Shown here one piece after another: positions 1-64,000 of a DNA stretch of 64,000 nucleotides. A model generated the notes under the pieces. It was given only the letters and a program-made list of their open reading frames with translations. It was not told the origin of the DNA and did not search any database. Each line of letters opens with the position of its first letter. Position 1 is the first letter of the stretch. Location: positions 21,038-85,037 of the forward strand of contig BJGE01000002.1 of the NCBI GenBank assembly GCA_014190275.1. The letters run 5' to 3'. The position numbers and the translations under genes are program-made. The stretch is from Actinomycetes bacterium. GTDB lineage: Bacteria; Actinomycetota; Actinomycetes; S36-B12.

Positions 1-1
1 C

Positions 2-616
2 GAGCACGCGCAGGCCATAACCGGTCCGCTTGTCACGGACCTCGGCGCCCTAGCCAAGCAACACGGTATCTGGTTGCATGGCGGCTCCTTCTGCGAAGAG
101 TCCGACGGTTCTTACTTCAACACCAGTGTGCTTTTTTCACCGGAGGGTGACCTGCGTGCCACCTACCGAAAGATCCACTTATTCGGTTTCGAGGGCGGTG
201 AGACAACTTTGATGAGCGGTGGCGAAGAGCTCGTAGTTGTTGACACTCCGCTGGGTGCGACCGGCATGGCTACGTGCTATGACCTACGCTTCCCGGAACT
301 CTTTCGTGCCTTAACCGAAGGTGGTGCCACCGCATTTTTGGTCACCTCAGGCTGGCCCACCTTGCGCATTGGACATTGGGATGTGCTGACCCAAGCGCGT
401 GCAATCGAGAACCAAGCTTGGCTTATTGCCTGCAATGAGGTTGGCGCGCAGCCAGGTATCGCCCTTGGCGGTCACTCGTGCGTTATCGATCCCAAAGGTG
501 TGGTCGTGGCTAGCGGCGGCGGCAGCGAGGAAATCATCTACGTCGATGTTGACCCCGAATTACCCGAGGCGTGGCGCGTGCGATTCCCCGTACTTGGTGA
601 TATCAGGTTGCGCTAG
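2..616 (+). CDS. carbon-nitrogen hydrolase (nitrilase superfamily) protein, 5' end cut by window edge
   Basis: The frame is open from base 2, with no stop before the listed ORF at 74. The translation has nitrilase-family hallmarks (FNTSVLFSPEG, YRKIHLF, the catalytic-Cys region ATCYDLRFPELFR, and NQAWLIACN). Confidence 0.8.
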   Translation, partial: EHAQAITGPLVTDLGALAKQHGIWLHGGSFCEESDGSYFNTSVLFSPEGDLRATYRKIHLFGFEGGETTLMSGGEELVVVDTPLGATGMATCYDLRFPELFRALTEGGATAFLVTSGWPTLRIGHWDVLTQARAIENQAWLIACNEVGAQPGIALGGHSCVIDPKGVVVASGGGSEEIIYVDVDPELPEAWRVRFPVLGDIRLR

Positions 617-623
617 CGGGGGA

Positions 624-1379
624 CTACATTTGGTCGATAGTGGCCAGCGTGCCGATGACGATCACCGGTCTTTTGGCTGGATCAAGCCACTGCATAATCT
701 CGGTCATGCGCTGCTCCGTGATCGCGATGCAGCCGGCAGTATTACTTCCGTTACTTACATGCAAGAAAATCCCGCCGCCACGGCTGGTGTCAGCCGGGGG
801 TGAAGTACGGCGGGCTCCGTTATCACCAACAGTTACCGGCCCCTTGGGCAAATTGAAATCTAGGACGGCCACGTAGTTGTATTGCATCCCGTACTGCCAA
901 AGTCGCTCAACGTATTTTCCGTATCCAGCCCAGGGCAGATCGGCATCCTGGAAAAGATTGTAGGTAGCTGGGTGTTCTGGATCGTAGGTCCACGCATCAC
1001 CCCGGTCGAATTCGGTGTAGGGCAAATTGGTACCTGGATTTGGGAGTCTGCCAAAGGCTGACTCAATTGCGAAGGTGCCAGCGGGAGTCTTACCTGTGCC
1101 CTGTCTGCGGTCAGCGGCTGGCACCAAGCCGCCGTACCCCAAGCGGGCAGGTGTCGCTTCAACCACCTGAACCCAGTTGCCGGTGGTGGACCTTTCAAAG
1201 GCGCGCAGCGTGCCCGAGGTTGAAGTCCATCGAGCGGCGGTAACCACAATTACCTGATTGGAGTTTTCGACGTGCGCCAGTTTTGTCGGGAACCACTCGG
1301 GTGCGGTTGGTTGCGCAGCCATTGCCTGAGGCGAAAGCATCACCAAGATAGCTACGGTGGCAACTGTTAGCCGGTGCAT
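624..1379 (-). CDS. secreted L,D-transpeptidase (YkuD domain) family protein
   Basis: It has an N-terminal signal peptide (MHRLTVATVAILVMLSPQAMAAQP). The C-terminal GGGIFLHVSNGSNTAGCIAI matches the YkuD His...Gly-Cys catalytic motif. Confidence 0.8.
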   Translation of the reverse strand: MHRLTVATVAILVMLSPQAMAAQPTAPEWFPTKLAHVENSNQVIVVTAARWTSTSGTLRAFERSTTGNWVQVVEATPARLGYGGLVPAADRRQGTGKTPAGTFAIESAFGRLPNPGTNLPYTEFDRGDAWTYDPEHPATYNLFQDADLPWAGYGKYVERLWQYGMQYNYVAVLDFNLPKGPVTVGDNGARRTSPPADTSRGGGIFLHVSNGSNTAGCIAITEQRMTEIMQWLDPAKRPVIVIGTLATIDQM

Positions 1380-1388
1380 CCGTGCAGA

Positions 1389-3422
1389 TTAGTCCTGTTT
1401 GTCGCGATCTGCCAAGAGGGCAAAGCGCGCGTTATACTCGGTCAACTCCGAGTCATTGTCTCGGTCGGCTTGGCGATCGAACCTCTTTGCCTCGCGCTCG
1501 TCACTTCTCGACCATTGGACAGCGATCACAATTAGGACGATGACGGTTGGTATTTCGGAAAGACCCCAAGCTACCTGGGCTCCGATCAAGGTGTCGCGCA
1601 GTGGATCCACAATCCATTCGGGTTGCACCACCCCATACCACTCGGAGGCCAACGGAGTTGAGGCCATCATCATGGCTACCGCAAAGAATCCATGCACGGA
1701 AAGGGCCAGCATCAGCATGAGCAGGCGTCCCCAATAGGGCAGCGGCTTGGGTCGCGGGTCAATGCCGATGAGAACCCAATAAAAGAGATAGCCGGCCGCT
1801 AAGAAATGGAATTGCATGAAAACGTGCCCAGCGTGACTACCCATTAACCAGCCGAATAGTGGGGTCATGTAGAGACCATAAAGACCGAGTACGTAGATAA
1901 AAAAAACATAAAAAGGATTGGTCAGGACGCGCGTAATCCAACTATGCAGGAACCACATCAACCACTCGCGTGGACCGCGCTCGGTGCCATGGGATGGTTT
2001 GAGCGCTCGCAGGGCGAGTGTCGCCGGGGCGCCGAGGACCAACATAATCGGTGCCAGCATCGTCATTGTCATGTGCTGAAACATGTGCAAGCCGACGGAG
2101 ACTTGTGAGTAGGTCGCAATGCCGGCATTGGTGCACCAGACCATGATGCCGATGCCGAGCAGCCAAGCGATCAGGCGTCCCCAGGGCCACTTATCGCCGC
2201 GGGCACGTAGGCGCGCGACACCAATGCAGTAAAGCGCAGCGCCAACAAGTCCCAAAGTCAAGAACAGTGGTTCGAGGCGAAAGCCCAGCCCGACGGTGAG
2301 CACCGTAGGTGGTGGGGGGTAGGCGAACCCGAGCAGGGTTTCACCGAATGAGTTGAAAGCTGTTTGCAGCCGTGGCGGTGCGCTGGAAGCAAGAGTTACG
2401 CCCAAGCCGACCGCGACCGCCATGATCGCAAGTTCTAGGCCGGCCATCCTGGCAAATAGTGAGACCCCGCCGGATTTACCAACTTTGGCAACTAGCCGAT
2501 CGCGCATGACCCAACCGATAGCACCCAGGCAAATAATTATTAGTGCTTTGGCGAGTACGACTTGACCGTACCCGGTGGTGATCAACTCAGTGATGGTGTC
2601 AAGGCGGGTGTATGCGTTAGCCACGCCGCTAACCGCTAGCAAAGTTACGGCGACGATAGCTATTGCGGAGAAGCGTTGCAAGGAGCGTTGCACCGATCCA
2701 TCGCGACGCATCGCGTGCAGCGCTAATGCCATTAGGCCACCGATCCAAACTACCGCAGCCAGAATGTGGGCAACTCCGGAGGTGATCGCGAGCGCGTGGT
2801 CACCAAGGCCCGCACCGTGGCCGCCCAGTACCGGCAGTGCGACGGCTACCAATGCCACGAGCAACCAACCGGCCTGGGCGCCGATGGTCGAGGTGATGAA
2901 GGCGCCGAAGGCCACGACAAAAGCCAGCAGTGCCGTGACCATCAGGGCGCGGGTGGCTGGAATGTCACTCGCATAGGTTGCGAAGACGGCAGGATTAACC
3001 GCCTGGCTAAGGGTGATGCCGAGGACGTTTGCTAGCACGAAAAACATCTGCATCAGGGCCAGCACGGACCAGATGAGTGCCGCTATGGAGGCACGAATGG
3101 CATCGACTCGACCGACTTGGGAAATCACCCCATCTTTACCGGCTGGGTCCAAAATGCACGCGGCCAGTAGCCAGCCGATAGTTGCGAGTGCAGCGATCTC
3201 GGTGAGAAGGCGCAGGGCTGGCACCCCCCAAACCACCAACGCCCCGGGATCAGGTAGCCCGGCAGCCGGTGGATCGTAGCTACCGCCGGCTACCACCAGT
3301 GATACTCCAAGTGCACTAACCGCCAGCGCCACGAGCGCAACGGTCAGTAGTGCGATAGCTCCATAGCCCAGTGGTTGCAGCGTGGTCCGTCGTTGGGCAG
3401 TTGGGGCACCGGTCCGGCTCAT
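1389..3422 (-). CDS. bifunctional copper resistance protein CopD / cytochrome c oxidase assembly factor CtaG-like membrane protein
   Basis: This 677-aa polytopic membrane protein has a CopD-like N-terminal half and a CtaG/caa3-like C-terminal half (HMFQHMTMTMLAPIMLVLGAP, HFLAAGYLFYW). Its start overlaps the upstream copC stop by 4 nt (ATGA). Confidence 0.8.
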   Translation of the reverse strand: MSRTGAPTAQRRTTLQPLGYGAIALLTVALVALAVSALGVSLVVAGGSYDPPAAGLPDPGALVVWGVPALRLLTEIAALATIGWLLAACILDPAGKDGVISQVGRVDAIRASIAALIWSVLALMQMFFVLANVLGITLSQAVNPAVFATYASDIPATRALMVTALLAFVVAFGAFITSTIGAQAGWLLVALVAVALPVLGGHGAGLGDHALAITSGVAHILAAVVWIGGLMALALHAMRRDGSVQRSLQRFSAIAIVAVTLLAVSGVANAYTRLDTITELITTGYGQVVLAKALIIICLGAIGWVMRDRLVAKVGKSGGVSLFARMAGLELAIMAVAVGLGVTLASSAPPRLQTAFNSFGETLLGFAYPPPPTVLTVGLGFRLEPLFLTLGLVGAALYCIGVARLRARGDKWPWGRLIAWLLGIGIMVWCTNAGIATYSQVSVGLHMFQHMTMTMLAPIMLVLGAPATLALRALKPSHGTERGPREWLMWFLHSWITRVLTNPFYVFFIYVLGLYGLYMTPLFGWLMGSHAGHVFMQFHFLAAGYLFYWVLIGIDPRPKPLPYWGRLLMLMLALSVHGFFAVAMMMASTPLASEWYGVVQPEWIVDPLRDTLIGAQVAWGLSEIPTVIVLIVIAVQWSRSDEREAKRFDRQADRDNDSELTEYNARFALLADRDKQD

Positions 3423-3955
3423 TTTCGTCCGCGCCTTGCCAAAATAATGACCGTGACTGTCGCTGCTAGGGCGAGGATTAGTCCCACGACGCCAATTGGG
3501 AAACCAGCTCCCGGTTGCCCAGCAACCACTGCAGTAGCAACGGGGGTAATAATTGGTGACGTACTCCCGATGGAGGGCGAGGAGCCGGCAAAGGTGTACG
3601 TGAAACTAATTGACCCGGTGACCGGATGGGCGTCCGCAGAGACGATCCGATAGGAAACGGTGTAAGTATCAGAGGGTAATTCCGCAGGCCAAGGGATGGT
3701 GACAATAGCGCCGGCCGAGGAGGCGACGGTGCCGCTGACAGCGGCACCGGAGCTGTTGGAAATCGCAACGGCGACGGCTTCTTCAAGTAGTGCTTCGTTG
3801 AACGTCAGCACCACCTTCGCGGGCGCAGCGCTAAGCACTGAGCCATCGACGGGGTCCGATGAAACCAATTGCGAGTGCGAATTGGCCGGCGCGAGGTTAA
3901 TGAAGAGCGCAAAGCCGCCGATGGCAAAGATCAATGCTGAGCGCCGGTGCTTCAT
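3419..3955 (-). CDS. CopC-domain copper-binding protein with C-terminal membrane anchor
   Basis: A signal peptide is followed by the mature N-terminus HSQLVSSDPVDGSVL, which is typical of CopC/YcnJ-type domains. The C-terminus is hydrophobic. Confidence 0.8.
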   Translation of the reverse strand: MKHRRSALIFAIGGFALFINLAPANSHSQLVSSDPVDGSVLSAAPAKVVLTFNEALLEEAVAVAISNSSGAAVSGTVASSAGAIVTIPWPAELPSDTYTVSYRIVSADAHPVTGSISFTYTFAGSSPSIGSTSPIITPVATAVVAGQPGAGFPIGVVGLILALAATVTVIILARRGRK

Positions 3956-4020
3956 CCCCTGATCCTACGAGCAATACAAGGTCGTCGCCGCAGCAGCAAA
4001 GATCATGGTAGTAACTTGGC

Positions 4021-5856
4021 CTAGAACGCTTCCTCAGGAAGTTCCATGACCTCAAGGGTGGTTGCCTCAGCAACCGCACGCTCGGCAGCAAGCAGTGGTA
4101 GGCGATTACGCGCGAACCACTTGGCTGTTTCGATTTTGCCTTGGTAGAAGGTGCGATCGCGATCGGAGGAACCTGCAGCGAGTGCCGCAATTGCGACTTC
4201 AGCTTGGCGTATCAGCAGCCAGCCAATTAATAAATCACCGGTGGCCATGAGCAGGCGGGTGGTGTTCAGCCCAACCCGGTAGATTTCTTTGGAGTCAGTT
4301 TGCGAAGCAGTGGCCCACTGCCCGAGCAGACCGATGATGGCCTGCACATCCTCCAAAGCCTTGCCGAGGAGTTCACGCTCCGTCGCCAATTGCCCGGATC
4401 CCTCATCACCTTTAACCGTCTCGGTGATCTGGGATCCGAGAAAGAAAATCGACCTGAACTGGTCGCGGACCATTTTGCGGAAGAAGAAATCGAGTCCCTG
4501 AATAGCAGTTGTGCCTTCATAAAGGGTATCGATCTTTGCGTCCCGCAGGTATTGCTCGATGGGGTAATCCTGCAGGTAGCCAGAGCCTCCGTAGGTCTGC
4601 AGCGACACCGCAAGCATTTCATACGAGCGTTCTGATCCCACGCCCTTGACGATTGGCAGGAGTAGATCATTCATCCGAAGTGCGACGTCGAGGTCTACGC
4701 CCTCAACCGCAGCCTCACCCATTTCCACTAGGTCCTGCCAGTAGGCGGTGTAGGCGATGAGGGCGCGCATCCCTTCGGCGTAGGACTTCTGCAGCATCAG
4801 GGACCGGCGAACATCTGGGTGATGAACAATCGTGACACGTGGTGCGGCTTTATCGGTCATCTGCGTGAGGTCAGCACCTTGTATGCGTGTCTTCGCATAA
4901 TCGAGGGCATTCAGGTAGCCGGTTGACAGGGTCGCTATGGCTTTCGTTCCGACCATCATGCGCGCATATTCGATGACCTTGAACATCTGCGCGATGCCGT
5001 CATGAACGTCGCCGATCAACCAACCGATTGCGGGTTCGTTCTCACTGAAAGTAAGTTCACAGGTGGTTGAGACCTTTAAGCCCATCTTCTTTTCAACGTT
5101 GGTTGCATAAACCCCGTTACGAGCGCCAAGTTCACCGGTCTGCAAGTCAAATAGGAATTTCGGTACGAGGAATAGCGAAAGACCCTTGGTACCAGGACCA
5201 GCACCTTCTGGACGCGCCAGCACCAAGTGCAAAATGTTTTCAGCCATGTCGTGCTCAGCGGACGAGATGAAACGTTTGACACCCTCAATGCGCCAGGTGC
5301 CATCGCCATTGTCGAACGCTTTGGCGCGACCCGCACCGACATCCGAACCGGCATCAGGCTCGGTTAGCACCATTGTCGAGCCCCAGGCCTTATCGATCGT
5401 GAAAATCGCTGCGCGTTTTTGATCTTCATTGCCGATGCTGTCGAGAATGCTGGCAAATCCCGGCCCGGACATATACATGAATGCGCCCGGGTTAGAGCCG
5501 AGCAGCAGCTCGCTGGCAGCCCACCGAAGTGACGGCGGTGCGCTAGATCCACCTAGGTGTTCGGGCAGGTCTAGGCGCCACCACTGTGACTCCATCAGCA
5601 GCCGGTAGGACTTTTTAAAACCCTCGGGCATGGCGACCGATTTGGTCTTTGGGTCATAAACAGGTGGATGGCGGTCTGAATCGGCGAAGGAGTCGGCGAG
5701 TTCACCGGTCGCTAGGCGCTCAACTTCGCGCAAGACATCATGTGCGGTGTCCTCATCCATCTCGGCAAATGGCCCTTGACCGATGCGGTCGCCAGCCCCG
5801 AAAACCTCGAAAAGGTTGAACTCCAGGTCACGAAGGTTGCTCTTGTAATGGCCCAT
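4021..5856 (-). CDS. long-form acyl-CoA dehydrogenase (FadE-type, 611 aa)
   Basis: The N-terminus [20 protein letters not shown] and the motifs LTEPDAGSD and [13 protein letters not shown] match the large actinobacterial acyl-CoA dehydrogenase family. Confidence 0.85.
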
Positions 5857-5947
5857 GACCAGCCTGCTCCTTTGCTGCTATTGCCTTTGCGGCTTACCGG
5901 GGCGCCGAGCCCCGGGGCGAGGTTACCCGCCAGTAACCCAATAATGC

Positions 5948-5959
5948 TACTGATCAGTA
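5948..5959. promoter_or_regulatory. perfect 12-bp palindrome TACTGATCAGTA in divergent intergenic region (candidate operator)
   Basis: Read directly from the sequence. It lies between the fadE-like start (5856, minus) and the membrane-protein start (6030, plus). CAGTAAC occurs twice, at 5931 and 5955. Confidence 0.3.
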
Positions 5960-6029
5960 ACTTACGCAAGTGCCCGCCGCATTCGCCCCACCGGTGTCGC
6001 GGGCCCTGCTCATTCGCCACAATGGGGGG

Positions 6030-6518
6030 ATGACCGGCTTTTGGATGGCCTCGGTGACCCCGATCGCCCCGCCCAGGTCGGCCAATCCCACCCTGCGGTT
6101 CCTGCTCTACGCAGCTGCGCTAACCGGTGGCTGGGCCGCCCTGCTCTGCCTGTTGGTTTATGGCATTGGGCGCGCGCTCGGGGTGCCATTTGAGGTGCAA
6201 TCGGTGGTCGGGGGCAGCCAAATCGTCGTGCCGTGGCTCTTGGTCCTGATTGCGCCGTTACTCGCTGCGGTAGTAGGTGCACTGCTTTCAGCATTGATGT
6301 TGGGGCGCAGAAATGCGCGGCGCGTTGTCTATTGGGGTGGCACGCTGCTCGCCTTGATCTCCCTGGGTTCACCGCTAATGCAACCAGGTGACGTAATTTG
6401 GTCAACTCGAATCTGGTTGGTAATACTGCATGTGATCACTTGGTTCCTTGTCGTGCCGCAGCTGGCTCGAATAGTTGGGGATTCAGAGCCAGGAGCAAGT
6501 GTTGAACGCGACACGTAG
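6030..6518 (+). CDS. four-TM membrane protein (DUF6069-like), first gene of the ubiA-dprE1-dprE2 operon
   Basis: The translation from the ATG at 6030 (MTGFWMASV...) is hydrophobic, with about four predicted helices. Its 3' end overlaps the ubiA start. The family assignment is from memory only. Confidence 0.5.
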   Translation: MTGFWMASVTPIAPPRSANPTLRFLLYAAALTGGWAALLCLLVYGIGRALGVPFEVQSVVGGSQIVVPWLLVLIAPLLAAVVGALLSALMLGRRNARRVVYWGGTLLALISLGSPLMQPGDVIWSTRIWLVILHVITWFLVVPQLARIVGDSEPGASVERDT

Positions 6519-7407
6519 CGGCCGTTCGCTCCCGGTGGCGTTAGTTGCGGCGATGCGACCGAGGCAGTGGCTGAAGAACGTACTCGTTTTCGCGGCACCG
6601 CTGGCCGCCGGTTCGCTTTTCGAACGTTCGGTTATCGTCCCGACATTGGGAGCCTTCATCGCATTTTGCCTGATCTCAAGCTCGACGTACTTGATAAACG
6701 ACATTCGAGACGTTGACGCTGATCGGAACCACCCCGCTAAATGCAATAGGCCGATCGCCTCGGGCGACCTCAAGCCCATGGTCGCGACGGTCTTTTCTGT
6801 CGTACTCGCGTTGGCAGCGCTGGCATTGTCTTGGTGGATCAGGCCCGAACTAGCAGGCGTGGTTGCCATCTACTTCTTGTTCACGCTGTCTTATTCACTT
6901 TTCCTGAAGCATGAACCTGTTATTGAACTGGCTCTACTTGCCATGGGTTTCTTGTTAAGAGCAATCGCCGGTGGCGTCGCGTCAAGCTTGCCGATTTCAC
7001 AGTGGTTCTTAATCGTTGCCGGTTTCGGATCCTTATTTATGGCTGCCGGAAAGCGATTCAGCGAACTGGACCGGGCACTTAATGGGTCAGCGGACAGCCC
7101 AAGCGCGAAGCGCGCGAGCCTAGCTGGATATTCGCTCGGCTACCTGCGCTTTGTTTGGGGTATTGCCGCAGCGGTCACGATCGTGGCCTATTGCCTGTGG
7201 GCTTTTGAAGTAGGTCAGGCCCCGTCCACCTGGCCTTGGGCGCAGTGGAGTGTGCTGCCGTTTGTGCTGGCAATCCTGAGATACGGCGTTGCCATTGATC
7301 GTGGCCAGGCAGAGGCACCAGAGGATGCGGTATTGCATGACAAAGCGCTGCTCACGATCGGTGCGATCTGGCTTTTCTTATTTAGCCTTGGCGCCTTGGG
7401 TTTGTGA
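6499..7407 (+). CDS. ubiA: decaprenyl-phosphate phosphoribosyltransferase (UbiA family, DPPR synthase)
   Basis: It has the UbiA prenyltransferase motif NDIRDVDADRNHPAKCNRPIASG. A GTG start at 6499 gives 302 aa, and TTG at 6475 is an alternative. It is followed by dprE1 and dprE2. Confidence 0.8.
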   Translation: MLNATRSGRSLPVALVAAMRPRQWLKNVLVFAAPLAAGSLFERSVIVPTLGAFIAFCLISSSTYLINDIRDVDADRNHPAKCNRPIASGDLKPMVATVFSVVLALAALALSWWIRPELAGVVAIYFLFTLSYSLFLKHEPVIELALLAMGFLLRAIAGGVASSLPISQWFLIVAGFGSLFMAAGKRFSELDRALNGSADSPSAKRASLAGYSLGYLRFVWGIAAAVTIVAYCLWAFEVGQAPSTWPWAQWSVLPFVLAILRYGVAIDRGQAEAPEDAVLHDKALLTIGAIWLFLFSLGALGL

Positions 7408-8780
7408 TGTCGATGCTTTCACCGCTGCGGCGTGACGAGAACGAGCAACTGCTTTCGGGGTGGGGGCGCACCGCACCTTCGCTAGCCAAGGTGGTGCAGG
7501 TCGACTCGGTGGAACAAGTCCAAGAGTGCATCCGTGGTGCCGGACGAAGGGGCGTGCTGGCGCGCGGCCTGGGGCGTTCATATGGCGACGCGGCCCAAAG
7601 CGGCGGCGCCAATGTGCTCGACCTGCGGGCGATGTCGGCCATCTCGCTGAATGCCAGCACCGGAACCGTAACCGCAGGGGCCGGTCTGAGCCTCAACGAG
7701 CTGCTGCTAGCCACGGTGCCTGCGGGTTACTTTGTGCCAGTATCCCCGGGCACGCGGATGGTAACCGTGGCAGGTGCGATTGCCGCTGATGTGCATGGCA
7801 AGAACCATCATGTCGAGGGCACATTCGGTAACCATGTGCGGGAAATCAGTCTCGTTGACGGGCGCGGTGACTCACTAGAGCTTCGGCCCGACGACCCAAA
7901 GACTCAAGAGCAGTTCTGGGCGACGGTCGGCGGCATGGGTCTAACCGGAGTCATGACTGAGGCGACTTTCAAGATGATCCCAATATCAAGTTCGTTCATA
8001 AGTGTTGACACCGAAAGGTGTGCCGACCTTGATGCCGTGATGGCACGCATGATCGAAAGCGATGAGCAGTACCGATACAGCGTTGCGTGGATAGACAGTG
8101 TCTCAGCTGCCGGCCGTGGCGTGTTGACCCGAGGTGACCACGCGGCGGCCGACCAACTGCCGGTGTCAAAGCGCGAAACTGCACTGGACTACGGCCCGAA
8201 AGCCTTGGTGTCAGCACCCGGGTTGATTCCCGGCGGCCTGCTAAACAAATTGACCGTGCGAGCGTTCAATGAAGCTTGGTATCGCAAAGCACCTAAGCAT
8301 GAGCAGGGGGCGTTGCAGCCCATCTCAGAGTTCTTTCACCCGCTTGACTTCGTTGCGGACTGGAATCGCATTTACGGACCGCGTGGATTCGTACAATACC
8401 AATTCGTGGTGCCCGATGGCGCCGCTGAGATCATTGGGCTTGCCCTGCGCAAACTACAAAGCATCGGTGCTCCGAGTTTCCTGACGGTTCTGAAGAGGTT
8501 TGGTGCCGCCAACCCGGCGCCGCTGTCCTTTCCGCAGCCGGGCTGGACACTGGCCGCTGATGTGCCGGCGGGCATCTCGGGGCTCGCGGCGGTCTTGGAT
8601 GAGTTAGATGAGTTAGTGGCTGACGCGGGTGGCCGTTTGTACCTAGCCAAGGACTCACGGCAGTCACCAGACATGTTCGCGCGCACCTATCCGCGCCTTA
8701 CGCAGTGGCAGCGCACCCGCGATCAGATGGACCCAAAAGGAATTTTCAAGTCAGACCTAGCCAGGAGGTTGTCTTTGTGA
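7404..8780 (+). CDS. dprE1: decaprenylphosphoryl-beta-D-ribose 2'-oxidase (FAD-dependent)
   Basis: The 458-aa translation has an FAD-binding PCMH-type N-terminus (LARGLGRSYGD) and the conserved GFVQYQFVVP and LSFPQPGW blocks. Its start overlaps the ubiA stop (GTGA). Confidence 0.85.
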   Translation: MMSMLSPLRRDENEQLLSGWGRTAPSLAKVVQVDSVEQVQECIRGAGRRGVLARGLGRSYGDAAQSGGANVLDLRAMSAISLNASTGTVTAGAGLSLNELLLATVPAGYFVPVSPGTRMVTVAGAIAADVHGKNHHVEGTFGNHVREISLVDGRGDSLELRPDDPKTQEQFWATVGGMGLTGVMTEATFKMIPISSSFISVDTERCADLDAVMARMIESDEQYRYSVAWIDSVSAAGRGVLTRGDHAAADQLPVSKRETALDYGPKALVSAPGLIPGGLLNKLTVRAFNEAWYRKAPKHEQGALQPISEFFHPLDFVADWNRIYGPRGFVQYQFVVPDGAAEIIGLALRKLQSIGAPSFLTVLKRFGAANPAPLSFPQPGWTLAADVPAGISGLAAVLDELDELVADAGGRLYLAKDSRQSPDMFARTYPRLTQWQRTRDQMDPKGIFKSDLARRLSL

Positions 8781-9535
8781 ACGATGCACTCGGTGATCCG
8801 CAGTCGGTACTTGTCCTAGGGGGCACCAGCGAGATTGCTCTGGCCACGGTGCGGGCTTTACCGCGTCATCGCCTTAAGCGAGTGGTGTTAGCGGGGAGGC
8901 CGTCACCCGCGCGTAATGCAGCGATCGCTGCGCTAACCGGTGCGGGTATTCAAGGGGTTTCAGCGATTGATTTTGAGGCCAAGAACACCGCGGAGCACGC
9001 GTTGCTAATTAATCAGGTTTTCGATGCCGGGGATATCGACGTGGTTCTCTTGGCTTTCGGGGTGCTCGGTAACCAGGATGAAGGTGAGGCTAACCCGGAT
9101 CTTGCGGTGGAGGTTGCTACCACCAACTACACCGGTGCGGTTAGTGTCGGCCTGCGGGTCGCAGCGCGATTAAAGGATCAAGGCCACGGCTCGCTCGTGG
9201 TCTTCTCAAGTGTTGCCGGTGACCGGGCCCGCCGATCCAATTTCATCTATGGGTCCACGAAAGCTGGTCTCGATGCCTTCGCACAAGGCCTCGGTGACGC
9301 ATTGCATGGCTCGGGAGCAAATGTTCTTGTTGTCCGGCCCGGCATGGTGCGTACGAAAATGACCACCGGTATGCCCGAAGCACCGATGACGACCGACCCA
9401 GAAGTGGTAGCGAATATTGTTGTAGCGGGGTTACGCAAAGGCAAGAACACTGTTTATGCTCCGGGGCCGCTGCGCTTGGTCATGACCGCGCTGAAGGCTT
9501 TACCGCGCCCGGTGTTCAGGCGCCTCCCGCAATAG
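8777..9535 (+). CDS. dprE2: decaprenylphospho-2'-keto-ribose reductase (SDR family)
   Basis: The GTG at 8777 overlaps the dprE1 stop (GTGA). It has an SDR glycine motif (VLGGTSEIA) and YGSTKAG catalytic residues. Confidence 0.8.
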   Translation: MNDALGDPQSVLVLGGTSEIALATVRALPRHRLKRVVLAGRPSPARNAAIAALTGAGIQGVSAIDFEAKNTAEHALLINQVFDAGDIDVVLLAFGVLGNQDEGEANPDLAVEVATTNYTGAVSVGLRVAARLKDQGHGSLVVFSSVAGDRARRSNFIYGSTKAGLDAFAQGLGDALHGSGANVLVVRPGMVRTKMTTGMPEAPMTTDPEVVANIVVAGLRKGKNTVYAPGPLRLVMTALKALPRPVFRRLPQ

Positions 9536-9693
9536 CCCGAAGACGACTGCGAACTACTAGTAATTCAGAAAAAAGCGAGGGTAGCTTGGACCGTTTGATG
9601 GTCAGATGCTTGGTATTCAGTGTTGAACGCCCGACCAATGACGAGCGGGCCCGCATCACCTAATTACGAGACCGCTCGGCTAGCTGGCCAGTC

Positions 9694-9722
9694 TTGACGT
9701 ATTTCGGGCCAGAGACTAGCCT
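9694..9722 (+). promoter_or_regulatory. candidate promoter TTGACG-17 nt-TAGCCT giving a leaderless phd-vapC transcript
   Basis: TTGACG lies at 9694-9699 and TAGCCT at 9717-9722, with the ATG at 9729, only 6 nt after the -10 box. It is flanked by the inverted GGCTAG (9678) and CTAGCC (9716). Confidence 0.35.
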
Positions 9723-9728
9723 GAATAT

Positions 9729-9995
9729 ATGAGCGTGGTCAGCCCCGGCGGGTCTATCGGCATCTACGACCTAAAGAACCAGTTATCCGCGGTCCTAGAG
9801 GAAGTCATGGAAGGCAAAGAGGTAACTGTCACTAAGCACGGACGTCCCATCGCTCGCATAGCGCCCATCAAGGCGGCTGATCGCGAGGATCGGGCGGCCG
9901 CTGTTGCTGCCATCCGCCAGTTGGGTGAGGCAGTTCGCCGACTGCCTGCGGAGGCGACGGGCCGTGAGTTGATCGACGACGGGCGTGCTAGGTGA
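9729..9995 (+). CDS. type II antitoxin, Phd/YefM family
   Basis: The 88-aa translation starts with YDLKNQLSAVLEEVMEGKEVTVTKHGRPIARI, which is typical of Phd/YefM. It overlaps the downstream PIN gene by 4 nt. Confidence 0.75.
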   Translation: MSVVSPGGSIGIYDLKNQLSAVLEEVMEGKEVTVTKHGRPIARIAPIKAADREDRAAAVAAIRQLGEAVRRLPAEATGRELIDDGRAR

Positions 9996-10414
9996 GCGAC
10001 CTGGGCGGAGCCGTCCTTGATGCGTCAGCTGCCATAGGTTGGGTGCTTCGAGACGGGGACCCTGAAGCCGAAGCGAATATCGACTCTCTCTTGACCAACG
10101 GGTTCGCTCTCGTTCCCGAGTTATGGCACGCGGAGATGGCCAATGCCTTCCGCACTGCTATGCGGGCCGGGCGAGTCGACGCTGCGTTCGTGGTCGGTGT
10201 TTGCGAACGACTCGACCAATTGGATATCCGAACCGATGTTGTGGGCAGCCAGGTTCAGCGGCTAGCACTCGAGGCGCAAAAACATGGGCTCACCTCGTAC
10301 GACACGTGCTACTTACTGCTAGCTATGGACCGGGGGCTTCCGTTAGCAACCCTTGACCGGAAGTTGGCTAAAGCGGCGGCGGCGGCCGACGTCGCCTTGC
10401 TCCTACCGATATGA
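9992..10414 (+). CDS. vapC: type II toxin, PIN-domain ribonuclease VapC
   Basis: The 140-aa translation has the PIN acidic residues in the expected order (VLDASA, PELWHAE, SYDTCYL, ATLDRKL). Confidence 0.8.
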   Translation: MSDLGGAVLDASAAIGWVLRDGDPEAEANIDSLLTNGFALVPELWHAEMANAFRTAMRAGRVDAAFVVGVCERLDQLDIRTDVVGSQVQRLALEAQKHGLTSYDTCYLLLAMDRGLPLATLDRKLAKAAAAADVALLLPI

Positions 10415-10431
10415 AGCACCCGCCCATTCGG

Positions 10432-10502
10432 AGCGGGTGACGGGAATCGAACCCGCATATCTAGCTTGGGAAGCTAGCGCTCTACCACTGAGCTACACCC
10501 GC
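10432..10502 (-). tRNA. tRNA-Gly (anticodon CCC)
   Basis: The reverse complement folds by hand into a 71-nt cloverleaf. Its parts are acceptor GCGGGTG/CACCCGC, D arm GCTC-AGTGGTA-GAGC, anticodon arm CTAGC-TTCCCAA-GCTAG, T arm GCGGG-TTCGATT-CCCGT and discriminator U. CCA is not encoded. Confidence 0.9.
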
Positions 10503-10546
10503 GAGAGCCCCAAGCGTACCTCCTCGGACGGTGCGAATCCAAGACA

Positions 10547-11287
10547 CTAAGAAGTGGCGGCGACGGAGCGGGAGATCAGCACCGTCAGCATCAAAATAGC
10601 CAGCAATACCTGTATTGCCATGATGAGTTTGGTGGGTCGTGACATGACCGCTTCGGAGGTGGGGCCGTAGGTGGAGTTCACGTTGAGTGAGATGAAGAGG
10701 TAATCGAAAAGATTTGGGGTGGGTGCTTCTTGCCCATCGCGTGCCGGCCAGACGAATGCGCCGCCCGGGGTGGATAGGTCAAGGAGTAGATAAACGAACA
10801 TGAACACCGTGACGCTCATGGCGTAGACCGCGGCGACATCCCAAAGGCTGCCAAGGCCCACGCCATCAGAGGTGTGGGCGGTGCTAAGCATTGAAATAAC
10901 ATTCGCAACAACTTGCACGACCGAAAATGATAAGTAGATAGCGGCTACAGGGAACAGCGCCCGTGGGTAAGGCTTGAGCAGGGACACTATCAAGGCAACA
11001 GAGGTGATCACGAACAAGATGGTGCTTGCTGTCTCCAATGTGCGAACCACGTCCGCGGTTTCTCCAGTTACCGCACCGCTCATCTCTAGGCGCCGCGACA
11101 GCAGGGTATCCATGATCCAAATTGTCAACGTGCCGGCGATCACCGTGTAGCGGCCGTGACCGTGGGTGAGTCTTTCGCGCAACCGGTCCGCGGGACCTAT
11201 CGCGGTCGTATCCTCAGCTGGATAGATGGCCGGATTGACGGCCGGATCACTTGCAGACATGGTGCGTAGCATAATTGGGCTGGCCAA
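10547..11287 (-). CDS. membrane protein with C-terminal pore-loop-like segment (ion-channel-like or DUF1345-like)
   Basis: It has several hydrophobic helices. The C-terminal LFDYLFISLNVNSTYGPTSEAV followed by a TM helix resembles a channel pore helix and filter, but lacks the TVGYG signature. Confidence 0.45.
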   Translation of the reverse strand: MASPIMLRTMSASDPAVNPAIYPAEDTTAIGPADRLRERLTHGHGRYTVIAGTLTIWIMDTLLSRRLEMSGAVTGETADVVRTLETASTILFVITSVALIVSLLKPYPRALFPVAAIYLSFSVVQVVANVISMLSTAHTSDGVGLGSLWDVAAVYAMSVTVFMFVYLLLDLSTPGGAFVWPARDGQEAPTPNLFDYLFISLNVNSTYGPTSEAVMSRPTKLIMAIQVLLAILMLTVLISRSVAATS

Positions 11288-11331
11288 CCTAGGGGCTGAT
11301 AAGGGTTTTTACCGAGTGAATTGGGGTTGTC

Positions 11332-12087
11332 ATGGGAGAGTCGCTATCGCCTGTTGAGGTGGCTCATGAGGCGCATCGCCACCAAAAGCACACCAATGCA
11401 CACGGCCAGCCGAAAGGGCACTGGCGCATTGTGCAGATTGCCGAGGCGGTTCTATTGGCTGCCGTGACAGTGATGGCGGCATGGTCAGGGTTCGCGGCCG
11501 CTGCCTACGGCACCGAATCCCGAGTGGCATTTGCTGACGCATCAACTGCAGATACCGACGCTGACGCAAAGGCGATTGAGTCAAACGAGGTGCAGAACTT
11601 CGATGAGTCGGCATTCTTTGCCTGGTTGCAGGCGAAATCATTGGGCGATCCTGCCGCTATGTCATTCGCGGAGCAACGGTTTCAACCTGGCCTAGAGATT
11701 GCCTTCAGGGCGTGGCTAGCCGCTAATCCCGATACGAATCTCGAGGCGCCAGCAACCCCATTTGACATGGCGGAGTACGCAAAACCATTGCTTGAGGAAA
11801 GCAATACCCTCAAGATCAAGGCGGAGGTAAGTCACCTCGAAGGGGTAGAGCTGGGCATCTTGTCGGATCAATATGTTCGCCTGACGGTGCTGCTAGCAGG
11901 CGTGCTCTTCCTGGTGGGGATTGGCAGCACGTTTACCATGGTGCCCTTGAGATACGGATTGATCGGCCTGGGTATAGTGCTGTTGATCTTTGCGACGGTC
12001 TACCTAGTGAATCTGCCGCAGCCTGATTTCAATCTAGGTGTTCCGACCGAATTGGCAAGCGAGTACTTTCCGAGCACGTTAGTTTAG
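11332..12087 (+). CDS. membrane protein, DUF4337-like
   Basis: It has a His/Lys-rich N-terminus, then a TM helix (IAEAVLLAAVTVMAAWSGF), a helical middle region and two C-terminal TM helices. The family assignment is from memory. Confidence 0.45.
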   Translation: MGESLSPVEVAHEAHRHQKHTNAHGQPKGHWRIVQIAEAVLLAAVTVMAAWSGFAAAAYGTESRVAFADASTADTDADAKAIESNEVQNFDESAFFAWLQAKSLGDPAAMSFAEQRFQPGLEIAFRAWLAANPDTNLEAPATPFDMAEYAKPLLEESNTLKIKAEVSHLEGVELGILSDQYVRLTVLLAGVLFLVGIGSTFTMVPLRYGLIGLGIVLLIFATVYLVNLPQPDFNLGVPTELASEYFPSTLV

Positions 12088-12091
12088 GGTC

Positions 12092-12484
12092 ATGGAACAA
12101 CGCAATGTGCTGGGCACCGAACTTGAACTGTGCAGCCTGGAGCCGCTAACTGGTTTTTATCGTGATGGTTACTGCAATACCGGCCCTGATGACCTCGGCT
12201 CACATACCGTCTGTGTGGTCGTGACCACGGAGTTTCTCGAACACCAACAGGCGATAGGCAATGACCTCAGCACTCCCGCGCCCCAGTACGGCTTCCCGGG
12301 CCTAGCAGCGGGGGATCGGTGGGCGGTATGCGCGGGGCGGTGGCTGCAGTCCTATTCGGCCGGGGTTGCATCGCCGGTGCTACTACGGGCGACCAATGAG
12401 CAGGCGCTATCCATCGTGCCACGGGCGGCCCTGGAAGCCTGCGCCGCTGATGCTCCAGATGACCTATCCGGTTTCAACGGCTAG
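12092..12484 (+). CDS. DUF2237 family protein
   Basis: The N-terminus NVLGTELELCSLEPLTGFYRDGYCNTGPDDLGSHTVC matches the conserved DUF2237 pattern. Confidence 0.7.
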   Translation: MEQRNVLGTELELCSLEPLTGFYRDGYCNTGPDDLGSHTVCVVVTTEFLEHQQAIGNDLSTPAPQYGFPGLAAGDRWAVCAGRWLQSYSAGVASPVLLRATNEQALSIVPRAALEACAADAPDDLSGFNG

Positions 12485-12526
12485 ATCAACTCACCGGGTA
12501 ATGCCTGCTGTTGGTACCCTTCGCGA

Positions 12527-13102
12527 GTGTTGCTTTCCGATCGGGATATCAAGTCTGAGATAGCCGCCGCGCGCGTGGCCATCGAGCCCTTTGACCCGGG
12601 GATGATTCAGCCATCCAGTATCGACGTGCGCCTTGATCGCCTCTTCCGGGTTTTTGAGAATCATCGCTACCCGCATATTGATCCCAGTATCGAGCAGCCC
12701 GAGCTAACCAGATTGATTGAGCCCGAAGGTGACGACCCGTTCATTCTGCATCCGGGCGAATTTGTCTTGGGCTCCACCTATGAGGTTGTGACATTGCCTG
12801 ACGACATTGCCGGGCGGCTCGAAGGTAAGTCATCGCTGGGCCGACTGGGTCTGCTGACCCATTCTACGGCCGGCTTTATTGACCCAGGGTTCTCCGGCCA
12901 TGTCACCCTTGAACTTTCCAATGTCGCCACCTTGCCGATCATGTTGTATCCCGGCATGAAGATCGGCCAGCTGTGCTTGTTCCGACTCTCTAGTCCGGCG
13001 GAGCATCCATATGGTTCGGAAAAGTACGGCTCGCGGTATCAAGGCCAACGCGGGCCGACAGCTAGTCGGTCATTTGCGAACTTCCACCGCACTGACGTTT
13101 AG
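12527..13102 (+). CDS. dcd: dCTP deaminase
   Basis: The translation runs from a GTG start as MLLSDRDI...SSIDVRLD...GFIDPGFSG...LE, which is canonical Dcd. Confidence 0.9.
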
Positions 13103-13173
13103 CGACTAGCCGTCCACAGCCTGCCCTTATGGGCTGGCGAACCGGTGCGGGTGCACCAATTGTGGTGGAGTGA

Positions 13174-13299
13174 CGTGGACGATCTGAGCTACGAATTCGT
13201 GGGCGACTTTCGGGCGTTGGGCAGGAAGCTCTCTTGCGGGTCTTCGTGCATTTTCATGGGAGTCGGCTCCGAAGCTTTCTAGCTGAAGTTGAGGACGGC
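13174..13299 (+). pseudogene. remnant of a HigB/Gp49-type toxin gene, in frame with the downstream antitoxin
   Basis: My own translation of this frame gives RGRSELRIRGRLSGVGQEALLRVFVHFHGSRLRSFLAEVEDG. This resembles the ELRI...YRVFYxFxGxR core of Gp49/HigB toxins. The N-terminal part is missing because a stop lies at 13171. Confidence 0.35.
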
Positions 13300-13593
13300 A
13301 TGTCACCTGCTGAGCTACTTGATCACCGCGCGCGCGCGAAAGCTCTGGGCCTGTGTGCCGAATTGGCCCATGCGCGAAGGGCACGCCACCTGACTCAGGC
13401 GGCCCTGACTCGAATTTCCGGGGTCACCCAGTGCGAAATAAGTCGAATTGAAAGCGGATTAACCTCACCCACCACCGCGACACTAACCCGGCTATTAGTT
13501 GCATTGGATGTCGACTTGCGCTTAGTGCCGCATGAGGATCTCGTCGAGACGTCAGACAAAGCGGATTTCGCAGCCCGGGTTAAGGCTGGATAG
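13300..13593 (+). CDS. XRE-family helix-turn-helix protein (HigA-like antitoxin or regulator)
   Basis: It contains the HTH_3 signature LTQAALTRISGVTQCEISRIESG. The ATG at 13300 was chosen, but the ORF stays open upstream through the toxin remnant. Confidence 0.7.
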   Translation: MSPAELLDHRARAKALGLCAELAHARRARHLTQAALTRISGVTQCEISRIESGLTSPTTATLTRLLVALDVDLRLVPHEDLVETSDKADFAARVKAG

Positions 13594-13599
13594 CTGCTG

Positions 13600-15840
13600 C
13601 TAGCCCTTACTTGCTGAAAGCAGGAGTGAGGCAACATCGACAACCTCAACCCCGGCAGCGCCACCTTCTTGCTGGCGGGTGGTAACCGCATCGTTGAGCA
13701 TCACCGAGCAGAACGGGCAGGCGACGGCGATCTTCGCGGCGCCGGTCGCGATGGCCTCATCACCGCGATTCATGTTTACCTTGGTGCCAATCTTTTCTTC
13801 CATCCACATGCGGGCACCACCGGCGCCACAGCAGAACGACTTATCGCCATGGCGTTCCATCTCGACTCTGTCGACACCGGTGGCATCAATTAGGTCGCGC
13901 GGTGGCACATATACCTTGTTATGACGACCCAGATAGCACGGATCGTGGTAGGTGACTTTCTCTTCGATCTTGCTGACGGGTGTCAAGCGGCCGGCCTTGA
14001 CTAGGTCATTGAGCAACTGGGTGTGATGCACTACCTCGTAGTCGCCACCAAGTTGCGGATACTCACGTTTGAGCGTGTTCAGGCAGTGGGGGCAGGTGAC
14101 CACGATCTTCTTCGCCTTGATCTCGTTCAAAACTTCAACATTTTGCATACCCTGCATTTGGAACAAGAATTCATTACCTGCACGGCGTGCTGGATCACCG
14201 GTGCAGGTCTCGCCTTCACCGAGCACCATGAAATTCACACCAGCAATATGCATTAGTTCAGCAACCGCCTTGGTGGTGCGCTTGGCCCGATCTTCGAAGG
14301 CACCCGCGCAGCCAACCCAAAATAGGTAGTCGACGTCCTCGGGGATGACGTCCTCACCGTTGCTCCCGAAGACATTAACCTCGAAGTCAACCTCGGTGAT
14401 CCAGCCGTTTCGATCAGCGGCATTCATGCCCCACGGGTTACCCTTGGCCTCAATGTTCTTGAACATGCCATTGAGCTCGCTGGGGAATTCGCTTGCGATC
14501 ATGACCTGATTGCGACGCATGTCGGCGATATGGTCAATATGTTCGATATCGACCGGGCACTGATTCACGCAGGCGCCACACATCGTGCAACTCCACAGCG
14601 CAGCTTCGTCAATTATTGGCAGGTCAAGGCCGGTGGTGCGGTGGCCGTCGAAGGTGTAGCCGTCATCACCGGAGTGCTCGCTGCCTTCGCGCGAGCCAAT
14701 AAACGGCCGTTGCACTTCACCTTGGACAACAGGTGACACATAAGCGAGGGCTTCGGGAAGCAAGTCACCGGGCTCGGCCACCTTGTCTTGGTACTTACTA
14801 AATAGGCGGCCGGCCTCGAGATACGGGGCGGATGCGAAGAGGTTCTCGCGCAGATCCATGATGAGGAGTTTGGGGCTGAGCGGCTTACCGGTGTTCCAGG
14901 CCGGACACTGCGACTGGCAGCGGCCACATTCGGTGCAAGCCATGAAGTCGATGTAGTTCTTCCAGGTGAAGTCAGCGATATGGCCTTTGCCAAATAGTGC
15001 ATCATCGGGTGGATCCTCGAAGTTGACCGGGGCGCCCTGGTAGTAGATGGGTAGCAGCGGGCCGAGGGCATCGGGGCGACGCGAGGTGTAGACATTTACC
15101 GGCGCGGTAGCGATGTGAAGGTGCTTTGAGTGTAGAACGATCAATAAGAAGACGAGCACGACGCCGATCTGTAGCCAGATGCCGACTGTCTCGACGATTA
15201 CTAAGGTTTCCTCGCTAAGCCCCGACATCGAAGATCCAACCCAGTCGGAGAAGAAGGCGCCGCTTTCAAATGGGAGATTGCCGAGTGCCGATTGCGCACC
15301 TCGGTAGAGGAAAAGCGTCCAGACCACATTGAAGATCATGAACAAAATCAGCCAAGCGCCCTTGGTATGGCTGCCGAAGAACCGCGAGGCGCGACCTTCC
15401 TTGGCTGGGTTATTGGTCAGGCGAATAATCGCAAATAGACCGATGCCGACGAGAACTAAAACCCCGAATAGATCTTCTAGGAAACCAATGATCGCCCAAC
15501 GTCCGACAACGGGAATTCCAAAATCCGCGATGAAGAGGGCGCCGTAGGCTTCCAAAATAGTCAGGCCAAGGACTAAGAACCCCCAGAACGCAAAGACGTG
15601 CGCGATACCGGGTACCGCCCACTTAAGTAATTTGCGCTGGCCGAGCACCTCGGTGGCCTCGGCCTCCACCCGGCGCGGCGCGTTCTTGGTGCGGCCAACG
15701 GCGGGTCTGCCGGTGCCAACAAGTTTGAAGAGGAACAACCCCCGCTTCGCAGCGAGCCCGAGGAGAATGACCGTGAGGAGCACACCGATCACAGCGCGAA
15801 GAAGCAAAGCACCTCCATGCAAGGAACAACCCGTCAGCAA
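13600..15840 (-). CDS. membrane-anchored (Fe-S)-binding reductase with two 4Fe-4S motifs and two CCG domains (HdrD/GlpC-like, Rv0338c-like)
   Basis: The N-terminal ~250 aa are hydrophobic. Two ferredoxin motifs follow (CTECGRCQSQCP and CTMCGACVNQCP), then cysteine-rich CCG-type blocks (VGCAGAF, CPHCLNT, DPCYLGRHN, FCCGAGG, CPFCSVM). The TTG start is uncertain. Confidence 0.8.
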   Translation of the reverse strand: MLTGCSLHGGALLLRAVIGVLLTVILLGLAAKRGLFLFKLVGTGRPAVGRTKNAPRRVEAEATEVLGQRKLLKWAVPGIAHVFAFWGFLVLGLTILEAYGALFIADFGIPVVGRWAIIGFLEDLFGVLVLVGIGLFAIIRLTNNPAKEGRASRFFGSHTKGAWLILFMIFNVVWTLFLYRGAQSALGNLPFESGAFFSDWVGSSMSGLSEETLVIVETVGIWLQIGVVLVFLLIVLHSKHLHIATAPVNVYTSRRPDALGPLLPIYYQGAPVNFEDPPDDALFGKGHIADFTWKNYIDFMACTECGRCQSQCPAWNTGKPLSPKLLIMDLRENLFASAPYLEAGRLFSKYQDKVAEPGDLLPEALAYVSPVVQGEVQRPFIGSREGSEHSGDDGYTFDGHRTTGLDLPIIDEAALWSCTMCGACVNQCPVDIEHIDHIADMRRNQVMIASEFPSELNGMFKNIEAKGNPWGMNAADRNGWITEVDFEVNVFGSNGEDVIPEDVDYLFWVGCAGAFEDRAKRTTKAVAELMHIAGVNFMVLGEGETCTGDPARRAGNEFLFQMQGMQNVEVLNEIKAKKIVVTCPHCLNTLKREYPQLGGDYEVVHHTQLLNDLVKAGRLTPVSKIEEKVTYHDPCYLGRHNKVYVPPRDLIDATGVDRVEMERHGDKSFCCGAGGARMWMEEKIGTKVNMNRGDEAIATGAAKIAVACPFCSVMLNDAVTTRQQEGGAAGVEVVDVASLLLSASKG

Positions 15841-15867
15841 CCTGTGACAGTACCAAGCGTAGTGGAG

Positions 15868-18800
15868 TTAGTTCGCCATCGCAGTAGGCAGTTGCCCAAG
15901 TGCGACCAATGCCACATCCTGGAAGTCCTCGGGATGGTCCTTCGCGTAGGAGGTCAGATCCTGAATCATTTGCGGGGCCCAGAACATCTTGAGGTGCGTG
16001 GCTACGGCCTCGATCGCCGCCAATTGGTGGAGGTGAGTGTTGTTCGAGGTGATTTCATTTACCATCCGGACCAAGGTGGCGATGGCATCCTCATGGACTT
16101 CAACGCGCAGTTCCTCCAGACCGAGGTCTTCGGCTGATGCCAACCCACCGGCCTGGAGGGTGGGTCGTACCTCGACCGCGGTGACCTTGTATTCAGGGCA
16201 GTTGGTCGCCCAGTCCGAGTACTCGGTGGTCACGACATTGGCGCCACTTACGGGAAAGTGGAATGTCGTGTAAACCACGCCGGGGGGCACGCGCTCGGAG
16301 ATGCGCGCGTGCATCTTGGTCTTGCCAACGCGGCTGGCTAGCTCAACCCAAGAGCCATCTGTGATTCCACGCAGTTGTGCATCTGACTCATGAATATCGA
16401 GAAAATCCTCAGATTGCCAGATGACATTTGCGGTGCGCCTTGTTTGCGCTCCCACGTTGTACTGGCTGACGGCGCGACCGGTGGTGAGGAGCAGCGGGTA
16501 GCGCCGGGTAGAACGCTCAGGAGTCGGTACGTAGGGGGTTTCGACAAAGCGGCCTTCGCCACGGGTGAACTCACCAACGTGCATTGTCGGCGTGCCTTCG
16601 GGGTGCTCGGTGTTGCATGGCCATTGGATACTGCCCAGTTCATCGAGCTTCGCGAAGGAGACACCGGCGAAGGTGGGGGTAACCTGTGCGATTTCGTCCA
16701 TGATTTGCGAGGCATCGTCGTAATGCATTGGGTAGCCGAGGGCTTTTGCCAGATCGCAGGTCACCTCCCATTCGGCTTTACCTGTTCGACTGGCCATGAT
16801 TGGGCGCACCCGATTGATGCGGCGCTCGGCGTTAGTGAAAGTGCCGTCCTTCTCTAAGAATGAAGTTCCGGGTAAGAAGACATGTGCGTAGGCCGAAGTT
16901 TCGTTTAGAAACAGATCCTGCACGATAACTAAGTCCATTGAGGCTAGAGCATTTGTCACATGCGAGGTATTTGGATCAGACTGCGCAATGTCTTCCCCTT
17001 GAATGTAGATACCGCGGAAACTTCCGACCACGGCCGCATCGAGCATATTAGGTATGCGCAGCCCCGGAACCGATTGCAACTCGCGGCCCCAAAGTGCCTC
17101 GAATTGCTGCCGCACCGCATCATCTGATACATGCCGGTAGCCGGAGTACTCATGGGGGAACGAGCCCATGTCGCAGGAGCCCTGCACATTGTTCTGCCCA
17201 CGCAGTGGGTTAACTCCGACACCCTCACGACCGATACTTCCGGTGAGCATGGCCAAGTTGGCCATGCCGATGACCATGGTTGAGCCCTGGCTGTGCTCGG
17301 TGACTCCGAGGCCGTAATAAATCGCGGAGTTTGGTCCGGCGGCGTACAGACGAGCCGCACCGCGGAGAGTATCCGCCGGCACCCCGGATTCGGTGGCGAC
17401 TGCCTCCGGGCTGTTGCTAGGAAGTTTAATGAAGTCCTCCCATGCCTGGAAAGCTTCGTCATCACAGCGCGCCGCTATGAAGGCTTTGTCATGGAGTCCT
17501 TCGGTCAAGATGACGTGGGCCAGCGCATTTATTACCGCAACGTTGGTGCCCGGCTGCAACTGCAGGTGGTAGTCGGCCTTGATATGCGGTGAACGCACCA
17601 AGTCGGTAGTCCGTGGATCAACCACTATCAATTTGGCCCCGGCTCGAAGTCGTCGCTTCATTCGCGACCCAAAGACCGGATGGGCATCGATTGGGTTGGC
17701 TCCGATCACCAAGATTACGTCAGATTTTTCAACGGACTTGAAATCTTGGGTGCCGGCCGACGTGCCGAAGGTCTTTTTGAGTCCGTAGCCGGTTGGTGAA
17801 TGGCAGACCCGGGCGCAGGTATCAACATTGTTATTGCCGAATCCAGCCCGCACGAGCTTTTGAACAACATAAACATCTTCGTTGGTGCACCTAGATGAGG
17901 TGATGCCACCGATGCTGTCGATACCGTACTGCGCCTGGATTTCTTTGAGTTTATTCGCTGCGTACCCGATCGCCTCTTCCCACGGAACTTCGCGCCACGG
18001 ATCGGTAATGGCTTCCCTTATCATCGGTTTTAGAACCCGATCTGGGTGCGTGGTGTAGCCGAAAGCGAAGCGCCCCTTGACGCAGGAGTGACCTTCATTG
18101 GCGCCACCATCTTTATAGGGCACCATGCGCACAAGTTCGTCACCGCGCATTTCAGCTTTAAATGTGCACCCCACCCCGCAATAGGCGCAAGTCGTCAGCA
18201 CGGTACGGGTCGGGGTGCCGAGTTCGATGACCGCCTTTTCCTGCAGGGTTGACGTCGGGCAGGCCTGCACGCAGGCGCCGCAGGAAACACACTCACTCTC
18301 CAGGAAATTCAGGCCACCAGGGCTCACTTTGGAATTGAATCCGCGCCCCTCAATAGTTAACGCGAAAGTGCCTTGGACTTCACTGCACGCCCGCACGCAG
18401 CGGCTGCAGACAATGCACTTGCTCTCGTCGAAGGAGAAATACGGATTACTGTCGTCGGTTGGTGCATCAAGGTGGTTCTCACCGGCGTAGCCGTAGCGCA
18501 CATCCCGCAACCCCACCACACCCGCCATGTCCTGGAGCTCGCAGTCACCGTTAGCCGGGCAGGTCAGGCAATCAAGTGGATGGTCGGAGATGTAGAGCTC
18601 CATCACCCCGCGTCTGAGTCGATCGAGTTTGGGGGAGGTGGTGTGCACCACCATGCCGGACTCACATGGGGTGGTGCAGGAGGCCGGAGTCCCCTTCTTG
18701 CCATCGATTTCAACCAAGCACAATCGGCACGATCCAAATGGCTCGAGTGAGTCGGTTGCGCAAAGTTTCGGTATCGGTATGCCGGCTTCACTTGCGGCAC

Positions 18801-18915
18801 GCAGGACAGACGTGCCGACTGCCACCGATACATCATGGCCATCGACGCTGACGGTGACTGTTTCGCTCCCCATTTTGGCCGGGGTGCCGTAATCATGCTC
18901 GCGTAAAATTGTCAT
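15868..18915 (-). CDS. fdsA: NAD-dependent formate dehydrogenase alpha subunit (molybdopterin, Cys type) with C-terminal FdsD-like extension
   Basis: The 1015-aa translation has N-terminal 2Fe-2S and 4Fe-4S motifs, the MopB active-site block DTCARVCHSPTGYG and the C-terminal CPEYKVTAVEV. An extra ~85 aa follow (LVRMVNEITSNN...HLKMFWAPQM) that resemble FdsD. Confidence 0.9.
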   Translation of the reverse strand: MTILREHDYGTPAKMGSETVTVSVDGHDVSVAVGTSVLRAASEAGIPIPKLCATDSLEPFGSCRLCLVEIDGKKGTPASCTTPCESGMVVHTTSPKLDRLRRGVMELYISDHPLDCLTCPANGDCELQDMAGVVGLRDVRYGYAGENHLDAPTDDSNPYFSFDESKCIVCSRCVRACSEVQGTFALTIEGRGFNSKVSPGGLNFLESECVSCGACVQACPTSTLQEKAVIELGTPTRTVLTTCAYCGVGCTFKAEMRGDELVRMVPYKDGGANEGHSCVKGRFAFGYTTHPDRVLKPMIREAITDPWREVPWEEAIGYAANKLKEIQAQYGIDSIGGITSSRCTNEDVYVVQKLVRAGFGNNNVDTCARVCHSPTGYGLKKTFGTSAGTQDFKSVEKSDVILVIGANPIDAHPVFGSRMKRRLRAGAKLIVVDPRTTDLVRSPHIKADYHLQLQPGTNVAVINALAHVILTEGLHDKAFIAARCDDEAFQAWEDFIKLPSNSPEAVATESGVPADTLRGAARLYAAGPNSAIYYGLGVTEHSQGSTMVIGMANLAMLTGSIGREGVGVNPLRGQNNVQGSCDMGSFPHEYSGYRHVSDDAVRQQFEALWGRELQSVPGLRIPNMLDAAVVGSFRGIYIQGEDIAQSDPNTSHVTNALASMDLVIVQDLFLNETSAYAHVFLPGTSFLEKDGTFTNAERRINRVRPIMASRTGKAEWEVTCDLAKALGYPMHYDDASQIMDEIAQVTPTFAGVSFAKLDELGSIQWPCNTEHPEGTPTMHVGEFTRGEGRFVETPYVPTPERSTRRYPLLLTTGRAVSQYNVGAQTRRTANVIWQSEDFLDIHESDAQLRGITDGSWVELASRVGKTKMHARISERVPPGVVYTTFHFPVSGANVVTTEYSDWATNCPEYKVTAVEVRPTLQAGGLASAEDLGLEELRVEVHEDAIATLVRMVNEITSNNTHLHQLAAIEAVATHLKMFWAPQMIQDLTSYAKDHPEDFQDVALVALGQLPTAMAN

Positions 18916-20444
18916 CGCTGGAAGTCCTCCGGGAATTGGCGGAGTGCACTCAGTACCGGCATCGGGGTCAAGCCGCCCATGGCACAGAGTGAACCATCAA
19001 TCATCAGGTCGCACAAGTCGTTGAGTAATTCCAGGTTCTCGTTTCGATCGACGTTATTGATGATCTTGTCGATGACTTCGGTCCCGCGCACCGAGCCCAC
19101 GCGACACGGCGTGCACTTGCCGCAGGACTCCTTCGAGCAGAATTCCATGGCAAAGCGCGCCTGTTGGGCCATATCGACCGAGTCATCGAAGACAACAATC
19201 CCACCGTGCCCCAGCATGCCGCCGGCGGCGAGCAGCGCTTCGTAATCCATCGCCACATCCAGTGCACTGGCCGGGAAATAGGCACCCAGGGGCCCGCCCA
19301 CCTGAACGGATCGAACGGGTCGACCGGAGCGGGTACCACCCCCATACGTCTCAACCAACTCCTTGAGGCTGATCCCGAAGGCGCGCTCCACGATCCCACC
19401 CCGAGCGATATTGCCGGCAAGTTGGAATACCTGGGTACCGCGGGAGCGGTCAGCGCCAAGGGCTTGATAGGCGGCGGCGCCCTGGGCCAAGATCATCGGC
19501 ACGGTACCCAAGGTCAAGACATTGTTGACGATGGTGGGCTCACCGAAAAGCCCGTGCAGGGCCGGAATCGGCGGCTTGGCGCGCACCATTCCGCGTTTGC
19601 CCTCAAGGCTTTCGAGCATCGCGGTTTCCTCACCGCAGACGTACGAGCCGGCGCCGACCCGCACGGAGATGTCGAAAGCCTTACCGCTACCGAGTACATC
19701 GTCACCGAGTAGGCCGCATCCCCTGGCGATCAGCAAGGCGGCTCGCATGGTGGCAATTGCATCCGGGTACTCGGACCTGATGTAGATCAAGCCCTTGGTT
19801 GCCCCGCCCGCGATGCCGGCGATGGCCATGCCTTCGATGAGGGTGAATGGATCACCTTCCATCAGCATTCGATCGGCGAAGGTGCCGCTGTCGCCTTCAT
19901 CGGCATTGCAGCAAACATACTTTTGCCCCGACTCGGCCTCCAGCACCGTGCGCCATTTAATGCCAGCGGGGAACCCTGCGCCACCTCGGCCACGCAACCC
20001 GGAGGCTAGTACTTCCTCGACTGTTTTCGAAGGTCCAAGTGCAATGGCTGTTCGCAAGCCGGTGAGGCCACCGTGGGCTTCGTAGTCGTTGATGTCTAGT
20101 GGGTCGATAACACCAACGCGCGCGAAGGTCACTCGCTGCTGATCGGCTAGCCACGGGATATCCTCAACAATGCCAACGGAAAAACCGTTATCAGCACCGG
20201 TTAAGAAATCCGAATCGAAAAGTGCAGCAACATCGGCGGCGGTCACTGGGCCATAACCGACCCGGCCTTCAACCGTCTCGACTTCAACCAGTGGTTCTAA
20301 CCAGAGCAGTCCCCGTGAACCGTTGCGCACCAACCGAATATCAATATCTCGCCGCCTCGCCTCGGCGGTAATCGCAAGGGCAACGGCAGTCGCACCGACC
20401 GAAGTCGCGGCGCTGTCGATAGGCACATAGACGGTGTTTGTCAT
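18912..20444 (-). CDS. fdsB: formate dehydrogenase beta subunit (NuoF-like, FMN/NAD-binding, 4Fe-4S)
   Basis: It has a GLRGRGGAGFPAGIKW FMN/NAD site and a C-terminal ESCGKCTPCR cluster motif. Start and stop overlap both neighbours by 4 nt. Confidence 0.85.
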   Translation of the reverse strand: MTNTVYVPIDSAATSVGATAVALAITAEARRRDIDIRLVRNGSRGLLWLEPLVEVETVEGRVGYGPVTAADVAALFDSDFLTGADNGFSVGIVEDIPWLADQQRVTFARVGVIDPLDINDYEAHGGLTGLRTAIALGPSKTVEEVLASGLRGRGGAGFPAGIKWRTVLEAESGQKYVCCNADEGDSGTFADRMLMEGDPFTLIEGMAIAGIAGGATKGLIYIRSEYPDAIATMRAALLIARGCGLLGDDVLGSGKAFDISVRVGAGSYVCGEETAMLESLEGKRGMVRAKPPIPALHGLFGEPTIVNNVLTLGTVPMILAQGAAAYQALGADRSRGTQVFQLAGNIARGGIVERAFGISLKELVETYGGGTRSGRPVRSVQVGGPLGAYFPASALDVAMDYEALLAAGGMLGHGGIVVFDDSVDMAQQARFAMEFCSKESCGKCTPCRVGSVRGTEVIDKIINNVDRNENLELLNDLCDLMIDGSLCAMGGLTPMPVLSALRQFPEDFQR

Positions 20445-20929
20445 AGTGCCACCCGCGCATCGGAAAGGGCAGCCTCAAGAGTATTCGGTGTAAGCCGCCC
20501 AACTAGCCGCTCATTGATGAGCGCGGCTGGGCCGAGTGCGCAGTTACCGAGGCAGAAGACCTCGACCACATCCACTTGGTCGTCGGTGGATCTGCCGCCT
20601 ACCGGGGCGAGGTTCGCACTCACGTGGACAATCAACTCACGTGCTCCCGCGGCTTGGCAGGCCTCAGCAACGCAGATCGCGACAATTATTGGGGCGGAGG
20701 CCGTAGTGCGCAGCTCGTGGTAGTAGGTGAGCACCCCGTGGACGTCAGCCACCGAAACATTAAGTGCCACCGCGATTTGGGCCACCGCCTCCTTGGGCAC
20801 GTAGCCGAAACCCTGCTGCACCGCCTGCAGTGCGGGGAGGATAAGGCGTTCGTCGTAGGGGAGGAGCTTAAGCAACTCTTGGCCGTCCGCCTGCGTCCAC
20901 GGTCTTACTCGGTGCGCCACTGATGCCAT
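20441..20929 (-). CDS. fdsG: formate dehydrogenase gamma subunit (NuoE-like 2Fe-2S)
   Basis: The 162-aa translation has NuoE-type cysteines (ICVAEACQAAG...FCLGNCALGPA). It is the first gene of the minus-strand operon. Confidence 0.8.
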   Translation of the reverse strand: MASVAHRVRPWTQADGQELLKLLPYDERLILPALQAVQQGFGYVPKEAVAQIAVALNVSVADVHGVLTYYHELRTTASAPIIVAICVAEACQAAGARELIVHVSANLAPVGGRSTDDQVDVVEVFCLGNCALGPAALINERLVGRLTPNTLEAALSDARVAL

Positions 20930-21061
20930 CCTTTCGCCCGGAGCAGGTGCCGCCTTGCTACCTGATGATAGGGGATCAAAAAATTAGTATAACCAATTTC
21001 ACCATTCGGGTTGACGTGGGGGGTTTCCGAGAGGACAGTGCCGAACAAGGCGAATCGACGC

Positions 21062-21097
21062 GCACGCTGCCCGCTAATAGGGGGGTTAGCAGCGTGC
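21062..21097 (+). promoter_or_regulatory. GC-rich hairpin in the amiS 5' leader
   Basis: GCACGCTGC (21062-21070) pairs perfectly with GCAGCGTGC (21089-21097). The hairpin lies 5 nt upstream of the GAAAGGTGG ribosome-binding site. No U-tract follows it. Confidence 0.3.
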
Positions 21098-21115
21098 ATA
21101 TGAAAGGTGGCGCAT

Positions 21116-21715
21116 ATGGGCGCAGTTGGATTGCTGTATGTCGGTGCAGTTCTCTTCCTAAATGGGACGATGTTGCTCGGCTGGATTGACAGTAAGTCTG
21201 CAGCACCGCTTAATATTTTTGTGGGAATTCTGCAGGTGATTACACCGACGTATTTAATCATAAATGCAAATGGTGACATGACGACTATTCTGGGAGCCTC
21301 TGGACTTTATTTGTTCGGGTTCACATATTTGTACGTGGCTTTTAATCTCTTTTTCAACCTGGATGGCACTGGTTTGGGAATGTTTTCACTGTACGTCGCT
21401 ATCGCGGCGGTGTTTTTCTCCTTAGTGTCCTTCAATGCGGGTGACCCAGTTTTCGGGGTCATCTGGCTGTACTGGGCATTCCTGTGGTTGCTGTTCTATC
21501 TATTGCTCGCACTTAAGCGAGACAACTTAGGAAGATACACGGGTGGAGTGGCTGTCGTTCAGGGTTTTGTGACGGGCTTTGTCCCGTCATTCTTGCTCTT
21601 GACCGGACGCATTGCGGACATTGAGTCTGGGACGCTAGCCATAGTCCTGGCCGTGGTTGGAGTTGTTCTCTTTGCTGGTCTCTACGTGAAGTTGAAGGCA
21701 CCTGTAGCTGCTTGA
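21116..21715 (+). CDS. amiS: AmiS/UreI family amide/urea channel
   Basis: This is a six-TM protein beginning MGAVGLLYVGAVLFLNGTMLLG, which is characteristic of AmiS/UreI. The ATG at 21116 is preferred over the GTG at 21107 because of RBS spacing. Confidence 0.8.
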   Translation: MGAVGLLYVGAVLFLNGTMLLGWIDSKSAAPLNIFVGILQVITPTYLIINANGDMTTILGASGLYLFGFTYLYVAFNLFFNLDGTGLGMFSLYVAIAAVFFSLVSFNAGDPVFGVIWLYWAFLWLLFYLLLALKRDNLGRYTGGVAVVQGFVTGFVPSFLLLTGRIADIESGTLAIVLAVVGVVLFAGLYVKLKAPVAA

Positions 21716-21767
21716 CCAGTTTGACAAATGTTTATTGGTAATTCCCCATCAATTATTTGGAGTGCTA

Positions 21768-23096
21768 ATGCCAAAGAATTTATTTCCGCTAGATAACAAG
21801 AAGTCATTCACAAATCAAAAGCATGTCGGCCACAACCGCTGGCATCCAGATATCCCGCACAATGTCACGGTGAAACCGGGTGACAGTTTTCACGCCGATT
21901 GTCGTGAGTGGTTCGACGGTGCCATCCGAAACAATGATTCAGCGGACGATGTTCGTGATGCGCCACTCGCTGGCGTGCACGTACTCTCCGGCCCGTTTCG
22001 GATTGAAGGTGCCAAGCCAGGTGACCTACTCGTGGTCGACATCCTCGACGGTGGCCCCTGTGGCGACCCAGATGGTGATCGCCTCACCGAAAACCGCGAT
22101 GGCATCTCCGGCGAAGGCTGGGGCTACACCGGTGTTTTCCCACTGGAGAATGGCGGCGGCTTCCTCGTCGATCAGTTCCCCGATGCCTACAAGGCGATTT
22201 GGGATTTCAATGGTGGCAAGGCGACGTCACGCCATATCCCCGGAGTTTCGTACACCGGTATTTTCCACCCCGGACTCATGGGCACCGCCCCTTCGGCGGA
22301 GTTGCTAGCCAAGTGGACCAAGCGGGAGAAGGCGCTTATCGCGACCAACCCGACCCGGGTACCACCCCTTGCGCTGCCACCGAACCCTGATAGTGCGATC
22401 TTGGGCAAGCTCAAGGGTGCGGATTACGATCGGGTGGCCGGTGAGGCTGCACGTACTGCACCACCACGCGAAAACGGTGGCAACCAGGACATCAAGAACT
22501 TCACCAAGGGCACCCGGGTCTTCTACCCGGTGTTTGTTGATGGAGCGAATTTGTCCTTCGGTGACCTCCACTTCTCACAGGGCGACGGTGAAATCACTTT
22601 CTGCGGCGCCATTGAGATGGGTGGGTTCTTGGACCTCGGTGTTGACGTCATCAAGGGTGGTATGGAGAAGTACGGTGTCTCCGAGAATGCCATCTTCATG
22701 CCGGGCAACACCGATCCGCAGTACAGCGAATGGCTAGCCTTCTCGGGCACTTCGGTGACACTAGATGGCGAGCAGAAGTACTTGGATTCGTTCCTGGCGT
22801 ACCAGCGGGCGAACCTGCATGCAATCGACTACCTGATGAAGTTCGGGTATACCGCTATCCAGGCCTACATGATCTTGGGTACGGCACCTGTCGAAGGTCG
22901 CCTTTCGGGCGTCGTTGACATCCCGAATGCTTGCTCGACGGTTTACATCCCGCGGGCAATCTTCGACATGGACGTCGCGCCGAGTGCAAGTGGTCCGACC
23001 CAGGTCAAGGGCAGCGTTGCATCAGGTGGCATGGATGTGCCGATGTCACGTTGGGCAGATCACGTCGAAGGCAAGTGGGCTCCGTACCCCTGGTAA
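21768..23096 (+). CDS. fmdA: formamidase (acetamidase/formamidase family)
   Basis: From the ATG at 21768 the translation MPKNLFPLDNKKSFTNQKHVGHNRWHPDIP...NGGNQDIKN...DLHFSQGDGEITFCGAIEM matches FmdA-type enzymes. A GGAG lies 5 nt upstream. Confidence 0.85.
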   Translation: MPKNLFPLDNKKSFTNQKHVGHNRWHPDIPHNVTVKPGDSFHADCREWFDGAIRNNDSADDVRDAPLAGVHVLSGPFRIEGAKPGDLLVVDILDGGPCGDPDGDRLTENRDGISGEGWGYTGVFPLENGGGFLVDQFPDAYKAIWDFNGGKATSRHIPGVSYTGIFHPGLMGTAPSAELLAKWTKREKALIATNPTRVPPLALPPNPDSAILGKLKGADYDRVAGEAARTAPPRENGGNQDIKNFTKGTRVFYPVFVDGANLSFGDLHFSQGDGEITFCGAIEMGGFLDLGVDVIKGGMEKYGVSENAIFMPGNTDPQYSEWLAFSGTSVTLDGEQKYLDSFLAYQRANLHAIDYLMKFGYTAIQAYMILGTAPVEGRLSGVVDIPNACSTVYIPRAIFDMDVAPSASGPTQVKGSVASGGMDVPMSRWADHVEGKWAPYPW

Positions 23097-23105
23097 CCCG
23101 CATTA

Positions 23106-23149
23106 ATGAAAAAGTGCGGGCTCCCGAAAAGGGGGCCCGCACTTTTCAT
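23106..23149. terminator. bidirectional rho-independent terminator between convergent fmdA and fmdB-like genes
   Basis: ATGAAAAAGTGCGGGC and GCCCGCACTTTTCAT form a stem of at least 12 bp, extendable to about 20 bp around a GAAAA loop. An A-run lies on the left and a T-run on the right. Confidence 0.6.
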
Positions 23150-23151
23150 GT

Positions 23152-23442
23152 TTAGGGTCTGGGAAGTTTCTGCAGGAGTGGATTATTAGGGGCCATCGGC
23201 TGGGTCTTGCGCCGACCGTCATTGGGTATTGAAGTAACTACTTCTGGACGGTCACTGGTCGCCTTGGTCGAGTCGATCAGTTTCATCCGCTTTTGATCAA
23301 CTGCAGAGACAAGTGGCATCGAGAAAACTCGCTGTGCTGGCTGCTCGCAGACCGGGCATTCTATGCTCTCCGTGGCCTCGCCCATGGGCCGGTTCACGTC
23401 GGTAGGGCCGTCAATAACACAGTTGTACTGGTACGTAACCAT
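23152..23442 (-). CDS. FmdB-family zinc-ribbon protein (putative regulator), degenerate first knuckle
   Basis: MVTYQYNCVIDG...IECPVCEQPAQRVF follows the FmdB pattern (xTYxYxC...CPxC). The second Cys of the first CxxC pair is absent. Confidence 0.6.
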   Translation of the reverse strand: MVTYQYNCVIDGPTDVNRPMGEATESIECPVCEQPAQRVFSMPLVSAVDQKRMKLIDSTKATSDRPEVVTSIPNDGRRKTQPMAPNNPLLQKLPRP

Positions 23443-23568
23443 TGGAATTACTCCTTATCGCCTCGTGAAATCTCTGGGATCAAGAAATCACCTAGGACGA
23501 TTGTTGGGGCAATAGCCATTCCCGTCAATCGATTTGCCCTACTTGGTCGCGGTGACGCCAAATTGCTC

Positions 23569-24114
23569 CTAGGGCCGGACGGATTTAACGGCTGCGCCAA
23601 CCGCTGCGAAATCGCGCATCGATTGGTCCAACAAGAGCTTGGCCTGCAGGCCTTCAAAGAGTGAAAGCTTGGACCGCAGCAAGGGCTGCATCTCGGCTAG
23701 GGCAGCGGCGGTTGACGCACTTGCGGTGTCAAAGGCGCGGCTGGCCGCATCGGCGGCCTGCTGGACGCGGGTGTCAATGGCTCCAGAGCGTGCCAGGGCG
23801 CGGGTGGTGCGGGTCTTGGCTTCTAGTTGAGCCAAGGTCAGATCGGCCTTGGCTATTAAGGCCTCGGCGCGCTCATTTTGCTCGGCGGTGAGCCGGTCAC
23901 CGTAGTTGGTGAGGAACCCACTTAGGTCCTGGCGGGACTGGGCTCGAAAGCCGCTAACTGCCCGGTGGGCGGCATTGGCCGAAGCCACGCCAGCAGCACT
24001 CGTAGCCGAAGAAATGGCGGCCACCGGTGCTAGCGGAACAGCGGTTGCAGGTGCCACCGCGGCCAGGAGGAGGGCGCCGAGGAGTGCTGCAAAGCTGAGC
24101 TGGAGTCGGCGCAT
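23569..24114 (-). CDS. secreted alpha-helical protein of unknown function
   Basis: From the ATG at 24114 it has the signal peptide MRRLQLSFAALLGALLLAAVAPATA, followed by Ala/Gln/Arg-rich helical sequence. I recognise no family. Confidence 0.45.
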   Translation of the reverse strand: MRRLQLSFAALLGALLLAAVAPATAVPLAPVAAISSATSAAGVASANAAHRAVSGFRAQSRQDLSGFLTNYGDRLTAEQNERAEALIAKADLTLAQLEAKTRTTRALARSGAIDTRVQQAADAASRAFDTASASTAAALAEMQPLLRSKLSLFEGLQAKLLLDQSMRDFAAVGAAVKSVRP

Positions 24115-24181
24115 GTGGCTTGGACGCGCCGGTGGGGTCGAATGTTCCGGGAATAAGCCCGCTGAGCCAGTGGTTATCAAC

Positions 24182-24212
24182 TATGAGTTGACCTGGCTCA
24201 AAGTATGTGAGT
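24182..24212. promoter_or_regulatory. HAIR-like (HspR operator) inverted repeats upstream of dnaK
   Basis: TGAGT (24184), then 8 nt, CTCAA (24197), then 6 nt, TGAGT (24208). Compare the HAIR consensus CTTGAGT-N7-ACTCAAG. The match is imperfect. A TTGACC -35-like box lies at 24188. Confidence 0.35.
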
Positions 24213-24299
24213 ACCAATTTGCATATTAAGTGGGTTGGGTGGACACTTAGGGCAGACCCCCGGATCAACCGGTAGCAACTAAAAAGGAGTACGGACATC

Positions 24300-26135
24300 A
24301 TGGCCCGAGCAGTAGGTATCGACCTTGGTACGACCAACTCGGTCGTATCGGTCCTCGAAGGCGGCGAACCCGTCGTTATTGCAAACGCGGAAGGTTCCCG
24401 GACGACCCCGTCCGTGGTGGCTTTTGCCAAGAATGGTGAAGTGCTGGTCGGCGAGGTCGCCAAGCGCCAGGCCGTCACCAATATTGATCGCACGGTGCGC
24501 TCGGTCAAGCGACACATGGGCACCAAATGGACCGTCGACATCGACGGCAAGAACTACACCCCCCAGGAGATCAGCGCCCGCACCCTGATGAAACTCAAGC
24601 GCGACGCGGAGGCCTATCTCGGCGAGAACGTCACCGACGCGGTTATCACCGTGCCTGCCTACTTCTCCGACGCCGAGCGCCAAGCCACCAAAGAAGCTGG
24701 CGAGATCGCCGGCCTCAATGTGCTTCGGATTATCAACGAGCCGACAGCGGCGGCGCTGGCTTATGGCCTCGACAAGGGTGATAAAGAGCAAACCATCTTG
24801 GTTTTCGACCTCGGCGGCGGCACCTTCGACGTCTCACTCCTTGAAATCGGCGACGGTGTTGTCGAGGTTAAAGCAACAAGTGGCGATAACCATCTAGGCG
24901 GCGATGACTGGGACAACAAAGTTGTCGACTGGATGGTCACCGAGTTCAAGAATGCACACGGTGTCGATCTTTCGAAAGACAAGATGGCGATGCAGCGGCT
25001 GCGCGAGGCAGCAGAGAAAGCCAAGATCGAGCTGTCGAGTTCGATGCAGACCTCCATCAACCTGCCATACATCACGGCGAGCGCTGATGGCCCTCTACAC
25101 CTTGACGAGACTTTGAGCCGGGCGCAGTTTGAGTCGATGACCCAAGACCTACTCGATCGCACCAAGGCGCCATTCCAGGCGGTCTTGAAGGATGCGGGAA
25201 TCGCACTCGACAAGATCGACCAGGTCGTGCTCGTCGGCGGATCAACTCGCATGCCAGCCGTTACTGAATTGGTCAAGAAGGAAGCCGGCAAGGAGCCGAA
25301 CAAGGGTGTTAACCCAGATGAGGTCGTCGCCGTTGGCGCGGCCCTGCAGGCGGGTGTGCTGAAGGGTGAAGTCAAGGACGTTCTGCTGCTCGATGTGACC
25401 CCGCTATCGCTGGGCATCGAGACCAAGGGCGGTGTCATGACCAGACTAATCGAACGCAACACCACCATCCCGACGAAGCGCTCTGAAACCTTCACCACGG
25501 CGGACGACAACCAGCCTTCGGTACTGATTCAGGTCTACCAGGGTGAGCGTGAAATGGCCGCGTACAACAAGCGACTTGGCACCTTCGAGCTGACTGGCTT
25601 ACCGCCGGCACCGCGGGGCGTCCCGCAGGTTGAAGTCACCTTCGATATCGATGCGAACGGGATTGTCCATGTGTCGGCTAAAGACATGGCGACCGGTAAA
25701 GAGCAGTCCATGACAATCTCGGGAGGCTCGGCGCTGGGCAAGGACGAAATCGATCGCATGATGCGGGAGGCCGAGCAGCACGCTGATGAAGACAAGCAGC
25801 GTCGCGATGAGGTCGAGGTCCGAAACACCGCCGAAGGGCTGGTCTATCAAACCGAGAAGTTCCTTGCGGATAACGCCGACAAGGTACCGGCGGATGCCAA
25901 GGCGAATGTTGAGGGCCCACTCGATGAGCTGAAGAAGGCCATTGAAGCCAATGACATCCCAGGAATGCGCGCGGCAACCGACAAGGTTGCCCAAACCAGC
26001 CAGACCCTGGGCGCAGCGATGTACGCGACAGCGCAAGCAGCCGGTGGCTCGGAAGGAGCAGCGGAGGCCGAGGCCGAGATGGCCGAGGACGATGTTGTCG
26101 ATGCCGAAATCATTGACGAGGAAGAAGCCAAGTGA
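24300..26135 (+). CDS. dnaK: molecular chaperone DnaK (Hsp70)
   Basis: The 611-aa translation is canonical: [17 protein letters not shown], the EEVD-like acidic tail. Confidence 0.97.
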
Positions 26136-26707
26136 GTTCTGAATATCAGAACGAGAATGAGGAGCAAGGTGTTCGGGTAACCGACAAGCGTCGGATTGAT
26201 CCGAATACCTATGCCCTACGTGATGTTGATGTGCAACCGGAGTCAGTGGAGGTGCGCCAGCAAGACGATGCTGGCGCACCCGCCACCGCTGAAGTAGACA
26301 AGTTGGCCGAACTAACGAATGACCTGCAACGGGTACAGGCGGAGTACGCAAACTACCGGCGTCGGGTGGATCGCGACCGTGAACTCGTCAAGGAGAATGC
26401 AATCGGCTCGGTGATTGCAGCGCTGCTACCAATAACCGATGACATCGATAGAGCGCGCGAGCACGGGGAACTAGAGGGCGCCTTCCGCAGTGTCGGCGAG
26501 GCGCTCGAGGCCGCGTTGGCGAGGTTGGGCTTGGAGAAATTCGGCGAGGCCAATGAACCCTTCGATCCGAATCTGCACGAGGCACTGTCGACTGAATCCC
26601 GTGCGGATATCTCTGAGCCAACGGTGACAGCTTTGTATCAGCCGGGCTATCGCTATGCGGGGCGTGTGTTGCGTCCGGCCCGAGTTGCTGTTGCGGGGAC
26701 CGACTAA
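26132..26707 (+). CDS. grpE: nucleotide exchange factor GrpE
   Basis: The GTG start overlaps the dnaK stop. It contains the AEYANYRRR motif and a GrpE C-terminal beta domain. Confidence 0.9.
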
Positions 26708-26709
26708 CT

Positions 26710-27882
26710 GTGAACAAAGACTGGCTCGAGAAGGACTTCTACGCGATTCTCGGCGTCAGCAAGGATTCCACGCCGGATGAAATAAAGAAGAAGTATCGCA
26801 AACTTGCACGCGAGCTGCACCCGGATAAGAACCCAGGCGACGCTAAAGCTGAGGAGCGCTTTAAGCAGGTTTCCGAGGCTTATGACGTGTTGTCCGATGA
26901 TGCGAAGCACAAGGAGTACGACGAAGCCCGGTCGTTATTTGCCAACGGTGGCTACCGCGCAGGCAGGTTTGGTGGTGGCCCGGGTGCAGGCCAAGGTGCT
27001 GGGCAATACAACGTGAACATGGAAGATCTATTTGGGGACGGCAATAGTGGTTTCGGCGATTTCCTCGGCGGGATCTTCAACCGCGGCCGGCCGGGCCGCA
27101 CTGCGCAGCCGCGTCGCGGTGGTGATCTGGAGAGCGAACTGACGCTGTCCTTTGATGATGCACTTGATGGGGTAACAGTGCCACTGCGTTTGAGCACTGA
27201 AGCAAGTTGCAAGACCTGCCACGGCACTGGTGCAAAGCTTGGTACTTCCCCCCGGGCCTGTCCGGCCTGCGAGGGTGCTGGCCAAACCGCTCGTAACGCC
27301 GGTGGTTTTGCTTTTGCAGAGCCGTGCACGGTCTGCCGTGGTCGCGGCGTATTCGTCGATGAACCGTGTACGGGATGCCGTGGATCGGGGCGTGGCCTGA
27401 GCACCCGCACGGTGCAAGCGCGAATCCCAGCAGGGGTTAAAGATGGCGCTCGCATTCGACTCAAGGGCAAAGGGGCACCCGGTGAACGTGGTGGCCCCGC
27501 CGGCGATCTTTTCGTCGTGGTCCACGTAACCGGGCACCCGATATTCGTGCGCAAGGGTGACAACATCACCTTGACAGTGCCCGTGACTTTCGTCGAGGCA
27601 ACCCTCGGTGGGCAAATCTCGGTGCCGGTGCCACGTGGTGGTTCGGTCAAATTGCGGATACCGGCGGGCACCACCAACGGCCGCACTTTCCGGGTTCGCG
27701 ATAAAGGGATCTTGCGCAAGGACGGCACCCACGGGGATGTGCTCGCCATGGTGGACATCGCAGTGCCACAGAAACTAAATGACGAAGCTGAGAAGGCACT
27801 TCGTGCCTATGCCGATCACACCGCAGATCACGATCCGCGAAAGGACCTCTATTCGATGACCGGGGCCGAGGGTGAGTTATGA
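26710..27882 (+). CDS. dnaJ: molecular chaperone DnaJ
   Basis: It has a J domain (DFYAILGV...HPDKNP), a G/F-rich region and four CxxCxGxG zinc motifs. Confidence 0.93.
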   Translation: MNKDWLEKDFYAILGVSKDSTPDEIKKKYRKLARELHPDKNPGDAKAEERFKQVSEAYDVLSDDAKHKEYDEARSLFANGGYRAGRFGGGPGAGQGAGQYNVNMEDLFGDGNSGFGDFLGGIFNRGRPGRTAQPRRGGDLESELTLSFDDALDGVTVPLRLSTEASCKTCHGTGAKLGTSPRACPACEGAGQTARNAGGFAFAEPCTVCRGRGVFVDEPCTGCRGSGRGLSTRTVQARIPAGVKDGARIRLKGKGAPGERGGPAGDLFVVVHVTGHPIFVRKGDNITLTVPVTFVEATLGGQISVPVPRGGSVKLRIPAGTTNGRTFRVRDKGILRKDGTHGDVLAMVDIAVPQKLNDEAEKALRAYADHTADHDPRKDLYSMTGAEGEL

Positions 27883-28229
27883 ACGAACCCAATCGCGGCT
27901 ACCACGCATCCGCCGACTCTCCCGTGTACATCATTTCTGTAGCAGCCCAACTAACCGGGCTGCATCCGCAGACCCTGCGGCAATATGACCGAATGGGTTT
28001 AGTCTCGCCAACGCGACTGGGCGGGCGTAATCGGTTGTACTCGGCCAATGACATCACGCGGCTGCGTGCGATAACCGATCTATCGGCCGAGGGTCTGACC
28101 TTGGAAGGGATCCGTCGAGTCCTGGAACTTCAGTTAGAAGTGGATCGATTGCGTGGCAGATTACAGGAGTTTCACCGAGAAAAATCAGCAACAGCTTTAG
28201 TAGTTTGGCGACCGGCGAGGAAGCAATAA
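27879..28229 (+). CDS. hspR: heat-shock transcriptional repressor HspR (MerR family)
   Basis: It has a MerR HTH ([26 protein letters not shown]). It is the fourth gene after dnaK-grpE-dnaJ and has an ATGA overlap with dnaJ. Confidence 0.85.
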
Positions 28230-28231
28230 CC

Positions 28232-30814
28232 ATGGATTTCCAGTTCACCACCAAGTCTGCGGATGCACTCAGCGCTGCCGTCCGCATTGCTGCGGCAAAT
28301 GGGAATGCACACGTTGAACCTATTCATCTACTTGATTCCCTATTGCAGCAAGGCGAGGGCATTGCGAGTGCACTCCTTGAGAGAGTCGGGGCCAACCAGA
28401 GCACTTTGACCCAAGAGGTCAGGTCCGCTATTGAGGCGCTGCCGTCAGCAAGTGGCTCGTCGGTCTCATCGCCGCAGTTGAGCAATGCGGGCTTCAAGGT
28501 GCTAAGCGAGGCTCAGGAGTTAGCCAAAGAGCGCGGCGATGATTATGTAAGCACCGAACACCTGCTGATCGGGCTTGCCAAAGACGGTGGCCCCGGGGTT
28601 AGTGATCGGTTGGTCGCGGCGGGGGCTAAGCCGGTAGCGCTAATGGATGCACTTAAACAAGTTAGGGGGGCGGCCCGCGTGACTACCCAGGATCCGGAGC
28701 AAACATTCCAAGCACTGGAAAAGTACGGGGTTGATCTAACGGCGCGAGCGCGCGAGGGCAAGATTGATCCGGTAATTGGCCGAGATGAAGAAGTCCGGCG
28801 CACCATCCAGGTGTTATCGCGTCGGACCAAGAACAACCCGGTGTTGATTGGTGAACCGGGTGTCGGCAAGACGGCGGTGGTTGAAGGTCTGGCCCGACGG
28901 ATTGTCGAGGGGGACGTTCCAACTTCACTCGCGGGCAAGACTTTATTCGCGCTTGACCTCGCCGCGATGATTGCGGGGGCGAAATATCGTGGTGAGTTTG
29001 AGGAGCGACTGAAGGCCGTACTTGATGAGATCAAGGGCAGTGATGGCCAGATCATCACCTTCATCGATGAACTCCATACCGTGGTCGGAGCTGGCGCCGG
29101 CGGTGAAGGTGCGATGGACGCCGGCAATATGTTGAAGCCGATGCTGGCTCGTGGTGAGTTGCGAATGATCGGTGCTACGACCTTAGATGAATACCGCAAG
29201 TACATCGAGAAAGATGCAGCACTTGAGCGCAGATTCCAGCAGGTATATGTAAGTCAACCATCGGTGGAAGACACGATTGCAATCTTGCGGGGCATCAAGG
29301 AGAAGTACGAGGCCCACCACAAGGTAGTTATCTCCGATAGTGCATTGGTGGCCGCTGCGACCCTTTCGGATCGCTACATAACCTCGCGCTTCTTGCCCGA
29401 TAAGGCAATCGATTTGATGGATGAGTCGGCATCAAGGCTTCGAATGGAGATTGACTCCTCGCCGGTGGAGATCGACGTGCTGCAGCGTCAGGTAGATCGA
29501 CTGCGCATGGAGGAGTTGGCGGTTGCCAAGGAGACCGACGATCCCTCCAAGGATCGACTCCAAAAGATCCGGACGGAGATCGCAGACAAGGAAGAGGAAT
29601 TGCGCGCATTGCGCGTACGTTGGGATGCGGAGAAGCAGGGCCTAGACCGTATCGGTGAGATCAAGGTTTTGATCGATGATCTGCGCGCGGTAGCCGAGAA
29701 GTCACAGCGTGAGGGCAACTTTGAGCAGGCCTCACGGATTCTCTATGCCGAGATCCCCACTTTTGAGGAGGAGTTGGCGCGGGTCACGGCTGAAACAAAT
29801 GCTCGCGACTCCGCAATGGTCAAGGAGGAGGTCACCGCCGATGACATCGCCGAAGTGGTATCAGCCTGGACGGGTATCCCTGCGGGTCGACTCCTGGAAG
29901 GTGAAACCCAAAAGCTACTTCAGATGGAAGAGCAGTTGGGCAGGCGTGTGGTTGGGCAAGGTGAGGCGGTAAGGGAGGTCGCGGACGCGGTCCGGCGGGC
30001 CCGGGCAGGGATCGCAGACCCGAACCGACCCACCGGATCTTTTTTATTTCTCGGTCCAACCGGTGTTGGTAAGACCGAGCTTGCGAAAGCCGTCGCAGAG
30101 TTTTTATTCGATGATGAGCGCGCGATGGTGCGAATTGATATGAGCGAGTACTCCGAGAAGCATTCGGTGGCGCGACTCGTGGGCGCTCCGCCCGGCTATG
30201 TCGGTTATGAGGAGGGGGGCCAGCTAACGGAGGCGGTTAGGCGCCGTCCCTACTCGGTGATCCTTTTGGATGAGGTTGAAAAAGCCCACCCGGAAGTATT
30301 CGATATCTTGCTGCAGGTACTCGATGATGGCCGATTGACCGATGGCCAAGGTCGAACCGTCGACTTCCGCAATGTGATAATGATCTTGACCTCGAATATG
30401 GGTTCGCAATTCCTAGTTGATACCGAGTTGCCATTTGCCGAGCGCAAGGCACTGGTCTTGGGTGCGGTACAGCAGAAGTTCCGGCCGGAGTTCCTAAACC
30501 GCCTCGATGCGATGGTGATGTTCGAGCCACTTGATCGCGCTGAACTCCTAAAGGTGACCGATATCCAAATCGAGCAACTGCGCCGGCGCCTAGCGGATCG
30601 CCGGATCACCCTTGAGGTAACCGGTGCAGCCAAGGATTGGTTGGTTGAAGTGGGATTTGACCCGATCTATGGTGCTCGACCGCTGCGCCGGCTGGTGCAA
30701 ACTGCGATAGGTGACAAGTTGGCCAAGGGGATCTTGGCCGGCCAAGTGCGCGATGGCGACAAGGTGGTAATCGGCGCCTCGGATGATGGTGAACTAACTT
30801 TGAAAACTTCCTGA
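28232..30814 (+). CDS. clpB: ATP-dependent chaperone ClpB
   Basis: From the ATG at 28232 (MDFQFTTKS) it has two AAA+ modules (GEPGVGKT and GPTGVGKT) and a coiled-coil middle domain. It starts 2 nt after the hspR stop. Confidence 0.95.
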
Positions 30815-30837
30815 GCTCTGCAACCAGCCGGTTGCGC

Positions 30838-32010
30838 CTAGCTAAGACCGGCGCGTAGTCGATCGAGGGCTTCGCGCAGTACTTCGGTGCGCTTGCAGAA
30901 AGCCCAGCGTACATAAGGCCGGCCGACTTCGGGGTCATCACAAAACACTCCGTGCGGGATGGCAACTACCCCAGCCTTATGTGGCAGTTCGCGGCAGAAT
31001 GCCAACCCATCGGTATAGCCAAGTGGGCGCACATCGGTGGTTGCGAAGTACGTGCCCTGGGGCCGGATGACCCCGAACCCGAGCTCCTCGAGCCCCGCGC
31101 ACAGCAGGTCGCGCTTAAGTGCCAGATCGCTTCGGAGCTCGCGGTAGTACTGATCGGGTAGCCCAAGACCGTGGGCCATCGCGTATTGGAAAGGGCCGCC
31201 CGACACGAATGATAAATGCTGCCGCGCGGTGCGTACCGCTGCGATCAAATCGCGTGGGCCAGATGCCCAACCAACTTTCCAGCCGGTGAATGAAAATGAC
31301 TTGCCGCCCGAGCCCACGGTGATGGTGCGCTCGAACATCTGGGGCAGGGTCGAGATTGGAATGTGGGGCGTGTCGTCAAACCACAGGTGCTCGTAGGCTT
31401 CATCGGACAAAACTAAGATGTCATTGTCGATCGCAATGTTTGCGACCGCTTGCAGTTCCTCGCGGGTGAAGATGACCCCGGTCGGGTTGTGGGGTGAATT
31501 GAGAAGGATCATTCGGGTTTTGGGCGTGATGGCGGCGCGGAGCGCGTCGATATCAGGCCGAAGGGCTGGCCCGCTCATCGGTACGCCAACCCGCCGGCCG
31601 TTCGCCATCGAAATAGCGGCCGAGTAGATGTCGAACCAAGGTTCGAACATGACGACTTCGTCACCGGCATCGACTAGGGCGAGCAAAGTTGCAACCAGTG
31701 CCTCGGACGCGCCGGTGGTGACAACGACATCGGTCTTCGGATCAAGTTCGATGCCGTAGAAGCGCGACTGGTGGGCGGCGATGGCCTGGCGCAACTCCGG
31801 TATCCCAATACTTGGTGGGTATTGGTTACCGCGACCGTCGTTTATCGCCGCGATCGCGACCTCTTTTAGTTCAGGGGGGCCATCGGTATCAGGAAAACCT
31901 TGGCCGAGGTTGATCGCGCCGACATCGAGCGCCAATTGCGACATCTCCGCGAAGACCGAGTCAGCGTGGGGGCGGAGCCGAGGCACCAAGGGCGGGGTTC
32001 TGCGCGACAT
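30838..32010 (-). CDS. class I/II pyridoxal-phosphate-dependent aminotransferase
   Basis: The 390-aa translation contains NLGQGFPD, NSPHNPTG and the SGGKSFSFTGWKVGW Lys region. Confidence 0.85.
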   Translation of the reverse strand: MSRRTPPLVPRLRPHADSVFAEMSQLALDVGAINLGQGFPDTDGPPELKEVAIAAINDGRGNQYPPSIGIPELRQAIAAHQSRFYGIELDPKTDVVVTTGASEALVATLLALVDAGDEVVMFEPWFDIYSAAISMANGRRVGVPMSGPALRPDIDALRAAITPKTRMILLNSPHNPTGVIFTREELQAVANIAIDNDILVLSDEAYEHLWFDDTPHIPISTLPQMFERTITVGSGGKSFSFTGWKVGWASGPRDLIAAVRTARQHLSFVSGGPFQYAMAHGLGLPDQYYRELRSDLALKRDLLCAGLEELGFGVIRPQGTYFATTDVRPLGYTDGLAFCRELPHKAGVVAIPHGVFCDDPEVGRPYVRWAFCKRTEVLREALDRLRAGLS

Positions 32011-32019
32011 GCGGGAAGG

Positions 32020-33519
32020 CTAGCGGGTCACCCGGATCAGCTTGGGGGCCGATGCTGCTGAGCCGAGTGCATTGGTCGCGATGATCACGCAGGAGTAGTA
32101 GGTGGGGCGCAACTTCTTCAAAATCGCCCAATCCCCCCGGACCGGCGTGGTCCTAGCCGGGCCGCCGTTAATCGGCGCGCAACTAAGAGTGGTGCTGGTG
32201 ATCGGTGCGTCGTTGGCGAACGAACGTCTCACGACAACGGCGATGGTTCGGTCGTAGCTACTCCACACCTTGCGAATTGCCCCCGGTGTCGGTACCCCGA
32301 GGGGAGTGCCCGTAACGGCGGTCGACATAGGGGAGGTGCCCAGTGAGTTCGATATCGAGGCGGTGACCGAATAACTGGTGTTGTTCATCAACTGGGTGAT
32401 CGTGCAGAACGGATACTGCAGATCTACCCGGGGCTGACCGGTGCAGGTGAATACCTGCCCGGTTGTCGGGTCAGTTGCGTTTGCGGTGTAACTCGAAGGG
32501 ACCGAGCCATCATCGGCAACCTTGAAGTTGACGCGCAAGGCGGTGTTCAGCACCGTGAGATCAATTGTTGGTGCGAGGATTGGTGCCACACTCACCAGCG
32601 CATTAGTTGAGATCAGAAAATCAGCCATTGCTGCGACCCTCGCGTAGACACCGGGCTTGGTGATAGCGCAATCCTCACCCCAACTCACGAGGCCGATTAG
32701 CCGCATAGCGGCGCCTTCGCCGCCTACTAGCGGCCCGCCAGAATCACCCTGGCAACTGTCGATGATCTTTTGGTTAGCGGTCACGCCCGCGGCGCAGAGC
32801 ATGGATTCAACCGCAGCCGCACCGCTGCCGAAGCCGTCAAAGGTGATTCCGCCAATGATGAATTTCGCGCCACCACCACAACTCTCATTCGGGAAGATCC
32901 GCAGCCGTCCGACCTTGAAGATATCTGGGAAATTATCCTTAGTTGCAGAGAGCTTGCCCCAGCCGGCGACCGTCGCGAGGGCACCGGCAGCGGTCAGTGC
33001 TGGTGCATCGGTTGGCCGCATCGGCAAAATTGGGGTGATATCCAGTACCGGCTCGGCGAGCGTGAGAACCGCGATATCGAAGGTAACCTCTTCGGAGTCG
33101 TAACTGGGGTGCACCTGGATTGCCGAAACTCTACCGGTGCGCACACTAGGTGCCTTCAGATTTCTAGTGAACCCGACCAAGACGTCCTCGGGAGGCGTCA
33201 CGGCGCCGGTTTCGTCATCGACCACACAGTGGGCGGCGGTGACAACCGTCGTACTCGTCGTCAAGGCGCCGCCGCAGAACTGGGCTTGAAATGCGCCCTC
33301 GTCTTCGAAGTCATAGGCATCAAGGAGTGCGACCAGGAAGGGCAGATCGCCGGGGGCGGGGTCGTCGCCATTTACGATGCGGGGGGTGCTGGCGCCGAGG
33401 CGGGCAGCGCCGGTGGCAACAGGGGCCGCCACTGCCGATCCGAGAGCTGAGATTGTCAAGGTTGCGGCCACGAAGGTGGCGGTGCCGAGCGCCAGCCTTC
33501 TCGCCAGCCGGTAACCCAT
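32020..33519 (-). CDS. secreted trypsin-like (S1) serine protease with two C-terminal FN3/Ig-like modules
   Basis: It has a signal peptide, the activation site RIVNGDD, and the catalytic blocks TAAHCV and CQGDSGGPL. The ~180-aa tail has two similar modules, each with a Cys pair. Confidence 0.8.
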
Positions 33520-33585
33520 GTGCCTACGGTACGTTGCTATGACAGGTCCTCGATACCGCCCGTCGCTTTTACTAATTGGAGTTAA

Positions 33586-34365
33586 ATGTCAGTAGCACTG
33601 GTGACCGGGCCCACTGCCGGGATTGGGCGAGCCTTTGCGGTGGCGTTGGCCCGGGCCGGTTTCGACCTAGTCCTGGTAGCCCGGGATGAAGCCCGGCTGA
33701 CCGAACTCGCCGATGCGTTGGCGGCGCAGTTTGGGGTGCATTCCCAGGTGCTGACTGCCGACTTGGGTGACGGGACCCAGCTGGCCAAAGTGGAAGCGCG
33801 ACTCCGCCAGTTGGATAACCCGATTTCAATATTGGTCAACAATGCTGGGTTCGGCGTCAAGGCCGCCTTCGGGCAAAGCGACGTCGACGATGAACAGCAA
33901 ATGCTTGACGTTCTAGTCCGCTCGGTAATGCGCACTACCCATGCGGTAGTTCCCAGGATGATGGAGCGCGGGTTCGGCGTCATCATCAATGTGAGCAGCA
34001 TTGCCGGTTGGATAACAGGTGGCACCTACTCGGCAGCAAAGGCTTGGGTCACTGTCTTCTCGGAGAGCTTGGCGCAGGAGCTGGCCGGCAGCGGAGTGCG
34101 GGTGACCGCGGTCTGCCCCGGGTTCGTGCATACCGAGTTTCATGATCGCGCAGGCATGGACATGTCGAATGTACCCGACTGGATGTGGCTAGAAGCCGAG
34201 CAGGTCGTTGAGCAGGCGATGCGTGATGTCTCGCGAAACCGACCGATTAGCGTTGCCGGTGCGCAATACAAAGCGCTGTCGACCGTGGTCCGCTACGCGC
34301 CGCGGCCGGTGGTGCGCTTCGCGTCAGCGATGCGACAGGTATCTGGCCGTTTTGGCAAGCGCTAA
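33586..34365 (+). CDS. SDR family oxidoreductase
   Basis: The translation has [15 protein letters not shown] and YSAAKAW motifs. Confidence 0.85.
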
Positions 34366-34811
34366 TCGGTTGCGCTGGCAACTAGGGCAGCGGCTAATTC
34401 GTCAATGGTGGTGAAGTTGCACTCCTTCCAGCCCCGAAGTACGGGTAATTTTGAAGTAGCCGCACTATTTTGTTGCGCAACATAGACCGGTGCATCTGGC
34501 CATGTTGGCCCGGTTGGATCAGTTTGTGGGTCAATCAAGTAGTACGCCGCAACCCGGCGGTGTGCGGTGCGCTGGGCCAGAGCAAGGGCCGGCAAATAGT
34601 CGATACTAGAGGCCGGCGCGAGGATGACCATTGGCCCCGGCGGGTCAAGTTCGTGAAGGTGTGCGCAGAGCAGGACGGACATCGGTGCTACTGAAACTGG
34701 TGGTAGGTCGATCGCGAAGATTTTGCCGCCCAACCCTTTAACTGCGGTGCCTAATGCGAGGTGAAATTCAAAATCACCACCGGGCAGGGCGATGATGCTG
34801 CCGGTGCTCAT
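34362..34811 (-). CDS. hypothetical protein (149 aa)
   Basis: This is the only long ORF at this position, and its codon usage is consistent with its neighbours. I recognise no family. Confidence 0.4.
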   Translation of the reverse strand: MSTGSIIALPGGDFEFHLALGTAVKGLGGKIFAIDLPPVSVAPMSVLLCAHLHELDPPGPMVILAPASSIDYLPALALAQRTAHRRVAAYYLIDPQTDPTGPTWPDAPVYVAQQNSAATSKLPVLRGWKECNFTTIDELAAALVASATD

Positions 34812-34853
34812 CCAGGCAGCCCGGTTCGCACTTGGTAAGCATAGGGTTGGGAC

Positions 34854-35399
34854 ATGATCAAGTCAGCAGCGTGGGAGCAGCTCCGCCAGGAGATCATCAG
34901 CAAAGCGGTAGTCCGCGGAAAGGTGATCCTATCCAGTGGGCGCGAAGCCGACTATTACGTAGATCTAAGGCGGGTGACCTTGGACGCGGTAGCGGCACCC
35001 CTAGTTGGGTCGGTCATGCGGGAGTTGACCAGCGATCTGGATTTCACCGCGGTCGGGGGACTGACCCTTGGCGCCGACCCGGTGGCGACCGCGATGATGC
35101 ATGATGCCGCACGGTCAGGGGTCCTGCTGAACGCCTTCGTGGTGCGCAAGGCCGAGAAACAGCACGGGCTGCAAAAGCAGATAGAAGGCCCGGATGTTTC
35201 GGGTGCTCGAGTTCTTGCGGTTGAAGATACGTCTACCACGGGGTCATCGGTGCTTGCCGCGGTCGACGCCCTCGACCGAGTGGGTGCAACCACCGTCGCC
35301 GTTGCCGTCATAGTGGACCGCGGCGCCGGACCGGCGATTATCGAACGTGGATTCGAATACCGAACGGCTTACTCGCTTACGGATCTGGGCTTGGACTAG
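34854..35399 (+). CDS. pyrE: orotate phosphoribosyltransferase
   Basis: It contains the PRPP-binding motif VLAVEDTSTTGSS and a PyrE-like N-terminus. Confidence 0.9.
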   Translation: MIKSAAWEQLRQEIISKAVVRGKVILSSGREADYYVDLRRVTLDAVAAPLVGSVMRELTSDLDFTAVGGLTLGADPVATAMMHDAARSGVLLNAFVVRKAEKQHGLQKQIEGPDVSGARVLAVEDTSTTGSSVLAAVDALDRVGATTVAVAVIVDRGAGPAIIERGFEYRTAYSLTDLGLD

Positions 35400-36049
35400 C
35401 TGCTCGAGCCGGCGGCCCGTTCCCGCCGGTGCTTCACGTACTCCAAGATGATCGGCAAAATGCTGATGAAGATCACGAGAATTAAGATGATCTCAATATT
35501 TTTCTTGACGAATTCAACATTTCCGAGGAAGTAGCCGGCGAGGGTTACGAGCCCGGCCCAGAGCACCGCGCCGATGAAACTAAAAATCAGGTACTTGCGA
35601 AAGTCCATCTTCCCTACCCCGGCGATTGCGGTGATGAAGGTGCGAACTATCGGCACGAAGCGGGCCATGATAATCGCGCGGCCTCCGTACTTCTCGAAGA
35701 AGGCGTGGGTCTTGTCAACGTATTCTTTCTTGAATAACTTGGAGTCGGGGCGATTGAAGAGCGCTGGGCCGGCTTTGAGCCCGATCCAGTAGCCGACGAT
35801 ATTTCCGATGATTGCCGCAAGAATCAAGAGCAGTATTGCGAGGCCAATATTGATGGCGATGAAGCCCTGGGCGATGAGCATGCCGACCACGAACAGCAGC
35901 GAGTCACCGGGTAGGAAGAAGCCGATCAGCAGGCCGCATTCGGCGAAAATTACCGCCAGCGCCACCCAAAAGGCCACCGCCCCGAAGCTTTTGAGCAGGG
36001 CTTCCGGATCTGGGCCGAGGGACTGGACGAGGGATGACAGTGCATGCAT
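35396..36049 (-). CDS. DedA/VTT-family membrane protein
   Basis: FLPGDSLLFVVG and RFVPIVRTF are DedA signatures. The ATG at 36049 was chosen, and the listed ORF extends to 36118. Confidence 0.8.
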   Translation of the reverse strand: MHALSSLVQSLGPDPEALLKSFGAVAFWVALAVIFAECGLLIGFFLPGDSLLFVVGMLIAQGFIAINIGLAILLLILAAIIGNIVGYWIGLKAGPALFNRPDSKLFKKEYVDKTHAFFEKYGGRAIIMARFVPIVRTFITAIAGVGKMDFRKYLIFSFIGAVLWAGLVTLAGYFLGNVEFVKKNIEIILILVIFISILPIILEYVKHRRERAAGSSS

Positions 36050-36703
36050 GTGGTTGAGGCTATCGTCGGAGGCGTGGAAACCCCGGGCACACCCGCCGAA
36101 GTCGGGGTCGGACCACACCCGAAACCGTGGCCAACCGGAGCTAACTTCGACCCGGAACTACTGGCCGAGGGCGATCGCAGAAACGTGGTGGATGGGTATC
36201 GCTACTGGACCTTGGATGCGGTGGTGGCAGATCTTGATCGTAAGCGCAATCCATTTCATGTCGCCATCGAAAACTTCCAGCACGACTTCAATATCGGTTC
36301 GGTCGTTAGAACCGCCAATGCCTTCATGGCCAAGGAAGTCCATATTGTGGGAAGAAAGAGGTGGAACCGGCGTGGTGCGATGGTCACGGATCGCTATCAA
36401 CATGTTCGGTACCACACGGCCCCGGTTGCTTTGGCCGAGTGGGCTAGTGAAAATAACGTAGTGCTCGTCGGTATTGACAATTTGCCCGGTTCGGTGCCAC
36501 TCGAGACATGTGCACTCCCCGCGAATTGTGTTTTGCTATTTGGCCAAGAAGGCGAAGGCTTAACCATGCAGGCGCGCGAAGTTTGCAGCTCGGTGCTCTC
36601 GATAGCCCAATACGGTTCAACGAGGTCTATAAACGCCGGTGCGGCTGCCGCTATTGCAATGCATGCCTGGATACGCCAACATCGTTTTGGGCAATTGCCA
36701 TGA
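36044..36703 (+). CDS. TrmH/SpoU-family RNA 2'-O-methyltransferase
   Basis: It contains NIGSVVRTANAF and SLNAGAAAAIAM-type SpoU motifs (STRSINAGAAAAIAMHAW). The start is uncertain (ATG 36044, GTG 36050 or GTG 36074). Confidence 0.75.
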   Translation: MHVVEAIVGGVETPGTPAEVGVGPHPKPWPTGANFDPELLAEGDRRNVVDGYRYWTLDAVVADLDRKRNPFHVAIENFQHDFNIGSVVRTANAFMAKEVHIVGRKRWNRRGAMVTDRYQHVRYHTAPVALAEWASENNVVLVGIDNLPGSVPLETCALPANCVLLFGQEGEGLTMQAREVCSSVLSIAQYGSTRSINAGAAAAIAMHAWIRQHRFGQLP

Positions 36704-37941
36704 TGTCGATCTCGACCCGCGTGCTGCTGACCGACCGTAGGTTTCAGAAGCTGTTCATCGCGCGAACAATAAGCAACATTGGTAACGGCATCGCCCCTAT
36801 CGCTTTGGCTTTTGGGATCTTGGATCTTGAAGGTGCAACTCCAACCTCACTTAGCTTGGTGCTGGCTGCGCAAGCCTTGCCAATGGTGATCGTGCTGCCG
36901 ATCGGCGGTGTTATCGCCGATCGCCTTGGGCGTGCCCGCGTTATTGCTTCCAGTGACATTGCCATCAGTTTGGTGGTCGCGGTCATGGGAATGCTCTTCA
37001 TCACCGGCACGGCCACGGTGCCACTTCTCCTAGTCCTATCCGCTATCTCCGGGGCGCTGAATGGCCTTTGGTACCCGGCCTACCCAGGTTTGGTACCCGA
37101 TGTCGTCGATGACGATCACCTGCAACCGGCCAATGCGTATATCAGCGTCGCGAGCAATGCCGGTTTGATTGTCGGCAGTGCGGTGGGCGGCTTACTGGTT
37201 GCACTATTTGGCTCTGGTTTGGCAATCATGGTCGATGCCGCATCGTTCTTGGTGGCAGGCTTCTTGGTATTCACGTTCCGACGTGCGTCCAAGCCGCACT
37301 CATCGGGTGAATCAATGCTGGGTGATCTAACGCACGGCTGGCGAATATTCATCTCATATAAGTGGGTTGTTGCGGTTGTGCTGTCATTTAGTATCGCGGT
37401 GATGGTGATCCGCGGAGTTGAGGAAGTCATGGGCCCGGTGTTGGCCAATGAGTCTTATGGCGGGCCGGCCGGCTGGGCGTTCGTGCTCGGCTCCATGTCG
37501 GTTGGCTTGTTGATCGGTGCGGTAGTGGCCTCGAAGATCCATGCCTCGCGGCCCCTGCTTTTCGGCATGATCATTTCCTTCGCCTTTCCGCTTTGGGTGC
37601 TGTCATTGGCCTTCACCGCGCCGCTTTGGGTGGTGGCGGTGGGAGCCCTTGTCTGGGGAATCGCAATCGAGTTGTTCATGGTGCTTTGGTTCACCGCGCT
37701 CCAGACGCATATCCCGCGCGATGCGCTGTCGCGAGTCTCCGCCTATGACGCCATGGGCACCTTGATGTTCGGGCCAATCGGGTTGGCCTTAGCGGGCCCG
37801 CTCATTGCCTTCGTCGGTCTCAAGACCGGCTTCTTCTTGGCTGCCGCCATCGTCGTGCTTGCGCTCTTGGGGGGCCTACTCTCAAAATCCCTGCGAGATC
37901 TGCGGGCGGTGCCACGTAACACGGGCGCAATAATCGGGTGA
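36700..37941 (+). CDS. MFS transporter
   Basis: From the ATG at 36700, which overlaps the trmH stop (ATGA), it has about 12 hydrophobic segments. The GGVIADRLGR loop motif is present. Confidence 0.8.
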   Translation: MMSISTRVLLTDRRFQKLFIARTISNIGNGIAPIALAFGILDLEGATPTSLSLVLAAQALPMVIVLPIGGVIADRLGRARVIASSDIAISLVVAVMGMLFITGTATVPLLLVLSAISGALNGLWYPAYPGLVPDVVDDDHLQPANAYISVASNAGLIVGSAVGGLLVALFGSGLAIMVDAASFLVAGFLVFTFRRASKPHSSGESMLGDLTHGWRIFISYKWVVAVVLSFSIAVMVIRGVEEVMGPVLANESYGGPAGWAFVLGSMSVGLLIGAVVASKIHASRPLLFGMIISFAFPLWVLSLAFTAPLWVVAVGALVWGIAIELFMVLWFTALQTHIPRDALSRVSAYDAMGTLMFGPIGLALAGPLIAFVGLKTGFFLAAAIVVLALLGGLLSKSLRDLRAVPRNTGAIIG

Positions 37942-37987
37942 AATAATCTCGAAAGCTCTTAACCGGTGACCTACAGTCGGAGTCTTG

Positions 37988-39010
37988 ATGCCAATCGCAT
38001 CCCCCGAGGTGTATGCCCAGATGCTCGACCGCGCGAAAGCCGGCAAGTTCGCCTATCCAGCGATCAACTGCACCTCTTCGCAGACAATCGTCGCGGCGAT
38101 GCGGGGATTCGCCGAAGCTGAGAGCGATGGCATCGTTCAGGTGTCGTGGGGCGGCGCGGAGTTCGCATCAGGCCAGAAGGTGAAAGACATGGTGGCCGGC
38201 GCGACGGCTCTTGCCGAGTTCGCGCACTCCATCGCCAGGCATTACGACGTCAACATCGCCCTGCATACCGACCACTGCCCGAAGGACAAACTGCCGGGCT
38301 TCATGGAACCACTGCTTAAGATCTCGCAGGATCGAGTGGCCCGAGGGTTGGAGCCGTTGTTCCAGTCGCACATGTGGGACGGGTCGGCGGTGCCGCTGAA
38401 GGAGAACATGGAGATTTCGCAGCGCCTGCTTGACGAGTCTGTCAAGGCTCGGATAATTCTTGAGATTGAGATCGGTGTTGTCGGTGGGGAGGAGGACGGG
38501 ATCGAGGCAACCCATGACGCCAAGTTGTTCTCCTCTGTGGAGGACGGCCTCACAACGGCCGATGCACTCGGCCTAGGTGAGCGCGGCCGCTACCTGGTTG
38601 CCGCAACGTTCGGGAACGTGCACGGTGTCTACAAACCCGGCAATGTGGTGCTCACGCCTACCATCCTGAGAGATATCCAGGATGCCGTTGGTGCAAAGTA
38701 CGGCAAGGACAAGCCATTTGACCTGGTTTTCCACGGTGGGTCCGGCTCATTGCTAAGTGAAATCCGTGAAGCACTTGATTACGGCGTGGTGAAGATGAAC
38801 ATCGACACTGATACGCAGTACGCCTTCACGCGACCGGTGGTCGATCACATATTCAAGAACTATGACGGGGTATTGAAGATCGACGGCGACGTCGGCAACA
38901 AGAAGCTCTACGACCCGCGCTCATACGGCAAGGCTGCCGAGGCAGGGATGGCCGAGCGCGTGACCCGTGGCTGCGAGGACCTGCGGTCCAGCGGCACGAA
39001 ACTGCGTTGA
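37988..39010 (+). CDS. fbaA: class II fructose-bisphosphate aldolase
   Basis: The translation has MPIASPEVYAQML...AYPAINC...HTDHC...FHGGSGS, which is canonical class II FBA. Confidence 0.92.
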   Translation: MPIASPEVYAQMLDRAKAGKFAYPAINCTSSQTIVAAMRGFAEAESDGIVQVSWGGAEFASGQKVKDMVAGATALAEFAHSIARHYDVNIALHTDHCPKDKLPGFMEPLLKISQDRVARGLEPLFQSHMWDGSAVPLKENMEISQRLLDESVKARIILEIEIGVVGGEEDGIEATHDAKLFSSVEDGLTTADALGLGERGRYLVAATFGNVHGVYKPGNVVLTPTILRDIQDAVGAKYGKDKPFDLVFHGGSGSLLSEIREALDYGVVKMNIDTDTQYAFTRPVVDHIFKNYDGVLKIDGDVGNKKLYDPRSYGKAAEAGMAERVTRGCEDLRSSGTKLR

Positions 39011-39040
39011 GTAACTTGCTGCCCTCTTGGGCGAACTGAA

Positions 39041-40486
39041 CTACTTGGGTCCGGTCGAGGTCTCGAGCTTGCGCCCGCGCACATAAGTCTCGGTGAGTGC
39101 CTTCTCGCGTGCCAGCATGATCACCGCGAAAAGGAAGGCGTCACGCCGGGTGGTGGGGTCGTCAGACTGGTGCATGCGGGTCAGGGTCTGGTCGTACATG
39201 TCCCACTTGCTTGGGTCCAGCACCACGAAGTCGGCTTCCTTTCCGATATCGAAGTTTCCCGTACGGTCTTCAAGGGCGAGGGCGCGCGCTCCGGCAAGCG
39301 TGCCGGTGAAGAGCAGTTCTGCCGGATGCAGCGACAAGGACTGGTCATCACTTGGGTAGGGATCGATGCCGACCGGCTGCCGTTCGGAGATGTGCACCTT
39401 GAAGCAGGAGTTGAGCACCTGCGGAATGAACCACTCATCGCCCGCCCCCCAGTCGCTGCCAATTGCGATATTGACCCCCGAGGCCACGGTGCGCTTCCAG
39501 GGCAATGTTCCGGACCCCAGGAACAGTTGCGAGACCGGGCAGTGGGCAATCGAAGTGCCGGTCTCGGCCATTCTGGCGAGTTCGGCATCGGTGCAGTGCA
39601 CCGAGTGCGCCATGACGCTGCGCGGGCCAAGCAGGGTCTTGCCCCCGACCTTCGACCCCGGCAGGAATTTGCCGTCATAGGTATCGAGATAGCTGTCAAC
39701 TTGATAGACCGCTTTGGTGCTGTCGATCTCACCGGTGCCGGGTCGCGCATTCTCATTTAGATGGGAGGTGAAGTAGACGCCTTTGTCACGGTATTCGTCG
39801 TAGAGATCCCCGAGTGCCGCGAGAGTCGTCGGAGTGACGGACAAGCTGAAGCGCGGCACTATTGCGACAAATTGGAGTGCATGCCGCCGCTCCTCGGCAT
39901 CGAGGGGGTGCCACTTCTCGATTTCCTCGCGGGTGAGCCTGATGGCATCTGCTTCACTTGTCATCAGCAGGTGGCCGGAATCCGGCCCCGTGGTCTGGAT
40001 GCCACGACCAGCGACGATGCGCAGACCACGATCCCGAGCCTCCTCGAAGAGAAAGTCCTGTGCGTGCGGGAAAGCAGATCCGAAAATGAGGCCATTTGTC
40101 GTGCCCGCGGCGATCATCCGGTCGACCCATTCGACGGCTGCCGCCTTCGCGTATCCGCGGTCCTGCAACTTCGATTCAGAGGGGAAGATGCAGTTGTTCA
40201 GCCACTCCAGCAACTGGCCGCCGCCGTATGAGTCACCGCACCACACCTGCGGAAAATGCATATGGGTGTCAACGAAGCCTGGCAGCAAGAACGCACCATG
40301 GTGGTCAACCGTGGTAGCAGTGGCAAACTCTGCGGGTAACTCCGACCAAGAACCGCACCATGTTATGACGCCCTTGTCGTCAACGACTAGTGCGCCGTCC
40401 TGGTAATGCGCCAGATTGGCCACTGCCTCGGTCACCAGTGGTGATCCAGCGATGTGGAAGATATGGCCGCGGTGCACTGTCATCAT
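39041..40486 (-). CDS. amidohydrolase, guanine-deaminase-like
   Basis: The ATGATG at 40486 is preceded by AAGGAGAA. Motifs FVDTHMHFPQ, SHLNEN, AHSVHC, HCPVSQLFLGSG and IGSDWGAG parallel the GuaD metal-binding blocks. The upstream 63 codons of the listed ORF are judged non-coding. Confidence 0.7.
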   Translation of the reverse strand: MMTVHRGHIFHIAGSPLVTEAVANLAHYQDGALVVDDKGVITWCGSWSELPAEFATATTVDHHGAFLLPGFVDTHMHFPQVWCGDSYGGGQLLEWLNNCIFPSESKLQDRGYAKAAAVEWVDRMIAAGTTNGLIFGSAFPHAQDFLFEEARDRGLRIVAGRGIQTTGPDSGHLLMTSEADAIRLTREEIEKWHPLDAEERRHALQFVAIVPRFSLSVTPTTLAALGDLYDEYRDKGVYFTSHLNENARPGTGEIDSTKAVYQVDSYLDTYDGKFLPGSKVGGKTLLGPRSVMAHSVHCTDAELARMAETGTSIAHCPVSQLFLGSGTLPWKRTVASGVNIAIGSDWGAGDEWFIPQVLNSCFKVHISERQPVGIDPYPSDDQSLSLHPAELLFTGTLAGARALALEDRTGNFDIGKEADFVVLDPSKWDMYDQTLTRMHQSDDPTTRRDAFLFAVIMLAREKALTETYVRGRKLETSTGPK

Positions 40487-40515
40487 TTGATTCTCCTTGT
40501 AAGGATTGCGGTGAA

Positions 40516-41538
40516 TTACTGCGACATTAACGCGGGATCCCATGTGGTGAGAAGGGCGAAAATTAGAATACAGACGGCGTAGAGCCCGACCATTAAAGCG
40601 GCTCCGAGGGCGGTCCGCTTGGTGGCCGCAGCCTCCGGCGGAACGAGCCACCAGTTTAGTGCCCTGGAGGCCCACGGGATGAGCAGGAATCCAGTTACGG
40701 CAACGCTCACTAGATTACCGATGAAGACAGCGACAGCGGCCTCAAAGTGCAGATCGAAGGTCAGCTTGTTCAGGGTGAAAATCTCGATCATCACGATTGG
40801 ATAGAGCACGAGGAGCACGATCGAACTTAGTTTCCAGGCGGGCGGTGGCTTGGCGCCGCGCTCGGAGCGGGCGAACCAACTCTCGAAGGCGGAGTTGGCG
40901 GTGCGCACGTCATATCTCTCGATATAAGGAGCGGACTCCGAAACCAGCGCCTTGCGCTCGGGGCTGTCTGTCCAGGCGCGTAGATGCTCTGATGTGTCGA
41001 AGGCGATGATGGCGACCCAATCGGCATTAACACCGGGTATTGGTGCCTGCACGCGTTGGCCGACATACCCCGGGAACTGCTGCTGCGCGGCACCGATCCG
41101 CCCTTGCCACTCGGCGAACCATGAGTCTTGGCCGGCTTTGACGCGAGTGGTGATTACCGAAGTGACACCGACGGCATCGACGCCTAGCACCGGTAGCAGG
41201 ATGTTGGTTATTGGCTTTACTGAGCACATCTGGGCAAGACCGGATTCGAAGGCCTCGCGGTCAGGGCTCGCAAGCCAGGTTTTCGCAGCCTGCGCGTTGC
41301 TGAACCGCCGCACCACGGTCTGCTGGTCACCGGACGGATCATTGTGCATTTCAGAGCCGCTATATAAGGGAGAGCCCGCCAGCGCCAGCGAAATCTCACC
41401 CTGAGCCCGGGCAAAGGCCTCGTGGGTGCCCGGTGCGAGCTGATAGTGGGTTACTACTGAGGCGCCCGCGGGCGCAGCCGGTGATTGGTCCACAGGCGCA
41501 AAATAGCAGTCGAATCGGGCCCCCACCACCTGCTTCAA
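40516..41538 (-). CDS. membrane-anchored protein with two ABM (antibiotic biosynthesis monooxygenase-like) domains
   Basis: It has two ferredoxin-like ABM-type segments, the second being VITTRVKAGQDSWFAEWQ...VAIIAFDTSEHLRAWTDSPERKAL. Three C-terminal TM helices follow. Confidence 0.5.
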   Translation of the reverse strand: MKQVVGARFDCYFAPVDQSPAAPAGASVVTHYQLAPGTHEAFARAQGEISLALAGSPLYSGSEMHNDPSGDQQTVVRRFSNAQAAKTWLASPDREAFESGLAQMCSVKPITNILLPVLGVDAVGVTSVITTRVKAGQDSWFAEWQGRIGAAQQQFPGYVGQRVQAPIPGVNADWVAIIAFDTSEHLRAWTDSPERKALVSESAPYIERYDVRTANSAFESWFARSERGAKPPPAWKLSSIVLLVLYPIVMIEIFTLNKLTFDLHFEAAVAVFIGNLVSVAVTGFLLIPWASRALNWWLVPPEAAATKRTALGAALMVGLYAVCILIFALLTTWDPALMSQ

Positions 41539-41612
41539 TGCAATGGCGTTAGATTCCGGAATCAGGGAGCGGTTCTCAGGTCAGGTAGTAGTTCACAGGT
41601 TGGAGTTTTTCG

Positions 41613-42020
41613 ATGAGTGTTGGTCACGATTTACTCGGCGGGCCACCGCCGACCTTCCTGCCAATTGACACGGGGGCCGTAACGGCACTTGCGGCCGGTG
41701 ACCCCCCGGATTCGGTAGCGCGCGCCTACCCAACCAGCTCACTGGCCTGGGCAGCCCTCAGTGATCAGGCCTGGACGGCGGGGGCCGTCGTTGAGTCGTA
41801 CGCCTTCGCCCGCGTTGGCTATCACCGCGGGCTTGATGCACTGCGCCGGGCCGGCTGGAAGGGCCACGGCCCGGTGCCTTGGAGTCATGAGCCCAATCAG
41901 GGTTTCCTGCGGTGCCTGCGCGCCCTGGGCCGTGCTTCCACTGCGATCAATGAGACCGACGAAGCAGATCGCATCAGTGCCTTTCTCAGTGACTGCGACC
42001 CGAGTATTCCGGCTGCGTAG
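41613..42020 (+). CDS. DUF3151 domain protein
   Basis: ESYAFARVGYHRGLDALRRAGWKGHGPVPW...NQGFLR matches the conserved actinobacterial DUF3151, as I recall it from neighbourhoods near fba and purA. Confidence 0.65.
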   Translation: MSVGHDLLGGPPPTFLPIDTGAVTALAAGDPPDSVARAYPTSSLAWAALSDQAWTAGAVVESYAFARVGYHRGLDALRRAGWKGHGPVPWSHEPNQGFLRCLRALGRASTAINETDEADRISAFLSDCDPSIPAA

Positions 42021-42023
42021 TAC

Positions 42024-44335
<2,312 letters not shown>

Positions 44336-44351
44336 TGGACAGGAGCACGCC

Positions 44352-44936
44352 TTGAAGATCTACGTGCAGTGGCCGATGCCGGCTGACACGGTTTTGGCCG
44401 GTAGCAACGTCACCTTGACCCTTGCTCAAGAAAGTGATGCGGCTGAATTATTCGCGGCGCTCGATCACGATTCAGTTTGGACCCATGTACGCGGCCGCCC
44501 GGATTCCGTCGGTGCGTTGACCGATGCGTTGGGAGCGGCCAATGAAGTCGGCCGCTGGCCTTGGGTCGTCCGGCAAAACGGTGAGGTGGTGGGCACCACG
44601 TCCTATCTGGAGGTGGCACCCGTTGATGCCAGACTCCAAATCGGCTTCACCCTTTATGCGCCAGCGGTCTGGGGAACGGTGGTCAATCCCGAATGCAAGC
44701 TACTGCTGATGACCTGGGCCTTCGAAGTGTCCGGGATGGGTCGCGTGCAACTTAATACCGATATCCGAAATGTGCGCAGCCAAGCGGCCATCGCCCGGGT
44801 TGGCGCTACCAAAGAAGGGGTGCTTCGCCGGTACCAGCGCCGTCAGGATGGCTCGGTACGCGACACCGTCGTGTATTCGGTGCTGGCCGATGAGTGGCCG
44901 GCGGTGAAGGCCGGGTTACTGGCGAGGCTGCCCTGA
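44352..44936 (+). CDS. GNAT family N-acetyltransferase (RimJ/RimL-like)
   Basis: It has an acetyltransferase fold pattern (RWPWVVRQNGEVVGTTSY...NVRSQAAIARVGATKEG). A TTG at 44352 follows AGGAG, and ATG at 44376 is an alternative start. Confidence 0.6.
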   Translation: MKIYVQWPMPADTVLAGSNVTLTLAQESDAAELFAALDHDSVWTHVRGRPDSVGALTDALGAANEVGRWPWVVRQNGEVVGTTSYLEVAPVDARLQIGFTLYAPAVWGTVVNPECKLLLMTWAFEVSGMGRVQLNTDIRNVRSQAAIARVGATKEGVLRRYQRRQDGSVRDTVVYSVLADEWPAVKAGLLARLP

Positions 44937-44950
44937 GGCCGAAGGCATCA

Positions 44951-44993
44951 TGATGCTTGAAACATTGATGCTTTGATGCTAATGGGCTAGGAT
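44951..44993 (+). promoter_or_regulatory. three direct TGATGCT repeats overlapping a TTGATG-17 nt-TAGGAT promoter upstream of vapB
   Basis: TGATGCT occurs at 44951, 44966 and 44974. The -35-like TTGATG lies at 44965 and the -10-like TAGGAT at 44988. The ATG at 45000 is 6 nt after the -10 box, so the transcript would be leaderless. Confidence 0.3.
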
Positions 44994-44999
44994 TTGGGT

Positions 45000-45287
45000 A
45001 TGCGAACCACTTTGACCTTGGACGATGATTTGGCCCTGGCGCTCCAAGAGGAATCTCGTAATACCGGACAGCCCTTTAAGACCGTGCTGAATCGGTACCT
45101 TCGGCGCGGCATGGCCGTGGCCCCCGCTCCTCGAGCACCCGTCGTGGTGCGCACCTTTGACGCGGGAGTTCGGGAGGGAATAGACGTCACCAAAGCTCTA
45201 GATCTGGTGGCGGAGATGGATGATGAGCACCTGCTTGCGGTCACGGCGCGATTAACGGCGGCAGCGGCTCAAGATGATCATTCCTGA
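45000..45287 (+). CDS. vapB: type II antitoxin VapB (ribbon-helix-helix-like)
   Basis: The N-terminus MRTTLTLDDDLALALQEESRNTG is typical of RHH-like VapB antitoxins. It overlaps the PIN gene by 14 nt. Confidence 0.7.
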   Translation: MRTTLTLDDDLALALQEESRNTGQPFKTVLNRYLRRGMAVAPAPRAPVVVRTFDAGVREGIDVTKALDLVAEMDDEHLLAVTARLTAAAAQDDHS

Positions 45288-45702
45288 TGCGAACCTGCTG
45301 ATTTATGCGGCTGACGTTAGATCAGTCTTTCACGAGCGCGCGCATGCTTGGTGGACTGGCGCCTTAAACAGTGACGAGGCGCTCGGGTTGAGTTGGCTGG
45401 TCCTAATCGCTTACGTGCGGATGTTGTCATCCCCCCGGATAACAATCAACCCGATCGGGGTAAGTGACCTATTGGCGGCAGTGGAAGAGTGGCTCGACTT
45501 GCCGTCGGTGCAGGTACTCCAACCAACCCGCAGGCACCCGCAGGCCCTACGTTCGCTGCTGGTCCCTACCTCAGTGGGCGGGAATCTGGTCAACGATGCG
45601 CATTTAGGAGCACTGGCACTGGAGTTCGGGGGCACCGTGTATTCCGCAGACTCCGACTTTGCCCGCTTCCCCAGTATTCGTTGGGTGAACCCACTTAAAT
45701 GA
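45274..45702 (+). CDS. vapC: type II toxin VapC (PIN domain)
   Basis: The translation has MIIPDANLLIYA...NDAHLGALALEFGGTVYSADSDFARF, with the PIN acidic residues in place. Confidence 0.8.
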   Translation: MIIPDANLLIYAADVRSVFHERAHAWWTGALNSDEALGLSWLVLIAYVRMLSSPRITINPIGVSDLLAAVEEWLDLPSVQVLQPTRRHPQALRSLLVPTSVGGNLVNDAHLGALALEFGGTVYSADSDFARFPSIRWVNPLK

Positions 45703-45787
45703 GCGCCCCGAAATATGCTGAACCTTGGCCCGGTTCTAAAGTGCTGGATAGCAACTGACCGAGAAGAATAGTGACAGGGAGCCCACC

Positions 45788-47134
45788 ATGACATTCACCG
45801 CCGACCCAGCCGAGGGCAAGCGCGTCTTTGACCTAGACCGAGCCCATGTCTTTCACTCCTGGAGTGCCCAGGGCGCCCTGAACCCGTTCACGCCGGCAGC
45901 GGCCGAGGGTTGCTATGTGTGGGATTACGAAGGTAACCGCTACCTGGATTTCTCCTCGCAGTTGGTGAACGTCAACATCGGCCACCAGCACCCAAAGGTC
46001 GTCAAGGCGATTCAAGACCAGGTTGCGGTAATGGCAACCATCGCCCCGCAGCATGCCAATGACAAGCGCGGCGAGGCCGCCAAGTTAATCGCCGACCTAG
46101 CACCCGATGGCATGAACAAAGTCTTCTTCACCAACGGCGGCGCTGACGCGAATGAGAACGCCATTCGGATGGCGCGTATTCACACCCACAAGCACAAGGT
46201 GCTTTCCTTCTATCGCTCGTACCACGGCAACACCGGAGCCGCGATTGCCGCGACAGGTGATCAACGGCGTTGGCCAAATGAATACTCAACCCAGCACGTG
46301 CACTTCTTCGGCCCCTTCCTTTACCGTTCTGTTTTCTGGGCGAAGTCAGCCGAAGAAGAGTCAGCGCGCGCCTTAGAGCACCTAGAGCAGGTAATCATTT
46401 TCGAAGGGCCAGCCACGATCGGCTGCATTTTGATCGAGACCGTCGTCGGCACCGGTGGCATCCTGGTGCCACCCCCGGGCTATCTCGCCGGCGTTCGCGC
46501 ACTTTGCGATAAGTACGGCATCGTCCTGATCCTTGATGAGGTAATGGCCGGGTTCGCGCGCACCGGCAAGTGGTTCGCCTTTGACAACTTTGACGTCAAG
46601 CCCGACCTCATTGTTTTTGCCAAGGGCTCGAACTCCGGCTATGTGCCGGTGGGCGGCGTGGTGATCTCCGATGAGATCGCGGCGACATTCGATACCAAGG
46701 TTTTCCCCGGTGGCCTCACCTACTCCGGTCATCCCCTTGCGGCCGCCTCCATCGTGGGCTCGATCAATGCGATGAAAGAAGAAGGCGTGGTCGAGAACGC
46801 AGCGGCCATCGGCACGGATGTCATCGGGCCTGGGCTACTCGAACTCCAAGAGCGCCACCCGGTTATCGGCGAAGTGCGAGGCTTGGGCGTGTTCTGGGCG
46901 ATTGAATTGGTCTCGGACCGAAAGACCAAGGCCCCGTTGGCGGAGTACCCGGGCACCTCCCCGGCGATGGCTGAAATCGTGGCCGAGTGTCGTAAGCGCG
47001 GCTACCTGCCATTCTCGATCATGAATCGGGTGCACGTGGTGCCACCGTGTGTAGTCACCCCTGAGCAGGCCAAGGAAGGCCTTGCGATCCTTGATGAAGT
47101 TCTAACACTGACAGATAAGCACTACGTCGGCTGA
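45788..47134 (+). CDS. class III (omega-type) aminotransferase
   Basis: It has class III blocks (FFTNGGADANE and ILDEVMAGFARTGKWFA) and is 448 aa long. Confidence 0.85.
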   Translation: MTFTADPAEGKRVFDLDRAHVFHSWSAQGALNPFTPAAAEGCYVWDYEGNRYLDFSSQLVNVNIGHQHPKVVKAIQDQVAVMATIAPQHANDKRGEAAKLIADLAPDGMNKVFFTNGGADANENAIRMARIHTHKHKVLSFYRSYHGNTGAAIAATGDQRRWPNEYSTQHVHFFGPFLYRSVFWAKSAEEESARALEHLEQVIIFEGPATIGCILIETVVGTGGILVPPPGYLAGVRALCDKYGIVLILDEVMAGFARTGKWFAFDNFDVKPDLIVFAKGSNSGYVPVGGVVISDEIAATFDTKVFPGGLTYSGHPLAAASIVGSINAMKEEGVVENAAAIGTDVIGPGLLELQERHPVIGEVRGLGVFWAIELVSDRKTKAPLAEYPGTSPAMAEIVAECRKRGYLPFSIMNRVHVVPPCVVTPEQAKEGLAILDEVLTLTDKHYVG

Positions 47135-47138
47135 GTGC

Positions 47139-48407
47139 GTGAAAGTCCTCGTCATTGGCTCCGGTGCCCGTGAGCATGCTCTGGTCAACTCGTTATTGCA
47201 TGACGATGAGGTCGAACAAGTTAGTTGCGCACCGGGCAACGCGGGAATAGCAGGGGTTGCTGATACCTATCCGGTGGATCCCCTTGACCCCGAGGCGATC
47301 GGTGAACTGGCCCTTAATCTAGTTGTCGACCTCGTGGTGATCGGCCCTGAAGTCTCACTTGTTGCAGGTGCCGCCGATGCTGTTCGTGATCGCGGCATTG
47401 CCTGCTTTGGTCCGTCGGCCGCGGCCGCGCAATTGGAGGGTAGTAAGGCGTTTGCGAAGCAGGTGATGGCCGAGGCCGATGTTCCAACAGCGCTAGCGCG
47501 AGTCTGCTCAAATATTGCTGAAGCTTCAGCGGCCATGGATCAATTCGGCGCGCCATATGTCGTGAAGGATGACGGTTTAGCTGCAGGCAAAGGCGTTGTG
47601 GTGACAAATGATCGCGATGAGGCGCTTACCCACGCCCTTTCATGTTTCTCGCGTGCAGTTGGTGCGCAAGTAGTTATCGAGGAATTCTTGGATGGCCCCG
47701 AAGTTTCACTTTTCGGCATTACCGATGGCACCACCATCGTGCCGCTGCAGCCGGCGCAAGATTTCAAGAGAGTCCGCGACGGTGACGCAGGCCCGAACAC
47801 CGGTGGCATGGGTGCCTACTCACCTTTGCCGTGGGCTCCCGAGAACCTGGTGGCTGATGTAGCGAAGCGCGTGCTACAGCCGATGGTTGATGCGATGCGT
47901 AATCGGGGCACGCCATTTGTTGGCCTGCTCTATGCCGGATTAGCCCTGACGTCCCGGGGCACCCGAGTCATTGAATTCAATGCGCGCTTCGGTGACCCGG
48001 AGACCCAAGTGGTGCTCGCCCGGTTGGCTTCACCCCTGGGTCGGGTGCTGATGGCCGCCGCCACCGGGCGGCTCGCTGATTTACCGCCACTTGCCTGGCG
48101 CCAGGAGTCTGCCGTCACTGTTGTCATCGCGGCGCATAACTACCCCGAGACCCCCCGCACCGGTGACCTGATCTTTGGGGTCGCTGCGGCCAATGAGGTT
48201 CCCGGCGTGAACGTCCTGCACGCTGGAACCGCAGTTAACCCGAAGGGCCAGCTGGTGTCGGCCGGTGGCCGGGTGCTCTCGGTCACGGCCACCGGGGATC
48301 AGCTCGCGCAGGCCCGCGAGCGGGCGTACGGGGCAATTGCCCTGATCACCTTGGCCGGGTCGCATTTTCGTACCGATATTGCGGCGATTGCCAGCGCATC
48401 GGGGTAG
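47139..48407 (+). CDS. purD: phosphoribosylamine--glycine ligase
   Basis: The translation begins MKVLVIGSGAREHA from a GTG start, and has an ATP-grasp core and the PNTGGMGAYSP block. Confidence 0.93.
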   Translation: MKVLVIGSGAREHALVNSLLHDDEVEQVSCAPGNAGIAGVADTYPVDPLDPEAIGELALNLVVDLVVIGPEVSLVAGAADAVRDRGIACFGPSAAAAQLEGSKAFAKQVMAEADVPTALARVCSNIAEASAAMDQFGAPYVVKDDGLAAGKGVVVTNDRDEALTHALSCFSRAVGAQVVIEEFLDGPEVSLFGITDGTTIVPLQPAQDFKRVRDGDAGPNTGGMGAYSPLPWAPENLVADVAKRVLQPMVDAMRNRGTPFVGLLYAGLALTSRGTRVIEFNARFGDPETQVVLARLASPLGRVLMAAATGRLADLPPLAWRQESAVTVVIAAHNYPETPRTGDLIFGVAAANEVPGVNVLHAGTAVNPKGQLVSAGGRVLSVTATGDQLAQARERAYGAIALITLAGSHFRTDIAAIASASG

Positions 48408-48448
48408 AATTTCGCCGATTTTTCCGACGCGAGCAAAGGGGAGCAGCC

Positions 48449-49399
48449 GTGGGCCTACATCCGATCATGAGGATCACCGCACTCGGGGCGGTTGCAGTGC
48501 TGCTGACCGCGGTGGCCTCGCCGATGGCCAATGCCGCGACCAAGCCAGGAGCCAAGTGCACGAAAGCCGGGGTCACGGTGCATGTGGGCAATAGTGATCT
48601 GCGTTGCGTGAAGAAAGGCGGCAAACTCGTGTGGGTGAAAGTCGCCTCCGGTGGCGGGAGCGGCAGCAGTTCTAGCGGTAGTAGCTCCAGCAGCATTACA
48701 TCCAACGCCAGTATTCCGAAAGTTATCCAGAATTGGGGCCTGGCACTTGACCCCTACGACAGTGCATCGGGCAAAGCCGGCGTGATGCAGTTAAAGGGTG
48801 TCACGCCACCCACCTTCAGCAACCCGGCCGACACCGCGGCGTACAGTCGAATTGTTGGCCTGTATGGATATGTAGTTCAAGGAATCCTAGAGCCACAAAT
48901 GACCTTCATCGCTCCGCTGGGCACCCCGGTGATCTCCATGCTCGATGGCACGGTCTGTGACGTTCCACAGCTGTACAGCAATGACTACAGCGTCCGGGTA
49001 GCGCCCGCCGGCACAGCCTGCACGCAAGGTGGCGCTGCCATTCTCTTCGAGCATGAGCACCTGATAAATGCGACCGTGAAAGTCGGTGACAAAGTAAAAG
49101 CTGGCCAGCGGATCGGCACGGTCAGCGACTACAACTCGAACTGGAAAGCCAATGGCATGGGCATGATCGAGACGGGGGTTTTCTTCGCCAAGACTGGCAG
49201 TACTGCACCATGGCACGCTTGTCTCGCCAATTACCTAGCGCCGACCAAGTCGGCTTCGATGCTCACCACCTTGAGTTCCATTGAAAGTGGCTGGATCGCC
49301 GTTCGCAATGACCCGTCCCTTTACAACCTGGCCGCCCAAAACCCGGTCGGCTGTCTAACCCAGGACGACATCACAGATTCGAACTCGGGCGTGAAGTAA
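48449..49399 (+). CDS. secreted protein with Gly/Ser linker and degenerate M23/LytM-like domain
   Basis: The GTG at 48449 follows AGGGGAG. It has a signal peptide and a GGGSGSSSSGSSSSS linker. The GTPVISMLDGTV and HLINATVKVGDKVKAGQRIGTV blocks resemble M23, but the HxxxD and HxH zinc ligands are not visible. Confidence 0.5.
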   Translation: MGLHPIMRITALGAVAVLLTAVASPMANAATKPGAKCTKAGVTVHVGNSDLRCVKKGGKLVWVKVASGGGSGSSSSGSSSSSITSNASIPKVIQNWGLALDPYDSASGKAGVMQLKGVTPPTFSNPADTAAYSRIVGLYGYVVQGILEPQMTFIAPLGTPVISMLDGTVCDVPQLYSNDYSVRVAPAGTACTQGGAAILFEHEHLINATVKVGDKVKAGQRIGTVSDYNSNWKANGMGMIETGVFFAKTGSTAPWHACLANYLAPTKSASMLTTLSSIESGWIAVRNDPSLYNLAAQNPVGCLTQDDITDSNSGVK

Positions 49400-49469
49400 G
49401 CCACGAGCGCGAAATCGGCGTTCTGGCCGGTAAGTTGGACGCGTGCAGGGCGCGTGGAACAATAAGACC

Positions 49470-50903
49470 GTGACATCCGCCCAGCAGGTCCCCAATGTCC
49501 TAGCTGGCCGTTATGCATCCAATTCGATGGTTGCCATCTGGTCACCGGCAGCCAAGATCGTGCTGGAGCGCAGGCTTTGGCTCGCGGTGCTTACGGTCCA
49601 AGTGAAACTTGGAATGGTGATCCCGGCCGGTGCGATTGCCTCGTATGAAGCGGTGCTTGAATCAGTTGACCTCGACTCGATCGATGCCCGGGAGCGAACC
49701 ACCAAGCACGATGTCAAAGCCCGCATCGAGGAATTCAATGCACTTGCCGGGCACGAACTGATTCACCTGGGCATGACCTCGCGTGATGTCACCGAGAATA
49801 TCGAGCAATTTCAGGTCCGTGAGTCTTTGATGTTGGTGCGAGTGAAAGTAATCTCTGCACTCGCGAGGTTGTCTGAGTTGGCGGTTCGGTATTCAGATAC
49901 CGCAATCGCGGGCCGATCGCACAATGTGCCGGCCCAGATCACCACACTGGGTAAGCGCTTCGCGTCCGCGGCAGATGAACTACTTGTTGCATACGAGCGA
50001 CTTGATGATTTGATTGTGCGCTACCCAATGCGCGGCATCAAGGGCCCGGTCGGCACCTCACAAGACGTGCTAGATCTTTTGGGCGGTGACGAAGCCAAGT
50101 TGGCTGAGTTGGAGGAGGCGATAGCCGAGCACCTTGGATTCGAGCGGGTGCTTGACAGTGTCGGCCAGGTGTATCCGCGCTCACTTGACTTTGATGTGGT
50201 GTCGGCGCTGCTGCAGGTGGCTTCGTCGCCTTCATCACTTGCCACCTCTATTCGTTTGATGGCAAGCCATGACCTCGTCACCGAGGGATTTAGGCCCGGG
50301 CAGGTTGGGTCTTCGGCAATGCCGCACAAGATGAACACCCGCTCCTGTGAACGCATCACCGGGCTAGCGGTTGTGTTGCGGGGTTATGTCACCATGACGT
50401 CAGAGCTCGCGGGTAATCAGTGGAATGAGGGCGACGTCGCCTGCTCGGTGGTGCGCAGGGTGGCACTGCCCGATGCGTTCCTCGCGGTTGACGGGCTATT
50501 TGAAACCTTCCTGACCGTACTTGGTGATTTCGGTGCCTTCCCAGCTGTTATTGAGCGTGAGCTTGAACGTTATTTACCATTTCTCGCTACCACCAAGATC
50601 TTGATGGCGGCGGTGCGCGCAGGGGTGGGGCGCGAAGTTGCCCATGAAGTCATAAGAGAGCATGCTGTAGCGGTCGCACTGGCAATGCGCGAACAGGTGA
50701 ATATTGAAAATAACCTGATGGAGCGTCTTGCCAACGATGCGCGCCTGGGGCTTTCACTTGATGATCTCAATGCACTAATAGCCGAGCCGTTGACCTTCAC
50801 CGGTGCCGCGTCGGCCCAAGTCGATGCGGTAGCCCGGCGGGTGGGGCAGATTGTGGCCGCCAACGTAGATGCGGCCGGCTACCAGCCCGGTGACATCCGG
50901 TGA
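49470..50903 (+). CDS. purB: adenylosuccinate lyase
   Basis: It contains PNVLAGRYAS..MVAIWSP and GSSAMPHKMN (the signature serine loop). GTG at 49470 was chosen as the start, and GTG at 49443 is an alternative. Confidence 0.92.
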   Translation: MTSAQQVPNVLAGRYASNSMVAIWSPAAKIVLERRLWLAVLTVQVKLGMVIPAGAIASYEAVLESVDLDSIDARERTTKHDVKARIEEFNALAGHELIHLGMTSRDVTENIEQFQVRESLMLVRVKVISALARLSELAVRYSDTAIAGRSHNVPAQITTLGKRFASAADELLVAYERLDDLIVRYPMRGIKGPVGTSQDVLDLLGGDEAKLAELEEAIAEHLGFERVLDSVGQVYPRSLDFDVVSALLQVASSPSSLATSIRLMASHDLVTEGFRPGQVGSSAMPHKMNTRSCERITGLAVVLRGYVTMTSELAGNQWNEGDVACSVVRRVALPDAFLAVDGLFETFLTVLGDFGAFPAVIERELERYLPFLATTKILMAAVRAGVGREVAHEVIREHAVAVALAMREQVNIENNLMERLANDARLGLSLDDLNALIAEPLTFTGAASAQVDAVARRVGQIVAANVDAAGYQPGDIR

Positions 50904-51796
50904 GCATTAAGACTCCGCTTTACGACCTACCCGCCGGTTACACCCACGTCTACTCAGGCAAGGTTCGTGATCTGTTCACCACCCCCGAGGATCGATTACT
51001 TTTTGTCGCAAGTGATCGCATCTCTGCATACGACTGGGTGCTGCCCACCACGATCCCCGATAAAGGTCGCATCCTTACGCAGCTATCGCTTTGGTGGTTT
51101 AAGCAGCTTGAAGGGGTCGTCCCCAACCACCTGCGCAGCACCTCGGTGCCGGCGGCGGTCAAAGGGCGCGCCATGATCTGCGATCGGCTCGAGATGCTGC
51201 CAATTGAGTGCGTTGTTCGTGGCTATTTGACCGGGTCGGGGTTGACCACCTATCTCGAATCCCGGTCTATCTGTGGGTTGGGGCTACCGCCAGGCCTCAA
51301 GGATGGCTCGCTGCTGCCGAAGACCATTTTTACTCCGGCGACGAAAGCTGAGCTAGGCGAGCACGACGAAAACGTGACTTTTGACGAAGTGATGACCATC
51401 ATCGGCCAAGAAGAAGCCCAAGAGCTCAAGCGGTTGTCACTGGACATCTACGAGCGTGCCAGCGCGAAAGTCCGGGCCCGCGGCCTAATTCTAGCCGATA
51501 CCAAGTTCGAGTTTGGGGTCGGATTGTCGGGCAAGAACGTGGGCAAAGTGGTATTGGCCGATGAGGTATTGACTCCTGATTCATCTCGTTACTGGCCGCT
51601 GGCAACTTGGGCACCGGGTGGCCCGCAGCCCTCATATGACAAGCAATACGTGCGTGATTGGCTGACCTCGCCGGCATCGGGTTGGGATCGGCACGGCAAT
51701 ACTCCACCGCCACCGCTGCCGGATGAAGTCGTCGAGCAGACCAGAGCGAAGTACATCGAGGCGTATGAGCGCGTCACCGGGGAGACCTTCCGGTGA
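50900..51796 (+). CDS. purC: phosphoribosylaminoimidazole-succinocarboxamide synthase
   Basis: It has a GTGA overlap with purB. The YSGKVRDLF and LADTKFEFG motifs are present. Confidence 0.93.
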   Translation: MSIKTPLYDLPAGYTHVYSGKVRDLFTTPEDRLLFVASDRISAYDWVLPTTIPDKGRILTQLSLWWFKQLEGVVPNHLRSTSVPAAVKGRAMICDRLEMLPIECVVRGYLTGSGLTTYLESRSICGLGLPPGLKDGSLLPKTIFTPATKAELGEHDENVTFDEVMTIIGQEEAQELKRLSLDIYERASAKVRARGLILADTKFEFGVGLSGKNVGKVVLADEVLTPDSSRYWPLATWAPGGPQPSYDKQYVRDWLTSPASGWDRHGNTPPPPLPDEVVEQTRAKYIEAYERVTGETFR

Positions 51797-52761
51797 CAAC
51801 CTGGTTGATCACCGGTGGCGCGGGCTACATCGGCTCCCATGTCGTACGCGCACTGCAAGACTCCGGACGCAAGGTAGTTGTTCTCGATGATTTTTCAAGC
51901 GGCCTAGAACGTAAGGTGCCAGCAGGGGTACCAATTGTGCGAGCCTGCATTGCGGATCGTGCCGCGGTAGCCGAAGCATTGCAAGCCCATCAGGTTGACG
52001 GCGTGATCCACCTTGCCGCCAAGAAGGCGGCCGGTGAGTCAGTCTCGATTCCTTTGTACTACTACCGCGAAAATGTTGGCGGCATGGTCGAGTTACTAGC
52101 TGCGATGAGTGAAGTCGGAGTAGCCAAACTTGTCTACTCATCTTCAGCGGCTGTTTATGGCACACCGGTTGCAAATCCAATTCATGAAGATGCGCGACTT
52201 GCTCCGGAATCACCCTATGGTGAAACAAAAGTCGTTGGAGAGTGGCTAGCGCGCGATGCCGGTATGGCCGATGGGGTTTCGTGGGTGGCGCTGCGCTACT
52301 TCAACGTTGCTGGTGCCGCGAGTGATGAGCTGGGCGACAACAGCGTAAACAATCTCATACCGATGGTTTTTGGCGCCTTGGCACTTGGTGAGCGGCCGCA
52401 GATATTCGGCGACGACTATCCAACTTCCGATGGCACCTGTATTCGAGACTACATTCATGTGGCCGATCTAGCCGTCGCGCATGTGGTGGCCGCCGCACGG
52501 TGTGAATCTTCAATGAGTGCCGAGATCTTCAATGTCGGCCTAGGTGTCGGATCATCGGTCCGCGAAGTCATGGACACCATCGGTTCGGTACTCGGCCGCG
52601 ACATTGACCCGGAGGTGGTCGCACGTAGAGTGGGGGATCCACCGGCTTCGACAGCAGCAACCGACCGCATTGAGAAGGCTCTGGGGTGGCGGGCCACGCA
52701 TGACCTGCGCGCCATGGTGGCATCGGCTTGGTCGGCATGGCAGGCATTTCCGCCTAATTGA
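51793..52761 (+). CDS. galE: UDP-glucose 4-epimerase
   Basis: It has a GTGA overlap with purC. The translation has ITGGAGYIGSH, YGETK and the extended-SDR pattern. Confidence 0.88.
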   Translation: MTTWLITGGAGYIGSHVVRALQDSGRKVVVLDDFSSGLERKVPAGVPIVRACIADRAAVAEALQAHQVDGVIHLAAKKAAGESVSIPLYYYRENVGGMVELLAAMSEVGVAKLVYSSSAAVYGTPVANPIHEDARLAPESPYGETKVVGEWLARDAGMADGVSWVALRYFNVAGAASDELGDNSVNNLIPMVFGALALGERPQIFGDDYPTSDGTCIRDYIHVADLAVAHVVAAARCESSMSAEIFNVGLGVGSSVREVMDTIGSVLGRDIDPEVVARRVGDPPASTAATDRIEKALGWRATHDLRAMVASAWSAWQAFPPN

Positions 52762-53206
52762 GTATTGGCTGAACCAAGAAGACCGGGATTTCGCGACCGG
52801 CATTTCGCTCGTACATCGCGTAGGCAGACCACATCGCCACTAACTCTTGGTAGAGCACCTCGCGCTGTGGACCCGTTACCTCGATAAATGAGCAGTCGGT
52901 CTTGGTGCCGTCGATTTCAACGAATCCAAGGTTATGGGCGCGCACATTGAAAACCCAACTTGGGATTTGGGCCTGGCCGGCATTTGACCCGGTGATAACC
53001 CACGAGCCTTCGTGCGGCGCCGCGAGGAGCGGGGTCCGGCGCCAACTGCCGGATTTGCGGCCGAGGGTAGAGATCCAGATAACCTGCTGCCCCCCGGGGA
53101 ACCGGCGCCAAAGCCGCCCGCCACTTAACCTGTCGACGACCTTGTGGAGTCTGGTGGTGGTGCGCAGGGTCAACCCCCACCAGGTGTCGTAGCCCCTTGA
53201 GCCCAT
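52754..53206 (-). CDS. deazaflavin (F420)-dependent nitroreductase-family oxidoreductase (Ddn-like)
   Basis: ISTLGRKSGSWRRTPLL...GSNAGQAQIPSWVFNVRA...RE(I)PVF matches the Ddn/PPOX-like family. The ATG at 53206 was chosen. Its 3' end overlaps the galE stop by 8 nt. Confidence 0.8.
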   Translation of the reverse strand: MGSRGYDTWWGLTLRTTTRLHKVVDRLSGGRLWRRFPGGQQVIWISTLGRKSGSWRRTPLLAAPHEGSWVITGSNAGQAQIPSWVFNVRAHNLGFVEIDGTKTDCSFIEVTGPQREVLYQELVAMWSAYAMYERNAGREIPVFLVQPILN

Positions 53207-53237
53207 GGGCACACAGTACCCACTTACCCGCTTTACG

Positions 53238-53257
53238 TATGGCACTACATATGGCAC
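53238..53257 (+). promoter_or_regulatory. tandem direct repeat TATGGCAC x2 upstream of the RHH antitoxin gene (candidate operator)
   Basis: TATGGCAC occurs at 53238-53245 and 53250-53257, a 12-nt register. The second copy ends 10 nt before the ATG at 53268. Confidence 0.3.
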
Positions 53258-53267
53258 GATTACCGAC

Positions 53268-53483
53268 ATGAAGCGGACCACCGTGTATTTACCTGATGAA
53301 CTCAAGGCCCGGTTGGTAGCCGAAGCAGCCCGCCGTCAGGTAACCGAGGCCGAGATCATTCGGCAGGCTGTGGATAAAGAAACCCGGCAGCCGCGTCCAC
53401 GTGGTGGAATCTTCTCCGGAGACACGGGCGGGGTAACCGGGGCCAATCTCCATGAGCACATGGAGGGATTTGGTGAAAATTGA
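53268..53483 (+). CDS. vapB: type II antitoxin, CopG/ribbon-helix-helix family (VapB)
   Basis: MKRTTVYLPDELKARLVAEAARRQVTEAEIIRQAV is a textbook RHH N-terminus. Confidence 0.7.
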   Translation: MKRTTVYLPDELKARLVAEAARRQVTEAEIIRQAVDKETRQPRPRGGIFSGDTGGVTGANLHEHMEGFGEN

Positions 53484-53890
53484 TCATCCTCGACACGGGT
53501 GCAATGTTTTCCTATCTGGTTGCATCCGACCCGCACCATGAAGCGGTGGCGTCAATATTCGCAGCTAATAGCGAGTGTTTCGTCCTCAGTCCATTTGTGA
53601 TTGCCGAATTGGACTATTTCGTCTTGACGAGATTGGGTGTTCGTACCGAGCTCGCTTTTCTGGCAGATATTGCCAGCGGTGCATATGAACTGCCGGTGCT
53701 GAGTGCAGCCGACTTAATAGCTTGCGCGGGCGTCATCGACAAATACTCCGACCAGCGGGTAGGCGTAACCGATGCCTCATTGATCGTCCTCGCGGAGCGG
53801 TACCAAACCCGGCGTATCTGCACCCTTGATCGCCGACACTTCGGGGTCATGCGAGGCACGGACGGCACTCCATTAGAACTACTGCCGTGA
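53480..53890 (+). CDS. vapC: type II toxin VapC (PIN domain)
   Basis: The TTG start overlaps the antitoxin stop (TTGA). The translation has MIILDTGAMFSYL...VTDASLIVLAE...TLDRRHF, the PIN pattern. Confidence 0.8.
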   Translation: MIILDTGAMFSYLVASDPHHEAVASIFAANSECFVLSPFVIAELDYFVLTRLGVRTELAFLADIASGAYELPVLSAADLIACAGVIDKYSDQRVGVTDASLIVLAERYQTRRICTLDRRHFGVMRGTDGTPLELLP

Positions 53891-53966
53891 CCGGCTCCAG
53901 ACGTCGATAGACTGAAATCCTTCCTCGGACCACCAACTAAAACCTGCGACTAGCAATGGAGAGCCC

Positions 53967-54221
53967 GTGGCCCGCGTCGTCGTGGACGTCATGCTTAAAC
54001 CTGAAATTCTGGATCCGCAAGGCCGGGCCGTCGAAGGCTCCTTGCGCCGACTGGGTCTCACCGGAGTCAATGATGTCCGCCAGGGCAAGCAGTTCATCAT
54101 CGATCTTGACGGCGTTGTCGAAGGTGCGCGCCTTGAGCTGCTTGAAACCTTGGCTGCGGAATTATTGAGCAACCCGGTGATCGAAGACTACAAACTTAAG
54201 GTAATCGAGGACCCCGCATGA
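53967..54221 (+). CDS. purS: phosphoribosylformylglycinamidine synthase subunit PurS
   Basis: A GTG start follows GGAGAG. The translation [18 protein letters not shown] is PurS-like, and the gene is followed by purQ and purL. Confidence 0.85.
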
Positions 54222-54895
54222 GCGTACGGGTTGGTGTAGTTACCTTCCCCGGCTCACTTGATGACCGAGATGCCGCGCGAGCGGTACGCATCGCAGGTGG
54301 GCAGGCAGTTGCCCTTTGGCATGGTGATGATGATCTGCGTAACGTCGACGCGGTGATTTTGCCGGGTGGATTCTCCTATGGCGATTACCTGCGCTGCGGA
54401 GCCATCGCCCGCTTTGCGCCGGTGATGCGCTCGATAATCGAGCGGGCAAGTGCCGGAATGCCATTGTTGGGGATCTGCAACGGATTCCAGATTCTTTGTG
54501 AGTCGCAGCTACTCCCCGGGGCACTGACCCGCAATGACTCCTTGCACTTTATCTGTCGCGACCAGCGCCTGCGCGTCGAGAACACGAGCTCCGCCTGGAC
54601 TTCAGGCTTCATGAGCGGCCAGGAGATCGTGATCCCGTTGAAGAATGGCGAAGGCGGTTATGTCGCCGATGAGCGCACCCTGGACGCACTGGAGGCCGAA
54701 GGCCGCGTAGTTGCGCGGTATCTGGAAGTCAATCCCAATGGCAGCCGACGCGATATCGCCGGGATAACAAACGAGCGCGGCAATGTAGTTGGGTTGATGC
54801 CGCACCCGGAGCACGCGGTTGAGCCGCTGACCGGCCCGACCACGGATGGAACCCCGTTCTTCACCAGTGTCCTGAAGTCGTTGGTGAGCGCATGA
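54218..54895 (+). CDS. purQ: phosphoribosylformylglycinamidine synthase subunit PurQ (glutaminase)
   Basis: It has the nucleophile elbow LGICNGFQ and MPHPE. It overlaps both purS and purL by 4 nt. Confidence 0.92.
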
Positions 54896-57144
54896 GCATA
54901 GATACCGTTGCCGCCGCCGAAGTCTCACCTGAGCAATCGCAACCGTTCGCCGAGTTGGGATTGAAGCCTGATGAATATCAGCAGATCCGCGACATCCTCC
55001 ACCGCCGGCCGACCTCATCTGAACTCGCCATGTACTCGGTCATGTGGAGTGAGCACTGCTCCTACAAATCATCGAAAGTTCATCTTCGCCAGTTCGGTGA
55101 GAAAGCGCCGAAGACAGATGCACTCCTGGTAGGTATTGGTGAAAACGCCGGTGTTGTAGATATCGGTGCTGGTTGGGCTGTTACTTTCAAGGTCGAGAGT
55201 CACAACCACCCGTCCTATGTCGAGCCGTACCAGGGTGCCGCAACCGGCATCGGTGGGATCGTGCGCGACATCATGTCTATGGGTGCACGCCCACTCGCGG
55301 TCATGGATCCACTCCGGTTTGGGCCGGCCGATGCGCCAGACACCGCTCGGGTGCTGCCGGGCGTCGTGGCTGGGATCGGCGGCTACGGTAATTGCTTGGG
55401 CCTGCCGAATATCGGTGGTGAGATCGTCTTCGACTCCGCCTATCTCGGTAACCCACTAGTAAATGCCCTTTGCGTCGGTGCGATGAAACATGAGGACATC
55501 CACCTAGCCAGTGCCAAGGGCGTCGGCAACTTGGTAGTTCTTTATGGAGCCCGCACCGGCGGTGATGGTATTGGTGGGGTGTCTGTACTTGCCTCGGAGA
55601 CATTCGCCGACGGTGGCCCAACTAAACGACCGAGCGTGCAGGTTGGTGACCCATTCATGGAGAAGTTGCTAATTGAGGCAACCCTTGAGGTCTTGCAAGC
55701 CGGGTTAGTTGAAGGTATTCAAGATCTTGGCGGTGCCGGCATCTCCTGTGCGACCAGTGAGTTGGCGTCAAATGGTGAAGGTGGCATGCACGTTTGGCTG
55801 GACCGAGTGCTTTTGCGCGATGCAACTTTGTCACCGGAGGAAATCTTGATGAGTGAGTCGCAGGAACGCATGTGCGCGATTGTGTGTCCGGATCGGCTAC
55901 CGGAGTTCATGGAGCGCTGTGCAAAGTGGGAAGTCGAAGCGGTCGTAATCGGTGAGGTAAATGCAACCGGCCGACTTACCGTGGATTGGCACGGTGAACG
56001 AATCGTCGATGTGCCGCCGCGTACCGTCGCGCATGAAGGCCCCGTTTATGAACGCCCGTTTCACCGGCCAGCATGGCTGGATGCGTTGCAGGCCGATACC
56101 CCCGACCACCTGGAACGGCCGGTAACCGGGCCGGAGTTAAGACAGACCCTGCTCGCGATGGTGGCCGCGCCGAACCTGGCCTCGAAGTCTTGGGTGACCT
56201 CGCAATACGACCGCTATGTGCAGGGCAACACGGTGCTGGCCCAGCCGGAGGATGCCGGCATGATCCGCATTGACGAGGCGACCGGCCTCGGCGTCGCCAT
56301 CGCCACTGACTGCAATGGGCGCTTCGCGAAACTTGACCCGTACGCGGGTGCGCAGTTGGCTCTTGCTGAGGCTTATCGCAATGTGGCCGCATCGGGTGCC
56401 ACGCCGCTCGCCGTAACCAACTGCCTGAACTTCGGCTCGCCGGAGGATCCAGAGGTGATGTGGCAGTTCGCCGAAGCGACCCGCGGGTTGGCCGATGGGT
56501 GCCTGCAACTTGGCACCCCGGTAACCGGAGGCAATGTCTCCTTCTATAACCAAACTGGCGATACCGCCATCTTGCCGACCCCGGTGGTGGGTGTACTCGG
56601 TGTCATCGCTGACGTTGCCATGCGCACCTCAATGGCCTGGCATGACGAGGGTGATCACATCTACTTACTCGGTGATACCAGTGCTGAGTTTGGCGGCAGT
56701 GAATGGGCGAATCACGTGCACGGCCACCTCGGTGGCTTACCGCCCAGGGTTGATCTTGATCGCGAGCGCGCGTTGGCGAAGGTTTTGGTCACCGGATCAA
56801 CGAGCGGGTTATTGGTGGCCGCACATGATGTCTCGGACGGCGGGGTGGCGCAGGTATTGGTCGAGATGGCCCTACGCGCCGGCACCGGTGCCACCGTGAA
56901 CGTGCCAGCAGCCTTGGAGCCATTTGTCTTCATGTTCGCCGAGTCGGCAGGCCGCGCGGTGGTGGTGGTGCGGCCAACTGAGGCCGGTCAACTCGGTGCC
57001 TTATGTGAGCGGGCCGGCGTGCCCTTGACGGAAATTGGGGTAGTCACAGCTGGGGCGGAACTGACCTTTGCAGACCTCTTCACGGTGCCACTTGGTGACT
57101 TAAAGCGCGAGCATGAGCGCACCCTGCCTGAACTTTTCGGTTAG
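54892..57144 (+). CDS. purL: phosphoribosylformylglycinamidine synthase subunit PurL
   Basis: The 750-aa translation contains [10 protein letters not shown] and ESHNHPS motifs. Confidence 0.95.
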
Positions 57145-57148
57145 TTAG

Positions 57149-57514
57149 ATGGTTGCTGCTCCGTCCTCCATCACCGAGGTGCTCGCGGTTTTCTCGCGTG
57201 GGGAGGAGCCGGCTGCGGATCAGGTTAAAGCCGCGGTTAAAGCCTCGTTGGCTGCCTTGATCGAGGCTGCGCCCGGGCGCAGTGTTGAAGTGCGAATCCC
57301 ACCATTTGCGGCCGTCCAGGCGATCCCCGGGCGCACCCACCGACGTGGCACCCCATCGGCGGTGGTTGAGACCGATGCGCGCACCTGGCTGGAGTTATGC
57401 GTCGGGGCAACACTATGGACGCAGGCCGCTAACCGGGTGCGAGCCAGTGGTGAGCGATCGGACTTGTCACCTTGGCTGCCCCTGTATGAAGAAGTGAAAC
57501 TGTCCCTTGAATAA
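57149..57514 (+). CDS. sterol-carrier-like family protein (conserved purL-purF spacer gene)
   Basis: This 121-aa ORF sits between purL and purF. The family assignment is from memory of actinobacterial annotation and is not motif-proven. Confidence 0.5.
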   Translation: MVAAPSSITEVLAVFSRGEEPAADQVKAAVKASLAALIEAAPGRSVEVRIPPFAAVQAIPGRTHRRGTPSAVVETDARTWLELCVGATLWTQAANRVRASGERSDLSPWLPLYEEVKLSLE

Positions 57515-57563
57515 CTGCGTGCCCACGCTGGGGGCGGACTTGAAAATCGCGTAGGCTGGCGGT

Positions 57564-59120
57564 GTGGCCCGCGGTGATGGACTCCTTTCACATGATCTCC
57601 TCCCGGGCGAAAAAGGACCCCAAGACGCCTGTGGAGTTTTCGGTGTTTGGGCACCCGGTGATGAGGTTGCCAAGCTCACCTACTTCGGGCTTTATGCATT
57701 GCAGCACCGGGGTCAAGAATCTGCCGGGATGGCCGTTAGTGATGGCAGCCAGATTCTCGTATACAAGGACATGGGTCTAGTTTCCCAAGTCTTCACCGAA
57801 GCCAATCTTGACTCACTGCGCGGGCACGTCGCGATCGGGCATACGCGTTATTCGACGACCGGCGCAAGTGTCTGGGAGAACGCGCAGCCGACATTTCGCT
57901 CCACTGCAACCGGTCACCTGGCCTTGGGCCACAACGGCAACATCACTAACACCGCGGCCCTGCGCCGTCGCTTAGCAGAGCGGGCACGTGAATCAGGTGA
58001 ATTACCCCTTGATGCACCCATTGAGGCATCAAGTGACACCGATGTATTGGCGGCTTTGCTCGCATCGCACCCGGATTTAAGTGTGGTGGCGGCCGCCATA
58101 GAAGAACTCCCGTACGTAAAGGGTGCCTTCTCACTCGTCTTCATGGATGACGACGCGCTGTATGGCGCACGTGACCCGCAGGGGATTCGCCCGCTATCCC
58201 TGGGCCGACTAGAGCGCGGTTGGGTGCTGGCGAGTGAAACTGCGGCGCTCGACATCATCGGCGCCTCATTCGTCCGCGAGATCGAGCCGGGTGAAATTAT
58301 TGTCATTGATGATCAAGGGGTGCGCTCGGAGCGCTTCGCTGAGGCCGACCCGAAAGGCTGCCTCTTCGAATACGTTTATCTCGCGCGCCCGGATACCACC
58401 ATCGCGGGGCGCAGTATCCAGGCCACCCGAGTTGAAACCGGGCGCATCCTCGCCCGCGAGCATCCCGTAGATGCCGATCTTGTTATTCCGGTTCCCGAAT
58501 CCGGTCGCTACGCCGCCATCGGCTTCGCGCAGGAGTCGGGCATTGTGTTCTCTGAAGGCCTGGTGAAAAACGCATATGTCGGCCGCACCTTCATTCAACC
58601 CTCGCAGTCGATTCGCCAACTAGGTATTCGCCTGAAGTTGAATCCGCTACGTGAAGTCATCGGTGGTCAACGGCTTGTCGTCGTTGACGACTCGATCGTG
58701 CGCGGCAATACGCAGCGGGCTTTAGTTCGAATGTTGCGCGAAGCCGGTGCCCGCGAGGTGCATGTGCGGATCTCGAGCCCCCCTGTTGAATGGCCCTGCT
58801 TCTACGGCATTGACTTCGCGAGTAGATCAGAGTTGGTGGCCAATGGCCTAACCGTCGAGCAGATCTGCCGTTCGATCGGCGCTGATTCACTCGGCTATGT
58901 TTCCCTTGATGCCCTGGTTGCCGCCACCACAATCCCTAAGGAGAAACTGTGCCGCGCCTGCTTCGATGGGGTCTATCCGGTTGAACTTCCGGAGGCGCAG
59001 TTCTTGGGCAAGCAGTTGTTTGAGGGTATTGAAAGGCGAGCGCTAGACGGTACCTTTGATATTGATGGGGTCAGCACGATGGTGGGCGGCGGCGCCGCCG
59101 ATGCGCTGGAAAGGCCATGA
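57564..59120 (+). CDS. purF: amidophosphoribosyltransferase
   Basis: It has a propeptide followed by the N-terminal nucleophile CGVFGVW, the PRPP motif VVVDDSIVRGNT, and C-terminal Fe-S cysteines. Confidence 0.93.
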   Translation: MARGDGLLSHDLLPGEKGPQDACGVFGVWAPGDEVAKLTYFGLYALQHRGQESAGMAVSDGSQILVYKDMGLVSQVFTEANLDSLRGHVAIGHTRYSTTGASVWENAQPTFRSTATGHLALGHNGNITNTAALRRRLAERARESGELPLDAPIEASSDTDVLAALLASHPDLSVVAAAIEELPYVKGAFSLVFMDDDALYGARDPQGIRPLSLGRLERGWVLASETAALDIIGASFVREIEPGEIIVIDDQGVRSERFAEADPKGCLFEYVYLARPDTTIAGRSIQATRVETGRILAREHPVDADLVIPVPESGRYAAIGFAQESGIVFSEGLVKNAYVGRTFIQPSQSIRQLGIRLKLNPLREVIGGQRLVVVDDSIVRGNTQRALVRMLREAGAREVHVRISSPPVEWPCFYGIDFASRSELVANGLTVEQICRSIGADSLGYVSLDALVAATTIPKEKLCRACFDGVYPVELPEAQFLGKQLFEGIERRALDGTFDIDGVSTMVGGGAADALERP

Positions 59121-60211
59121 CCGGAGCCTCATACGCGGCGGCCGGGGTTGACGTTGAAGCTGGCGAACGCGCCGTTGCGCTAATGCGGGCCTCGGTAAAA
59201 TCGGCACAGCGGCCTGAGACAGTCGGTGACTTTGGCGGTTTCGCTGGGTTGTTTGATGCCACGGCTTTAACCAAATACCGCAAGCCGCTACTTGCAACTT
59301 CAACCGATGGGGTCGGTACCAAGGTTGCGGTAGCTCGCGCGATGGACGTGCACGACACCATCGGCATCGACCTAGTCGCCATGGTGGTTGACGACTTAGT
59401 CGTCGTGGGCGCCGAACCACTGTTTCTCACCGACTACATCGCCACCGGATCAGTTGTGCCGGAGCGGATCGCGGCGATCGTGTCAGGCATAGCGGCCGGC
59501 TGCCAGCTGGCAGGGTGCGCGTTACTCGGTGGTGAGACAGCCGAGCATCCGGGCTTGCTGGCACCCGATGAGTACGACCTAGCCGGGGCGGGGACCGGAG
59601 TCGTCGAAGCCGATGCCTTACTCGGCCCCGATCGAGTGGTCGCCGGTGACGTCCTCGTCGCGATGGCCGCATCGGGCCTGCACTCCAATGGCTATTCCCT
59701 TGCTCGTTATGTGCTCCTGGGCGAAAAGGGCCCGGGGCTTAACTCATATCTACCTGAACTTGATCGCACCGTCGGCGAGGAGCTACTGGAGCCGACTCGG
59801 ATTTACGCAAAGGACGCTTTGGCACTCATCGACGCGGTGTCGGTGCATGGCTTTAGCCATGTGACAGGTGGCGGGTTAGCCGCGAATATTGCTCGAGTAC
59901 TCCCGCCACAACTAGCCGCGGTGATCGATCGGGCTACCTGGACGCCGCTGCCGATATTCGATCTCATTGGGGGCTTGGGCGCGGTTGCTCAACTCGAACT
60001 CGAGCGCACTTTCAATATGGGGATCGGGATGGTCGCGATTTTGCCCGCTGGTGATGCGAAGCGGGCGGTTGAACTACTTGCCGGCCGCGGGGTCAAGGCA
60101 TGGGTATGCGGGGTGGTGCGAGATCGCCGCGAGGGCGAAGTCGGGGATGCGCCCGCGAAGGGCGGCGGCGGTGGTGCGGTGACGCTGGTGAGTAAGTACA
60201 GCACTGACTAA
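59117..60211 (+). CDS. purM: phosphoribosylformylglycinamidine cyclo-ligase
   Basis: It has an ATGA overlap with purF. The SYAAAGVD and DGVGTK motifs are present. Confidence 0.93.
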   Translation: MTGASYAAAGVDVEAGERAVALMRASVKSAQRPETVGDFGGFAGLFDATALTKYRKPLLATSTDGVGTKVAVARAMDVHDTIGIDLVAMVVDDLVVVGAEPLFLTDYIATGSVVPERIAAIVSGIAAGCQLAGCALLGGETAEHPGLLAPDEYDLAGAGTGVVEADALLGPDRVVAGDVLVAMAASGLHSNGYSLARYVLLGEKGPGLNSYLPELDRTVGEELLEPTRIYAKDALALIDAVSVHGFSHVTGGGLAANIARVLPPQLAAVIDRATWTPLPIFDLIGGLGAVAQLELERTFNMGIGMVAILPAGDAKRAVELLAGRGVKAWVCGVVRDRREGEVGDAPAKGGGGGAVTLVSKYSTD

Positions 60212-60229
60212 GGCCAGGATGAACTGACT

Positions 60230-60442
60230 TCAGTCAGCGGGTTCTTCGTAGTACTTCGCATACGGGTCATCATCTAATGGATCACCCAGCGCATCTACTG
60301 CTTTCGTGCTCGGTGCCCCGTCGTGATTATCTGCACTGCCAGCCAACTCCGCTTGCAGCCGATCAAAGTCGGTCTGTGGCCCGCCGTACTTCAACTCACG
60401 GGCAACCTTGGTTTGCTTGGCTTTTGCCCGGCCGCGCCCCAT
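60230..60442 (-). CDS. DUF3073 domain protein
   Basis: MGRGRAKAKQTKVARELKY with an acidic C-terminus is the conserved small actinobacterial protein that follows purM. Confidence 0.7.
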   Translation of the reverse strand: MGRGRAKAKQTKVARELKYGGPQTDFDRLQAELAGSADNHDGAPSTKAVDALGDPLDDDPYAKYYEEPAD

Positions 60443-60559
60443 GGCTCGACCCCCTCATCCGGGACTATCGCCCCAGTCGTGTGGACGGAAATCGCTCCTG
60501 TGGCCGGGTTACCCGAGCCACGTCGCTGGGGTCAGACTACCTGCCTGCCGCTGCCGGCG

Positions 60560-61630
60560 TTAATTGCGGCCAGCAATTCGGTCCTCGGCTTGGGCCTCGG
60601 CGGCGGCTACCGGGGTGCGGCCCTCGCGCTGGGCCCGGGCCAGCACCTTTTCGGTGGTGGTGAAAACGTCCATGACTTTGGCCCGGGCCCGCTCCAGGTC
60701 GCAGCCGGTGCGCTCCTCGGCAACTTGGATCACGCCCCCGCAGTTGACCATGAAATCCGGGGTATAGAGCACCCCCCGGGCGGCCAGCACGCCTGCGACC
60801 TCGGGGGTGGCCAACTGGTTATTGGCCCCGCCGCAGATCAGCGGGACCTGCAAGGTTGCGGCCAACTCCAGGGTCAAAAACCCGCCCATGGCATTTGGGG
60901 AGAGCACATCTAGGTCTTCGGTAAGGAGCCCCGCGGTTGATTCCATTACTTGGACCTGCGGGTACTTTGCGAGCACCCCGGCCAAAGTGGCCGCCGAGGG
61001 ATCGACAACATAAACCGTCGCGCCTTCGTCAATCAGATGGCCGATCAGCCGGCCGCCGACTTTACCGGCACCGACCACCCCGACCCGGCGCCCTCTTAAT
61101 TCGGGGGTACCCCAGACCTGACCGGCCGCCGCGCGCATGCCCTGCCAGACGCCGACCGCGGTCAAGATCCCGCTATCACCGACACCGCCGTTTTCCGGGG
61201 ACCGACCGGTAGTCCACCCGCAGGTCTCGCCGACGATATCCATGTCGGCAACGCTCATGCCGACGTCACCTGCCGTGAGGTAACGACCATTTAGTGAACT
61301 GACGAGCCGGCCAAAAGCGTGCAGCACCGCGGTCGACTTATTGGCGGGGTCGGCGAAGATGACACCTTTACCGCCACCGTGGTCAAGACCGGCTAGGGCA
61401 TTCTTATAAGTCATGGCGCGCGATAGGCGCAGGGCATCATGGCGAGCTGCGGCCGCTGGCTCGGGTCGATCCGCATAGAGCGACATCCGGACGCCACCTA
61501 GTGCCGGGCCTAGCGCGGTGGAGTGAACGGCGATCACGGCCTGCATGCCACTGGCCGCGTCATAGGCAACCACCACCTGCTCATGCCCATCGAAATCCGA
61601 CCAGGGACCTGTTAAGTCGGTACTGGCCAT
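60560..61630 (-). CDS. vdh: Leu/Val/Phe dehydrogenase family enzyme (valine dehydrogenase-like)
   Basis: From the ATG at 61630 it has the GPALGGVRM and KGGGKGVI-type (GGGKGVIF) blocks and the Rossmann motif GAGKVGG. The gene order (purM, DUF3073 gene, vdh, bldC) matches Streptomyces as I recall it. Confidence 0.8.
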   Translation of the reverse strand: MASTDLTGPWSDFDGHEQVVVAYDAASGMQAVIAVHSTALGPALGGVRMSLYADRPEPAAAARHDALRLSRAMTYKNALAGLDHGGGKGVIFADPANKSTAVLHAFGRLVSSLNGRYLTAGDVGMSVADMDIVGETCGWTTGRSPENGGVGDSGILTAVGVWQGMRAAAGQVWGTPELRGRRVGVVGAGKVGGRLIGHLIDEGATVYVVDPSAATLAGVLAKYPQVQVMESTAGLLTEDLDVLSPNAMGGFLTLELAATLQVPLICGGANNQLATPEVAGVLAARGVLYTPDFMVNCGGVIQVAEERTGCDLERARAKVMDVFTTTEKVLARAQREGRTPVAAAEAQAEDRIAGRN

Positions 61631-61777
61631 GGCCACCCTTCCGGCGCTTGGAGCAGGGATCTCGAGAAATATGGTCGAATTGCCCGTTTTTACTTGCTGC
61701 ATTGGTGGGTCGGTGGAACAGTAGAGCCGTTCGGTCCCGTCAGGTTAGCCGGGAGGCGGGCGAATCGGGAGGTGCGC

Positions 61778-61987
61778 ATGGCCGGTCAGAACCCGGAGGT
61801 AGAGCAATTGCTCACTCCAGCCGAAGTCGCTGCGCTATTTCGGGTTGACCCAAAGACCGTCACCCGCTGGGCGAAGGCCGGCAAGCTCAGTTGCATTCGC
61901 ACCCTAGGTGGGCACCGGCGCTATCGGGCCGATGAAGTCCAGGCGCTGATTGAGCAGCAAGGCCCGACACAGCAGCTGGAGCATTAG
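61778..61987 (+). CDS. bldC: BldC-family small MerR-like DNA-binding developmental regulator
   Basis: The 69-aa translation LLTPAEVAALFRVDPKTVTRWAKAGKLSCIRTLGGHRRYR is almost identical in pattern to Streptomyces BldC. Confidence 0.75.
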   Translation: MAGQNPEVEQLLTPAEVAALFRVDPKTVTRWAKAGKLSCIRTLGGHRRYRADEVQALIEQQGPTQQLEH

Positions 61988-62168
61988 CGAAAGCGCTGAG
62001 GGTACAGGCAACCATCACGATCGAAAGCACAATCTCAACCGCGCCGATTTTTGCGGGACGTAACCCCGGTTCAGGTTTTGTTAACCGGGTGTACCCAGCA
62101 TCGCAACTTCCTGTATCCTTAATCATCAGCGAGTATTTGATTGTGATCGGCCAATACGAGGTGGGTAG

Positions 62169-62339
62169 ATGCTGAAGATTGTCAGCTACATAGACGCTGG
62201 CTCAGGTTCTTATCTCTTGGCGGCAATTGCCAGTGGTGCGGCCGGCACCTGGTTCTTCCTGCGCTCTAAATTTGCCGACCTCCGGGGCCGCGGCGCCAAG
62301 AAGACTGAACTAACTCCCGACAGCACTACTTCCGAGTAG
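62169..62339 (+). CDS. small membrane protein (56 aa), not in the supplied ORF track
   Basis: My own translation is MLKIVSYIDAGSGSYLLAAIASGAAGTWFFLRSKFADLRGRGAKKTELTPDSTTSE. GAGGTGG lies 4 nt upstream. Its TAG stop overlaps the GTG of the next gene (TAGTG). Confidence 0.35.
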   Translation: MLKIVSYIDAGSGSYLLAAIASGAAGTWFFLRSKFADLRGRGAKKTELTPDSTTSE

Positions 62340-63796
62340 TGCCCGCGGCACCCACGGGGTCGGCAAGTTTTCGGGATCCCGAGAATGCCGCGTATCTGCA
62401 CGGGGGTAGCTGGTATCGGGTCGCCGGGCCTTCGTCCAGCGCGGCCCTGACCCTCCTACTCACTTCACCCCTATATTCGCAATTGGTCACCGCCGGTTCC
62501 ATCGTCGCCTACGAATTGGCGACCGTCGAGACGACCCGCGAGGTTGTTAGCGCCTATGCGGTGGCGTCCGGGAGAAGTCCGCAGCCCGGGGCTTGCGTAT
62601 TTCACGTTGCCGCTGTTCCACTAATCACCTACCCGTGGGAGTGGCCTAACTCCATGCTGGAAGCCGCGGCTCGGTTGACCTTGACGCTTCGCATGCAGCT
62701 GCTCGATATTGGCCTGGACCTAAAGGACGCCTCGGCGTTCAATGTGCAGTTCATCGGAATGCACCCGGTTTTTATTGACATTGGGTCTATTGAAGTATGG
62801 CGACCCAACCCATCTTGGAATGCCTCGCGCCAATTCATCGAGAACTTCATCAACCCGCTAGCCGTCGGTTCGGGGGCTCACGTAACGGCGGCCGACGCGT
62901 GGGAGTTATCAAGGCACCGCGGCCTGAAGTCCGATGCGGCGCGGCAGCTGCTACCCAAGGCCAAGCGCCGGAGTATGTCACTGCGGCTGCTGCAGGCGAC
63001 GACGCGACCGGTGGCAGCCAATGCCCCGAGTGAATCCAAGTTTGCTGAGCGCGCGGCGCGAAATAAGGACCTAGCACTGAAGGCGACTTTGGGATTGACC
63101 CGCAGGCTGATCAAGCAGATCGAGAAATTACACGGCACCGCGCACAGCACCACCTGGGTCGATTACGGCAGTCGCGAGCATTACGGCACGGAAGATCTGT
63201 TGCGTAAATCGGATTTTGCGGCCGACTTCGTCAGTGCTGCCCCGGGTCGAGGGGATCTGGTTCTCGATGTTGGCGGCAATGACGGCTTCACCGCAGCGCA
63301 CCTGGTTCGCACTACAGGGGCGAGAGTCGTCGTCCTTGATGCAGATGCCGGCGCGCTAGATGTCCTCTACGCGGGTATCTCAACCACTGCTGACTTGGTT
63401 GGTCAGATCACGCCAATGCTCGGTGACATCACCAACTTGATGCCGGCCGCGGGGCTGCTTGACGCCGAGTTCGGAGCTTTCACCAGCCGGGTCCACCCCA
63501 CCGCCGTCACCTGCCAGGCGGTTCTTCATCACGTGGTAATCACTCAAGGCACCCCGATGGGTTTTGCGGTTGACGCCCTCGCGCGCTTTGGCGCACCGGT
63601 GCAGATCGAGTTCGCGAATGAAGAGGATGAGAAAGTAAGGATCCTGCTTTCGCAGATCCCAAACTGGCAGGGTGCCTACTCGACCGAGGTGCTCCTTGGG
63701 GCGCTTCGGGCTAGATTCGAGTTCGTCGAGGTTGCTGGCACGACATCACCCACTCGAGTGGTCGTAAACGCCTGGAATCAAGTGAAGGTGACGTGA
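62339..63796 (+). CDS. NoeA-like class I SAM-dependent methyltransferase with kinase-like N-terminal domain
   Basis: It has the SAM motif I LVLDVGGNDGFTAAHL and VVVLDAD. The N-terminal LKDASAFNVQFIGMHPVFIDIGS block recalls NoeA-type proteins. The family assignment is from memory. Confidence 0.5.
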   Translation: MPAAPTGSASFRDPENAAYLHGGSWYRVAGPSSSAALTLLLTSPLYSQLVTAGSIVAYELATVETTREVVSAYAVASGRSPQPGACVFHVAAVPLITYPWEWPNSMLEAAARLTLTLRMQLLDIGLDLKDASAFNVQFIGMHPVFIDIGSIEVWRPNPSWNASRQFIENFINPLAVGSGAHVTAADAWELSRHRGLKSDAARQLLPKAKRRSMSLRLLQATTRPVAANAPSESKFAERAARNKDLALKATLGLTRRLIKQIEKLHGTAHSTTWVDYGSREHYGTEDLLRKSDFAADFVSAAPGRGDLVLDVGGNDGFTAAHLVRTTGARVVVLDADAGALDVLYAGISTTADLVGQITPMLGDITNLMPAAGLLDAEFGAFTSRVHPTAVTCQAVLHHVVITQGTPMGFAVDALARFGAPVQIEFANEEDEKVRILLSQIPNWQGAYSTEVLLGALRARFEFVEVAGTTSPTRVVVNAWNQVKVT

Positions 63797-64000
63797 GCAA
63801 CGCTCGACAATCTTTCGCCCGACTGGTCGGAACCCGCCGCAACTCCAGCCCGCGTGATATCGCGGCTTGGTTGGTGGCGCCGTTCATCCTGGTAGTGATC
63901 ATTCCGGCAAACGAGAAGATCGCCAGCAATGCGGTTTTCTTTGCTGCCCACAGTGTTTCGCCACTGGCTTGGATTGTGGTGTTGGCTATCTTCCTGGTGG
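63793..64000 (+). CDS. membrane protein, 3' end cut by window edge
   Basis: The GTG at 63793 overlaps the upstream stop (GTGA). My own translation VSNARQSFARLVG...WLVAPFILVVIIP...PLAWIVVLAIFLV is hydrophobic. Confidence 0.4.
   Translation, partial: MSNARQSFARLVGTRRNSSPRDIAAWLVAPFILVVIIPANEKIASNAVFFAAHSVSPLAWIVVLAIFLV

What the first reader, a model, noticed from the sequence alone, without database searches (positions are those of the whole stretch)
13600..23442. Formamide-to-CO2 module: amiS-fmdA(-fmdB) back-to-back with an NAD-type formate dehydrogenase operon
Seen in the sequence: two gene sets diverge from a 177-nt intergenic region. On one side is fdsG-fdsB-fdsA, with 4-nt start/stop overlaps between genes. 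On the other is an AmiS/UreI-type amide channel followed by an FmdA-type formamidase. An FmdB-like zinc-ribbon gene is convergent behind a shared hairpin terminator. Established knowledge: formamidase yields formate plus ammonia, and FdsABG-type enzymes oxidise formate to CO2 with NAD+. Inference: the block is a self-contained route that takes both nitrogen and reducing equivalents from formamide (or a related short amide). I do not know this pairing as a described operon architecture. The flanking genes (the Rv0338c-like Fe-S gene and the dnaK operon) are conserved actinobacterial backbone, so the block looks like an accessory insertion.
Basis: partly seen in the sequence, partly recalled or inferred. 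Interest (0 to 1): 0.65.

Follow-up and report, generated by a model that had tools for sequence, protein, structure and literature searches.

The report
Formamidase genes joined to formate dehydrogenase
A 7.6-kb, six-gene block in an uncultured freshwater actinobacterium joins an amide channel and a formamidase to an NAD-linked formate dehydrogenase, and the same pairing recurs in several gene orders elsewhere, so it probably turns formamide into ammonia, CO2 and NADH using known enzymes in an undescribed cluster layout.

Summary
fdsG-fdsB-fdsA (4-nt overlaps; FdsD fused to the end of FdsA) diverges from amiS-fmdA. A small FmdB-like zinc-ribbon gene converges on fmdA behind a strong two-way hairpin.

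The window comes from a Candidatus Nanopelagicales MAG lineage. The functional unit is window 15858-23497, not 13600-23442. In a related MAG this exact 7.65-kb stretch lies elsewhere, while the Fe-S gene and dnaK sit about 0.9 kb apart, an empty site.

The pairing recurs:
- It is found in 8 of 80 species-level genomes that carry FmdA.
- It is found in 16 of the 17 metagenome contigs of the window's FmdA clade that are long enough to judge.
- It occurs in at least four layouts, including a one-strand fmdB-amiS-fmdA-fdsG-fdsB-fdsA-fdsD row in a distant clade.
- One genome pairs fmdA with a different, selenocysteine-type formate dehydrogenase.

Chance adjacency is therefore very unlikely. Coupling of formamide hydrolysis to formate oxidation is the best reading, but it is inferred, not shown.

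The block is not fully self-contained: no fdhD/fdsC or molybdenum-cofactor genes occur in the 64 kb. No paper in the searched library describes this cluster. Every enzyme is known and the chemistry is expected, so this is a new variant of a known kind, of moderate interest.

The parts
15858..23497 (.). The whole relocatable six-gene block (fdsA to the fmdB-like gene)
   Evidence: In blastn, the window matches L007 (Ca. Nanopelagicales EUL_266) only over 15858-23497, aligned to L007 4088-11731 (78.7% identity over 7652 nt). The window's flanks match a different contig of the same MAG (L095).
15868..18915 (-). fdsA: catalytic Mo-bisMGD subunit of an FdsABG-type formate dehydrogenase (1015 aa)
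   Evidence: TIGR01591 scores 899.5 bits against a cut-off of 666. It scores 1460 bits against PDB 9wxb_B and 1442 bits against R. capsulatus FdsA 6tg9_A. The active-site motifs ARVCHSPTGYG and NPLRGQNNVQG are both kept.
15901..16074 (-). FdsD-like domain fused to the C-terminus of FdsA (residues 948-1005)
   Evidence: PF11390 FdsD, E 2.9e-12. It is 34% identical to the free-standing 61-aa FdsD of L090. There is no sequence match in the PDB.
18912..20444 (-). fdsB: NuoF-like FMN/NAD(H) subunit
   Evidence: Complex1_51K plus NADH_4Fe-4S. It scores 735.7 bits against C. necator FdsB 6vw7_B. It overlaps fdsA by 4 nt.
20441..20920 (-). fdsG: NuoE-like 2Fe-2S subunit (a longer ORF starts at 20929)
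   Evidence: PF01257, 111 bits. NF004638 'formate dehydrogenase subunit gamma' scores 145 bits, below its cut-off of 198. The best PDB match is C. necator FdsG 6vw7_A. It overlaps fdsB by 4 nt.
20921..21115 (.). Divergent intergenic region holding both promoters
   Evidence: A TTGAC box at 21023-21027 and both gene-proximal leaders are conserved among the window, L007 and L008. The centre of the region is not conserved. It contains no GlnR-type box.
21050..21115 (+). Conserved amiS leader with a hairpin at 21062-21097, just 5' of the ribosome-binding site
   Evidence: The leader is nearly invariant in four relatives whose AmiS proteins are only 80-89% identical to the window's. It has 16 predicted pairs, one of which changes G-C to U-G. 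Its folding energy is not unusual (z -1.3) and it has no Rfam match.
21116..21715 (+). amiS: AmiS/UreI-family channel for small uncharged amides (199 aa)
   Evidence: PF02293 scores 199.7 bits and covers model positions 1-165 of 166.
21768..23096 (+). fmdA: FmdA-type formamidase (442 aa)
   Evidence: NF045496 'formamidase' equivalog scores 663 bits against a cut-off of 500. It scores 483 bits against the solved formamidase 2wkn, relative to which it carries an insertion of about 18 residues at positions 97-114.
23110..23146 (.). Two-way terminator-like hairpin shared by fmdA and the fmdB-like gene
   Evidence: It folds at -38.8 kcal/mol on the + strand and -31.9 kcal/mol on the - strand (z -7.3 and -6.1). 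None of 200 shuffles folds as well, and a U-run follows the stem on both strands.
23152..23442 (-). fmdB-like small zinc-ribbon protein (96 aa)
   Evidence: TIGR02605 scores 27.0 bits (cut-off 31.3) and PF09723 scores 27.5 bits (cut-off 34.4), so both are below threshold. A homologue lies next to fmdA in 74 of the 96 loci held when it was counted. Conserved motifs are YxYxC...CPxC, IDST-K-x-T-x3-P-x-VVT and a C-terminal KLPRP.

Best explanation
Window 15858-23497 is a discrete, relocatable catabolic module for formamide.

Proposed mechanism, step by step:
1. AmiS lets the small uncharged amide into the cell.
2. FmdA hydrolyses it to ammonia, which is assimilated, and formate.
3. The soluble FdsA(D)-FdsB-FdsG molybdoenzyme oxidises the formate to CO2 and passes the electrons through its Fe-S chain and FMN to NAD+.
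4. The cell therefore gains nitrogen and one NADH per formamide and does not accumulate inhibitory formate.

Regulation and dependencies:
- The two transcription units start back to back in a 195-nt region, which would allow joint control.
- The FmdB-like zinc-ribbon protein is a constant partner of FmdA and probably has a regulatory or accessory role.
- Maturation of the enzyme (FdhD/FdsC and Moco synthesis) depends on genes elsewhere in the genome.

Origin: the layout most likely arose when an amiS-fmdA-fmdB module was inserted into the divergent fdhD/fdsG promoter region of a resident fds locus. In this lineage the piece without fdhD later moved to the Fe-S gene/dnaK site.

What is shown and what is inferred:
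- Shown: gene identities, active-site motifs, block boundaries, the empty site, and recurrence in several layouts.
- Inferred: the substrate, the direction of flux, co-regulation, the role of FmdB, and the order of evolutionary events.
For: Identity of the parts:
- Curated models are passed for FdsA (899 against a cut-off of 666) and FmdA (663 against 500); AmiS scores 199.7 bits.
- FdsA keeps the Cys-His and Arg active-site motifs of the solved R. capsulatus-type enzymes.
- FdsB and FdsG match C. necator FdsB and FdsG best.
- FmdA scores 483 bits against formamidase 2wkn.

A discrete unit:
- Homology to L007 covers exactly 15858-23497.
- In the same MAG the flanking Fe-S gene and dnaK are about 0.9 kb apart.

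Recurrence (the window's own lineage also appears as L087, L097 and L098):
- Divergent layout, as in the window: L007, L008, L012-L014, L018, L103, L106-L114 and L129.
- fdsA-fdsB-fdsG facing amiS-fmdA-fmdB-fdhD: L101 and L102.
- fmdA, then fmdB on the opposite strand, then fdhD-fdsG-fdsB-fdsA: L104.
- One-strand (fmdB-)amiS-fmdA-fdsG-fdsB-fdsA-fdsD, with 4-nt overlaps: L016, L020, L121, L160 and L166. This group is distant in both trees.
- L019 pairs a urea-transporter-family gene, fmdA and fmdB with fdhD and a selenocysteine-type formate dehydrogenase (NF041513, 1485 bits against a cut-off of 1400).
- In the window's FmdA clade, 16 of the 17 metagenome contigs that can be judged are linked.

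Insertion into a resident locus:
- L105 has fmdA/fmdB exactly where its close relative L090 has the fdsG side of fdhD (fdhD 85% and LysE 87% nt identity).
- FmdA-linked FdsAs are scattered among unlinked ones, while the FmdA clade is one group.

Physiology from the literature:
- Engineered C. glutamicum expressing a formamidase accumulated inhibitory formate. This was fixed by a formate dehydrogenase, and the NAD-dependent enzyme worked best (PMC10781810).
- In M. smegmatis a formamidase and the adjacent FmdB-family gene are both induced by nitrogen limitation (PMC4617892).
Against: - Most FmdA loci have no formate dehydrogenase within 10 kb: 71 of the 80 genome loci, most of which have about 10 kb of sequence on each side. 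Close members of the same FmdA clade can also lack it (L010, L099). The coupling is therefore optional.
- All the closest FdsA relatives outside the window's own group carry the fds operon without fmdA (L089-L094). The dehydrogenase clearly serves other formate sources too.
- No fdhD/fdsC or Moco gene lies in the 64-kb window.
- No regulator with a recognised DNA-binding domain lies in the block, there is no GlnR box, and no expression data were available.
- The FmdA_AmdA family also contains acetamidases, so substrate preference rests on similarity alone.
- The trees are neighbour-joining trees without support values.
Confidence: 0.75

Rival explanations
1. The neighbours are not metabolic partners. 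The amiS-fmdA-fmdB module simply landed in a permissive spot, the divergent fdhD/fdsG promoter region or a variable island rich in toxin-antitoxin genes. It has since travelled with the fds operon by hitch-hiking. The dehydrogenase serves formate from other sources.
For: - The fds operon occurs without fmdA in all six sampled FdsA-relative loci outside the window's own group. Those loci lie near other formate- or C1-related genes: FTHFS, ETF and a DMGDH-like gene in L090, and CoA-transferase plus a TPP enzyme in L094.
- The insertion sites carry toxin-antitoxin genes.
- Most of the divergent-type loci belong to one FmdA clade, so they could descend from few events.
Against: - The pairing exists in at least four gene orders, including a tightly packed one-strand row in a clade distant in both trees.
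- One genome pairs fmdA with a different class of formate dehydrogenase.
- Linked FdsAs are interspersed with unlinked ones, which points to repeated joining.
- By inference, chance adjacency within 10 kb in a 3-8 Mb genome is below about 1% per locus.
Confidence: 0.12
2. The coupling is real but formamide is not the main substrate. The amidase might act chiefly on another short amide such as acetamide or propionamide. Alternatively the module may chiefly clear internally produced formamide or formate, for example from cyanide or histidine breakdown, rather than scavenge formamide from the water.
For: - PF03069 covers both acetamidases and formamidases.
- The window's FmdA clade carries an insertion of about 18 residues that is absent from the solved formamidase.
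- AmiS/UreI channels pass several small amides and urea (established knowledge of the family).
- In L019 a urea-transporter-family gene takes the place of AmiS.
Against: - The curated formamidase equivalog is passed with margin (663 bits against a cut-off of 500).
- Only formamide hydrolysis yields formate, the substrate of the linked enzyme, so an acetamidase would not explain the pairing.
- No hut, nitrile hydratase-type or cyanide-related gene was found beside the block. A search with hutH, hutU and hutI found nothing in the window.
- The presence of a channel gene argues for uptake from outside.
Confidence: 0.1
3. The Fds enzyme runs in reverse here, reducing CO2 with NADH, or serves redox balancing. 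Its link to formamidase would then concern formate supply to C1 assimilation rather than formate removal.
For: - FdsABG-type enzymes are reversible in vitro (abstracts of PMC7171172 and PMC11891784, listed).
- A relative's fds locus lies near formate-tetrahydrofolate ligase (L090).
Against: - No FTHFS gene lies in the window.
- Pairing a formate-producing hydrolase with a formate-producing reductase makes no metabolic sense.
- In one subclade an NDH-2 gene, which consumes NADH, sits beside the cluster.
Confidence: 0.03

Closest known systems
Methylophilus methylotrophus formamide cluster fmdCABDEF (Wyborn 1996 and Mills 1998, as summarised in PMC10781810)
   Same: It has an FmdA-type formamidase with an adjacent small FmdB protein, described as a putative positive regulator. 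It is a dedicated uptake-plus-hydrolysis cluster for short amides, induced by formamide and repressed by ammonia.
   Different: Uptake there uses an outer-membrane porin (FmdC) and a binding-protein ABC transporter (FmdDEF). Here it uses a single AmiS/UreI channel. No formate dehydrogenase belongs to that cluster. The host is a Gram-negative methylotroph.
Soluble NAD+-dependent Mo formate dehydrogenase operon fdsGBACD of Cupriavidus necator and Rhodobacter capsulatus (PDB 6tg9/6tga, 6vw7)
   Same: The gene order fdsG-fdsB-fdsA and all the cofactor-binding domains are the same, and the Cys-His/Arg active site is kept. FdsA scores 1442 bits against 6tg9_A and FdsB scores 736 bits against 6vw7_B.
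   Different: FdsD is fused to FdsA rather than being a separate gene. No fdsC/fdhD lies in or near the operon. The position that fdhD occupies in relatives (L090) is taken here by amiS-fmdA.
Engineered formamide utilisation in Corynebacterium glutamicum: formamidase plus formate dehydrogenase (Schwardmann 2023, as reviewed in PMC10781810)
   Same: It uses the same two-step logic: formamidase releases ammonia and formate, and a formate dehydrogenase removes the inhibitory formate. The NAD-dependent enzyme worked best.
   Different: That pairing was built artificially from unrelated genes (a heterologous formamidase). The pairing here is a natural, conserved and mobile gene cluster.
Pseudomonas aeruginosa amiEBCRS amidase operon and Helicobacter pylori amiF/ureI
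   Same: An AmiS/UreI-family channel is encoded alongside a short-chain amidase.
   Different: AmiE and AmiF belong to the nitrilase superfamily, not to the FmdA_AmdA family. AmiC/AmiR regulators are absent here, and no formate dehydrogenase is involved there. The first and third statements rest on established knowledge. The absence of AmiC/AmiR rests.

Membership tests
FdsABG(D)-type NAD+-dependent molybdenum formate dehydrogenase | An alpha subunit with NuoG-like Fe-S domains plus a Mo-bisMGD domain that carries the catalytic Cys(Sec)-His pair and the conserved Arg | tested here: met
   TIGR01591 scores 899 bits against a cut-off of 666. ARVCHSPTGYG and NPLRGQNNVQG align with 9wxb_B.
FdsABG(D)-type NAD+-dependent molybdenum formate dehydrogenase | A NuoF-like beta subunit (FMN, NAD(H), 4Fe-4S) and a NuoE-like gamma subunit (2Fe-2S), encoded in the order G-B-A | tested here: met
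   Pfam domains are present. The best solved matches are C. necator FdsB (735.7 bits) and FdsG (94.9 bits). The curated gamma model NF004638 scores only 145 bits against a cut-off of 198.
FdsABG(D)-type NAD+-dependent molybdenum formate dehydrogenase | An FdsD subunit | tested here: met
   It is present as a fused C-terminal domain of FdsA (PF11390, E 2.9e-12). It is a separate gene in L016 and L090.
FdsABG(D)-type NAD+-dependent molybdenum formate dehydrogenase | An FdsC/FdhD sulfurtransferase chaperone encoded with the operon | tested here: not met
   tblastn with the L090 FdhD finds nothing in the 64-kb window. fdhD is present in the cluster variants L101, L102, L104 and L105.
FdsABG(D)-type NAD+-dependent molybdenum formate dehydrogenase | Formate:NAD+ oxidoreductase activity | not testable with these tools
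   This needs an enzyme assay.
FmdA-type formamidase (FmdA_AmdA family, EC 3.5.1.49) | A full-length match to the curated formamidase equivalog and to a solved formamidase | tested here: met
   NF045496 scores 663 bits against a cut-off of 500. PF03069 scores 555.8 bits. The match to 2wkn scores 483 bits over residues 8-427.
FmdA-type formamidase (FmdA_AmdA family, EC 3.5.1.49) | A preference for formamide over other amides | not testable with these tools
   This needs kinetics. The clade-specific insertion at residues 97-114 is uncharacterised.
AmiS/UreI channel family | A full-length match to PF02293 | tested here: met
   The score is 199.7 bits against a cut-off of 25, covering model positions 1-165 of 166.
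FmdB family zinc-ribbon protein | A match to TIGR02605 or PF09723 above the curated cut-off (CxxC...CxxC ribbon) | tested here: inconclusive
   The scores are 27.0 bits (cut-off 31.3) and 27.5 bits (cut-off 34.4). The first zinc knuckle keeps only one Cys in most actinobacterial members.
FmdB family zinc-ribbon protein | Conserved adjacency to fmdA | tested here: met
   A homologue lies next to fmdA in 74 of the 96 loci held at the time, on either side and on either strand.
M. methylotrophus-type fmdCABDEF formamide cluster | A porin (FmdC) and a Urt-like ABC transporter (FmdDEF) encoded with fmdAB | tested here: not met
   The block holds only six genes, none with porin or ABC-transporter domains.

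The most novel reading that the evidence does not exclude
Formamide may be an overlooked dual nitrogen and energy substrate for abundant freshwater Actinomycetota. On this reading a mobile amiS-fmdA-fmdB cassette has repeatedly been wired into resident formate dehydrogenase loci, because hydrolysis without immediate formate oxidation is costly. The module may also carry its own undescribed control system, either the highly conserved amiS leader RNA or the FmdB-like zinc-ribbon protein with its KLPRP tail. That system would sense formamide or formate and co-ordinate both divergent promoters.
Probability: 0.15. Interest if true: 0.6.

Novelty: new variant of a known kind. Interest (0 to 1): 0.42.

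Why it matters
If the module works as inferred, a widespread group of lake bacteria can take both nitrogen and reducing power from formamide, a compound rarely considered in freshwater nitrogen budgets.

It would also be a natural version of a design that engineers reached independently: a formamidase paired with an NAD-dependent formate dehydrogenase to avoid formate poisoning. A compact, oxygen-compatible six-gene cassette, with a three-gene Fds enzyme whose FdsD is fused, could be useful for formamide-based bioprocesses.

The repeated, independent joining of the two gene sets is a clean case of selection for clustering consecutive pathway steps. It also gives a testable functional context for the poorly understood FmdB family.

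None of this overturns existing knowledge. The enzymes and the chemistry are textbook.

Tried and rejected
- Rfam scan of 13000-24500 at E<=1: only two sub-threshold chance hits, and nothing at the amiS leader.
- The amiS leader hairpin as a structured RNA: its folding energy is unremarkable (z -1.3). There is one G-C to U-G change in four close sequences. The sequence is not conserved in the loci labelled Mycobacteriaceae, which only have unrelated short hairpins at the same place. It is recorded as noticed, not claimed.
- GlnR-type box (GnnAC-n6-GnAAC, from PMC3662644): none in the intergenic region, and window-wide counts are at chance level.
- Signs of a mobile element at the block edges: no direct or inverted repeats of 9 nt or more. 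No integrase or transposase lies in the flanks of L007 or the window. GC content is unremarkable except for amiS at 48.7%.
- The Fe-S (CCG) gene as part of the unit: rejected. It stays beside dnaK in the MAG where the block lies elsewhere.
- An internal source of formamide: hutH, hutU and hutI from a relative found nothing in the window.
- Amidohydro_3 genes beside fds in L016 and L094 as a shared second formate-releasing amidase: they are only 26% identical and match no curated family, so no claim is made.
- FdsD domain against the PDB by sequence: no hit.
- The consensus terminator scan missed the 23110-23146 hairpin, so it was checked by folding instead.
- The L019 formate dehydrogenase looked frameshifted or stopped. 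The in-frame stop is followed by His in the motif QARI*HSS, the usual selenocysteine position. An upstream frame change probably reflects a long-read assembly error.


Full report
**What is in the window**

On the minus strand:
- fdsG (20441-20920, or 20929 for the longest ORF).
- fdsB (18912-20444).
- fdsA (15868-18915).
- The genes are joined by two 4-nt overlaps.

On the plus strand:
- amiS (21116-21715).
- fmdA (21768-23096; 442 aa from an ATG with a GGAG ribosome-binding site).

A 96-aa zinc-ribbon gene (23152-23442, minus strand) converges on fmdA.

Between fmdA and that gene, the hairpin at about 23110-23146 folds at -38.8 kcal/mol on one strand and -31.9 kcal/mol on the other. It is far beyond the shuffled controls (z -7.3 and -6.1) and is followed by a U-run in both directions.

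The intergenic region is 177 nt with the longest ORFs. It is 195 nt with the starts favoured by ribosome-binding-site spacing and by gene callers on identical metagenome contigs.

**Identity of the proteins**

- FdsA passes the curated formate dehydrogenase alpha model (899 bits against a cut-off of 666).
- FdsA aligns end to end with solved FdsA chains (1460 bits to 9wxb_B, 1442 bits to R. capsulatus 6tg9_A). The catalytic Cys-His (ARVCHSPTGYG) and the Arg motif (NPLRGQNNVQG) are kept.
- FdsB and FdsG match C. necator FdsB and FdsG best.
FdsD is a separate 61-102-aa gene in relatives.
- FmdA passes the curated formamidase equivalog (663 bits against 500) and scores 483 bits against the solved formamidase 2wkn. 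It has an insertion of about 18 residues at positions 97-114.
- AmiS is a full-length PF02293 match.
- The zinc-ribbon protein falls just below both FmdB cut-offs. However, a homologue lies next to fmdA in 74 of the 96 loci held when it was counted. It has conserved motifs, including a C-terminal KLPRP.

**Source organism and limits of the unit**

Identical or near-identical contigs occur in several metagenome assemblies. The nearest named genomes are Candidatus Nanopelagicales MAGs: EUL_266, and Baikal-deep-G14 (FmdA 96-97% identical).

The decisive comparison is with EUL_266:
- At the DNA level the window matches its contig 1 only over 15858-23497 (78.7% over 7652 nt). That runs from 10 nt past the fdsA stop to 55 nt beyond the start of the fmdB-like gene.
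- There the block lies between toxin-antitoxin-type genes, with glnA 3 kb away.
- On contig 7 of the same MAG, the window's flanks are neighbours. The Fe-S (CCG) gene and dnaK are about 0.9 kb apart, with only two small genes between them.

So the six genes form a discrete unit that occupies different sites in related genomes. The 'accessory insertion' reading is therefore correct. No repeats, integrase or transposase mark the edges, so the mechanism of movement is unknown.

**Does the pairing recur?**

I fetched 80 species-level genome loci and 80 metagenome loci that encode FmdA, each with up to 10 kb of flank. I searched them with the window's proteins.

fds genes lie beside fmdA in 8 of the genome loci and 19 of the metagenome loci. 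The layouts are:
- (a) The window's divergent layout. It occurs in Nanopelagicales (L007, L008, L087, L097, L098). It also occurs in a large group of MAGs and contigs labelled Mycobacterium or Mycobacteriaceae (L012-L014, L018, L103, L106-L114, L129).
- (b) fdsA-fdsB-fdsG facing amiS-fmdA-fmdB-fdhD (L101, L102).
- (c) fmdA, a convergent fmdB, then fdhD-fdsG-fdsB-fdsA (L104).
- (d) A single-strand row, (fmdB-)amiS-fmdA-fdsG-fdsB-fdsA-fdsD, with 4-nt overlaps between the fds genes (L016, L020, L121, L160, L166).
- (e) In one Solirubrobacteraceae MAG (L019), a urea-transporter-family gene, fmdA and fmdB face fdhD plus a membrane-type formate dehydrogenase. That enzyme has an in-frame stop at the selenocysteine position (QARI*HSS) and scores 1485 bits on NF041513 against a cut-off of 1400. 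Being a single genome, case (e) could be chance.

In an FmdA tree, layouts (a) to (c) form one clade that also contains the window. In that clade, 16 of the 17 metagenome contigs long enough to judge are linked. The exception is L099, and L010 is an unlinked genome locus in the same clade. Layout (d) is a separate, distant clade nested among unlinked sequences.

In an FdsA tree the linked enzymes are not one group:
- The window's group is sister to four unlinked, FdsD-fused operons (L089, L092-L094).
- The Mycobacteriaceae-labelled group is sister to an unlinked classical locus (L090).
- L104 stands alone.
- Layout (d) branches deeply.

These are neighbour-joining trees without support values. 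Even so, the pattern fits repeated joining of an fmd module to resident fds operons.

A direct example is L105. Its fdhD and LysE genes are 85-87% identical in DNA to those of L090. Where L090 has the fdhD/fdsG intergenic region, L105 has fmdB and fmdA.

**Limits of the association**

- 71 of the 80 genome loci have no formate dehydrogenase within reach, and most of these have about 10 kb of sequence on both sides.
- Every sampled FdsA relative outside the window's own group has the operon without fmdA. These lie in other contexts, some next to other formate- or C1-related genes.
- The coupling is therefore an optional add-on, not a rule for either enzyme.

**Mechanism**

1. AmiS admits formamide.
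2. FmdA splits it into ammonia and formate.
3. The Fds enzyme oxidises formate to CO2 and makes NADH.

Only formamide hydrolysis yields the substrate of the linked enzyme, so the pairing itself argues for formamide rather than another amide.

Literature support:
- A C. glutamicum strain engineered with a formamidase accumulated inhibitory formate. It needed a formate dehydrogenase, and the NAD-dependent one performed best (PMC10781810).
- In M. smegmatis a formamidase and its adjacent FmdB-family gene are both induced by nitrogen limitation (PMC4617892).

In the Mycobacteriaceae-labelled subclade an NDH-2 gene sits next to the fmdB-like gene in seven loci. This would fit re-oxidation of the NADH, but it may simply be chromosomal backbone.

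Regulation is unresolved:
- No gene in the block has a recognised DNA-binding domain.
- There is no GlnR box.
- There is no Rfam match.
- The ~65 nt before the amiS start codon, including a hairpin at 21062-21097, are almost invariant in four relatives whose AmiS proteins differ from the window's by 11-20%. The fold is not statistically unusual, and the sequence is not shared by more distant linked loci.

**What is missing**

- No fdhD/fdsC, Moco-biosynthesis or formate-THF ligase gene lies in the 64 kb, so 'self-contained' is too strong.
- Relatives place fdhD divergently from fdsG (L090). Some linked variants keep fdhD at the far side of the fmd genes.
- This suggests that the fmd module entered the fdhD/fdsG promoter region, and that the window's lineage later moved the piece without fdhD. 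That order of events is inference.

**Comparison with known systems and novelty**

- The fds part is a member of the FdsABG(D) family. It has two departures: FdsD is fused and there is no linked chaperone.
- The fmd part shares FmdA and FmdB with the M. methylotrophus fmdCABDEF cluster. It replaces the porin and ABC transporter with an AmiS channel.
- Full-text searches found no paper that combines formamidase with any fds gene name.
- The formamide review and a 2026 survey of amidase clusters describe only transporter- or regulator-type neighbours.
- I therefore rate this a new variant of a known kind: a natural, mobile, recurrent gene-cluster coupling of two well-known enzymes.
- The chemistry is what a specialist would predict, so surprise is limited. 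The value lies in the strength of the comparative evidence, the possible ecological role of formamide in lakes, and a ready-made cassette for formamide-based bioprocesses.
- Interest is 0.42.

Noticed in passing
window 15901-16074 (-): FdsD is fused to the C-terminus of FdsA, giving a three-gene Fds enzyme. The fusion is shared with unlinked relatives (L089, L092-L094). FdsD is a separate gene in L016 and L090.
   Followed up: partly
window 21050-21115 (+); L007 9278-9343; L008 3146-3211; L087 7801-7866 (-): The amiS leader is almost invariant and has a 9-bp-plus hairpin just upstream of the ribosome-binding site. One G-C pair changes to U-G. There is no Rfam match, the fold energy is not unusual, and the sequence is not conserved in more distant linked loci.
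   Followed up: partly
window 15808-15867: The Fe-S (CCG/4Fe-4S, Rv0338c-like) gene starts 27-60 nt downstream of fdsA on the same strand, with no terminator between them. In this lineage it may therefore be read through from the fds promoter, a side effect of the insertion.
   Followed up: no
L012 3859-5334; L014 11635-13128; also L106, L107, L108, L112, L114: A type II NADH dehydrogenase gene (Pyr_redox_2 plus NDH2_C) lies directly beside the fmdB-like gene in seven linked loci labelled Mycobacteriaceae (87-99% identical to one another).
   Followed up: partly
L019 1387-11563: A Solirubrobacteraceae MAG carries fdhD, a formate dehydrogenase alpha gene with an in-frame stop at the selenocysteine position (QARI*HSS), and an NrfD-like gene. 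These face a urea-transporter-family gene, fmdA and fmdB. An upstream frame change looks like an assembly error.
   Followed up: yes
L094 6153-20081: An unlinked fds operon is flanked by a divergent Amidohydro_3 gene. A CoA-transferase III plus TPP-enzyme pair lies nearby and looks like formyl-CoA transferase with oxalyl-CoA decarboxylase, another formate-yielding route. The Amidohydro_3 gene next to fds in L016 is only 26% identical.
   Followed up: partly
L007 2735-3088 and 12543-13373; L095 7219-7964; window 9992-10414: Toxin-antitoxin-type genes (Gp49/HigB-like, PIN) sit at both sites where the block is found or missing. A PIN-domain gene also lies about 5.4 kb from the block's left edge in the window. 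This suggests variable genome regions.
   Followed up: no
window 23569-24114 (-): A 181-aa ORF between the block and dnaK has no Pfam match and a high GC content (64.8%). It is conserved in L008 (72%) and L087 but lies outside the relocated block.
   Followed up: partly
window 23152-23442 (-) and homologues in 74 loci: The FmdB-like proteins next to fmdA share a reduced first zinc knuckle (a single Cys followed by D/H-G), a mid-protein IDST-K-x-T-x3-P-x-VVT motif and a C-terminal KLPRP. None of this is captured by the current curated models.
   Followed up: partly
window 5922-5961: Two adjacent GTTAC-n6-GTAAC-type palindromes lie in the divergent region between an acyl-CoA dehydrogenase gene (4021-5856, -) and the ORF at 5970-6518 (+). 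They look like an operator for a local repressor.
   Followed up: no

Follow-up and report, generated by a model that had tools for sequence, protein, structure and literature searches.

An inherited translational fusion of FdsD to the C-terminus of the formate dehydrogenase alpha subunit FdsA in a Nanopelagicales clade

The window, by which we mean the whole stretch of DNA analysed (64 kb), carries on its minus strand three overlapping genes, fdsG, fdsB, and fdsA::D, that run from 20929 to 15868. Together, in the order fdsG-fdsB-fdsA::D, they encode an FdsABGD-type formate dehydrogenase, soluble and NAD+-dependent with Cys-ligated Mo/W, in which the delta subunit FdsD forms the C-terminal domain of the alpha subunit FdsA. 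The features of the region, in the direction of transcription, are the following.

20441..20929, minus strand: fdsG, 162 aa, a NuoE-like 2Fe-2S subunit and the operon's first gene (Pfam 2Fe-2S_thioredx)
18912..20444, minus strand: fdsB, 510 aa, a NuoF-like FMN/NAD subunit (Pfam Complex1_51K and NADH_4Fe-4S)
15868..18915, minus strand: fdsA::fdsD fusion gene, 1015 aa, ATG start, TAA stop at 15868..15870 (ORF list and translation)
16159..18915, minus strand: FdsA part, residues 1-919 (Pfam domains, TIGR01591, alignment to FdsA chains 9wxb_B and 6tg9_A)
16210..16212, minus strand: codon for Trp902 of the cap loop, reading CCA on the plus strand, invariant in 31 homologues
16096..16158, minus strand: linker, residues 920-940, LQAGGLASAEDLGLEELRVEV (tail alignments)
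15892..16095, minus strand: FdsD domain, residues 941-1008, a predicted four-helix bundle (Pfam, tblastn, PDB profile, AF2, Foldseek, dN/dS)
15901..16074, minus strand: PF11390 match, residues 948-1005 (Pfam)

The fdsB stop and the fdsA start overlap by 4 nt, and the usual setting of the FdsD family is kept, with fdsG and fdsB directly upstream of fdsA::D. The FdsB protein is 75% identical to FdsB of locus L001, and the top NCBIfam match of FdsG was NF004638, "formate dehydrogenase subunit gamma," at 145 bits, under the cut-off of 198. The host is a freshwater actinobacterium. Two sets of neighboring genes were considered as parts of the system and rejected: a downstream gene for a membrane CCG/Fe-S protein of 746 aa, and the genes for formamidase and AmiS that lie upstream. 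Both are conserved only in the window's sub-clade of at least 90% identity and have no counterpart in the other fused genomes.

The FdsA part consists of an N-terminal 2Fe-2S/4Fe-4S NuoG-like region, Mo-bisPGD domains, and a cap domain that ends …SDW(902)ATNCPEYKVTAVEVRPT. Pfam recognized Fer2_4, NADH-G_4Fe-4S_3, Fer4_7, and Molybdop_Fe4S4 domains, and TIGR01591 (Fdh-alpha, "formate dehydrogenase subunit alpha") matched residues 241-916 with 899.5 bits against a cut-off of 666.25. The solved FdsA chains 9wxb_B and 6tg9_A align to residues 7-919; with the enzyme of R. capsulatus (6TGA/6TG9; Radon et al. 2020, PMC7171172) the FdsA alignment spans residues 7-917 (E = 0, 1442 bits). At a constant alignment offset of 15, the metal ligand Cys371, His372, and Arg572 correspond to Cys386, His387, and Arg587 of R. 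capsulatus, and the cap-loop Trp902 corresponds to its Trp917. All four residues are invariant in an alignment (A3) of 31 homologues. Besides the catalytic Cys, His, and Arg and the Trp of the cap loop, the two systems have FdsB and FdsG partners in common. The open frame of the window runs 96 residues past …CPEYKVTAVEVRPT(919), beyond the alpha fold, and the protein is 78 residues longer than the 937-aa FdsA of an unfused sister clade. The original prediction had the alpha subunit normally ending just after CPEYKVTAVEV, which was roughly right; unfused FdsA proteins extend 17 to 44 aa beyond CPEYK.

That prediction went on to identify the extension as FdsD fused to the FdsA C-terminus, and here it was borne out by a PF11390 match on the tail as well as by FdsD profile and fold matches. 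The tail peptide that it gave, …EDAIATLVRMVNEITSNNTHLHQLAAIEAVATHLKMFWAPQMIQDLTSYAKDHPEDFQDVALVALGQL…, is present, and 15868..16128 encodes residues 930-1015 plus the stop codon. The Pfam family PF11390 (FdsD) matched residues 948-1005 over profile positions 2-60 of 61, a significant hit at 47.2 bits (E 2.9e-12) against a gathering score of 27. A tblastn search with the free-standing FdsD of a related contig matched the window at 16083..15889 (E 7.6e-12). The tail alone retrieved nothing at E <= 10 when run with phmmer against PDB sequences, and no NCBIfam model matched it. A profile built from 14 tails found two delta chains of solved enzymes in the PDB, 9wxb_G (E 1.8e-10) and 6tg9_D (E 2.5e-9), the sole further match reported being at chance level (E 0.84). 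L8, R10, M11, I15, H34, W39, and M43 are invariant among the 14 tails, and in an alignment of the window's tail with 35 free-standing FdsD proteins a Met, an Ile, a His, a Trp, and a second Met are invariant throughout. The tail carries the FdsD motif residues L-x-R-M-x-N-x-I … H-x4-W-x3-M. The pattern that the original prediction gave for the family was accurate in its greater part, LVRMANxIA…HLxxFWxPxM being a true family consensus; its "FF" portion is absent from this protein, which has Asn-Asn there.

Structure prediction gave the same answer. An AF2 model of the tail, computed from an alignment with the 35 free-standing FdsD proteins, had a mean pLDDT of 93.7 and helices at 2-18, 24-38, 41-53, and 60-73. 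When this model was compared by Foldseek with 350,542 PDB chains, the top two matches were FdsD chains, 9ktl_G (TM 0.71/0.80) and 6tg9_D (TM 0.72/0.77, rmsd 1.6 Å). The superpositions had rmsd values of 1.6 to 1.7 Å over 61 columns, and all other matches fell below a TM of 0.46. The domain is short, and for this reason the Foldseek E-values were weak (0.078 and 1.4). Judged by sequence profile and predicted fold, the last ~70 residues are an FdsD domain. The tail is a conserved domain in long FdsA homologues and not a low-complexity extension, an outcome for which the original prediction had allowed.

The extended reading frame is shared by many relatives. Among the 120 best homologues, 37 are fused proteins of 1009 to 1027 aa that contain PF11390 and show 74 to 100% identity, and the remaining 83 are 924 to 940 aa and lack PF11390. 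One fused homologue from a public assembly (P0001) is identical to the window's protein, and the named relatives among the top homologues are metagenome-assembled genomes (MAGs) of Candidatus Nanopelagicales or Actinomycetota. GTDB was scanned with the FdsD profile at one genome per species, which yielded 80 loci; in 28 of them FdsD is in frame with the FdsA C-terminal motif. At least 18 GTDB species of one Nanopelagicales clade have the fused architecture. Six orthologues at 89 to 96% identity have exactly 1015 codons each. In comparisons with these six, dN/dS was 0.10 to 0.14 for the FdsD domain, 0.03 to 0.045 for the alpha part, and 0.05 to 0.28 for the linker, with dS partly saturated. Purifying selection acts on the tail (dN/dS about 0.1), and many species of the Nanopelagicales clade have inherited the fusion and conserved it.

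These data bear on the simplest alternative, that a one-base indel error in sequencing or assembly has merged adjacent fdsA and fdsD genes. In relatives the two genes abut or overlap, so that a single indel would suffice, and isolated fused genes that nest among unfused relatives, P0033/L086 and L030, could be errors of this kind. For the window's clade, however, the same reading frame is present in many orthologues from independent assemblies, including the six of exactly equal length, and linker and tail are under purifying selection in the fused frame, which together exclude an indel artefact. As an account of the window's gene the artefact is effectively refuted, and we assign it a negligible probability. 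We hold it to be highly probable that 15868..18915 (minus strand) encodes a genuine FdsA::FdsD translational fusion whose tail would act as an intramolecular latch on the cap.

The case for such a latch comes from the R. capsulatus enzyme. In its cryo-EM structure, FdsD lies "near the FdsA C-terminus," caps the MGD domains, and contacts both MGD-binding domains and a C-terminal cap-domain loop; Phe16 and Phe17 of FdsD stack on FdsA Trp917, and the authors proposed that FdsD locks the cap over the bis-MGD cofactor (PMC7171172). Since FdsD already adjoins the FdsA C-terminus, the two ends can be connected without any change of geometry. In the window, 28 residues lie between the last alpha-aligned and the first FdsD-aligned residue, and in R. 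capsulatus the corresponding free ends comprise 24 and 5 residues. By analogy, the tethered four-helix bundle would bend back within its own chain to sit on the Mo-bisPGD cap domain and would lock the C-terminal cap loop with Trp902 over bis-MGD, as the free FdsD does in R. capsulatus. Tethering would make a 1:1 stoichiometry obligatory and give FdsD a high local concentration, and with a flexible linker of ~20 to 30 residues the cap may be able to remain open up to cofactor insertion. The linker is predicted to be disordered, with pLDDT below 50 in a full-length AF2 model that drew on 31 close homologues only and had a mean pLDDT of 54.6 and a pTM of 0.38.

The Phe16/Phe17 contact residues of R. 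capsulatus FdsD are replaced by Asn-Asn in the window's tail ("IAAFFA" in 6tg9_D versus "ITSNNT"). This could be taken to mean that the tail has lost its canonical docking and is now a flexible appendage recruiting a maturation factor, the downstream membrane Fe-S protein, or some other partner, and the presence of that CCG/Fe-S protein gene downstream in the window's sub-clade and the unlinking of fdhD from the operon in four fused contexts would fit such a role. The Phe-Phe pair is, however, also missing from the free-standing FdsD of related Actinomycetota (IAANCS in the sister clade), so its loss is a lineage trait and not an effect of the fusion; the pair marks proteobacterial enzymes and not the whole FdsD family. 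With Trp902 and the cap loop invariant, and the membrane protein not conserved in other fused genomes, a loss of docking is very unlikely, and we retain docking onto the cap as the preferred reading.

The closest unfused relatives show how the fusion could have come about. In this Nanopelagicales sister clade (loci L001/L002), the order fdsG-fdsB-fdsA is shared with the window, but fdhD lies divergently upstream, and a 937-aa fdsA is followed by a separate fdsD. The sister-clade FdsA is 79.5% identical to the FdsA part of the window's protein, and the identity between the sister-clade FdsD and the tail in the window is 37%. From a reading of the DNA, fdsD there has a likely GTG start 2 nt past the TAG of fdsA, in another frame, and encodes 69 aa. 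The fusion thus derives from an ancestral layout of fdsA stop, 2 nt, and fdsD start that the sister clade still has. Unfused FdsA proteins of Micrococcales and Dermatophilaceae have a C-terminal …ELGLVQL 27 residues after CPEYK, and at the matching position the fused clade has …DLGLEE…, with "LGL" retained in the linker. Within the fused clade, conservation extends over the first linker half (GG-AS--DLGL). The linker is made up, without any insertion, of the former FdsA C-terminal tail and the former FdsD N-terminus. A further comparison is afforded by two contigs that are ~99% identical and come from sibling samples, one fused (L086) and one split (L087). The split version has a 19-nt fdsA/fdsD overlap, and the two differ by a 1-nt indel within a patch of substitutions of ~30 nt. 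With fdsA and fdsD lying end to end or overlapping in different frames, one small indel is enough to join them, and a fusion therefore arises easily.

The junction might instead be only an expression device, the FdsD tail being released by proteolysis in the linker or made from an internal start, so that the mature enzyme would be a four-chain FdsABGD. Predicted disorder of the linker, and its weaker constraint relative to the domains it joins, would suit cleavage. The first linker half is nevertheless conserved, and nothing demands cleavage when FdsD already adjoins the FdsA C-terminus. An internal in-frame start for a separate FdsD was considered and found unsupported, inspection of the junction DNA having revealed no in-frame start codon with a well-placed Shine-Dalgarno-like motif. 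Release of the tail is unlikely in our judgment, and a single alpha-delta chain of 110 kDa remains the reading that we favor.

To see how often such fusions have occurred, a neighbour-joining tree was made from the alpha part of 76 sequences with 200 bootstraps. Fused genes fell at four separate positions in the tree. The main Nanopelagicales fused clade, which includes the window, had 69% support, and its unfused sister group had 100%. One fused sequence (P0033) was nested in that unfused Nanopelagicales sister group (99%), and another (L030) in unfused Micrococcales (98 to 100%). The fourth position was held by a second fused clade with the same FdsA::FdsD architecture, made up of Acidimicrobiia/Ilumatobacteraceae and two Verrucomicrobiota MAGs (Chthoniobacteraceae); it had 100% support and covers 9 GTDB species (L044, L057, L060, L067, L071, L074, L077, L080, and L082). 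The linkers differ between the fused groups in both length and sequence. The stretch from CPEYK to the FdsD profile match measures 31 residues in the main clade and 24 in L030. In the Acidimicrobiia/Verrucomicrobiota clade it measures 20, and the shorter linker there is unrelated to that of the main clade and carries the motif DHPEHRL. The TL of the domain motif is preceded by 25 residues in P0033 and by 36 in the main clade. The separate and fully supported position of the second clade in the FdsA tree marks it as an independent fusion. By these comparisons the two multi-species clades, of 18 and 9 GTDB species, are solid independent fusions, and the singletons P0033/L086 and L030 could be either very recent events or indel errors.

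The homologue and GTDB samples are biased towards relatives of the query, and the counts from them give no global frequency of fusion. When representative sequences were searched exhaustively with an FdsD profile, 2240 cluster representatives reached E <= 0.001, and the best 150 of these are all proteins of 67 to 128 aa. A free-standing FdsD is the norm. This search is uninformative on the frequency of fusion, since fused representatives score below the best 150 and the highly conserved FdsA proteins are probably merged into a small number of 50% clusters. A word-indexed search found 2 proteins with the tail alone and, with the profile, only short free-standing FdsD proteins, and neither result gives a fusion frequency.

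Genes for maturation were sought in the same window. The original prediction that it contains no separate fdsD and no fdsC or fdhD agrees with our searches: no major ORF of the 64 kb matched PF02634 (FdhD), tblastn gave a best E of 0.4, and no second fdsD was found by tblastn or by Pfam scans of the major ORFs. Molybdenum-cofactor biosynthesis genes were likewise not found in the 64 kb. The window's operon differs in this respect from R. capsulatus fdsGBACD, which includes fdsC and, after it, a gene for delta as a separate protein of 71 aa. FdhD and FdsC are sulfurtransferase chaperones, and sulfuration of the FdhD type is regarded as essential. In the fused loci L083-L085 and L088, fdhD is absent within 10 kb of the operon. 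A broader proposal is that covalent tethering has been selected repeatedly in streamlined freshwater lineages, where it alters maturation and lessens the need for operon-linked helpers; the lineages concerned would be the Nanopelagicales and the Ilumatobacteraceae together with Chthoniobacteraceae. A cap that works as an intramolecular latch may depend less on such helper proteins, and the loss of fdhD from the operon in every fused context examined can be cited in support. We regard this proposal as speculative and rather doubtful. If it is true, heterologous assembly would be simpler for the natural single-chain alpha-delta enzymes than for proteobacterial formate dehydrogenases with their four genes.

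The same set of subunits with a free-standing delta is known from Cupriavidus necator FdsDABG. The formate dehydrogenase of Rhodobacter aestuarii (9KTL) and that of PDB entry 9WXB likewise share subunits and fold with the window's enzyme and have a free-standing delta; the former supplies the tail's best structural match (9ktl_G) and the latter its best profile match (9wxb_G). Full-text searches of the literature, together with recent reviews and a DMSO-reductase superfamily paper, yielded no description of an FdsA-FdsD fusion, and the public annotation of the fused proteins reads merely "formate dehydrogenase subunit alpha." The fusion adds a new domain architecture to a known enzyme whose family, subunits, and FdsD role are already well described, and it is otherwise a routine fusion of adjacent, translationally coupled genes.

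The standing of FdsD, as a true subunit or as a helper that binds only transiently, was for years disputed on experimental grounds. Fusions that are conserved across many species and have arisen at least twice are independent evolutionary ("Rosetta-stone") evidence on this point, and they indicate that FdsD is a permanent 1:1 structural part of the catalytic subunit. Oxygen-tolerant NAD-linked formate dehydrogenases are under development for CO2 reduction, and the natural fusions provide ready linkers and templates for engineering single-chain alpha-delta versions of these enzymes.

The genes on either side of the NAD+-dependent formate dehydrogenase (FDH) operon (fdsG, fdsB and the fused fdsA::fdsD gene) and the other ORFs considered in the window are as follows.

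9992..10414, + strand, PIN-domain (VapC-like toxin) ORF
13600..15840, - strand, gene for a 746-aa protein, starting 27 nt past the fdsA::fdsD stop
20905..21279, - strand, 124-aa ORF overlapping the fdsG start and the opposite-strand AmiS gene
21107..21715, + strand, AmiS/UreI-family transporter gene
21735..23096, + strand, formamidase gene (FmdA_AmdA, E 5.5e-167)
24300..30814, dnaK-grpE-dnaJ-hspR-clpB genes
42968..60211, purine biosynthesis genes
45274..45702, + strand, PIN-domain (VapC-like toxin) ORF
53480..53890, + strand, PIN-domain (VapC-like toxin) ORF

The transporter and formamidase genes are transcribed divergently from fdsG, which suggests a module that converts formamide to formate and NH3, and the formate to CO2 with formation of NADH. 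The same arrangement occurs in a 94%-identical relative (L088), and it was not found in the other fused-clade genomes examined. The 124-aa ORF gave no match in a Pfam scan and is probably not a real gene. On the other side of the operon, the 746-aa protein has about 5 to 6 hydrophobic segments toward its N terminus (aa 4 to 247) as well as 4Fe-4S motifs and CCG domains, two of each, and with these features it looks like a membrane Fe-S oxidoreductase of the HdrD/GlpC/DsrK type. Conservation of its gene at this downstream position is limited to L088 and L089, which are close relatives, and a tie between this protein and FDH is speculative. The three PIN-domain ORFs are dispersed within an otherwise housekeeping region that includes the dnaK-to-clpB and purine biosynthesis genes.

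Two near-identical contigs from sibling samples were compared over L086 positions 3900-4260 and L087 positions 300-650. In this stretch they differ only by a 1-nt indel plus clustered substitutions within ∼30 nt at the fdsA-fdsD junction. In L086 the genes are fused (P0033, 1,009 aa), whereas in L087 they are split with a 19-nt overlap, fdsD encoding a 73-aa protein (P0124) from a GTG start. The difference could be a strain polymorphism or assembly noise.

A second FdsA::FdsD fused clade is common to two phyla of freshwater bacteria, with members in the Verrucomicrobiota/Chthoniobacteraceae (L057 and L060) and the Acidimicrobiia/Ilumatobacteraceae (L044, L067, L071, L074, L077, L080, and L082). 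Because this clade spans two phyla with 100% bootstrap and a common linker motif, DHPEHRL, either mis-binning or horizontal transfer of the fused operon is suggested. The window FdsA (15868..18915, - strand) can be aligned along its full length, almost gap-free and at >1,400 bits, with alphaproteobacterial FdsA chains (PDB 6tg9_A, from R. capsulatus, and 9wxb_B), and proteobacterial FdsA genes from GTDB loci show 66 to 74% identity to it. Such similarity may reflect either unusual conservation of the FdsA family across phyla or exchange between them.
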